64,000 bases of DNA from Schmidtea polychroa (Eukaryota). Below, piece by piece: positions 1-64,000 of this stretch. The position numbers and the translations under genes are program-made. Each line of letters opens with the position of its first letter. The first letter of the stretch is position 1. The notes under the pieces were generated by a model. The model was not told the DNA's origin. It was given only the letters and a program-made list of their open reading frames with translations, and made no database searches. Location of the stretch: the NCBI GenBank assembly GCA_044892525.1, contig CM097885.1, positions 8,930,001 through 8,994,000 on the forward strand, in the 5' to 3' direction.

Positions 1-637
<637 letters not shown>

Positions 638-1579
638 AACAATAATTTTGTTATTTTCAAATTTCGATTTAAATAATTTTTGAAAAATATTTAATTATTT
701 TTCAAGAATTTTGAAAAGAAAATTACAAATAAATAAGAAATACACTGAAAAATTACCAATAATCAAATATCAATTTTATCTACATCAAAAAACATTTTAA
801 ATATTGAATTTTTAAAAGTAAGAAGAAATAATTATTATTTATAATTATGATGAAAAATTTGAAATATTTTATTAATTTCATAATGAAATATTTAATTGAT
901 TTATTTTCATAATTATTGGTTAGAAACTTATTTGAATAAGACAAAATATTTGCTTTTTTAACATTTTCACAGATATTAATATTTTATTGATTTATTTATT
1001 TTACTACAAATTTTCATTATCCCGATTGACTTATTTTAATTATTTCTTAAAATTCTTGATACAAGATTTAGATTAAATCTTCTGAGTGAATTATATTCTA
1101 ATATTTGGATCAGTGAAATATCCTTATCCAATTATGGATCATTCCCAATATTTATAACCATAACGAGATCATTAGATCAAATGCCAAAACCCCACAATTT
1201 CTGAATACATTAGCGTTACCCAATAAAATTTCATTCAAATATTAAACAATTATTCTTTAAAAAATGAATGAAATTTTTTTGTTTATTTTGTTAAAAAGTA
1301 TTTGAAATAACAATATTGATTTAATTTGAATTTCCGTTTAAAAATGTTATTTAAATTTCCATCAAAATTTTACTTTTTGTTATCAAATTTTAATTTAAAA
1401 TATTTTGTAAGATTTAAAATAAATAAAAAAAATAAATAGTAACATTAATTTCGAATTTCGCTCAAAGCTAAAATACAATATTTATATATTGTTTGTTTAT
1501 CTACATTAAAATACAAATTATAAATATTGAAATTGTAAAAGTCAGAAGTAATAATTAATATAATAAGTATGATTGATGA

Positions 1580-2372
1580 ATTGAGAATAGAGATGGAGAC
1601 AAATATTGGATCAACCAATCAAGTTTGATTATTTATTTGATTTATTATTGATTTGTTATTGATGCGAAGCAGATCAGACAGCAAGTTGATGAGATGAAAA
1701 AGAAATGCGAGCAGCGTCTGCAACAGGAGAATGAATCTCCAAAGGAAATAATTAATATAATAAGTATGATTTATGAAAGTTGTAAAATGTTGAAAATTTT
1801 GTTAATTTTAGATAGCTCTGATGGCTCTGATGTCTCTGATGGCCCTGATGGCTCTGATATAAAATGTATAAATGACGGACATTTTGAATGGGAAATCGAT
1901 GAATTTTCAAAACAAGAGAGAGAGATAAAACAATTTACAGCGAGGAATTTTATTCCGGGCCAAATGGTTACAAAATGTGCTTGAGGTATTTATTACTGAT
2001 ATTTATGATTATTCGGGTTCGGTTAGAGTTGCGTTCATGTTTATGCGTGGGGAAAATGATGAGCAATTGGATTGGCCGTTCAAACAATGTGTGACAATCG
2101 ATGTGATCAATCCAGCAAAGGGCAACATTTATATAAGCGACATTTATTTGAGTGAGTCATTAAAATATTCAGATTGCTCTGATGATTACGAATGGGGAAA
2201 CCGTCAAATAGCAGAAATTATCCAATTTACATTTATAATGATTATTGTCAAGATGAATCAATCTATGAAAAAGCAGAGGAAAATGATGAATTGCTGCTCA
2301 GGTGCAGAATTGAAAAATTATGAAAAATTAAAAAAACATTTCAATAAAAAATTGATTTTTTTTGGTTTTTGA
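1580..2372 (+). pseudogene. TRAF-like coiled-coil + MATH domain gene, frameshifted (pseudogene or sequencing indels)
   Basis: Joining frames gives GHFEWEIDEFS...IYSEEFYSGPNGYKMCL...FMFMRGENDEQLDWPFKQCVTIDVINP...WG, the TRAF MATH pattern (YSxxFY..GYKxCL; MRGExDxxLxWPF). Short GT-AG introns near 1623-1670 and 1764-1811. The 5' boundary is approximate. Confidence 0.75.
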
Positions 2373-3629
2373 TTTGTTTTATTATTTGCCTTGTGCTGGT
2401 TGATCAATATTTCTGGATCAGTTATTGATGCATTTGCCCAATTACAAACTGATTGCAACATTATTGATGCTGTGGATCAGATGTAACCGCATTTAATGCT
2501 GATTGGATCAAATTGGATCATCAATTTAATGAGCATTGTGCAGATCCATTTATTGATCTGCTTTGAATCAATTTTTATTGTTGCTCGTGATTTTGAATTG
2601 AAATATTTTGAAATTTTTAATTTTTATTTTCTTTCCAATAAGTGAAATTTTTGCATTTTAATTTCCCCTCAATTGTTACGCTGCTTTGTTTACAAATTGA
2701 GATTTCAATTGCTATTTTATATTTCTCAACCAATTTCCCTCAAATATCAATAATATCGGAATTGCCGCCAGAAATCAATGAGAAAATCAATGAAAATTAG
2801 CATTATATTGATATGAAATTGAATTATTTATTGAGCAGCTGTCATTATGAGCATGCAACACACATCATCAGGGAATCTCACAATTGCTGTCATTATCTGA
2901 TCTATTATATCAATGCGGATCAGATATTATGGCAGCCATGTTAGATTTCTATCAGATCATTTATTTGAATTTATTATAGTAATATTGAAATTGAGCATTT
3001 CTTATAATTGAAGGTGAAAATGCATTTGATAGAATCCCTTGAAGGCCAGCCAAATTATCATTATCATTACCGATAATTACAATTCCATATTTATAATAAT
3101 GTTGCTAGGTTCAAGGCAGCAACCAAATTGACACCTTTAGGAGTTCCTTGAAATCTTCATCACATTCCCAACAAACATTGAACATTTCAACATCAAAGCG
3201 TTCTGTAGAGTCTCAAAGTTTCTCATTTTCAAGGAGCTTATCAAATATTTGAACGCTTTCATTTTAAATTTCTTTATGTTTGTCTGTTCAAATAATTTTT
3301 TTATTTAAACGTGTTTTTATGAAAAGAATTTTAGATAATTTTATATTAAAATGAAATCTCACAAAAGCAAAGCCGAAAGCTACTGCATAACTAAATCAGT
3401 AATGTATTAGTAGGAATATAAGACCAATCGCATATTTAGTTTTTAATATATTTTTTTTTCAATTATATTTTATTTTATATTAATATTTATTGATTTATAT
3501 TTATTCAATTTCTTTAAAATTTTTAATTAATATTTTTTAACAAACTACGAAATAAATACAATTTTGGCAACATTTATGTAGCAATAATAAAATATTTATT
3601 TTACACCATTTCCAAATTAGATGTGTTAT

Positions 3630-3960
3630 AGTAGTTGGATAGGGGTCCGCTAGATCACGACTCCGCTGGATCACATACCCTCCTCCCTCCCCCTCTTCAG
3701 GGGAAATTTTTAAAATTCTTTTCAAGTTAAAATATGTAGGTCAAGGTCAAATTTTTTAAGCTTAAGATCAATTGTTTTTTTTTAATTTGAAATTCGAGAG
3801 TTCCCGCCAAGGGATATCATAATTTGAAAATAAAAGTCTTTGAAACACCAGGATTATTATTATTATATATACTCCGAGTTTATCCGACAAGATATTTTAT
3901 CCCCATATGGGTATTGCTAGCAAGGGTACTGGTCACGCTCAACAAGGTTATTATTATTTA
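3630..3960. mobile_element. Truncated left terminus of another related Polinton-like element
   Basis: Starts AGTAGTTGGAT (cf. AGTAGATGGAT at 37150), has tandem ccgct(a/g)gatcac motifs then a C-tract and caaggtcaaattttt. Also shares gcaagggtactggtcacgctcaacaag (3920-3946) with ~37814-37841. Confidence 0.75.
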
Positions 3961-6731
3961 TATTATTATTATAACTATTATGAGGAAGTTAAAAGATTCT
4001 TAAAGATTAATAAGAAATTTCGTAAAAATTTTAAAAATATTTTTATTGAAAAATATTTTAAAAAGAAGAAATTTATCAAAGAAATATTTTAAGAAAATCT
4101 GAAATTTGTTTAAATAACAAAAATAATATCAGACAAGTTTTTTGAGATATCTTTTATTAAATAAAATTTTTTGGAATTATTTAGTGATGTAAAAACGGAT
4201 GAGAATCCTATTAATATGATTATTACCAATAGCAGATTATTATGGTTGGGGTGGCTACCATCATCATAACTATTATCACTATCAAAATTCTTACTGTTAT
4301 TATTACTACCCTCGCTATCATTACTCAGATCATTATTATTATCAAGATTTTTACGGCCCTTGATATTATAGCTATCATAACAAGTATTGTCCCAGCTATG
4401 ATTCCGGCTTTATCATTTTTCTCTTATTCGGGATAGTTACTGTGGTTATTCTAGATATTATCGTAGCGATTAATTTCGTGTAGAATGTTCGGTTAATTTA
4501 TTTCCAGAACGTGATCATTTGACAATTTTAGTTTTACAATTTCCGATTTAAAATTTGTCGCGAGTATTCTAGTCAAAATCTAGTCCATGTAGTTACACAA
4601 ACAAAGGTCGTAGATTTTCTTACTTATCGGATTTGGCTCATGTTGTAGTACTACGTTTATCTTATGATTGTGCATGGTGATTATGTTATTTAACTACCAC
4701 ATGCTGTTCACCCCCGATCTCACTGATTACAAAATTCGAGGCCTGGCAGTTTCCGAGTTTTTTTCTTTTTATAGAGTTAGTAGTCGTAAGAGTAGGTTCA
4801 GTATTATGTGTGTTATCCCCGTGTTTCAACATCTGTACTGCCTAGTGCCGTATGTAGTGATTACCTACAGGTTCAATTCCGATGCGACTAAATATGACTA
4901 AGACTGGACTCCGTTTATCATCGTATTCCGAATGTGGTGCCTACTGTCAGGATTCCAACTGATAAAAAATCGGTCCTACATTGGATACGGTATTAATCAT
5001 AAGGTATATCACTCGAATGTCATTTCCTTACAAAAGTACTTTTAGTCAAGGCCACATTTTCCAGGAAACGCTCACTATCGGGTGAAACTTTTTATATCAA
5101 CGAAGAGATCCAGTGAACGACAATATGAAAATTTCAAGTAGAAATACGAATCGAATTAAACGGTAATTGAATTTCTTCGATGGAGATTTACTACGCTCGG
5201 GGACGATGTCTGATACACTGGGGAATGCAAATACACCTTTAACAATGAAAATTCGTTTTGGAGGATGAATGGGGATAGTACACTACGGGGTCCCTCAGTC
5301 ATTGCGAGCACTTTGGTTTTCTTGGTAAGAAGATTGTGGTTTCACTTTACGATGGTAATTTCTGAAAATCTTCTCTCTCTCAGATAAAGTTATAGCTCAC
5401 CATCCTGTGGCAACAGATCAGTGACCCGATCCATACCACTACGACGCTGAAGTATCATCTGACCTGCTGGCAGGAAGAACAACCAGTGTCCCTATAGCTG
5501 TGGCCTTCCGAACCCCAGTTCCAGGGAATATCAAAAATAATACAATATCATAGTGCATTCAATAAACTATTTCACTAGTTGTCATTTCAGTAATAAATCA
5601 ATCCGGATTATGTTTGATCATTATGAGTTCACTCATGAAGCAAATTTACTGTTCAATGTACCTTTACTTAGGAAATAAAATAAATATTCGTTATTTATTT
5701 ACTTATGAAATAATTAAACCTTTCTTATGCCTTTACTTAGGAAATTCAATAAACACATAAGTATAATTGAACAGGAGAGAAAGGGAACCATGAATATTTA
5801 ATATTGTTACAAATCTTCAAATTATTTTACATACATGAATATATAGAAAAAAGTCATACTACGTACAAATAAAGGTTTACTGTCTGCCTGAAATCCGGAT
5901 TAATGATAGAATAGTTCTCCTTTCGTAAAGTTCGTTTAAAACGCTGAATCCTCGAGTGGTTTGTCGGCTGTGTGAATTAGTAGCGTGTTCCTAGTGATCT
6001 GGATAGTCATTTGCTGAATGTGGATTGTCTCACCTAAGTTCGATAGTTTTTAACACTGAAATTTTTGTTTCGGTGCTGTGCTTATATAGATAGTTACAAA
6101 ATGCGCGGACCAATCAGAATTGAGGCGCCGTTAATTTATTTGATTTAATTTAAATTCTATGTTTTTTATAAGTTTTTCCCAGTTTTCTTTATTTTTTTCC
6201 TATACTTTTATTTATTTTCTTAAATTTTCCATTAACTACCTATTTTTGATGTTGTTTTATCAGTTTGATGTGCTTTTATATCCTGATTTTTATTTTAAAT
6301 TTTTGTTTTATTGTTTTATGTTTTTAATTTATTGCTGCACCTTTATTTTATTTCTAATTTATTTTCTGATTTATTTGTGATATTTTTATTGTTTCTTATT
6401 GTTCCTTTCTCATTTTTCTTATTTGTACTATCTTATTTTATTTCAGCCCAACAATTGATAAATTTTTTTAAAATCCTTAATTTATATAGTTATTATATCC
6501 CACTTGATGATAAGAAAACTGTTGAAATATATCGTGAAAAGAATATTTGATTGGCCTTTTCTTATAATAATAATAATTATTATTATTATTGCGGTATTTA
6601 TTTAAAATCTTGACTATGAATCAGTAATAATATCGATGTTTTTTTATATTTTTACATATTGATAGTCAAGTTTTTAATAAACACTATGTCAATTGAAAAG
6701 AAACCGGTAGTGAAAATTGAAAAAAGTTCTT

Positions 6732-6784
<53 letters not shown>

Positions 6785-8232
6785 GTTATTATTATCGATA
6801 GCGTGGTGTCTATGATTTATCCATATTATTAGCATAATAGTTAATAACAACAGTATCGCTATTACTTAACTGATTATCATCATCAAGATTAATATTATAG
6901 TTAAATCCATCTTTAAATCCACCTATAAATTTCTCAGCAAAAGTCTTGAAACCAACAATATATATATTTGATCAAAAGGATTTATAAAATAATAAGTTTT
7001 TAATTTTACACAAAAACCACCACTCCAATTATTAAAACAACCAGATATCTAACTATTATTAAAGTTATTGTTATCATTATTATAGTTATTTATTATCGTT
7101 GCCAATATTTAAAACAATAAAGTGATAATTTAAGCCTTTTTGCTGTAAATGTCCTAAGATATCACTTTATATTGTTTTAAATAATAGATACTGCCAAGAA
7201 AGCATCACTTTATATATTAACAATATTGAAATCAGTAATTCCCTACCTACGATTGTTACTCTTATGGTTGTTATGTCAATTAATATTACTTAATGTTTTC
7301 AATATTTGTTAAATAGTATTACCAACACGAATAATAATAGAAATATATCAAATGTTAAAGACCTTTAATTTTCATTTCGTCATCATTAGTGTTGATTATT
7401 TGCAAGCCATAGCGTTTGACTCATACATCCCTTTCTAGTACATGAATTGTCAATAAGAATAAGTATATTCATTGATCCAAACCACGTTATTTAAATTTCT
7501 TTCTTTCTTTATTTGTAGCATAACATGAATAATCAATCAAACATAAAACTTAAAATCTTGCTTCTCGTGCGCAGACAAGAATGCGTTAAATCCAACTTTG
7601 AAAGAGGAGAACAATTTATTAAAAATGTATATAGATTGTCTAGAGGGGTCCTGGTTCACCTCCGTCCAAATTAAGGATAAGACACAGAAGATATTACAAA
7701 TCAAACATAACCGGGATAACCTGGTCACAGAAAGCAGGTCACAGAGAACCCTGATACATGATCAGCCTTTTATCAGGTGTGTATCAGAGATGGATATTTT
7801 AAATGAAATGGATTCTTATAATATCATTGATATTGTTACTCAGCAATGCAAACTGTAAACGAAAAATTAATGTTGTATACATGTTGTTATTGTAATTTTT
7901 TTGTCATTATTGTATTTCGAATAATTTTTTCTACACTAAATAATCTAGAACTAGTCTACCCTATAAGCTTTCTTAATTATTTTTTTTGTAATATGAAATT
8001 TTACATTATTTGCTACTCGAATTTGTATTTTCATTTAGCTTTAGTGTCACTGCTACAATAAAACAATATTGTTGTTGTAATCTAACAAGTTTCTACAACC
8101 ATTTTATCAGCGTAATAATTCTTTAATAGTATTTTTTATTTACTTACTTAATATATTAAAATGAACTTATATATTAACAGCCAACAAAAATAATTGGCTT
8201 TGTTTTTATAATATTTAAGTATCATATTTAAA

Positions 8233-11200
8233 ATGGAATTTTATGACTTAGAATTAAAATTAAAATCGTACTTGACAAAATATAAAATTAGGTTGTGTGA
8301 TGATCCATATACCGTAAACAATGAAAAAGGAAATGAAATATTGGTTTATAATTTCTGTAATATTTTTATAAGTTTGGAATTAGATTTTAGCAACAAATTT
8401 GTCCAAAGAAATGAAATATAATATTTCTGAAATAGAGGAAGTATTGAATAATTTACGAATAAAATCCATAAACAATATCAAATCCCAAGACAAATTTCAA
8501 CAGGAGTCGGTGGTTTCGATTAAAGTCCATCAACCGAAATCTAATCAAGATGTTAAAAAAATTATTTCATTCATTTTAATTACAACCAATTTAGTTAAAT
8601 TTAGAAATCCTAGATTTTAATAATTTTTTCGGATTGCAATTAAAAAATGAAATTTCCAATTTGCTTGGATATTCAGAAAATTTAATTAAAATAATTTTTC
8701 GAGGAAAATTAATAAAGGACAATGATTTACTAATTAATCAAGGATTAAAAGTGCATTTTAGATTTGATAATATTTTTTTCTAATGAAATTATTACCAATA
8801 TAAATATCTCTGTTATGATATATCTTTTGAAACATAATTGTAAAATTCAGAACAACAGCAAAGTGATGGTGTTACACATCAGTCAGGAAAATGCCACTGC
8901 TAACAGCGATTGTTTGGATTTCGGAAAGAATAAAGATATGGCGGAATATTTAGCCAAGCGTGCAGTAGGTAAAATTCGATATTATTATGAGCTGATGCCA
9001 TCTGATAGTTTGTATAGATGGGAGATTTCAATCCGATTTTATGAATGTCGAAATCACAAATCAAAGTGGAGAAGTGCTACAATTAACTAACAGCCAGAAA
9101 TCAGTGAGAATAAAATGAGGATTTTCCTATTTATGATAACATATTTAGTTGCTAACATATGGCTTGACAATGCACCAGCAGGCTGCGGCACTTATCGGGA
9201 ATAATCAGCACCAAATGGCTCTTTTGCACTGCTTGGAAGCAGACGAAGCCTTTCAGTGAGATTTCATTATAATATTAATTAATTAATTATTATTAATTTT
9301 ATTATTATTTAATATTATTAATTATAAAATATTTATTATTAAATATTATTAAATTTTATTTATAATTATCTATTTTAAATTTTTATATAAATATTATGAT
9401 TTATTTATTAATATATATATATATATAACTTTTATATGTTTATAATATTATTAAATATTTTAATTAATGCAAATTTTAGTTATAAAAAATTATATTATTT
9501 ATCATATTATTAACAATGAATTAATTATATAAAATTATTTTTATAATCATTTATTTTTATTATTAATATTTAATATTATTAAATATTTATTATTAATTAA
9601 ATTATTAAATTTAATATTATTATTTAATAATAATATTGATTATTATAAAATTTTATTTACGATAATTATTAATTAAAATTAGTTTAAAATAATTTTTAAA
9701 ATTAACTAATTTTATTTAATGAAATATAAACGAATGAAAAGTGAGCAAATAGATATCTATTGACCTACCAATTGTATGTGTAGGAAGTGTGAATATTGCG
9801 AATATTATTTATTATTAATTATGATATTATTAACAATGTAATTAATTATATAAAATTATTTTTATTATTAATATATATTTTTATGATTTATTAATTAATA
9901 TTTTTTAATATTATTTATTAATTAATATTTTTTAATATTATTTATTTATTTATTATTAAATATTAATATTTATTTTTTACTATTATTTTCTGTTTTTAAA
10001 AATATTTATTATGATTTATTTGTTAATATAAATTTTTCTTATAAAAAATTATTTTATTTATTATTAATTAATTTGAATTTTTTATTTATTTTTATTAATA
10101 ATTAAATTATTAAATTGATTTTTATAAAATTTTATTTGCGATAATCATTAATTAAAATTACTTTAAAATAATTTTTAAAATTAATTAAAATTAAATAGTT
10201 AAAATTAAATAATTAAAATTTTTAACTAATTTTATTTAATGAAATATAAACGAATGAAAAGTGAGCAAATAGATATCTATTGACCTACCAATTGTATGTG
10301 TAGGAAGTGTGAATATTGCGAATATTATTTATTGTTAATTATGATATTATTAACAATGTAATTAATTATATAAATTTATTTTTATTATTTTTATTATTAA
10401 TATTTATTTGTTAATATAAATTTTTCTTATAAAAAATTATTTTATTTATTATTAAATTAAATATTATTATATAATAATATTGATTTTTATAAAATTTTAT
10501 TTACGATAATTATTAATTAAAATTGCTTTAAAATAATTTTTAAAATAAATTAATAATTAATTAAATTAATTAATAAAAATTAAAATATAAATTATGAGAA
10601 ATAAAATTTTTTAACTAATTTTTTTAATGAAATATAAAAGAACGAAAAGTGATTTTATTGACCTACCAATTGTATGAGTAGGAAGTGCGAATATTGCGAC
10701 AGCATTGACAATGTAGCGATATTACAACTAGATATCGTCTGGTGTTACTATTGCCTGCAAAACATGGATGACCTATCAAATGCCAGTCCGTACAATTATA
10801 ACTCGAATATGGACATGCATTGAACACATATTTGACATTTAGAAATCCGGCTGGACATTTGTGAGAGGAGGATGAAGAAATGTTACGGAGAAGGAAATGA
10901 AAGAATCAAGCGTATTAGGGAGAAGAAATCATTTGAGGGAGTCCCGGAAAGCATTCACGTGTTTCGGCTGTACCTATTGAAAGCAATTGTTGCATTCTAT
11001 GAGAATGATATCGGGAATGGACGGGAGAATCTATTGAAGGCACGCAATTTATTGATTGTTTCATTCTGTAAATGATTCCCTGTGTTGTAGGCATCAGAGA
11101 TTTACAGCTCATTTGTTATACCTGAGTCTCTGGTCACTGAAGGTGAGTGAATGTGTTTATCTGTGTATTCATTGGTCAACTTATCGATGATTTACTATCG

Positions 11201-13628
11201 TTAGTGATGCTGCTGGGGTTCACTCGGAACCAAGCAATAGAGGGGCTTAGAGTCAGCAAGGAAATGCCGACCTGTGTGGAATATATTCTTCGCAGGACAG
11301 AGGACCAAGTATTGCTAGCTGAGAAACGGGAAATAGATCACAGACGGCACGTAATTGCGAAACGGCTCGGTTTTACGATGGATCACACAAGGTTAGTTGT
11401 TTATTTACCAACAATAAGGGGCCTGATGACAATGTATACAGGTCTTATTGGGTACTGTAGTAAGTTATATTTTTTTATTATTATTTACCTTTTAAATAAA
11501 AAAACTATGTAGTTTAATTCTCTATAGTAAAATATAGTAAAATTTACAAAAAAAATAAATAAATAAAAGAATTATGAATATGAATGCTATGAAGAATATG
11601 AAAATTATGAAAGTTATATATGATTTCCTTCATGACTTCCTATTGTCCAGGTGAATAAATTTTGATACGTTAACTGCTTTTTTATTGGTTTAATAAAAGT
11701 AGTAATAAAAGCAGTCCAGATACAATTTTTAAAGCTGATGCTGCTGGGTACTACAGATTTCTCCCGTAATTGGTATTGCGAGTAGGATACTACCACATGT
11801 ATAAATAATGACAATAAATAAAGGCTTGATAATGAATAAGATATATGGGTATAAATAATGATGATAGTAAATAAGGGCATTAATGACAATGTATAGGTGC
11901 ATTGATTAGGATAAATAATGATTTAATGACAATAAATAAAGGCTTGATAATGAATAAAGGACAATGACAATATAGGGGCATTGATGGGTATAGATAATGA
12001 CATGGTAATGAATAAGGGCCCTAATGATGTATACAGACTGTAAATGAATAAGGGTGTAATGACAATATATAAGGGCTGGATGACTATATATAGGGCTCAT
12101 TAATAGCAAAAATAATGACTGAATGACAATAAATAAGGACTTTGTAATGTATAAGGGTCTTAATGACAATTTATCGGGGCGTGATGAAAGTAAATGAGGT
12201 CTTGATGACAATTAATATTTATTTTGATTGGTTGTTTTCATTATTTGTTTGTTTTGACTGTTTTGTACATTCGAATCATATCTAAACATATTCTACTAAG
12301 AAATAATTCCTTATAAGATATTAATTCATAACTAACCCATCAATATCATTAAATGCTCTATTAATTATCTGTAGCAATCAACATGGCTTTATCATTTGCT
12401 CTCATCGATTATTTCGTTCATATTTGATACAAAATATCTGCACTCATATTGGATCTGTCTTGCCGTCTTTGGCCAGTATTATATTATTTTCTACATTATA
12501 CTCAAATATAGCAAAATGCACTTTAATATCTCAGCTAATTTGCATTTTTCTAAATAATTATATAAGTCAATTGCAGACAGTTTCCATAGGTACTTCTCCT
12601 AGCAACACAAATATTGATGTTAATAGATATTGAATTTGTTTATATCATTTGTGCAATGAAGTTATTTGATAACGATATATTAAATTACCACGTATAAATC
12701 TGTTCAGTATAAATCTTGATGTGCTGGAAAGGCTCATTGAACAGTCACATATGAACAATGGTCTTTGTTTAGCAGCAGTTCGACGAGCTAATAACAATTT
12801 CAATGACGCTATGGAACTGCTATTCACTCATCAAGACCAATTATTAACAGACCTAGCAGAACAACAAGAACAAGGGATTGTTACTGATGGAGATATTAGA
12901 TACGAGGCAGTTCTAGAGGAGAAAAATGCTATTCATAAAGTAGAAACATTGATTTAATATAGGACTTATCTGTTTTTGAAGATCGAGAAAAGGGTGAATA
13001 AAGATAGAGAGATCATCAGGAAATGTTTGCGTCAGTCATATGGCAACATTGAGATGGCAATAGATTCATTGGTTGCTGGAAATCTCACCGTAGCAGCCGC
13101 AGCAGCAGCAGATGACTGTCCTATCATGTCTCATTCCAGCTCTCCAGGAGAAATGAGTTCCAGTGCGAATAATATTGACATGTATGTATAAAATCATTAT
13201 CTATCCCATGGTTCCCAGCCAAATAGCAATTAATTAATGGCTTACTGCTACAATTAGGTTACTTAAGGTTAGATTCAGCGATCCCCTAGGTAACAGAAAT
13301 GGTTATTTATTACCATAGCAACTGCACATAGGTCGATTATAATTTGACACTGTCCATTATTAGCAAAACCTTTGATGTCATCATTTCTGGTTGCTATTGT
13401 AACCGGGTGGGAACCATTGACCCGAATTATTATCTATTGTAATCAATATTCAATAGAACGGAATTGGAACGTGAAATATACGAAACAATTGGAGACAACG
13501 CTCAATTTTCCCAAGAAAATCAATACATTAATCCCGATTTGGTTCATGAAATAATGGCCTTCAACAAATTTGCCCAGATGCTCAGCATTCAAGAAATTAC
13601 ATATGACATAAACACCTTTGCCTGGTAA
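8233..13628 (+). CDS. NUB1: NEDD8 ultimate buster 1 (UBL + UBA domains), multi-exon
   Basis: Exons read KIRLCDDPYT, YLAKRA, LLEADEAF, DNVAILQLDIVWCYY, KKCYGEGNERI, RLYLLKAIVAFY, LLGFTRNQAIEGLR (UBA) and further UBA-like helices, matching animal NUB1. The last exon ends TAA at 13626-13628. Confidence 0.9.
9280..10700 (+). repeat. ~520-bp tandem duplication in a NUB1 intron that copies the splice acceptor
   Basis: attgacctaccaattgtatg.gtaggaagtg.gaatattgcga occurs at ~9760-9801, ~10280-10321 and ~10657-10699 (the true acceptor). Confidence 0.85.
11800..12212. repeat. Degenerate minisatellite in a NUB1 intron
   Basis: Repeated variants of aataagggc..taatgacaat. Confidence 0.6.
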
Positions 13629-13718
13629 CCAACTGCAACGACAACAAAAACTCAACTGATTTATTTTAAAAAATAAACTTATTGATTAGTTCGGTTTTGA
13701 TATAAAAATATTTTCATT

Positions 13719-17396
<3,678 letters not shown>

Positions 17397-19570
17397 ATCA
17401 TTAAAATAACTTGTAAAGAAATTATAATTTTTAAAATTTTAAATTTGATAACAATCTAGCATAAACAGCAAATAAGTCATTATAACAAAGAAAACCTTAA
17501 ACAAGTTATATAAATTATTATGAGAAAAATATAAATTGTATAATTCAAAAAATTATTCTTATCAATATTTTAAATAAAATTTGAAACTTGAAAAAAGTTT
17601 AAAATGTTTGTAATTCATAAAATATATAATTTTAGTATTGAATCGCAATGGTTTGGCAAGAGGCTAAGTTGCGCACAATTCAAGTCAATTCAATTCAATG
17701 TCCCCACATTAGTAAAACTGGTGAAAGAAGAACTTGTTTAAATACCGAAGGTATAAACAGACAAACAAAGGCATCCGTTTGAAATTAAACATAAAAAGCT
17801 TGTTATGAAAAAATAAATAATCGTATTGTGGGGATGTAACGTTTGACTATTTCAGTCTCCTTAACTGTTAAGGCACTTTAATATAAGAGTCATTGTGACT
17901 TGGGCTTTGGCCACTTATATAGACCTGTTGCATTGGTTACAGGCTGTCTTCGATATCAAAGTCATTGTGCTGTGCAGTCATTATTATTGTAAGCTGATTC
18001 AATATTGTATATAATCCAGTGACCTTATGTGCCCACTCTTTGTCTTGATTTTAGTCCTACTTCTGTAATTTTTGTTAAGAACATAATAACGAATGTAAAT
18101 TTGTTGTGATCACGAGTCAATACAGGTCAAAGAACCAATAATTGTGAACGCAATTTTTAAATATTTCTTAGTTTAGTCCCGATTATAAAAGCTGTACATT
18201 TGAAAGAACTTTTATTATCATTCCGTCTATGCCACTACGTAAATTTAAGCGACTTAGAATAAATAATAAGATTCCCATTTCCGCCAATTACCTGAAACTA
18301 CTGACAATCGTTTGGGAATTATCATAACATCCGATTCACCGTAGGCCTTATCACAAGTAAATTAGTCGATCGAAATAGTCACTGCCATTCGCATTAACAA
18401 TTAGGTATAAACAGGAACTGTCGTCACGAATCGACTTACGGATAATTCCATCAAAACTAGAATTCGGTGAATGTCTGCAAGAGACAGAACACAATGCATC
18501 ATCCTGGTAGATAATTAATGTTACGTTTACAGAAAATTTTTAATTTAATTATAATTTCAAATCAATTTGGCGAAAGGATAGGTAAACGGAAACCTCACTT
18601 AAAGTGTGAAGCGCGCTGAATCGTCTGTTTGATTGAAATAAAGAGTTAATTAGTTAATTAGATAACTAGCCTCTAAATATTTCCCCTCATTTAAATTTAA
18701 CTTGGCCTGATAAATATCGAGTTTATTTAAATTAAGTATTTTTGGAGGTTATATTTGCGTCTAATGAGTTTAATGAGTTTAATGTTTTTTGAGTTTAATG
18801 ATAAAGTAAATAGATGGATATGTTAAATAATCAAATCTCGTCCCCAAGTTTGGCAAAGTTGCTTTGGTTATGATATGTCGATGAGTAAAGATTAAGTCGA
18901 ATTCGATAACAATGTAGAATGTCTAAGAGATAATTGCATGAACACAAATGAACAGTTTCGTAGAGTCTTGACCCTGAGATATCTGATCGTACACCTTTCT
19001 TAACCGTTCTATTAAGCCACCCCATGACTCATTGTAAATTTTCGTGTGCTGATAAGAACGCAAATCTTCGACAGTTAAATGACTATTTCGGAGTTTTAAA
19101 GAAGCGGATTGGCACGCTTGAAAGTACGTGGTTCTCCCCAACACTCATGAAATAGGCAAATAAGAAAATTTTGCAGAGAAACCCTTGCCTAATACAGTCA
19201 TACCTGCCACTGCTTCCACTTCTACACTTTTTTATGACTCACAACTGGAATTAGATATCACCGCTATGCTAAACGAGACTGAAGTGTTTTGATGAAACAT
19301 AAAGTTAAAGCATTTGCGACAAAAATAATGAGCAATTTAATTCCCAACAATTCTACAATATTGGAAAGTTCAAGCAATAATGAAGATGATAAGTCAGAAT
19401 GTCTGAACCAATATAAAAATACAAAAATATATATTTCTTCTTTTACGATACGGAAACACCAAAATTCACAGAATTTAAGCTTGGAAAATGAATACAAACA
19501 ATTCGAAAATTTGTACAACATCATACTAATAATAAGGCTAACTTATACTGCCTCCGAGCGAGTCAAATAG

Positions 19571-19975
19571 TTGGAAATATCAAAATCATTATTGGAATAT
19601 AAAAATAATTATTGGAAATATCAAAATGATTATTGGAAATATCAAAATCAATATTGGAATATGTTAGCCACCTTAACCAGATGTTTGGTTCATCCCACAT
19701 CGCCAATTCTGCTTACCAAAAATGAAGAAAGACACACCTCGAACCCATTTAAAGTTTGAGAATTAGTTGAGAACATTTCGTCCCCAATACTTCTAATCAT
19801 TCGCTTTACCAGGTTAAACTACAATCACAAATATCAGTTATCCTGAGGGAAACTTCGGAGACAAGCAGCTACTAGATGGTCCGATTAGTCTTTCGCCCCT
19901 ATACTCATGTCCGACAAAATCAATATTGGAATATCAAAAATCAATATTGGAAATATCAAAATGATAATCAATATG
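19571..19975. repeat. ~21-bp minisatellite (tattggaaatatcaaaatcaa) flanking the 28S fragment
   Basis: Units visible at 19571-19662 and 19916-19975. Confidence 0.7.
19663..19915 (-). rRNA. Degenerate 28S (LSU) rRNA fragment, non-functional
   Basis: Reverse complement reads TATAGGGGCGAAAGACTAATCGGACCATCTAGTAGCTG...CCGAAGTTTCCCTCAGGATA...GGTAAAGCGAATGATTAGA...TTCTCAAACTTTAAATGGG...TTTTTGGTAAGCAGAATTGGCGATGTGGGATGAACC, conserved eukaryotic LSU core segments. Confidence 0.9.
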
Positions 19976-20268
19976 TAAAATAACCAAAATCAATATAGGA
20001 AATGTCCAAATCGATGGAAATAACCCAGAAATCGATAATAAATCGATGGAAATAACCCAGAAATCGATAATAAATCGTATGTGTATAAAAAATCGATTAA
20101 TGTGCATAAAAAGTCTATAAAAATGTGATAATTATTATAATATAATAACAATAGAGAAATACAAAATTACACAAGCCCAGTTTTATTTATCATAATTTAA
20201 AGCATTGTGATAATAATCAATAGAAATCTCGGCATGGTGTCATTCACAGATATATGTATATGTGGTTC

Positions 20269-23200
20269 TCATTCCACCATCATTTCGAAACTCAAGTCGG
20301 TGTCAGAATGGTCCTGCTCATACAGCACTAAGATATCTGATGCTAATGTCCGGATACGGCCGAATAACGGAGTAGAGTTGACTGATAGCGATTCGATTGA
20401 TGCGATCAGATCCGGGTGGCGCTTTAGGATGGCTGCGTAGCGTTTTCCTGTAAATGTAATGATCCGTAATTCGCATCGATCACTGACAATAGGAAGCAAA
20501 TGGGACTCCTCGTTTGTGATATTTTATTTAAATTTTTATATTTTTTTTTAAATTTTTTTTAGATTAAAATTTATTTTTCCCAATTTTATTTAAAATTTTA
20601 AATTATGAAATGAATAAAAAATTATTTTTTCTTAATTTTCAATAATTTTATTTTTTTTAAATAAAAATTTTTTATAAATTTTTTTTAATTTTTTTTTATA
20701 AATTTTCCTCGTTTGTAATATCATATTTAAATATTTATATTTTTTTTAAAATTTTTTTTAGATTAAAATTTATTTTTCCCAATTTTATTTAAAATTTTAA
20801 ATTATGAAATGAATAAAAAATTATTTTTTCTTAATTTTCAATAATTTTATTTTTTTTAAATAAAAATTTTTTATAAATTTTTTTTTAATTTTTTTTAATT
20901 TTTTTTTATAAATTTTCCTCGTTTGTAATATCATATTTAAATATTTATATTTTTTTAAAATTTTTTTTAGATTAAAATTTATTTTTCCCAATTTTATTTA
21001 AAATTTTAAATTATGAAATGAATAAAAAATTATTTTTTCTTAATTTTCAATAATTTTATTTTTTTTAAATAAAAATTTTTTATAAATTTTTTTTTAATTT
21101 TTTTTAATTTTTTTTTATAAATTTTCCTCGTTTGTAATATCATATTTAAATATTTATATTTTTTTAAAATTTTTTTTAGATTAAAATTTATTTTTCCCAA
21201 TTTTATTTAAAATTTTAAATTATAAAATGAATAAAAAATTATTTTTTCTTAATTTTCAATAATTTTATTTTTTTTTAAATAAAAATTTTTTATAAATTTT
21301 TTTAAATTTGTTAATTTTCAATAATTTTCAATTTATTTTATTTTATATTTAAAATCATTTTTATTTTTATATTTTTTTAATCTTTTAATAAATCTTTTAA
21401 TAATTTTTTTATATTTAAAATTTATTTTTCTTTATTTTAATTTGTTCCTAATTTTATTTAAAATTTAAAATTATAAAATTAACTTTGTCCCTTTTTAAAT
21501 TAAAATTTTAAATATTATTTTTCTATTTAAATTTTACCATTTTTAAAAATTTGTTCTTAATCCTATTAAAAATTTTAAAATTATTATTTTATTATTTTTC
21601 TTTTCAATAATCTTATATTCTTAAATTTTTCTTTTTGTAAATAAAATTTTTTTAATTTTTAAAAACATTTAACATATTAATTCTATTTTAAAATTAATTT
21701 TTATTTTTTTAAATTAAAATTAAAAATTTTTTCTTGAATTATTTTTATTTTTATATATATTTAAAAAATTAATTTTTCTTTTTATAATTCTATTTAAAAT
21801 TTAAAAAATTATTTTTCTATATATTTTAATTTATTTATAAAGATTTGGAAATAAAGTGGAATTTTGAATTTTTCTCAATGTTTTCAGTCAATACCTTGAG
21901 TTATTGGATGAAAGGACAAAAGAAGAAAAAGAGAAATGAAAAAAGAATTCAAGGAAAAAAGAAATAAAATTGTGGGGAAAATAATTTATATTGAATCATT
22001 TTTTATTTATTTTCAATATTTATTTTTAATATGTAGCAATAATTCTTGAGACTTGAGAAGAAACTAATTGTCAAAGATTTAATGTCAAAGATTTAATGAA
22101 GACTAAAATACTGTTGCGGGAAAGTACAAAACTTAATTTAATTTGTATATTAGTATAAAAATGATTTTTCTTAGGGCTGATTTTTTATAGGATGGGATTC
22201 CCAAATAATTTAAAAGGGGGAAATTAAATATTATTTAATTAGTATAATAACCAAAGAAACATACGTTCAATTTTCATCGTATGCCTAATAGCCCATAGCG
22301 CCCATAATAAAATAGCTCGTGACGATTCTCCCCTTTTAATGAGATTCTCGAACGGAGAAAATGATCGGTAACTGGCCATGAGGAAGTTTGGAGTGACCCA
22401 TGATTCGACTGCAGTATACTGAAATAATGTTTAGCGAAATTCATATCATATCCTAAATGCATTTCACGCAACTATAAAAGTAGTAAAACATACAATGCAA
22501 TTCTCGTAAAATGACTTGTCCAATTCGCATTTCTCTTTCCATTCGAGGTTACTTATTAGTAGTAGATTTGAAAGAATACCTCCGGCGAAATATGTCATTT
22601 GAATGTCTTCTTGAACGAGCATTTTACTGGAAATTAATTACTTTTGAAGTAGTGATACATGGATTTGTGAAATTTTTAATCAAAGAGTCACTGGCGTAGC
22701 TACCTCACTTAATTTACGCGTGTAAACTATGTGGTTTATCAAAAAAAAACCAAAATAGGTCGTTAAAGTTGCCTGAATATATTGCATTTGCGTATAATCA
22801 CCAATTATAATGTTTATAATAAAATAAATAACAAAATGAAATTATAATTATAATTATCAAATTACAATAAAAATATAGCTATTTTTTAAATTTAAAATCA
22901 AGCAATATAAAAATCAAATATAAAAATATATAAATCGATCACAGAAATCATCAATTTAAAAGTTTCTTAATTTAATTTAATTCTTAATTTAATTAATTCA
23001 CGCGCGTGAATAACGGTTGGATAAGTGTTCAATATTTGAATTTCGGGTTCATAAGTTAATCGAGATAATAAAGAGGAACAATTTACTTTAATTTAGAATT
23101 GCTATATAATTTTCATTATTAACGTAATGAATTGCGACAAAATCGTTTAGTCAATGCATTGTCCGGAAATGCTAGTTCATGTGATGTTTACGAGATTGTA

Positions 23201-26200
23201 AATAACACGTAAAATTAATTAAGGAAATTCATAAACCAATAAGAGATAGAAAATATTTCAAAAATGCTTAAAGCTATTTTTATATAAATAATTTATATTT
23301 ATATAGTGTAGTGTCTGTGACTTGCGACACCAAATTGACCGATCATAGAAATCGATAGAAATTCCATGAGAGCTTTGATACCTGATATGGCGATTGTTTA
23401 TGAGTTCAGCATGTCAAAGTATTGTAATCTATATCTGGATTTTTGGCTATTCAAGACTTATTGGCCGGTCAAGAGTATCACTAGCATTGGAAATCAATCC
23501 TCTAAGGAAGATTTCTTTGTGTTGATGATCAAGCTTATCAACTGAGTTTACTTATGTATCGCGTATGTATGCACATTAAGTATTGCTTGTAATTTTTCTG
23601 TTGGGTTATTGATTTATTTATTTGTTCTAAAGAAATTCTTGTTTTAAAAGAAGTTTCGCGGATATTTTGAGAATAAAGATTTTTAAAAACTTTCGTTTTC
23701 ATTATGAAATGGTGTAATTTAAAGAATGAATATGAATTCATATGTGTTGAAAATGATATTAAATCTAAAGATATATTTTTTCATGTTAAATCTATCCCAT
23801 CTTTTCTTTCAATATTCCCAGAGTTGACAGATGATCCATGACTCGAATTATGTTGGATAAATTTAATGCACCAATGATATGTTTCAATGATAGACTTATA
23901 ATTATAAGATCCTATATCACATATATTATTTATAAAATCTTCTCAAGTGGTGTTGCTGTTCGAATTTACCAGTGGCGATGTTTGAAACAAGCATTAAACT
24001 TATTTTTTTGATTATTTAATCAATCATTTTAATTTGATTAATTTAATGTATTTTAAATTTAATTATTAAATTGATATATTTATTAATTTGCATGTCTACA
24101 ATGACTATAATGAATATATTGGATTTTCATTGAATATTTGATGCTACAGTATTTTTATAAATATATTTTTTGTCATGATAAAAAATGTACTACACAAAAG
24201 TGCATAAATTGACCATGAATAAATATTATTTGAAATAAAGATAAAAATTGAGGGCGTTGACCGTGGAAAGGTAAAAATACAAACATATCCTACACACAAC
24301 AACCCTATAAAAATTTATTATTTATAAGTATGTAATGCAGTGGAACAATGCAAATTATAATTTATTTAAAAATGGCAACTTAAAACTTTTTTAGAAATTA
24401 TGGAAAATATAGGAGAAACGCATCGAAAACCCAAAATATCTAAATACTCAGAAATTAATATAATAAAAATGATTTATCGAAGTCAAGAAACAAGGAGAAA
24501 ATTACTGCGATTACATAAAAAATTCCCTATTTTTTCGTAATTGAAATCCTTTTAGAAAAGCTTCAAATATGTGTTTAAACGACAATTTAATAAGTCTTAC
24601 CGTTTTCAATTATCAATCATAAATGTAATGAAATTCATAATATATACAAAATTTTGATGTGAAATATAACTATTAACTATCAAGTTTCCCCTAATATTTG
24701 TCTTTGCTGCGCATAATTAACCTTTTCTAAGGCAAAGGAAACTAAAAGTGATGTAGGTCACACACACTTGTCTGTCAGTTGTCAATAAATATAGCGGGGA
24801 AACAAATACTATAAATTTGTTTTCTTGTGGCTCAATATATGCCAGTAGTTGTACCAAAAATAAAAATGATTACACTTAGATATTTTTATTAGTTTAAAAT
24901 GGTGTACAGTATATTGCCACCACCTTAGAAAGGGTTAATAGGCTTTGAAGAGTACCGCGTGGAATTATTTTTCTTTCGTACTAAAATATTCTATCTTTCT
25001 ATATTGAATGCCCTTATTTACTGTCCATTATTATTGACATTCACTATAGACGAGGTTTTATATATTGTTAATAAATTACTGACAAATATAATAGTTGTTA
25101 TTAGGGCTGTTATTATAATAACATACATTTATAACTGATTATGTTTCAGATACACACATAATTAACTACTTTTTATCTTATTGACAAATTCCCTTATTTA
25201 ATGTCACCTAAGACTATATCTGCAACAATTTATGTAAGCCCTTATATTTCAGTATACATACAATAAAGGAACTATAATGCATAGTGTTGCATAATTGTAA
25301 CAAAACGCCATTGTGTTTTCAAATTATTCTAATAGATGTCTCTGTACACGTGACATTGACTTTTTTGAATTTAGAAAAATCATGCATTTAAGGGTTAAGT
25401 GGAATTTCATAAATCTTACCGCTGTTAAAAATCAATCATATAAATCCAATCAAATTCATAATAAATACGAAATTTTAATTTTAATAAAAATATTATTAAC
25501 ATTAACATTATTTTAAAAAACTTCGGAAAATTTGAATACAAAATATAATTATTAAACTACCAACTGCCCGTAATATTTGTCTTCTTCGCCCGTAATGTAT
25601 GCGTGTGATTAGTATAAATGCAATATTATGTGTTAAATGGGTGAGGAGTAGGGGAACAGCAAGCAATCGAACTTATGAATGCCATGTTACGGCAAATATG
25701 GTTAAACCTGGTGAATACTGAATTATTAAAAAATTTCCATTGAAAATGGAGAATGAAATTATTAATATGGGCATTGCGAGGGATTTTAATAATAATTTTA
25801 TAGATAATAGAAAATAGAATTACCCCAAGAAATTGAGGTATTCTTCTCGCAACAATGCCGATCTGCATTCTTCTTCTTCCGCAATATTATTCTGCAATTC
25901 AAATGAATAAAACGAATACATCAAAATAATGAATTGATATAAATTAGATTATTATTTATTATTTTATTAATATTTATTATAATTATTATTATAATTATAT
26001 TTATAATTGTTATTAATATTATTATTGAATTAATATTTGTTACCATAATTTTATTTATTATATCAATATTTTTTAATTATTATTATTTTAATATTTTATT
26101 AATTATTATTTTATTAATATTTATTATTATTTTAATTATATTTATAATTGTTACTGATATTATTAGTATTATGATTATTATTATTTGTTATTAATATTTA

Positions 26201-28899
26201 TCATTATTTTAATATTTTATTAATATTTATTTATAATTGTTATTGCTATTATTTTTTTATTAATATTAATTATAGTATAAAGGACTTAATAATAATTATT
26301 AATAAAAATTCAATAGAAAAAGCAAAAACTGTCTGGGGGAGAAGAGGTGCAATATTTATTAATTATTCCTTTTTTACGTCAAGTTTGTCTGGAAATGCAA
26401 GAAACGACACCGCGTGAAATTTTAAAATTACTATAATTAATAATTATTAATATCGTATTAATTTACTATTTATTTTTTTGTTAATTTATAATCATCATTA
26501 GTTTTATTTTAATTATTTATTTATTATTATTTATTATTACAATTTAGATTATTTGTCACAAGCATTTTGCGTAAATAGCTGTTATGAATATTAATATTTG
26601 TTACCATAATTTTATTTATTATATCAATATTTTTTAATTATTATTATGTTATTAATATTTATTATTATTTTAATATTTTATTAATATTTATTATTATTAT
26701 TTTTTATAAATACAAACTTCAATTGAAAAGAAATCAGAGGTGAAAATTGAAAAGTTCTTATAATTTTATTAATTTTTTAATTATAGTATAAAGGACTTTT
26801 GAAAATATTAGGAACTTAAATATAATAATCATTATTAATAAAAATTCAATAGAAATAACAAAAACTGTCTGGGGGAGAAGAGGTGCAATATTTATTAATT
26901 ATTCCTTTTAATGTCAATTTTGTCTGGAAATGCAATTCTTGCAAAACCAAGTGCTCATTAAAAGAAACGACACCGCGTGAAATTTTAAAATTATTATAAT
27001 AATAAAAATATAAATAATAATAAATTATTTTTTTTATTTTAATTATTTATTTATTATTATAGTATCGATATTATCATAAACAATTTAGATTATTTGTCAC
27101 AAGCAATTTGCGTAAATAGCCGTTATACCAAAAATCGATCAATAACTCACCAACAGCCCGAGACATTTGTTGTAAATGTGTGAATTGATTGTTGTCGGTG
27201 AACTCTTGAACTTATCAATCATTATGAAGTAGACAAGGAGTCCTTGTTGCTCAACGAATTTCCTGCAAGCTGCTGTGCACTCATCGGTCAAATTCCACAA
27301 CGAACTGAGAGTGAATTTCAAAATGAAATCGAAAATCGGCTCTCCAGATTCCCGCAACCTCGGCCGGATCTTTGCGAGATACGATTTGCTATCGACCGAT
27401 TCGAGATCTGATTGAAGGACGCAACGGCGGCATATCAATCGCAAAAGGATTTGAAAGTTCAAATCATCATTGACCAGCTGTCGCAACTCAGATTTCGTCA
27501 GTTCCGATGCGATAACCGATATGATAATGACTCCAGCCTGATTGATGTTCTCGATATCGTAGAGCTGCATGCCTTTGAATATGAGCTGGCTCAGCTTGAG
27601 TTTGTCATAGATTGCGTTCTGGATGATGTAATCGTTACAGATGACGAGGAAAATGTTCACCACCAGCTGCTGGTTGATATCGGGCGTGTCGAGATAGATA
27701 ATCAATAATCGGACAATTTCCGACAGCTGGGAAATCGACCATTTCTCTGCATAGCTACCCTTGGTCAGATTGTACACCACAGCCGTTACTGCAATCAACC
27801 ATTCGTGTTTGTGCGGTTTGATGGTGCGCATGTGGCTGATTATTGTCGAATTGAGAGTTTCATTGAAGAACGGGGAGCTTTTCGTTTTGTCGAACAGCAA
27901 ATGAAGCGATGTCGTCAGATAGTGTTTGTGCTTGAGAGAATAAATAAGGCAGTTTAAGATAGTGATTTTTGTAAACGCACCAATGAATGTGATTTGGGGA
28001 TTTTCTTTGATGAATCTTTTCCATTCCGGGCTATTGGAAATCTGATGATTGGCGGAATCGGGATTGTAAATGAAATATTTCAGCTGAGTTGCTTTATTCA
28101 ACATTGTCAAAAGCGTTCTCGTTTTGATGTTGTTTTGATTGCCAGAAAAATCCAATAATCGAACGGATTTCAAAAATTTACTCGAAAGAATATCCGAATC
28201 ACTACCGATTTCTATTTTCTCCGGGTCGTTGTGAGATAAATCCAAATATCGCAATTTTGTCATGTTTTTCAGGATGGAAAGGATGTTGATAAAAGCTCGA
28301 GAATCTAACATGTGAATGTCTAAAAACTCCAGTCGATTTTCAATATATGAAAGACATGATAAATCGAGAACTGTTGTTTCGGAAATATTTAATCCAACCA
28401 ATGATTGGAATGATGTACATATTTGTTTCAAATGGTTTGAAGTGAGACCGGTTTTAGATAAATCCAAAAATTTCAAATTTGTTAACTGGGTTAAAAGTAT
28501 AAGAGGATATTGCTTTATGGCAACTTTGCGTAGTTTTAAATACTTTACTTTGTTTTTTGTGAAATCATTGAAATTTTCTAAAAAAACTTCCATTTCACAT
28601 GACGTAGATCGAGAAGAAAAAGACGATAAGTTAAACTGTTTTAAAAATTCATAATCTCCCATTACTGCAGAATCCAAAGTGATATTCGATATACTGGATA
28701 TAATTGGGGCAAAATATCCTAATAAATGCCGATAATTTTTTGTTAGTAATATTCTTTTCAAAAACTTTTGTGAAGCACGCTCTGGTAGGGTTACATTTTT
28801 AATGTATGCATAATATACTTCCAAATCATTTTCTAGCAATTGAAATGACAGGTTAAAAAACTTTTCTATGCACAAATCTTCTAAATTCCCGACAAGCAT
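20269..28899 (-). CDS. ZYG11: ZYG11-family CUL2 substrate receptor (LRR + ARM), multi-exon
   Basis: Large exon 28899-~27148 (LEDLCI, LRRs, AVVYNLTK, LKFTLSSLWNLTDECTAACRKFVEQQGL, KCLGLL). Then NNIAEEEECR (~25890-25823), IQMTYFAGGILSNL (~22627-22495), SWVTPNFLMASYRSFSPF...LLWALWAIRH (~22419-22266) and KRYAAIL (~20447-20269), collinear with ZYG11B. Confidence 0.88.
20505..21310. repeat. ~200-210-bp AT-rich tandem repeat (about 4 units) in a ZYG11 intron
   Basis: Anchor cctcgtttgt recurs at ~20508, 20707, 20917 and 21126. Confidence 0.85.
24721..24934. mobile_element. piggyBac-type MITE
   Basis: TTAA on both sides; TIR cc(t/c)tttctaagg / ccttagaaaggg; second copy at 55870-56096. Confidence 0.85.
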
Positions 28900-29809
28900 C
28901 TAAAATACAAAGATTAAATGAAGCATTTTACTATTTTAAGGCAATAATTTAATTTTAACAAGTAAATATTGACATTGTTTATTAATGGAAAAACTTTTAA
29001 ATTAAAGTATTAAAAATAGAAATATTTTAAATATTATAACAAACTTTTATTGTTTAAAATATCATAAATTAAAATTTTAAATTACATTAATTTTCAAAAT
29101 TTTAATGTTTCTATAATAACTATACTATATAAAACACACAAGCTATTGAATTGTTGAAAATTTATTTCAAATAATAAAAAATTCTCTAATAAAAAATTAC
29201 AAGCTTACGAAGAAATTTACATTTTTAAAATATAACATTTTGAAAGCCTCAGAAGAGAAGACAATATTTTATCCAAAGATTCAGTCGTTTGCACTGTCAT
29301 TGAGTAGTTTATCTTGGCTAAAATACTTAATTAATATAGTATTGTAGCTAGTGATTGATCCTGTAAATTTATTGTATTCAAAAATATAAACTTTTCTATC
29401 TAGGGACGCGTGGAGTCAGAAAATAAAATTCTACTTGAAAAATAAACCCAACAATCTAAATATTCTTCTTTACTTATTTATAACATATAAAATAATTTCC
29501 TAATCAAATTTATTGGTTTTTAATACCTTTGCTATAATATGCAGCTAGAAATAGTTCTCAAAATTATTTTTACTAAGTTTGACTTGATATTAAAATCTCT
29601 TTAAGATGATATTTGCTTTTACTATAATTAATATTTATAAAATTTTTTTATCTATACACCAGTTGCCAATTGATAATCATCTAAGTGGCATTGATTAGAC
29701 TTTTGATAATATAAATATTAACTTACTTATAACAAATTTGTGTGTGTGTCATAGCTAGAAGTGACATTGAATAAGCTTTGCGATTTAAAAAGGCTCTTAC
29801 ACTATAGAA

Positions 29810-31748
29810 CAACGGTGGGCAAATGCGGCTCTTCGTTGAGTAAACTGCGGCTCATTGATAATTGAATTCTTGATAATCGAATTCGATTTTTTATTTTGAA
29901 ATTTTTCACTAAATGTTTTGAGAAAAAATTTTTTGTTGCAATTGTATTTTCATAAATGTCAAAAATTAACGAAACATTGTTTTTCATATTTTACTGCTTT
30001 TTAAAATTATTTTGTAGTAGGCGGCGCTTTGTTATAACAACGAGAGAGAAGAATCAAAAATAAATTTAGTGAATTTTGATTGGTTATTATTTTGTTTGTA
30101 CAAGATTGCGGTCGTTTGTATATTTTAGTATAGTTTTCTATTCGTGTTTTTTGAAAAATTTGGTAAGAAGATTTTTTTATGAAGCATTTTAAAATTTTAA
30201 ACTAATTAAAATTAAATTAATGTCTTTTTATTATTTTGTTTAAATTTCAGCCATATAGTTATTTAAATTTATTATTATAATGACATCAGAAAACATCAAA
30301 AAACGAAAATACAGACAAGAAAATAGAACTTTTCAAGAAGAATGGACAGAAAAGATTTTTTTTATTGACAATAATGGTAAATCGTTGTGTCTTATTTGTA
30401 AAGGTACAATTTCCAACTACAAAGTAACCAATTTACGTCGACACTATGAAGTACGTCATCCACACTTATCAATTCAATATCCACTCAATTCAAACTTGCG
30501 GACAGAAAAACTTAAGTCATTGCAATCAGGGCTTCAAGCCCAACAAGGACTATTATCTACTTTTAGTCGAGAAGATGACAGTGCCAACGAAGCTAGTTTT
30601 TTGATAGCTTGGAATATAGCTCGTGCTAAACGTCCATATGGAGAAGGTGAATTTATTAAGAGAAACTTGGAAGAAGTGATTAAAGTTTTGGATCCGCACA
30701 ACTCAAAATTACATAAATTGATCTCACGTATTCCTATTTCACGTCGTACAACTGAGCGTCGAATTGGCCAAATTAGCGAAAATGTTTAAAATAATTTGAT
30801 GTGTGATTTAAAAAATTGTACAGCATTCAGTTTAGCTCTCGACGAGTCTACTGACATTCAGGATGTTCCACAATTAGCCGTGGACATTATGGAACATTTG
30901 CAAACATTAAATTTGGCTTTACAAGGAAAAGAAAAGATAATTATTGATTTGTCACAAACGTTATTTAGTTTTGAAGCTAAACTTCGGCTTTTTGTGAACG
31001 ATCTTAGGTCGAAAATATTTAATCATTTTCCACGAATAAAAGCTAATATAATTGATATTACAGAAGAAAAAGTAAACGAATACAGTGAAAAATTGGAAGA
31101 ATTGCAAGCGGATTTCAAATGTAGGTTTCAAAATTTATAAATCTACATTTGCATTTTTTGTGAACCCATTTATTTGTGATATTATTGAAGATGGATTTCC
31201 AATTTCTGAAGTAATACTTGTTAAAAAAGCGGTTGGGGAATTGGAGTTATTAGATATGAAAGAGGACCAGGCTTTGCAAATGCACCATAAATCTACTTCT
31301 ATAGTTGAATTTTGGAAACTCGTACCAGAGGCAAAATATCCACACTTAAAACAAGCTGCTTGCCGTCTAATTTCAATTTTTGGTACAACATATTGCTGTG
31401 AATCTTTGTACTCCACAATGAAGTTCGTAAAGTCGAAATATCGTTCACAGTTGACCAATCAGCATCTTACAGAATTGCTGCGAACAGCTTTAACAAAGTA
31501 TACACCAAATTTCAAAAATTTGACCAAAAGTCTTCGTTAATTCAAGAAATTTTATTACTTTTTATTAATGGATTTTTATGTTTGTTACTTAATGTTTGAA
31601 ATAATTATTTTGTTTTTTTTTAATAGTGTTTAAGTCTCTTTAATCAAATTAATGAAATAAAAAAAAATATGTACTTTACTATGGTGGCTCTGTAAAAAAT
31701 AAATTTTCGGAAAATGGCTCTTATTGAACCCATGCGTGCCCACCCTTG
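29810..31748 (+). mobile_element. hAT DNA transposon (Buster/SPIN/GTF2IRD2-like), internally deleted
   Basis: TIRs caacggtgggca / tgcccacccttg; perfect 8-bp TSD ctatagaa (29802-29809 / 31749-31756). Confidence 0.95.
30280..31540 (+). pseudogene. hAT transposase with stop, frameshift and central deletion
   Basis: BED finger CLIC...LRRHY..RH; FSLALDESTD; FGTTYCCESLYSTMKFVKSKYRSQL. DVPQLA is joined directly to VDIMEHL, so the catalytic middle is missing. Confidence 0.9.
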
Positions 31749-32299
31749 CTATAGAAAGATAGAAAATTTCACTGTTGAAAAAAATTAAATACACACAAAC
31801 ATGGTTCACAAAATTTATATAATAAAAAATACATACAATATGACATTGAATAAGTTTATGGACATTTAATAAGTTTTAAAATTTTCAATTTTAAAACAAT
31901 TAATTATAAACATGTGTGAGCATATTTCAAAATGCTTCTTCAGAATCGAATATTCCATAGGAAGAAATTCATAGAAATGTGTAAGTTTTTCACTAAACTA
32001 TAGTTATTTTATAAAATCTTTATATAGAATAACCATTGCTGATAAAAAAGGATCATTAAACCAATGGAAGATGGCCATGATTATTGCGAACTAGGCAATC
32101 AACAATTCTTACACTAATTATTGGACAGAAATAACTCGACCAAGTAGAAAGAAATTATTATTTCACATTAAACTAAATGAAATTGTTTTTAGCAACAAAT
32201 CAAAATGTTGACATTTCAACAAAGACAATTTCCAGATACCTAAATAAAGTTTAAAAGTGTAACGAAAATGTTTATATTATTTTAAAAAATTTTTGTTTT

Positions 32300-33100
32300 C
32301 TGAGTGTCTTGATTTGTGTTCGGATTTTCGTAGTGATTATACAATTTTATTAATTGATTTTTGAAAATTGGATGAAGTTTATAAAAATAAAAATTGTGTG
32401 TTTTTAAATATCGCAGTATGTATTTATAATTTGTTGCTAAATTTTGCTTAATATTTAAATGATTAAAATTTTTCATAAATGTTTTTGTTATTAGCCACAT
32501 GCAACAAAGAAAGTAAAAATTTCTCTAACAAAGAAAAAAATTACTTGAAAATGCAGTGCCGAAAATTCGTGAATATAAAAAAAACATCGATATATTTACT
32601 GATTATAGTTATTTAAATACAATGTCAATTGAAAAGACATCAGAGGTGAAAATTCTAAAATGTTCTTATAATAAGACAGAAAAAGAAATTGTGGGACTTC
32701 ATTTTGCACTAGGGAAATTATGCGGAGAAATGCATGGATTGTATGTGGTGCCCCCATTTTATAGAAGTTTGCATATTTATCTATAAAATATTAAAAATTT
32801 ATATATTTATGTTAAATATTTATATTAAAAAATTTACTAAGAGAAAAAAAGGTTTGTTTAAATAATCAGAAACTAGAAACATGCGCACTTTTAAGAAGAA
32901 AAAGGAAAGGATGAAGCTCAACAATACAGAAGTATTCAGTCAGTATTGCAGCCAAATCACGATCACAATTCTATGATTAATAAATTTTTTATTTTATTAG
33001 TTACAATATTGTAATAGAATTTTAAAATCCAACGAAATATTACAAATAATGGAATGTTTAATAAGCTAAATATAATGGCAATTATTATAACTATTTTATG
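32300..33100 (+). repeat. ~800-bp interspersed repeat, inverted copy at ~49375-50152
   Basis: cagtattgcagccaaatcacgatcacaat (32941-) is the reverse complement of attgtgatcgtgatttggctgcaatactg (~49518-). Homology runs across the block; shorter fragments at ~6610-6735 and ~26718-26762. Confidence 0.85.
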
Positions 33101-33458
33101 TTAAATTAAATTGAAAAACAATTAAAAAAATACTTAAATAAACATGGTAAAGATTTTATTAACAAAAATGGCCATTCGTAAATCTTTTTTACTATATATT
33201 TCGATAGCATCACTATCATCATCAGGTTACCTACATTCACGACGGATGAATAACTATACAATATTGATAATTTATAAACAATTTATAAAATCTATAAATT
33301 TTTAAATTTAAATAACAATTTTAAATAATTATTTTTAAAAATAATTTTCAACAATCAATTATTTTATACTTTTAAAATTCTTTAAAAATTTTATTTTAAT
33401 TATTTAACATAACTATTATTCAATATACATCAACATACAAAAATTTAATTAAAAACAT

Positions 33459-34290
33459 TCAACACACACGTATTCTTGACACGTATTCAAACTGCAGATT
33501 GATTTTAGGAATAAAAGTTCTTATCAATAATGCTTCACATATCACACGCTCAAAACAATTATCAGAATTTTTTGATAAGATTTTAAAATTCGACATCACT
33601 AATTCTCTCATACAAACTTTATTATGATCCTTAATATTGGACACTCCCTTCGGTCGACAATTGTTCTTGAACTCGAGTACAGAGATGACAGGAAGTCTCT
33701 CCAATGTATGTGGCATTACACCAATTACATGTGAATCGATAAACGAGATCCGAACACAATCCAACCTGCGTTTGAGATTTATTAACAAACATACTACTTA
33801 CTTTGCATGATTTTGAAACAATTCTATAATTCAATTTACCAACCTGTTTACCAATCTTTCTTTAGAAATCTATCCTTCAGAATACGGCAATACCATCGTA
33901 TATTTTGGCTCATCTTGTTGGTTAGTATCAATATTCATATTCACTACATCATTCGACATATCAGTCAATTTACATTCATTCATACTACGATTCTTAGCAT
34001 TATTCATACATTTATCAACAATCTCCTTCAACATTAACAATAAAAACCGTTTTGATTAGCCATTCTTCACCAGTAATCCAACTAATTTATCTACACTTTT
34101 TACTGAATTTTTAAAAGTAGAAGATAAGCACCATGATCGATAAACCAATCCTTTCACCATATTTCTTTTATATTTAAATTCACAAAAACTCTCTAGGGTA
34201 GTATAGAGGCCGGTATCTGTTGGTTTTCTATAAATTTCTGTCTCATATTGTTCATCTTTAAATTTAATTAACAAATCAAGAAATGCTATG
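33459..34290 (-). mobile_element. Penelope-like retroelement 3' part (RT thumb + GIY-YIG endonuclease), degenerate
   Basis: FLDLLI...ETEIYRKPTDTGLY...LVKNG (PLE RT C-terminus); LVYRFTCNWCNATYIGETS.HL.TRVQE (GIY-YIG); CEALLIRTFIPKINLQ. Confidence 0.88.
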
Positions 34291-34527
34291 GATGTGATTA
34301 ATAATAATGTGATTAATATGAGTAAGATTGTTCTGCCTAATGAAGAGCTACGTATTTTAAAATATGGTCCTAACCATTGCATAAAAAATAGGATTGATGA
34401 AAATAAATTGCGTGCAAAAATCGAATGTGTTTATTATAATATATGTAAATCAAAGAAGGATGTTGATCTACTTACGATAAAAAGTATGCTGAGTGCAATT
34501 ACGATTGAGTATATTGTGTTGGGCTAG
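34288..34527 (+). mobile_element. Penelope-like N-terminal ORF fragment in inverted orientation
   Basis: VINMSKIVLPNEELRILKYGPNH resembles the PLE N-terminal motif VxNLSxxxLxxxExxxLxxGxxF. An apparent continuation GFVILDHDVYVKKVNEVL lies at ~36580-36660. Confidence 0.55.
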
Positions 34528-36149
34528 AACTGATTTTTTTTTCAAAAATACATCAAATAAACAATATTAACAAAGTGCAAAACAACAAAAATATAAACAC
34601 TGAAATTAAATAAAATGATACAAATGCAAGAAGTATTTCAAGAAAACTGACTCAAACATAACAGAGAAACATAAAAAATTTACAATAACAGACTCGAAGG
34701 ACATAGAAAGATAGAATAATACTAAATTCTAGATGAAATTCCAGAACAGTTCTTAAAAATGGCGACATCCATCATAAAAGCCATGTAAATCAACAAAAGT
34801 TAGTAAAAATAAATAAATTAGTTTTGAAAATAAAAATTGGGAAAAAGAATTTAGGAAAAACAACATCCAAATAAAAATTAACTTAAATTTAATATAGAAT
34901 GTTCTGGAATTGCTCCAAATCCATCATGGAGGTAAATTTAACAAAAAATAATTAAAGAATAAAAATTTAAAAATAAAAATAAAAATTATGGCACTAAAAT
35001 TGCCATTAAAATCATCAAAAATAGAAAATAGAAAATTCTAGAATAAAAAGAATTCGGGTTTGTTTTAATGCATCAATACATACACGTGTACTTGCACACA
35101 CAAAAATATATACCAACGCATTTCAGTCACAAAAACACTCTTTATGCCAAAAAAGTTTTTTTGTTACTATCTTGAAAAATTAAATCGGAAAGCAGCAGTA
35201 AGAATGTTATTTTGTTTGTTATTATATATTTATATCATGCTTAATAATATAAATTTGGGAGATGACTTTTAATTTTTTATTGAGTATGTAAGAGGGGTCA
35301 AAATTGATCTGAATATTCTTCGATTTTGATCCGTCTTACATCCAAGTCATTAAAGTACAACGTCACTGAGCACGCAGCCTTGACGTATGCAGGTCACTGC
35401 CTGGCACGCACCTTTTTAATATACGTGACCGGGTCGTCGGAGGTCGTACCGACTCTGTGGTATAGGCCACTGGGTTCGTCGATGAATTAACTCTGGGTGA
35501 ACGAGTTCTTAGAACTCGTTATCGATATTATATTACGGTAGTATATTACCGATGTACATACACATTTGGGCTTGTCGAAGTGAGCACAGTGAGGTTACGA
35601 AAGCAAGCAACTTTCCTTAAATCGACTTTGTTTTCACGTATAAAATACATATAACCTGCACACTAAAAATCAACACGAATACAGTACACTAGGTATTAAA
35701 AACGGAGTAAAGCTCCAGACTCAAGTAATCACATTGTCTGATACAAATTGTAGTTGGTTAAATCTAATATTACTAAAGATGTCAATTTGTGCGTGGAACT
35801 TATAATGAAATATGCATTTCGGAGTGAGAATTGAAACTTAAAATGAGGTGCGATGAGTTGCCGATGATGACCATGACAAGTTCAGGGTTCCGAAATAATG
35901 AACAAATGATCACAGAAAGGACTAAACGTCGAAAACGAAAATTATGTCAGAAGAAAACAACTATAGCTTGGAACGCTACGAAATGGATATGCGCAATGCG
36001 GGAATCCACAATACATTAACTAAAATCAATTTTGGAAGTTCGAAATAATTCAAATGAAACCTTTTCCTAAATTATAAATCGGATACGAATAAATTCTAAA
36101 CTCGGTAATAATGTCATAGTTAACTTCTTAAATGAAGGTTTATTTATAA

Positions 36150-36510
36150 TCTTCTCTAATAATCTTATATTTAACTGCCTAAATAACGAGTTATTTATAA
36201 TTTTTCTAATAACTAAATAAAATAATTTCCCATATGTTTTATGCTTAACATTTCTTATGATTATACCTAACCCTTTTATAGTTGATTTTGTTCCTCATCC
36301 CTCTTATAATTTTATATGGTTAGAATTACTCAGCCATTAAATCTAGGACCTATCATGGTTACTTCAAATTTTGTTAAATTATACTTATTGAAATATCCTG
36401 CAAATCCCAAAAAATTCACCCACAATCCTTATCAAATTTAATGATTTTATTATACCAAGATTTATAAAGATTTATCATATTAATAGTACCTAAGTACCCA
36501 TTACCCATGT
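36150..36510 (-). mobile_element. Decayed Ty3/Gypsy pol fragment
   Basis: Minus strand gives YLGTI and FLGFAGYFNKY (cf. Gypsy RT FLGxxGYYRxF); heavily disrupted. Confidence 0.35.
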
Positions 36511-37149
36511 GGATAAGCCATTTATTTGTGTATATTTATACTAATAATTAATACTAATATATATATATATATATAAAGAAAATGGATTTGTGATTTTGGA
36601 TCATGATGTTTATGTGAAAAAAGTAAATGAAGTACTCTCAGGTTCTCAATTTTTAAAAATTGATACGTTTCGAAAAAAAAGGAGATTACTATGTTGTGTG
36701 ATTTGGTTAAAAATACTCATATTGATGAAGAGGTAGCAAAATTAATTCACGCAAAAGGTTCTCTCTTAACTGTGTTGGTAGTTGCGACTTGTTGCGTTTC
36801 TCGATTTAATTATACGTGTTTTATTTATTCTCAATGTATTGCGTACCTTACTTTATATTATTTGGTGTATGATCATATATTTAATTCAATTTGGTGCGGT
36901 TTTAATTCTATGTATTTCCGACTCATTAAAACAAGCTCTCAATTTTTGGTTCTAACCCAACAGCAGTTTTAACATAAAGCAAGAAAGTAATTAATCTATC
37001 AATACCAAAATTTGATCTGATCTAATCATTGTGGGTATGAGGAACAGTGTTGGTGCGGCATGTAGAAGATGAGACCTTCTTATCTCTTTCGCATGAGGTT
37101 TCCCAAATACATCTTTACGTGATTACTAAAAGATATTACATATTAGATA

Positions 37150-37597
37150 AGTAGATGGATGTGACACCGCCAGATCATGTCACCGCTAGATCACCTACCC
37201 CCCACCCCCCCCCCCCCCGACAGAAAAATTTTTTTAAAGATTTTTTTTTCAAGGTCAAATTTTTAACAAAGACAATGACTCATCAAGGTCATTGAAACAA
37301 AGAATTTTTTTTTGTTTTAATTATCGATTATTATTAAGTGATCTAGCGGTGACATACCATTTGACTTCCCAGAACTTTTTCAATTTTCAAAATTATTTAA
37401 ATATTTATACATCATTTTGAAGGCCAGGCAAAGATCTATCTTTTGAGCCATAGAAATAATTTTTATCATCAGTGGTACAAAAGTTATTAATTTTTTAGTC
37501 AGAGACTGATTTATGGTTAAAATTTTCAAAAATGTTCAAAGTTTACTAAGTAATTTGCGGGTGATTTGTCAATCATCCAATCAGGTACGACTTTGTT
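37150..37597 (+). repeat. Left TIR (~450 bp), followed by an (ATT)n tract to 37803
   Basis: Reverse complement matches 48402-49059 with few mismatches. Confidence 0.95.
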
Positions 37598-37679
37598 TAT
37601 CATTATTATTGGGAAAGATATTAACGCCCGCGCGGAATATTTTCAAAAATATTATTATTATTTTCAAAGTCTTAATCAA

Positions 37680-37803
<124 letters not shown>

Positions 37804-37884
37804 GGGTAATGCTCGCAAGGGTACTGGTCACGCTCAACAAGTCACAAGGGTATTATTAAACAAATCAACAAAACATACATTTAT

Positions 37885-38384
37885 TTAAACAATAAAATAA
37901 TGTAAAATTAACAAAGGTAAACTAAATATTGATGTACTACTATTCGCAGCAATATTGTTTGAAATTGGTAACGTCGAATTGATTTTCAGATATTCTATTG
38001 ATCCTTTGATTGTTTGAATTTCTCCTAATAATAATTCGATCATTTTAACAAATAATCATGCTTCTTATCAATAATTTTCATATTCTTTTTATTTTCAACA
38101 ATAGAGTTATTGAAAACTTCAATATGATCAATCAATTTAATTTTTATATTTTGTATATATGCAAATGATAGTTCATAACTGTTTTCTAAATTCTCCAATC
38201 TTTGAGATATTCTTTTTCCTGGATGCTTTGACCATTTTGGTTTGTCAAGAATATATAAAATATCCATCAACTTGGCTGTATTCGGACAAACACATATTGA
38301 TTTATTAAAAGACTCCACTGTTATTGTTGTATTGTGTGAGCACACACTCGTTATAATAATTAGCAATATGAATATAGTTTTCAT
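37885..38384 (-). CDS. Element accessory gene: signal peptide, coiled-coil-like middle, hydrophobic C-tail (one frameshift near 38043)
   Basis: MKTIFILLIIITSVCS signal-like N-terminus. Adding one A in an A-run continues MIELLLGEIQTIKGSIEYL...SIFSLPLLILHYFIV* (stop 37885-37887). Confidence 0.55.
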
Positions 38385-38489
38385 GGTGTATCAAATCAAA
38401 ACCTTTCTTTTACATTTATAGTCTATCAACCAATCAAAATCATACGGTATTAGTATAAATAAAACATCATATTTTAAATTATTGTAGAA

Positions 38490-39005
38490 ATGTCTCATTT
38501 TATGGAAAATCTTTTAAGCGAACTTATCAATAAGAATATTATGGAAAGCCTCAGTTTCCTGGTCGATCGGACCGAAAAGATTATAGAAGGAAATCATATT
38601 GATTATGAGGATGTGCTCAATTCCGAATGCCTCGAAACGAAAAAATTTTATTTTCATAGGATTTTTAACTGTCTATGCGACGAAGAGATGAAGTGGACCC
38701 GAATACTAGTAGGGTTCGCTTATATGAAGATCATAATCGAAAGAAGTTTATGGGACTCTGAACATTATTATCAGTGGTCTCAAGAAGTAATACTTTTATT
38801 AATATTTATTTTATTAATATTTATTTTCTAGATAATCAAATCAAAGTTTCAGCCATGGATTGAAGCCAATGGCGGATGGGGCGTGCTGAATCAACTCGCC
38901 AGAAATGCGAAGGAAATAGATCAACAGAAAATCAAATTTAAAAACTATTTAAAACTTGCAACAGGTGTTGCTATTTTGTATGTTTTATGCAGGTTTTTTA
39001 AATAA
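38490..39005 (+). CDS. Bcl-2 family protein (2 exons: 38490-38786, 38832-39005; 156 aa)
   Basis: BH1-like EMKWTRILVGFAY; 45-nt GT-AG intron; BH2 QPWIEANGGW; C-terminal membrane anchor LATGVAILYVLC followed by RFFK*. Confidence 0.85.
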
Positions 39006-39082
39006 AAATTAATATAGTTATTTTGTTTGATTTTTAAATAAAATTTTAAATAAATTTACAAACACTAATTAACTAAAATTTA

Positions 39083-39513
39083 TTAATTAACACATTCACA
39101 GTCATCATCTCCACATTTCATTATATTTTCAACGACATGATCAATACAATCATTCGTAATATTATCTTTAGGTTCATCTTTAGGTTCCTCTATAGGTTCC
39201 TCTACAGGTTCATCTATAGGTTCATCTATAGGTTCATAGATTTCCTCATCAATTTCTTGAGTTTCTTCCTCATCAATTTCTTGAGTTTCTTCCTCATCAA
39301 TTTCTTGAGTTTCTTCCTCATCATCAAATCCTGTATCTTGACTCTCAACTATCCAGCCGATATTTAAGGCATTTGTAATAGATAATATGTCCTCAATTTT
39401 CACACCAGCTATTTCTGCTAACTTTTCCAACAAAAAGTTGATTACAAATTCTAAATAATAAATAATTCGGTAATTAATTAATCATGTTAACCTTTTTCTG
39501 CAGTCATTTTCAT
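39083..39513 (-). CDS. Element accessory gene: acidic repeat protein (2 exons)
   Basis: Exon 1 39513-39492 (MKMTAEK), 41-nt GT-AG intron 39491-39451, then an open frame with (EEETQEID)x3, EPxDE repeats and a Cys-containing tail. Confidence 0.7.
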
Positions 39514-39640
39514 CACTTTAAAACTATATTATAAGTTTTTTTATAGATTTTCTTTGTTAAATTTGCATGTCATTTGCATTTATGTTGCAATTAATAAAGA
39601 GAAAAAACAAATATGACTAATACATTTATTAAATATAACA

Positions 39641-40051
39641 TTAAAATATTTGTGAAAGTCTAGCAGACATTATTTTCCAAATAGGAGAATATACATCATT
39701 ATTATCAACTTTATATCCCTGGATTGCAATTGTTATATACCAATTTTCATTTTCTTTGAAACTGATTTCATCAAAAGCATCATAAAATCTTGCATATCTA
39801 TTGTTGAACCATGCATGTTGATTACACGACAGATTCGAATCTATCCGTTTAAAAACATCATCAATAGTTTTGACATCAATCATTGAAAGCGTGCCGGATA
39901 AGAATTGAAATTTAGTTGGAATTAGCTTGACTGGTGCAACCAATTTCATATTGATTTCTTCTTTCAAAAAATACATTTTGTAGTTGTGGAACATTTGAAC
40001 TGGTTGTACCATTTCTTTAGGTTTTTCGGTGCTTGAAATTTTCTTGGTCAT
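39641..40051 (-). CDS. Element accessory gene, 136 aa; possible OB-fold ssDNA-binding protein
   Basis: Intact ORF with upstream CCAAT and TATA. C-terminal YITIAIQGYKV....YSPIWKIMS has the alternating beta-strand/aromatic pattern of T7-gp2.5-like viral SSBs (tentative). Confidence 0.55.
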   Translation of the reverse strand: MTKKISSTEKPKEMVQPVQMFHNYKMYFLKEEINMKLVAPVKLIPTKFQFLSGTLSMIDVKTIDDVFKRIDSNLSCNQHAWFNNRYARFYDAFDEISFKENENWYITIAIQGYKVDNNDVYSPIWKIMSARLSQIF

Positions 40052-40524
40052 CGTGAATAATGAATAAATTTAAATGTTACAGGGTTTTTATACCTTTGAC
40101 TCATGCCTATCAACCAATCAGATTATAGCATGTCTTTGTTTAAATTGCATTCAAAATGCATTGATGTTGCATTGTCACATGTTTTGTTATACGTTCTATT
40201 TACAGATTTATTATTTATGTGTTTTATTATTAATGTTTAAATTATTACATGTTTTGTTATATGTTCTATTTACAGATTTATTATTAATGTGTTTCATTAT
40301 TATTAATTTTTTTTACTATTATTTCTATTATTATTATTACTATTCATATTTCTATTATTACTATTATTATTACTATTCATATTTCTATTATTACTATTAT
40401 TATTATTATTTCTATTTCTATTATTACTATTATTATTATTATTACTATTACTATTATTATTATTTATTACTATTATTTATTACTATTTCAAATATAAAAA
40501 AACACAACAGATACAAAAATACAT

Positions 40525-40912
40525 TTATTCATATCCAAGATCTACAATCCGGGAGTAGTGAAACCTTCTCAGAGTTTTCACTAACTCCCATTCGACATAT
40601 CGCCAATATCGATCGGCACAGCATGAGCATCCGATGATGCATTGGTACTCCGGCTCCATTTGTTTCATAGTTCTGTTGATTTTGACATCCCATAAAAATT
40701 GGTGGAATACCTCCATGATTCTTATTTGGGTTGAATAAAAAATCAAATCAGGTATGATTTCCGGTTCCCGATCCTTGATTACTTCAGCAATTTGCGGATA
40801 ATAATATTTTATCCTATTGATCATTATTTCTAAATATTTTTCTAAAATAATAAATATAAAAAAATGTGAAAATAAAAATTTTAAATTTACCATAATCGTC
40901 AATATCTTTCAT
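40525..40912 (-). CDS. Element accessory gene of unknown function (2 exons, CxxxCxCC motif)
   Basis: Exon 1 40912-40891 (MKDIDDY), 49-nt GT-AG intron 40890-40842, in-frame exon 2 EKYLEIMINRIK...QCIIGCSCCADRYW. Confidence 0.65.
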
Positions 40913-41014
40913 GAGATTCGCGGCGCTCGGAATTTTGTACATAGTGAAATAAATGAATCCTAAACAAAAAACCGTTTGTTTAAATCAATCAATAACCAAT
41001 TAGAAATTAACCAA

Positions 41015-41452
41015 TTAGAAATCGACCAATGAAATTATCTCATTTCGAACATTGTCAACAAATTCTCTATACTCCAAATTTCTCAACCCCAACATGACAA
41101 CCTTTCCACTAGCAAACACGTTGACACATATAGGGTTATATTTTAATAGTCTTAGTGCCGGAAACAATTCCGGTTCAAACATACAATCACATTTTTTCGA
41201 CATGTTATATAGATTGATACTATGTCCCATATCCATAGTAACGGTAATTGATTGGATTATAATATTATTTATTCGATATTGTAATTTATTAATATCCAAA
41301 GGTTACTTACATCCCATGATTCTGCATTTACCAGTCTTGAAAAATATTATCGGATATTTCCCACTTCTATCGATAATTTGCTGGGGTTTCCCTGGTGGGA
41401 ACCTCATATTCGATACATCAAAATTTCCTCGATAATTTATATTTGCTAACAT
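41015..41452 (-). pseudogene. TATA-binding-protein-like gene with one in-frame stop (41303-41305)
   Basis: Repeat 1 YPIIFFKTGKCRIMGCK; repeat 2 IQSITVTMD...FEPELFPALRL...VNVFASGKVVMLG (cf. TBP YEPELFPGL...LIFVSGKVVLTG). Confidence 0.85.
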
Positions 41453-41551
41453 TATTAAATCATTTATGAAAATTATTCTTTATATACAAATTGAGCACGA
41501 GTTCATTAAATCATCGAATATAAACAAATACACATATATAAAATTTTTGAA

Positions 41552-42178
41552 ATGGAATTAAGAAATGATGCAGTATACCAAATCGTTGGTCCGAGTGGTA
41601 GCGGAAAAACATTATTTGTTTGTAAAATTACTAAAATCAAATTTATTCAAATCAAAATTCAACAGGATTTATTGGCATAGGGTGCTGATGAAGAACATGG
41701 ATTAACTCAATCAAGTTTCTGTAAATTAAAAAACATGAAAATTGTAAAGGGATTCGATAAAAACTGGTCCAGCCGATTAAAGAAAGGTGATGTCATTATT
41801 ATCGATGATTTGTATCAAGAAGCTAATAAAGAAAAAGATTTTAATAATTTATTTACAAAGATCAGCAGACATGTCGGTGTAACAGTTATTTTCATAACAC
41901 AAAATCTATTTCATCAAGGTGGGGCACATCGAACACGTAATTTAAATATACAATATTTAGTTATTTTCAAGAATCCTAGAGATGCAACAGTGATTGATTT
42001 TCTTGCACGTCAAGCATACCCTAACAATCGTAATTTTCTTATCAGTGCATTTCAAGATGCTACAAAAATACCTCATGGATATATATTTCTTGATTTCACA
42101 CAACAATGTCCCGATGATTTACGAGTAAAAACAGATATTTTCAACCCAAAAGGTGCCATGGTTTATAAACAAAGTTGA
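41552..42178 (+). pseudogene. A32/FtsK-like genome-packaging ATPase with compensating indels
   Basis: ATG 41552; Walker A GPSGSGKT; Walker B VIIIDD; FTKISRH..VTVIFITQNLF; YLVIFKNPRD; PHGYIFLD. A +1/-1 indel pair between ~41625 and 41682 leaves an in-frame TAG. Confidence 0.92.
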
Positions 42179-42196
42179 AAACCTCTATGAATAATA

Positions 42197-42723
42197 ATGT
42201 TTCTAAAAGCAAGGGTGAAAAATATTAGGAAATTAAGAAAAAGTATTAGAAAGAGTATTAAAGTTCCAAAAGTTCCACCAACAACTAGTTATACACCGTC
42301 TAAAAAACTTGTAACTGAAAATTTCTCTGCAATGAATCTTATTTCGAAAAATCCTAAACCTAAACGTAAAACTCGTAAAACCCGTAAAACCGGTAAAAAA
42401 GTAGTTAAAAATCATCGCAGTTTTCCATTTTTTAATGCATTGTTAAAGGCCCCGAGTATGAAAAGAATGAATATATTGCAATCATTCCCAAATTTTGTTG
42501 TCGATGATTTACTCAATATTATACTTAAGTAGTCAAAGGCAAAATTAAAATCAGTAAATCAAAAAAGCATTTATTGAGCAAACATAGGAAACCATTGTTA
42601 TCTTTAGTAAATAATAAAAATCGTAAGCAAATGAGGAAAATTATATATAAACAACAAGGTGGATTTATTGGTGCATTGATACCTCTGGCATTATCATTAT
42701 TAGGTGGAGTTACACAAACATAA
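42197..42723 (+). pseudogene. Basic core protein with an adenovirus pX-like C-terminus (frameshift ~42528)
   Basis: K/R-rich N-terminus. After restoring one A the frame continues VVKGKIKIS...KQQGGFIGALIPLALSLLGG*, an adenain-type GG|F site followed by a hydrophobic helix. Confidence 0.7.
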
Positions 42724-42784
42724 ACAATGGGTGCTAATCCTTCATTGCCCGACATTAAATTTAATTTTAAATCTTCTTGTTGTA

Positions 42785-43172
42785 ATGGAGAAGATTTGGA
42801 CGAACCCAGAAGACGAAGCCGGTTTCGGTGGAGTGGCAAAATTAAAGAAAAGAGTTCCGAATTCGAAAAAAGAAACCCAGAAGTGGTTATCAGATCAGCT
42901 TGCGTACAGTTTGAACAAACCAATGCGGAAAAGATTTCCAACAAGAGCGTATAAAACATTTGGTATTGACGATTTATGGCAAATGGATTTGATGGAGATG
43001 ATACCTTATTCGAAAATTAGCAATGGGAATAAATATATTTTAACATGTATTAATGTATAGAGCAGGTTTGCACGAGCAATACCAGTCAAGGCAAAATCTG
43101 CAGAAGTAATGTCCAAGGCAATTAATATTTTATTTAAAGATGGACATCCTAATAACTTGCAAACAGATTTAG

Positions 43173-43228
<56 letters not shown>

Positions 43229-43858
43229 TTAGGTAAAGAATTCTACAATAGTAAAGTTAAGCAAATCCTCGATAAACTGAAAATAAATCACTACTCGGTA
43301 CATTCTCAATACAAAGCTGCCCATGTTGAAAGATTTAATCGAACATTGAGAGATAGATTAAAGAAATTGTTCGTGCATCAAGGTAATAAAAAATGGGTAA
43401 ATGCTTTACCGAAAATAATAACAAGTTATAATCATTCATCACATCGAGGACTGAATGGATTGAGACCGGTTGATATTACATCAAAAACACCAGTATCTAA
43501 GAAATCTGTAAAAATTGCAAAACCTAAATATAAAGTCGGTGACCATGTTAGAATTAGTAAAATTAGTGCATCACCATTTATTAAAAATTTTGATACAAAT
43601 TGGAGTGATGAAGTCTTTGTAATTTCAAAAATAAATACTAAACAGAATCCTGTAATGTATGTAATCAAAGACAATGATAATAATATTGTACAGGGGAAAT
43701 TTTATGAGCAGGAATTACAAGTCATTCCTCCCCCAAAAGTATTTAGAATTCAAAAAATATTGAAAACTAAAAAGGTCGGTAAGGATAAACAATACTATAT
43801 CAAATGGCATGGTTATCGAAACCCGTCATGGATATCAGCAAAAGACCTAGTAAAGTGA
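42785..43858 (+). pseudogene. Retroviral-type (RVE) integrase with C-terminal chromodomain-like region; one in-frame stop and a 60-nt intron
   Basis: AGFGGVAKL; WQMD; TAG at 43058-43060; QTDLG|KEFYN; KAAHVERFNRTL; YNHSSHR; YKVGDHVRI; NWSDEVF; FYEQELQ; YYIKWHGY..SWI. Confidence 0.95.
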
Positions 43859-44872
43859 ATTTTTATACTATTTTGCCGAGCAATAGTTGTCCATTAATTC
43901 ATCCAGAAAATCAAGCAAGCAAATTCATCATCGAACTCCAAAACCCTATCTATTTGGATAATGACTGGGAAGTTGCTCTGTTGGATTTTACATTTGTATA
44001 CAATTTATTCCCAATCTATAGCAAATCAGTTATTGAATATAATAAGAAAGTAGCAGTAACGGAATATATTAGTGTTCTTATCGATAAAGATAGTTATAAC
44101 TTGACGAGTTCATCGAAATCAAGGAAACCTATAATTTATGATGATGGTCAATATTTATACATGAATTGCTTGAATAAGCCATTCGAAATTATATTTTCTA
44201 CAGTGGCTGATGCTAAACGTCTTGGATTTTCTGATTTACGTAATGTATTTAATGATACAGTCAAAAAAAAATCTCTCTACACTTCCAAAAACTAATAATT
44301 TAGTGGAATTCAAATTTAAGCTATCATACATTGAAATAACTGAGCATGCATATACTTTTAAAGATAATTTATATATTACAGACCTCGAACAATTACAATC
44401 TTATTTAGGTGAGAATTGTAGCGATATTTTAACAGTTTTTGAGCTTCAAAAAGATAAAGTATTTAGATTTAGTATAAATTCTAATCTTAGTCAAGTTAAA
44501 TTTGACTCAAATTTGACAAAAACATTAGGATTGACTAAACCAGTATGTACACAAAATGAACAAATTTGTGAAGGAACAAACAAACCGAAAATCCTTAAAC
44601 ATCATCAGCAAATGTTCATTTACAGTAATATCGTGGAACCAGTTATTGTTGGCGATTCTAGTGTTCCTTTAATGATATCTATATGGATTGAAAAACATGA
44701 TCAAGATGAAGTTGTACAAATCAATGTAGAAAATCCCATGTATTTACCTGTTTCAACATCTTGTATAAACAATATAGAAATAAATATAAGAGATGATTCT
44801 GATCAATTAATCGAATTTCCAAAAGGTTCAAAAACTCATTTGACATTACATTTTCGTAAAATAAATGGCTAA
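43855..44872 (+). pseudogene. Minor capsid protein (penton), frameshift in an A-run at ~44264-44272
   Basis: FYTILPSNS...WEVAL at the N-terminus; MFIYSNIVEPVIVGD...PMYLPV...IEINIRD...LTLHFRK at the C-terminus. The expected start appears as GTG overlapping the integrase stop. Confidence 0.9.
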
Positions 44873-45233
44873 TTCTGATATTATTAGTATGTATAGTGGT
44901 AGCCAATCTGGTGGTGAATTACCATATTTTATTGGTAAACAGTACGGATCAGGATGGTTGAGAACAATTGGAAGATTTGCCCTGCCTATTCTTAAACGTA
45001 TTGGTAGTTTTGGTATGAAAACTGCAAAAGATGTTATTATGAATGAACAGAAAATATTACCATCTCTAAAATCAAATGCTTTAGCTGAATTAGGGAAAGT
45101 TTTACCCGGGGTTGCAGGTATGTTTCAAAAAGAAAAACCTCCAGCTCCAGCTCATGCTCCAAAACGTAAAAGACATGGAATATCACGTATAAACAAACGA
45201 ATGAAAGGCCATGGAACTATATTTGCAAAATGA
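44865..45233 (+). CDS. Conserved Polinton virion/core protein (QxGG, QxGxG + amphipathic helix)
   Basis: QSGGELPYFIGKQYGSGWLRTIGRFALPILKRIG and a basic tail; lies between penton and hexon. Confidence 0.75.
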   Translation: MANSDIISMYSGSQSGGELPYFIGKQYGSGWLRTIGRFALPILKRIGSFGMKTAKDVIMNEQKILPSLKSNALAELGKVLPGVAGMFQKEKPPAPAHAPKRKRHGISRINKRMKGHGTIFAK

Positions 45234-46450
45234 TTTGTGGTAAATCTGAATTATGTATATTTGATAGACCATCGCTCCAGGCTGTAATAGAATTTGGGGC
45301 ATTTGAGGAAGTTTTTCCTATGAATTCAATTACCGATAGTAGAAATGATATCGTGTTTTATATTAATGGTTCGCAAACCGAATATTTAGATTTGAACGAT
45401 ACTTTATTGACTGTTCAGATTAAGGTTGTAGATAAAGATAGAAAAGCTTTGGATGCCAATGCAGATGTAATACCGAACAATTTCCTGTTTCATACTCTTT
45501 TTAAAGATGCAATGTTGGGATTTAATAATATCAAGATTGAGGGCGGAAATAATACATTCATTCACAAGGCATTAATAGAAACTATTTTAAATTACAATTC
45601 CGATACTAAAAATACATGTCTTACTCCTATGGGTTATGGCAGTGATGATGAAAGAAAAAAGTGGGTAAAAGGCTCAAAGGTTTTCACCATGTGCTCATCA
45701 TTACAACTTGATTTTATGGATCAACCAAAATATTTACTACCGGGAGTTAATGTACATATTAGACTGAAAAGGTCTGATTCTGCATTATCTCTTACTAGTG
45801 CAACTACTACACCAATATGTCAATTAGTTGATGCAAAATTATTGGTGAGAAGAGTTCGAGTAGACCCCTCAGTATTAGCAGGTCATCAATTGGGTCTTAA
45901 TTCAAAACATGCAATTTATCCATTAAAAACAAAGGAAATTGTACAATTTGCTATTGCTAAAGGTGCTTCATCATTCTATAAAGAACAAATATTTGGTGAC
46001 AGAAGAATGCCTAATTTTATTCTGGTAACATTTCAAAGTGAAGCACAATATAATGGATCATATACTGCGTCCACCTCAATTTTCAAAAACTTTGGTGTTA
46101 CTTCATTGACTTTGTCGAAAAATACTGATTATAGAGAAACATATATTCAAGATTTCGAGAATGATAATTACTGTGCGACATATATGCAGAGTATTGTTAG
46201 AAATCTGGGTTATTTAGATAAAAATTTGAATTGTGGAATAACTCTAGAAGATTTTAAAAGCAAATACCCATTTTTTACATTAGTTTTAGCCCCTGATTTT
46301 GATTTAAATCAAAGTCAATTACCTCAAAATGGAAATTTACGACTGGATATAAAGTTTGCAAAAGCTATTACTGAACCAGTACATGTTATAATATATGGAG
46401 TATTTGAAAATGAAGTTCAAATTACTGCAAATAGAACAGTGTTAGTATAA
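45230..46450 (+). CDS. Major capsid protein (double jelly-roll hexon), intact 406 aa
   Basis: CGKSELCIF...EYLDLNDTLL...NNFLFHTLF...QPKYLLPGVNVHIRLKRS...AIYPL...GNLRLDIKFAKA, typical of Polinton MCP. Confidence 0.92.
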   Translation: MICGKSELCIFDRPSLQAVIEFGAFEEVFPMNSITDSRNDIVFYINGSQTEYLDLNDTLLTVQIKVVDKDRKALDANADVIPNNFLFHTLFKDAMLGFNNIKIEGGNNTFIHKALIETILNYNSDTKNTCLTPMGYGSDDERKKWVKGSKVFTMCSSLQLDFMDQPKYLLPGVNVHIRLKRSDSALSLTSATTTPICQLVDAKLLVRRVRVDPSVLAGHQLGLNSKHAIYPLKTKEIVQFAIAKGASSFYKEQIFGDRRMPNFILVTFQSEAQYNGSYTASTSIFKNFGVTSLTLSKNTDYRETYIQDFENDNYCATYMQSIVRNLGYLDKNLNCGITLEDFKSKYPFFTLVLAPDFDLNQSQLPQNGNLRLDIKFAKAITEPVHVIIYGVFENEVQITANRTVLV

Positions 46451-46477
46451 ATGTATATTGAAACATAAAAAGTTGTC

Positions 46478-46862
46478 ATGGAGTAAGTTGTTTTTTATAC
46501 TCTGGATTTATTTAAGTAGTTCTGTTCAGGTCAATAAAATCGGAAAACAGATATTGGGAAATGAATTTGTTTGAGTTTTTCCTCTTGATAAAATTCCATA
46601 TTTGAGCAATAATCAAGCAATAATCGTCAATACTCAATCGTCTCATCTTGGTGGAGAACATTGGATAGCTATATATGTGAAACCTGGTAATATATTCGTG
46701 TTCGATCCTATGGGTTTTTATTACCCGGCTTTGTTGATATCAAAACTGCAAACAATGGGGAAACCTATTGTGTATAATAAAATTATGTTTCAAAATCCTT
46801 TGACCAAAACATGTGGTCAACATTGTTTAGCTTGGTTATTGTACAAAAAATCTGATGTTTAA
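46478..46862 (+). pseudogene. Adenain-like cysteine maturation protease; probable 37-nt intron and one in-frame TGA
   Basis: ATG GA|gtaagt...tag|T gives MDSVQV; FV*VFP (TGA 46572-46574 where G is expected); IVNT...GEHWIA; VFDPMG; FQ....TCGQHC (H-D-Q-C catalytic set). Confidence 0.9.
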
Positions 46863-47295
46863 TAAATTTGATGTTTAATAAATGTATCCTTTCCTTTGTT
46901 GTTGTGATTAATATTATTATTTTAATATTATTATTATTTTTAATTAATATTATTATTATTTCGAAAAATATTATTATTTTTAATTAATTTTATTATTATT
47001 CATATAAATATTATTAATTCGAGATAAAGACTACCTATGCCTGAAGCATGCACAGTGCAAGTTAACAAAGGCATGACTAACAAAGACAGTCACATGTAAT
47101 TTCAGAGTGATTTACATGTATGCGTGTGATTGGTTGAGAGAGTAAAATATTCAGTGTATATGCGTGTGTGTCTATATTCTGATTGGCTGGGACAGGAAAA
47201 TATTCATTCTCTTTATAAACATTGACAAATCTAAAATTTGTCACAATTATTTTAAAATTTTCAAAAATTTTCAACAATTTTCAACAATTTTCAAA

Positions 47296-47965
47296 ATGGA
47301 CAAAAATAATATTTTAAGAAGCATGATGGCTTGCGATAATGGTATATTATTTATTTTTATTTATTTTTTATATATTTATTTGTAGATGATTTATGGTACC
47401 AGGTGACCGAAAACGAGAATGGATTTAATTTGAATTGCACCTATGGTAATTTTATTTTTTTTTTATTTATTAATATTATTATTATTTAGATGTTATAATG
47501 TTGAGTGACGAAGAAGACGAAATAATAATTATTAGCGATGAAGAGGAATCACCAATTATTAATCATCACGACTTATCAAGTAAATTATTATTATTTTTAT
47601 TATTTAATTTAAAAAAACTGTTTTAGGAAATAGTCAAAGAGAAAATTCCCCCAATTTTGTTGGAGAAACAGAAAATTTAATAGGTGCAATCATTGAAGAT
47701 ACACGTAAATTTTTATTATTATTATATGTAATTTTTAAAAATTGATTTAGGAAGTTCAATTATTTTGGAGGACATATATGATCCTATTATGGATGATCTA
47801 TATGCTCCCATTAATGTGGATGTCAAGGAAATTGCTCCAGAGACAAAATTATTTAATACCCCTATTCGGGATGCTTCTATTCATGAGGTTTTTGATGCCC
47901 CCACTTTAACCGGGGATGTCCTCTCTGAGAATGATACAGATTCAGATTCTGAATCTAAATGTTAG
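47296..47965 (+). CDS. Element accessory gene: 5-exon acidic protein (162 aa) with tandem SIM-like motifs
   Basis: Exons 47296-47341, 47386-47445, 47490-47579, 47627-47704, 47751-47965. Four 44-47-nt GT-AG phase-1 introns splice to a stop-free frame containing DVIMLSDEEDEIIIISDEEE. Confidence 0.8.
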
Positions 47966-48207
47966 TATTTTTTATTTTATTTATTTTATAAATATTTATT
48001 TTAATAATTTCTTAAATTAAAAATAACATTCTGTAGAATATTTAAATTATTTTAAACATAAATTTTATATGAAACATGATGAAAATTATATGAAACATGA
48101 TGAAAATTATATGAAACATGATGAAAATTATATGAAACATGATGAAGTTTATATGAAATTAATGATTCTAACTAATCTAGAGAATGTTATTTTTATTTAA
48201 GTTTAGA

Positions 48208-48288
<81 letters not shown>

Positions 48289-48307
48289 TTTAATAATAAT
48301 AATAATA

Positions 48308-48401
<94 letters not shown>

Positions 48402-48402
<1 letters not shown>

Positions 48403-49059
48403 CAAAGTCGTACCTGATTGGATGATTGACAAATCACCCGCAAATTACTTAGTAAATTTTGAACATTTTTGAAAATTTTAACCATAAATCAGTCTCTGAC
48501 TAAAAAATTAATAACTTTTGTACCACTGATGATAAAAATTATTTCTATGGCTTAAAAGATAGATTTTCGTCTGGCCTTCAAATTGATGTATAATTATTTA
48601 AATAATTTTGAAAATTGAAAAGGTTCTGGGAAGTCAAAAGGTATGTCACCGCTAGATCACTTAATAATATTTTTGAAAAATAATAATAATTTTAACCAAA
48701 TTAGTGTCTGACTAAAAAATTAATAACTTTTGTACCACTGATGATAAAAATTATTTCTATGGCTCAAAAGATAGATTTTCGCCCGGCCTTCAAAATGATG
48801 TATAAATATTTAAATAATTTTGAAAATTGAAAAAGTTCTGGGAAGTCAAAAGGTATGTCACCGCTAGATCACTTAATAATAATAATCGATAATTAAAACA
48901 AAAAAAAAATCTTTGTTTCAATGACCTCGATGAGTCATTGTCTTTGTTAAAAATTTGACCTTGAAAAAAAAATTTCTTAAAAATTTTTTCCCCCCCCGGG
49001 GGGGGGGGGGGTAGGTGATCTAGCGGTGACATGATCTGGCGGTGACACATCCATCTACT
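48402..49059 (-). repeat. Right TIR with internal ~210-bp tandem duplication, preceded by (AAT)n 48208-48401
   Basis: Reverse complement of the left TIR; the block gactaaaaaattaataac...caccgctagatcacttaataat occurs twice (~48478-48690, ~48691-48880). Confidence 0.95.
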
Positions 49060-50154
49060 TAAATAAGATATAAAATAACTTTTTGTAAGTTTTCTAAAAT
49101 AAAATCATTCTGAATATATCCGTAATATTTGTCTAAACTTCTTATTTATTAAACTGTATCATTTTACATTAATTCTGAAACTGAATTTTAAATTTTAACT
49201 TTGTTTCCGTCACTAATCAGAATTTTTGTTTACTTATTCTGAGAAATCCAATTCATTTTGATAAATACCACTAAATCACGAAACTCAACTTTTATTTCCA
49301 CAATTTGTTAGTTGAAACCTTTTGTCAAGAGTTTTCAAATGTGTATTTTATTTTGCTCATATGCAATATTTTTATAAAATAGTTTTATCAATTGCGATTA
49401 TATTTAGCTTATTAAACATTCCATTATTTGTAATAATATTTTTTTAATATTTATTTGGCTTTGAAAATTCTATTACAATATTGTAACTAATAAAATAAAA
49501 ATTTTAATTATTATAGCATTGTGATCGTGATTTGGCTGCAATACTGACTGGAAACTTCTATCTGTATTGTTGATAAGAGTTTTGTTGTTGAGCTTCATCA
49601 TTTTCGTTTTCTTCTTAAAAGTGCGCATGTTTCTAGTTTCTGATTATTTAAACAATCCTTTTTTTCTCTTAGTAAATTTTTAATATAAATATTTAACATA
49701 AATATATAAATTTTTAATATAATATATAAAACTTCTATAAAATGGGCGCACTACATACAATCCATGCATTTCAATGCATCATTTCCCTAGTGCAAAATGA
49801 AGTCCCACGATGTCTTTTTCTGTCTTATTATAACATTTTAGAATTTTCACCTCTGATTACTTTTCAATTGACATTGTATTTATTAAAAAATTGACTATGA
49901 ATTAGTAATATTTCGATATTCACGAATTTTCGGCACTGCCTTTTCAAGTGATTTTTGTTCTTGGTTAGAGAAATCTTTACTTTCTATTTAATCATTTGAA
50001 TATTAAAGTAAATTTACTAACAAACTATAAATACATAATGCAATATTTAAAAAGACACAACTTTTATTTTTATAAACTTCATCCAATTTATAAAATCAAT
50101 TAATTAAATTTTATATTCACAACGAAAGTCCGAACATAAATCAAAACACTCATA

Positions 50155-50270
50155 AGTAGGTAGTTAGTGCATTACGGCAGCAATGACCCCCGGGAGGGGG
50201 GGGTTCTGCTGCTGTAGACATTTTCTGCTTTTTTGATTACATAATTGCTGCCGTAATGCCCAATGTTATT
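50155..50270 (+). mobile_element. Candidate left terminus of a more divergent AGTAG-starting element
   Basis: AGTAG at 50155 truncates the 800-bp repeat copy. Perfect 16-bp inverted repeat 50169-50184 / 50244-50259 with an adjacent C/G tract, the same layout as the Polinton TIRs. Confidence 0.45.
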
Positions 50271-50399
50271 TTTTCTGGGATTTTCAATACAAAAATTTTT
50301 TTCAATACAAAAAGCCAAGGTTTATTCGGACTATAGTGAGGGGGTCACCTTGGTCCTGAGGATTTCAATAGAAAGGGTGATCTACACTAAAAAAGCGTG

Positions 50400-50812
50400 G
50401 TAAAATTTTGAATTGCAGTAAATTAATGGCTCAGATTTTTAAATTACAGTAAATTATGGTCTAAAAATTTTAAAATAAAGTAAATTAAGGTCTATATTTT
50501 TGAATTACAGTAAATTATGGTCAAAAAATTTGAATTTCAGCAAATTATGGACTCAGATTTTTGAAATAAAGTAAATTATGGGTCTAAAAATTGAATTATG
50601 GTCTAAAATTTTAAATTAAAGTTAATTAAAGTTCAAATTTTGAATTAAAGTAAATTATGGTCCAAAAAAATTTAATTAAAGTAAATTAAGATCTAAATTT
50701 TTAAATTAAAGTAAATTAAGGTTCAAATTAGTAAATTATGGTCTAAAAATGGAATTAAAGTAATCAATGGGCTCAAATAAGTTAATTCAGGTTCTAAAAA
50801 ATTAAATTAAAT
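50400..50812. repeat. Degenerate ~30-bp tandem repeat
   Basis: Variants of ttttgaattacagtaaattatggtctaaa. Confidence 0.8.
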
Positions 50813-51258
50813 TAAGAGTTTGGTGTTCCAGAGAGTCTAAAAATCCTGGCCCAGCTTTTCCCAGATTGGTTAGTGATTTTTGAAGCACCTGCCTTATTCA
50901 AGATATTATAAATTGATTCTAGGTCATAATAAAATAGATTTATCCGGCTGAGCTCTTCTATTTTATCCATCAGAGCTAGGGCTCTCTTGTCCATAACGGT
51001 TGATCTGTCAGTTTCTCCTCTCATACATCTACCAATGTAAGAAGCATTGCTGGAGGTGGGATTCGTTAGATTGCTGAGATCATTCCAGTTCTGAACGAGC
51101 TCCTTGCTGCTGAGGCCCTTTCTTAAGAAGAAAATTTTAATATTATTAATAGCAAATATTAAATTCTCTGGCCATGATCCATTTGTATACAATAAAGCAT
51201 CCGAGTTCTGCCCGGTGCTACCGAATGTTATATAGTTAGTTGCTAAAAGTTTTTGCAC
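50812..51258 (-). CDS. Unassigned 148-codon ORF
   Basis: Stop-free, higher GC than its surroundings and protein-like composition; GTG start; no family recognised. Confidence 0.35.
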   Translation of the reverse strand: MQKLLATNYITFGSTGQNSDALLYTNGSWPENLIFAINNIKIFFLRKGLSSKELVQNWNDLSNLTNPTSSNASYIGRCMRGETDRSTVMDKRALALMDKIEELSRINLFYYDLESIYNILNKAGASKITNQSGKSWARIFRLSGTPNS

Positions 51259-51854
51259 ATTTTAAATTAAAATTTATTTAATGGTGAGTCACCAATAAAT
51301 GGTGAACACATCAAGCACCATTATACAAACTGTATGTCAGGGGTTTCTGGTGTAGTCACACTTACTCCTGGTAGTCAGGCGAAAAAATTCCGATTGAGGC
51401 CGGTTGGTAATACTCGAAACTTTGTTTCCTAAATAAATCTCTTGAATCGGAACAGAAGGAATATATATATATATATATATAAACAACATCACATGAGCAC
51501 ACAAACAAGTAGACAAATGAGAAGAGCTCAATGAAGATGACAATAAAAGCCCAGAAAATTAACAATTTCGTGGAAGATGGATGCCTTCAGAAATGATAAT
51601 CGAAATGAACAAAATGGAGAAAGTACTAAAAGTTGTTAGATTGCTTAAATTAATTTATAAATGAATGTATATATGACTCTAATTACCAGTATTGTTCTCC
51701 CTTATTGAGAATATGCTTGTAGTCCCTAGAATCTCGTTTCAATTTGACTTATTCTCGAAAGCGTGTACAGGCGTCACAAATATACTTTAAAAGTTAATAT
51801 ATGCAAATAATATTAGATAAAATGATGATTTTTTAGTAGCGGCATTTATTAAAT

Positions 51855-52011
51855 TTTAAACAATTAAATGATAATTTAAGCCTGTTTCTGCGAATAATAT
51901 ATTTTATACAAATGAAAACATTTTCGACTATAAGATAGTTGAAAATGTTTTCATTTGTATTACATATATTATTCGCAGCAAAAGGCTTAAGTTATCATTT
52001 AATTGTTTAAA
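51855..52011. repeat. ~157-bp near-perfect palindrome (foldback/MITE-like)
   Basis: ~77-bp arms tttaaacaattaaatgataa...cattttcgactat / atagttgaaaatg...ttatcatttaattgtttaaa around a 3-nt loop. Confidence 0.9.
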
Positions 52012-52021
52012 CATTAAATAA

Positions 52022-52573
52022 CTAGGTTTTCCTCGGGCGCCTACGGCGACCTTTGTTTCTGAATCCCAAGTCCTTCATGTGAATGAGTTCAGTAAAAAGA
52101 ATGAGTAATTAATTTTCAGTTCATAAGAATGATTTATTTATTACAAAATTATACACAATATTGCGCGTGAAAATACGATTGTCGTTGAGTAAATGACGTT
52201 GTTGAGGATTTGGCTAAATTTTGATCGTGGCTTGATTTGCATTTCGAGAACGGAATGTTGCGACATAGAATTGCCAATGCGAAATTACTGAAGTTTGAAG
52301 ACTAAAGGTTCGAAAGAAATAAAATTTAATTTCTCTTACCGAATATATAGTGGAATCTTTTTGACAAAGAGATGTGTCGAATTTCAATAATTTCAGTCTT
52401 TTTAAATCACAACTGAAAATTAAGGCAATTCTGGTTTACGTTAGATAATAAACTAATAATAACTACTTACAATTGTTAATGATATTATTATAATTTTTTA
52501 AAATAATCATAGTAAGCATTTAGCGTTACAGAATCAGTGAGTGAGTGAGTGACCTGAACCTTTATATAGAAGA
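52022..52573 (-). mobile_element. Non-autonomous Helitron
   Basis: On the minus strand: 5' TC (tcttctatataaa), (CACT)n, GC hairpin ggtcgccgtaggcgccc shortly before a 3' CTAG; inserted between A and T. Confidence 0.8.
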
Positions 52574-53016
52574 TTAGAATTATTAAATTTAGAATATTAT
52601 TGGATAATAATGATAATTAGATAAAAATGTTGGTAAGTACTTATAAGAGTGCTACAAGCCAGGAAAGATAAAGAATTGCTGTTCTAGAGATAAAAATAGA
52701 TTTAATGAAAACGTTTATAATAGTTATTCACTTTGTTATTTTTACAATATGCGATTAAAACAGTTTTCTTAAAATTTATATTTCACTGGCATTTTCGTTA
52801 TCTTAACAAAATATTGAAATAAACATAAAAGGTAAAAAGGATAAAAGATTTTATTAAATTCTCTAATATTACAAGTTATATAATTCTTGCCGTAACCAAT
52901 CATAAGATATCAACGCTATGATTGGATAAATAATATTAATAATATAATTGGTTAAAAATTTGTAATAAAATCTTCATCCAAATATCATATTTTGATATTA
53001 TTTTGAATTGTTTAAA

Positions 53017-53737
53017 ATGATATTTTTGCATATTTTATTTAAACTTTTTCTTTGGAATTCCTTACAGGTGGGTTTGAATAGTTTATCAAGTTGGAAACCG
53101 GCGAATTCGTCGAGTTTGTGTGAAAGCAATCAAGTTATTTCGTCAGAATCAAACCTGATTTCATGTCTTATTCACTGTGAGATTAGTAAATGTTGTCAAG
53201 CTAAATTTCTGAAAGGCCAACAAAAATGTTTGTTATTTTATTCAAAAGAAATTTTGTATCCCAATAAAGGGTTTTATTCGCTGGCATTGAAGAATTCAAC
53301 GTGTACCGATGAAATTAGTGAAAATGATATAAGAATTAATGAAAAATACTTTGCAAATAATAATACAAAGACCATAAATAATAGTTTTGAAACTTGTAAG
53401 CGTTCTAAGGCTGAGGTTGCAGAATTCAACAACTTCCACGAGGCATCAATTTTGATCAACCAAATTAAATACACTGAAACAAGTAGCCATCCTTTTGGTC
53501 TTTTTAATATTTTTGATTTTTATAGATAGAGAAACGATAAAATTTATGATCGGGGCAATACGAATTTCGGATAAACAGTTCCAATGGATGAGATCGAAAA
53601 AGGTCTTCTCTTTAAACACTACTAGTATAAAGCCAAGTTTCGAAGAATACGTTGCAGTGATTAAAGATCATAACGGGGCGACTTTAATTAGGTTTAATGT
53701 TTCACATCTTGGAGTATTATGCGAATGTTTTCCTTGA
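53017..53737 (+). CDS. Secreted PAN/apple + C-type-lectin-like protein (2 exons)
   Basis: Hydrophobic N-terminus; CLIHCEISKC...CLLF (PAN-like); intron 53483-53525; TCKRSKAEVAEF...FMIGA...FQW...LCE (CTLD-like). Confidence 0.6.
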
Positions 53738-54269
53738 AATTTGCTCGGAAGAAAATTTAATAATTTTAAGAGTTTCTAAAACTCAAATAAAAAATTTTAA
53801 AAAAATATTTCGTCAAAAAATATTAAAACATAATTCTATATAAATTCATAAAATATCTAATTAAATCATTTTTATTTTATTCACTTCTGTATGACTGTAC
53901 AACAGGGTAATAACTATTATCATTATTTTTCGTAACGAAACTGAAACACCTTACATTCGAGGAACAATTGTATGCAGATAACAGTAGCAACATTAATTTT
54001 TTGGAAAATTGAAAAATTTCCCCACCTTTTTATTTTTCTTTTTCACACATCGCACAGTTTGACTATCGGTTTCAAGTTCACACTGATTTTTTATATGACG
54101 TTCTAGACTGCTTTTAAGCACATTCCGTCAGCTGTTTCTATTTGTTTATAAACAAGGTATTTATTTACAGATAGTTGTTAATTTTTTTTCTTTGTTTTGA
54201 TTATTTTGGATAAACTATCTCGTTTTCAGTGCAAGATTGCAAGTCTTACAGAGAGGAAGAAAATTACAA

Positions 54270-55500
54270 GATATTTAATAACTTTTAAAGCACAAGAAAA
54301 TGTCTTATAGAAATTCAAGCAACAGTGTAAAGTCAAACAGTGTATTTTGATGAATAATCTACACTTATCTTCTAAACAGAAAATGGATCCAGAGATTTCA
54401 TCTGTTGAAAAGCTAACCAATCTCACACAGATGCCGACAAACTGTCAAATTATTGGAATTGGTGTGGATGAAAGATTGGTTATTCATTGGTCAAACAAGC
54501 CTCTTTAGAAACTCAAGAAAATGAATCCGACTATCAAAAACTCAGCCTCAAGCCAGCTCTTTTCAATCGCAACCCAGATAAACACATAAAACTGTCTTAG
54601 ATTCTTCGGATTCTGAAACCTCTGCTTCTTTACCCAAGTCGCCAACCTCTTCTTCCACGTCATTTTCTGCTGAATGCAAAGCGAAATATCAAAGAGCAAG
54701 CAATACTACAGCGTGTTTACTAGTACTGAAAACAACATTTCTACACATAAAGCACATGACATTCTTGCAACCATTACTGAACAGGGTCATGATGTGTCGG
54801 TTCCAAGTCAGGCGGGTGTCTGGAAACGAGTAAATTCTGAAGGAATGAAAATGAAAACCAACATTGTTCAAAAACTACATAGCAAAGATCCCTATTGTCT
54901 CCAGTACTGCAAGGGGAAAAGTATCAAGTAGTTCTGCTGAAAAATATGACAACCGAAATCAAACTTGGTATTCTTAAATGTGAGAGTGGTTCTGCCGCGG
55001 CCATTCACAAATAACTACATCAGCTAATTGATGAATACATGCTTGGAAAAATATCAGCATGGTAATTGTGACACGACCGCAGTAAATACTGGTCGTTTCC
55101 ACGGGACAGTAAAGCTCATACAGGATGATGTATTGAGCAAGGCTTTTAGAAGCTACAATATATTAGCTGTCTGCACCATGTTCTCGACCTCCTTTTGAAG
55201 CTTGTCATTAATTTTCATATTCAAGATCCAACGAGCAGACCAGAACTCAACTATTCCTTCACTGAAAAATTAACAGAAAAGTATGTCCTCTTCAGGCTGA
55301 TTACCACCACGTTGCGACAGATGATGTTAACACAGGCGAGAACCCTGTATGGCGAGATGATTTTAAATTCTTATATGAACTATGTCAGGCATATCGTGAT
55401 TACAAAACAACTTCACACTGGCCACGAATCAACTGGAAGAAACTCCCAAATTTACAGCAGGTAAGATGGAACTGACGTGCGATATATACTTTTTAAAATC
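54270..55500 (+). pseudogene. Degenerate DDE transposase remnant (probably hAT superfamily)
   Basis: CDTTAVNTGRFHG and ISCLHHVLDLLL (DTTxxNTG ... CxxH) at ~55067-55200; many stops and frameshifts; boundaries approximate. Confidence 0.6.
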
Positions 55501-55869
55501 ATTTAATTCATTTGTAAACATTTTTTCATTACATGATTTTCATCAGATTATAAAAAAATATAATTGCCATCATATAGACGTCGGTTTCGCATATATTTAT
55601 TCAATTTTTAAACTCTATATTAACTTCACTTTGAATGTATGTTTCAATTTTTGTATGAGCCACGTAAATCTTAATTAACCCATATCCCCTGATCGGATCG
55701 AGCTAAAATTTGCTAGATAGATTTGTCGTCGAGAACAATGCATTCTTTCAAAATTTTGACCAAAGGTACTATAATAAACTTTTTTGAAAATTTTCAATTT
55801 TATTAATTTTATTAAAAAAAATTTCATTCAAAATATGAATAAAATGTTCCTTTCAAAGTAATTTCTTAA

Positions 55870-56096
55870 CCCTTTCTAAGTCAAAGGAAACTAAAAGGGA
55901 TGTAAAACTCAAAGTTTATTAATAATAATTATATAATAAACAAATGATCATAAAAAAATAAAAACAGAAAAAAACAAAAGAGGCTTTTAGGGAGAAGGGG
56001 TGGCACTACCTTTCAGTGACATTGCATCAAGAAATTCCAGGATATTTTTAGTAGTTTAAAATGGTGTACAGTATATTGCCACCACCTTAGAAAGGG
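55870..56096. mobile_element. piggyBac-type MITE (second copy)
   Basis: TTAA flanks; ccctttctaag / cttagaaaggg; ends shared with 24721-24934. Confidence 0.85.
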
Positions 56097-56414
56097 TTAA
56101 CTAGATAATTTTGTGAAATATTAAATATTTCATAGCATTGAGCACAAATATTGAAATTTTAATTTTGAGAGAATGTAAGAGAGTTTTAAAAACTATGTTT
56201 TTACAGTTAGTTTTTAGAGATTTTTATTGGAAAATTCAAAAACATACACAAAATATATAGTAAATAAAGAACAGAAAATTGGATTGGATTGGAAAAAAGT
56301 AAAAGTTGTGATTTTCTTCCCTCACATTTGATTGGTTATAGGTCGTCTTTTACATAAAATTTACATAAAATATTTGATTTTTTTTGTTCAATATTTGTAA
56401 ATTATCGCTATATA

Positions 56415-56599
56415 CCGTATTTTAGCGAATATAGTGCGCTCCGCTGGATAGTGCGCACCTAAATTTCGCGCTCGATTTGGAAAAAAAGTTTGAAAAATAC
56501 CGTATTTTAGCGAATTTTGACCTGTCTTATATAATGCGCATCGGTATTTTAGAAAAAAGTACACAAAAAAAAGTGCGCACTATAATCGCTAAAATACGG
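56415..56599. mobile_element. Tc1/mariner (pogo-like) MITE
   Basis: TA flanks; TIR ccgtattttagcga.tatagtgcgc / gcgcactata.tcgctaaaatacgg. Confidence 0.85.
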
Positions 56600-57600
56600 T
56601 AGTTTCTTTTAATGTTTTTAGAACGCGACACGCGCCAAACGAAATGACTAGGCGTTACGTAACCTTGATTTTTAATAAAATAATAGAATATAACTATACA
56701 TCACACCATCTATACAAGAACCAGTAAAGTTGAGAATCTCAATTAATGAGACCTCAACAAACCCATTTAAAATTTATATAATAATTATATATTATAATTG
56801 ATGACAACTTGAGATTTTTCAAGTATTTGTTAGCTAATAAAGCTGCTGGAGAAATGAAATTCAAGAGGACCTGACAATAAAGATGCAGGAAAAATCATCG
56901 GCATTTCCAATATATTTTTAAAGGATATTTTTTAAAATGAAATTTAAAATAAGTAAAAACAAATAATTTTTTAAACATTAAATTTAAATTATACAGAATT
57001 GAACCATTTGTCTAATTGTGGCTCTGGAAATTCTGAGTTAACGATTTTCGGCTCCCGTCGGGATAAAGTCTGGCCATTTCTGGTATATATCGTTGAAAAG
57101 AAAAAGAAATTCTCTACGTGAAAGCTTTTGTAATATCTTTAAAATCTTTTAAACTATATAAATACTTTGTACTCTTTAATCTAACCCAACCGTTCTGGTG
57201 CTGTGACTCCTAGCGACCCCAACAATAAAATTAATATGGTTGCTCCTCAGTCGTATTTTTGCAGTTAACTGTTACGTTGTAGACTATTAAACATCTGATT
57301 TTATATATATTTTATACTTAATGGCACCATATTTTTTGTTACCAGTTTGTTATATGTTTTGGTTAATATTGTTAAAAATGAATTTGAAAAGAAATAAAAT
57401 ATTTACATTTACAATATATTCAGTATGTATTGTGCAATGTATATTACACAATTAAGAGTCACACACTATCGAAGCTATTAACTTAAAGTTGGGGCTTTAA
57501 TTTATAAAATTTGAAAATAAAATAAACCTGAAGAAAGAAAAGATTTTATTAATATTAATTATAACTACGAAAATGTTAGAGTGGCAAAACCGAAGAAGCG

Positions 57601-59069
57601 TCAGTGGAAAGACTGTGCTTGCTTCTTTCTTGCTAAATCAGAAATTCTTGGAACGGTTTTTGCAAGAGCATAACGCAGATCATCTTCGGCAACAAGTCTA
57701 CTTCTGTATTTTTATTTGATAACCAACACGCTTGAAAAGCCTGTTTCACAAAGGTATGTTGTTGGAAAAGGAAGAAGCAGGCGCAAAACGATTACAGACA
57801 GAACAGGATATAAATGCAAACACTTGATCCAGAATTTGGTAATTGACATTGAAGAGAAATAATATTTTCCTGCATCGCTGATAATGAGTTCAATGAATTC
57901 CTCTTGTGCATTCTCAGGAAAATCTTCAACTCTGATGGTGAATGGACTTCTAGCAAGTGCAAATGGCGTATTAGGTAAATTTGGAAAATATCTTGAAATC
58001 TCTTCTTCAAGAATTTTAAAATTTTCTTAGACAGAAATTATTGTTCTATCCATTGTTTCCTGTTCAATGTCATTTTCCTCAAAGAAAGTAGATTAGTTCG
58101 ACAACATATAAATTTTATTTTCATCCAATTTCGTTCGCCAAAGTTGAAGTTTCACAGTTGGAATGCTGGGATCTTTTTTGACAATCTAGGTATGGTGCAA
58201 AAATTTAAACCAAATAAGCAATTTTGTGAAGTTGTATTTTTCGCAAAAAAGTACTTCAAAGTGTGATTTAGGTTTTAAAAAACTTTTTGATTCATCACAA
58301 AGATGAAAAACACGTTTTTTCAAACTTGCCTCTGGACAACCATCTCACATCAGTGTGGAATAGGAGAACATTATTGAATGCATCGAACTCACTGCAAAGT
58401 TTTGAAAACAAGTGGCTGTTTAAAGCACTAGCTTTTACAAAATTCACGGCATTTACAACATTTTTTGTTAATTCTTGAAATTTTGTTTTACAAAATCTTC
58501 ATTGCTAACAGTTGTCGATGAATCGTACAGTGAGTTCCTATGACTTTCGGTGATGCATTGATTACCAACCGTTGAAATCCAGATCTACACCCTAGCATTG
58601 CTGGAGCACAAACAAACACCACAAACATTTTCCCAAGGGATGTCATGATTTTGAAGAAATGGCTCAATTGTGTCAAATACATCGTGTGCAGCAGTCATCG
58701 TTTCAATTGGCTTGCAAAAAATAAAACTCATCTTTGAATTCGCCTTCATTAATATACCTCACGTAAACCAGTAACTGAGAAAAGTTTGCCATATCTGTTG
58801 ATTCATCAATCTAGATGCTAAATATTTCCAGGGAGCAGATTTCGTTTCTTGGATTACTTGCTCAATAATATCAGCAGGCACTTCATCTATTCTTCTACTT
58901 ACGGTGTTCTTAGACAAGGACATTGTATCCAATTTGTTAACATATTCAACTCCAAGCATAACTCGAACAATGTCTTTGGTCGCTGGCAAAAGCAAGTCTT
59001 CGGCAATGGTGTGATGTTTCTAGGCTTTGGCGATTCTAATAGCCACCAAATATGAAGCTTCAATGGCTG

Positions 59070-59070
<1 letters not shown>
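57601..59070 (-). pseudogene. hAT (Charlie/Buster, ZBED5-like) transposase remnant
   Basis: LLPATKDIVRVMLG, LSKNTVSRRI, GTHCTIHRQ, LLFHTDVRWLSRG, LLPFPTTYLCETGFS, KKQAQSFH*. Confidence 0.85.
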
Positions 59071-59107
<37 letters not shown>

Positions 59108-59203
59108 TGGTGAATAGTGAAGTAAAAAATATATAAGTGTAACGAAATACACTAAATGAAACATATTTATGTCAAAATAAGCATTAAAATGATTTTATGG
59201 CTA

Positions 59204-59623
59204 CAGGCCCCGGAAGAGGGGGGTCATGAGGGTCTTTTGGCATGGGCCTCTTAATTTAGGGGACCCTAAATAACACTATTTGATACTACATCAAACGATC
59301 AAAAAAATTATTTAAGATCAACCATGATACAGGATCGTGTAAATGGTCTGACGACGCTAAATATTAATTGGGATATGGCTAGACATTTGGACTATTATCA
59401 AATTATAAGTTCTTTTGCAGCTTTAAAGGCGAGAAAAGCGCATTTTTAAATTTTAATTAATACTACCTTGATATTTATACTTTGATATTCGGAATATATA
59501 TTTTTATTTTTGAAATAATAAATTTTATATCAGGAAAAATTTCATTTGTTGTATATTTTTCATTATATAGGGGGCCACATATAATGTCAGACCTGGGCCT
59601 CCAAAAGGCTCTAACAGGCTCTG
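59204..59623 (+). mobile_element. Non-autonomous hAT element, same family as 14252-14727
   Basis: CAG...CTG ends; TSD tatggcta / tatggata (one mismatch); homologous to the reverse complement of 14252-14727. Confidence 0.85.
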
Positions 59624-60532
59624 TATGGATATGATTATGATGGCTCGCTGTAATTGAGTAAAAACGAAGATATTCTGAATAATTAAAGTAAACCCAATTC
59701 ATAGTTATAGGTTTGATGAAGGAAAAGTTTTAATATGTTATCGAGAATTGTTCGGAGAAAGGGGCCTAAGGGGAAATTGGACTGTGATATTGCATACTAC
59801 TTACTGAGATTTTAATTTTTATGGATTCTGCTGTCACTGTACCTCCTCCTATCCCTTTCATCGGTAGTCCATGGACTCAAGGTACACCGGATGCTAAACT
59901 GTTCGAGGTAGGAGCCAACTTTTGCCAATATCCATCTATCTAGAAAATTATGAGCAATGGGTGACAAGTTGTTTGATAATGTTATATCGTGGTGATGAAG
60001 TAGGTTAAAAGAATTTTATGAGTCATTGTTTTAATAGCGATCCAGAACTTGTTATTTAAACCTTAAGAAATGGAAGATGGAATTTTTGAAAAAAAATAAG
60101 ATTTTCATAAATATATTCCAAATTATTTAACCCTTGTTATTAAAATATCAAAATGAATTTTCTAAAATATAATTCAATTTTTAATTATTTGAGAGATTTC
60201 TGTACTTATTTAATTTCAATTTTTCTTTCTAAATTGTTCCTTATAATTTATATTAGTTTTCCAAAATAATCTGAGTACATTTTATTATATAATTAATTTT
60301 ATTGTACATTTTGTAATAAATACTTTGAATTCCAATGTTATGATTGAAATCTTTAAAACATTAAGAAATATTTCATTTGGTTAAATTACGTTGTTTAAAT
60401 AATTTAAAGTTTTAAAATAAAAATTTATTAATATTATTATTTCAGATTATTATTTTGTTTTCAATGAGTGCTTCTGATTCTCGTTAGTACAAATGTTAAA
60501 ATTAAATTAAAATCAAATAATTTTATTTATGT

Positions 60533-63504
<2,972 letters not shown>

Positions 63505-64000
63505 TGATGCTTTAATTCAGATAAAATACTTATTAATTATTGATTTTATTTAATTATTCTAATTTCATTAATCTTTAATCTATATATCTATTTCATAATA
63601 CAATAATAATAATGGAATCGATTTATTAATTAATATATATTTTTATGGATAATTTGATATTTATTCATATCTCCTCTGATATTATGCAAATATGCCAATG
63701 CATCGCGACCTTTAAGCGGAGTAATAACACTGATTTAGTTACTAAAACGAGGATTTGGAACGAAAATATTGATCTGATTAAAAATTGTGTAACGAGAAAT
63801 AAAAATGTATTGTAATTAAATTTCACATAGAATGTTATAAAAATCTTTGAAAATGGAAGAAATTTAAGTTTGAATTTTTCAACCTTCTCTCCATTTCGAG
63901 GTTACTTTATTCTGGAATAAAGAAATTACATCGATTACATTATATCAGACCCGGACAACGTGCCAGCTTTTAAAAGTCAAAAGAAATTGATATATTTAAA

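Follow-up and report, generated by a model that had tools for sequence, protein, structure and literature searches.

A putative (ATT)18 intron in the integrase gene of a decayed Maverick/Polinton element from Schmidtea polychroa

Does a stretch of almost pure ATT repeat that splits the catalytic motif of a transposon integrase represent an intron caught at birth, or an older intron that slippage later overwrote? The question is raised by a locus in a 64,000-nucleotide stretch of Schmidtea polychroa DNA (assembly GCA_044892525.1, contig CM097885.1, positions 8,930,001 to 8,994,000), hereafter the window. An initial annotation had presented the locus as a snapshot of intron birth, with overwriting by ATT slippage as its alternative. 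We find that the alternative fits best: the insert is probably an inherited, older spliceosomal intron, the interior of which has become pure ATT in this copy. Birth of the intron in this copy is unlikely, since a 98% identical sibling and relatives at 72-74% identity appear to be interrupted at the same codon, and not by pure ATT.

The insert and the element that carries it

The integrase gene lies on the forward strand. Its first exon (42785..43172) extends from the N-terminus to the QTD motif, and its second (43233..43858) holds the ERFNRT motif and a chromodomain-like C-terminus. Between them lies an inferred phase-1 GT-AG intron of 60 nt (43173..43232), composed of GT, 18 perfect ATT units (43175-43228) and TTAG, in agreement with the GT start and TTTTAG end originally described. 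Excision restores the motif as had been proposed; the cut, placed at the time between Gly and Lys, falls instead inside the Gly codon (G|GT) that follows the QTD motif. With the insert removed, the motifs are spaced as in 116 of the 120 best homologues; the region is missing from the remaining four. The Asp of the LQTD motif is presumably the second catalytic residue of the enzyme. The window reading frame itself gave weak rve_3 and Chromo matches, and a near homologue (P0001), whose alignment with solved integrases spans the LQTD motif, matched rve with an E-value of 3.6e-12, as expected of the DDE integrase of a Maverick.

Several features point to a spliceosomal intron. Use of the GT donor and YAG acceptor restores conserved integrase coding sequence, as would be expected of a U2-type intron, and the 60-nt length compares with 44-47 nt for other introns of the element and 40-55 nt for candidate introns of a host gene, the host genome being that of an AT-rich eukaryote with short introns. 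Seven pure runs of at least 10 ATT units occur in the window, and the run at 43175-43228 is the only one directly flanked by GT and TTAG, a coincidence that exceeds chance given the window-wide run count. Against the intron reading, the donor is GTATTA, while most other introns here begin with GTAAAT or GTAATT. The direct repeat noted in the initial annotation was confirmed: TTTAGGTA occurs at 43168..43175 (+), across the exon end and donor, and at 43228..43235 (+), across the acceptor and the first bases of exon 2; the window contains no further copy. This repeat is partly to be expected, because GT and AG already set some of its letters, because TTTAGGTA already stands at the empty site in 5 of 22 related loci without the insert, a redundant set, and because two of the five other short introns of the element end in ATTTAG and one in TTTTAG. 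Two other accounts of the tract were discarded. RNA structure was rejected when the tract folded worse than 198 of 200 shuffles, and telomere-repeat addition, prompted by TTAGG, was dropped as the filler is ATT.

The gene resides in an 11.9-kb element (37150..49059) that is a decayed, non-autonomous Maverick/Polinton derivative. It has the ends AGTAG...CTACT and is flanked by TAGATA and TAAATA, a 6-bp target site duplication (5-8 bp being the expected range) with five of six positions matching and one mismatch. The terminal inverted repeats measure about 650-850 bp, within the expected 100-1500 bp, and are 93-97% identical outside their ATT tracts. The left repeat (37150..37803, +) contains 85 nt of mixed sequence (37596-37680) followed by (ATT)41; the right repeat (48208..49059, -) has an internal duplication and is nearly pure ATT opposite that mixed stretch, its tract retaining interruptions. 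The duplication is a tandem one of about 210 bp at 48434-48881, its copies 90% identical. A third, more diverged copy of the terminal repeat (77-81%) occupies window positions 1-490 and probably marks the end of a related element, the rest of which lies outside the window. In each copy (37578-37803, 48208-48420 and 1-230) CAG|GTA precedes the ATT tract, an arrangement resembling a splice donor that opens onto a repeat.

The order of genes in the element is the order in related loci. A packaging ATPase (41510..42178, +) gave a weak Pox_A32 match below the cut-off, is 68-72% identical to syntenic ATPases and is interrupted at codon 57 of these coordinates by a stop; an adenain-like protease is represented by its C-terminal piece (46575..46862, +; Peptidase_C5, E 3.7e-6, above the cut-off), so that both genes expected of the family were found. 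An open reading frame of 406 codons (45230..46450, +), 53-56% identical to the syntenic frame of related loci, is one that we take to be the major capsid protein from its position and size; capsid-sized frames are present at syntenic positions, and a search of 45230..46450 for a jelly-roll gave no Pfam match. Also present is a TBP-like gene (41018..41476, -; PF00352, E 1.7e-11), head-to-head with the ATPase and with homologues in two related loci, L009 and L022; in L009 it shares the strand of the integrase. One stop interrupts each of the ATPase, TBP-like and integrase genes. No polymerase motif was found in six frames, and no tblastn match to the frames of 1,143-1,148 amino acids in L009 and L022, which were treated as polymerases from position alone and for which Pfam gave Endonuclease_7.

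Two cargo genes of the element are also split. A Bcl-2-like gene of 156 codons in two exons (38490..39005, +) has a 45-nt GT-AG intron at 38787-38831; its first exon scores 0.93 to Atlas Bcl-2 clusters, a score of weak recognition value, and a BH2-like motif lies past the intron. An acidic reading frame (47296..47955, +) contains four phase-1 GT-AG introns of 44-47 nt (starting at 47342, 47446, 47580 and 47705); with these skipped it is open over 159 codons, and unskipped it meets 19 stops. It belongs to none of the families tested and sits where related loci place a reading frame between the protease and the large polymerase-like gene.

The surrounding window contains host genes for an AAA/Vps4_C ATPase (13719-16102, -), presumably katanin-like, a ZER1-like protein (27139-28899, -) and a SNF2-family helicase (62419-63329, +), together with a TRAF/MATH-domain piece of a host gene (1652-2372, +). 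Other repeats include a broken hAT transposase (30259-31540, +), two reading-frame pieces that gave no Pfam match and that in our view resemble a Penelope-type element, and a 209-bp tandem array and a 176-bp palindrome (the other-repeat ranges being 33459-34430 on the reverse strand, 20507-21309 and 51846-52021). A dispersed repeat is also present, its two copies lying in inverted orientation (32301-33099 with 49374-50155).

Interrupted relatives and the empty site

Evidence on the age of the insert comes from related proteins, the introns of siblings being deduced from predicted proteins, a view in which acceptors and lengths do not appear. A search with the N-terminal piece of the integrase returned 14 short proteins. 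In four of them the integrase frame is lost no more than three codons from the site. This clustering at a site named beforehand has a binomial p of 2e-4, which becomes 2e-3 when one lineage is merged (3 of 13) and 0.026 when P0125, which ends before the Gly, is also set aside (2 of 12).

One of these proteins, P0135, is 97.7% identical to exon 1 of the window (three residue differences in 130 codons); beyond QTDLG it has 17 more residues, most of them from AT-rich codons, before a stop. Its tail has Ile at six of its first eight positions and Ile-Leu at its end, as does the window tract, which suggests common descent of the two inserts. It differs from a pure ATT frame by at least 14 changes in 51 nt, or 11 if a register shift is allowed, as against the three residue differences in the 130 codons of the exon. 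A jump of P0135 to another part of the element was rejected, as its tail matches nothing else in the window, and a frameshift origin of the sibling tails was likewise rejected, no shifted frame of exon 2 fitting the P0135 tail (best 5 of 18). Three relatives with 72-74% identity are interrupted at the same codon: P0123 and P0136, which are 93.7% identical to each other and come from different sources, share the ending QTDLG-K-I-I-I-stop, and that of P0124 is QTDLG-N-stop. If their Gly codon is GGT, we infer that these tails need DNA starting GT-AA at the same base. Two C-terminal halves, P0074 and P0082, run to the normal integrase C-terminus and lie on contigs as long as, and from the same source as, those of P0123 and P0124, respectively; the pairing rests on equal contig size. 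At the protein level, then, the closest relatives hold an interruption that a newly born intron would not share with them, and its sequence is not pure ATT, in line with the ordinary-sequence intron that the initial annotation had named as evidence against recent origin.

The two proteins of more than 90% identity are both altered at the site, and a close sibling free of the insert was not found. In the second of the two, the 98% sibling P0121, the donor codon is followed in frame by the final 14 residues of the protein, likely through a deletion via short microhomology. P0176 (54% identical) ends QTDLGK, for which an intron of independent origin, a nonsense mutation or the end of its contig could account; it was excluded from the intron count, as was P0125. 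No state was assigned to P0025, a chimeric gene model in which a Prp19-like N-terminus is fused to an integrase C-terminus starting near the site and which groups with the interrupted clade.

Phylogenetic trees were used to count gains. P0123, P0136 and P0124 formed a starred clade (98/96; tree on 50 of 166 rows), and the window copy and P0135 formed a separate one (trees on 36 of 110 and on 50 of 166 rows). The two interrupted groups were neighbours, not sisters, in two-part trees (31 rows; 29-30 rows). The best tree implies two changes and 13% of bootstrap trees imply one; a single clade uniting both groups was not rejected (p-AU 0.16 and 0.21). P0176 falls firmly elsewhere (p-AU 1e-22 against one clade; 50 of 166 rows).

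The insert was absent from all 22 readable loci among 26 metagenome loci, a partly redundant set that includes no member of an interrupted lineage. The four loci excluded were L016, L024 and L025, which start past the site, and L026, which is only 31% identical. At the empty site, TTTAGGTA was present in 5 of 22, AGGT in 9 and AGG in 18; in some of this insert-free DNA a proto-splice site, TTTAG|GTA, is thus already in place just past the QTD motif, and the AG|GT site postulated in the initial annotation finds its counterpart in relatives, the insert behaving like a spliceosomal intron. No interruption was seen at the site among 146 further distant representatives (137 with the continuous motif, six with a continuous variant and three without the motif, one of which stops just short of it). 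Besides these, 202 proteins were examined: 184 are continuous, seven diverge at the site and 11 are without the motif, in collections whose gene callers do not splice, which biases full-length matches toward intron-free genes. Scans of viral contigs found no relative. Since homologues, metagenome loci and distant representatives are continuous at the site, the intron-free state appears to be the general one and may include a ready proto-splice site. As most relatives are without the insert and some have an empty TTTAG|GTA, gain of the intron at a proto-splice site would have happened in one Maverick lineage or in a few.

Origin of the ATT interior

The pure repeat calls for its own explanation. 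The other five short introns of the element are 44-47 nt long, are 91-95% A+T and contain 6-8 ATT words each, with a longest pure run of 1-4 units; they are proto-microsatellites. The 85 mixed bases of the left terminal repeat correspond to nearly pure ATT in the right repeat and in the copy at the start of the window, a difference which indicates that mixed and pure ATT have been exchanged, in either direction, between homologous stretches of the element. The same swap lends support to purification of the insert, and the five other short GT-AG introns of the element, with candidates of 40 and 55 nt in the katanin-like host gene, argue for inheritance of an intron. A further (ATT)18 run lies upstream of the large exon of that host gene (16503-16556). 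Counting against purification, some 21 nt of mixed sequence would have to give way to ATT in the span of about 1% divergence, a strong event.

We propose that a host-type spliceosomal intron was passed down within the Maverick family. The starting point would be an intron-free ancestor with TTTAG|GTA past QTD, as seen in related DNA. An ancestral element would then have gained a short AT-rich insert through a staggered break or small duplication, leaving a donor and an acceptor that the host spliceosome could excise exactly. The intron would have been inherited and have diverged in the 98% sibling and the 72-74% clade, as the proteins suggest and as we infer for the DNA. Finally, on the short branch to this copy, slippage of the ATT-rich 5' part and loss of the mixed middle would have purified the interior to (ATT)18, keeping donor, acceptor and a length near that of short host introns; a length divisible by three would have arisen by chance. 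In intact members splicing would be needed for integrase, and retention would yield a truncated protein.

The initial annotation had correctly described the unspliced frame as open with about 20 extra residues (18 Ile, Leu and Gly), and had suggested that splicing might switch integrase activity through this poly-Ile segment. The suggestion is left unsupported by the related tails, all four of which reach a stop within 1-17 codons, by the absence of any six-Ile run from 348 proteins, and by an in-frame stop in exon 1 at 43058-43060, about 38 codons upstream of the insert, that had been missed earlier. In-frame read-through is consequently a trait of one allele, and, given the upstream stop, retention in this copy is without consequence.

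Other histories were weighed against inheritance. Independent insertions at a break-prone proto-splice site could have filled it in parallel, with (ATT)18 and its 8-bp direct repeat a fresh product of repair or slippage that has no relation to what fills the site in P0135 or in the P0123 clade. The perfect direct repeat, the pure tract, the deletion in P0121 with its left end at the same codon and the placement of the interrupted groups apart in the best tree all suit such a history, as would P0176, an independent case if it has an intron and otherwise explicable by a nonsense change or contig end. Precedent exists in Daphnia, where the available text of PMC4202315 describes 43 of 90 new introns as parallel gains. 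The ATT-like start and Ile-Leu end that the window copy shares with P0135, and the alteration of both close siblings found, speak against it, and we regard parallel gain as fairly unlikely; even if it is wrong for the family, it may hold between lineages. A bolder form makes the proto-splice site by the second catalytic Asp a hot spot at which several Maverick lineages independently gained introns and kept them, with host splicing gating integration and (ATT)18 serving as a whole intron body. This we consider decidedly unlikely. If it were true, retention would give an N-terminal product without the catalytic Glu, a gating as in the P element, and a microsatellite alone could form an entire intron body in this host.

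The remaining alternatives concern the reality of the tract or of its splicing. An old and genuine intron could have acquired its pure interior through misassembly or polishing of a low-complexity stretch, in keeping with mixed sequence at the site in the 98% sibling and with the frequency of long pure ATT in the assembly (549 of 64,000 bases in runs of at least 10 units). An artefact of this kind should hardly have spared the imperfect ATT stretches of the five other introns or the interrupted tract of the right terminal repeat, A/T trinucleotide repeats are genuine in a planarian genome according to the available part of PMC10558129, and we give it a very slim chance. Alternatively, the segment could be no intron at all, being an unspliced insertion into a dead copy, such as a retroelement's bare repeat tail flanked by an 8-bp target duplication, its GT-AG ends mimicked by an AG|GT target. 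A short duplication does flank a simple repeat, and the copy is decayed in three of its genes. Such an insertion leaves unaccounted for the breaks at the same codon in a diverged clade with open C-terminal halves, and a chance target is improbable when the 1,014 coding bases of the integrase contain four AGGT sites and one TTTAGGT. We judge it highly improbable.

Comparison with known systems and implications

The element shares inverted repeats, a 6-bp duplication, an integrase with rve and chromodomain, a packaging ATPase, an adenain-like protease and a capsid-sized reading frame with Mavericks/Polintons of the animal adintovirus type as described in the available portion of PMC10748475; it differs in its 11.9-kb length and in that no polymerase was found. 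Bcl-2 cargo has been reported in adintoviruses (PMC8502044, in part), to be compared with the Bcl-2-like gene here. Gain at AGGT through tandem duplication, transposon insertion or double-strand-break repair is a standard model of intron origin in the sections of PMC3443670 available, which also place flanking repeats of at least 5 bp at 26% of old Drosophila introns, so that such repeats are no proof of recent gain. The present site resembles that model in its duplicated AG|GT word, exact frame restoration and empty site in relatives. Its interior differs, being a pure triplet repeat, neither duplicated exon nor recognisable transposon, and seems to be secondary.

Introns inside mobile elements have parallels. 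Ginger1 transposons carry integrase-type DDE transposase genes with 1-4 inherited GT-AG introns (PMC2836005, available text); they are simple cut-and-paste elements without virus-like genes, and the likeness lies in the presence and inheritance of introns. Maverick-like proviruses of dinoflagellates also contain introns, which in the part of PMC11957031 available are introners, copies of intron-making transposons, whereas the intron here is not repeated elsewhere and differs between lineages. In the Drosophila P element, retention of IVS3 gives a truncated transposase product (available part of PMC7776569), and sibling tails with stops would also give a truncated product. This is an analogy only: regulated splicing, a silencer and a repressor are features of the P element, and truncation here is predicted from sequence. 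Any effect of retention would, by that analogy, act through a truncated product. Outside subscription journals, Repbase and supplements, we found no publication describing an intron in a Maverick integrase or an intron made purely of microsatellite.

Introns in Maverick core genes are unusual: intact vertebrate Mavericks at least are described as having genes without introns (PMC8097293, in the text available), in contrast to the integrase and two cargo genes split here. An inherited intron in the integrase core, with five others, would make the element dependent on host nuclear splicing, and the integrase intron may offer the host a point of control. The site would also provide a compact test case for intron origin, in which an empty proto-splice site, filled alleles and a microsatellite-purified allele can be compared among copies.
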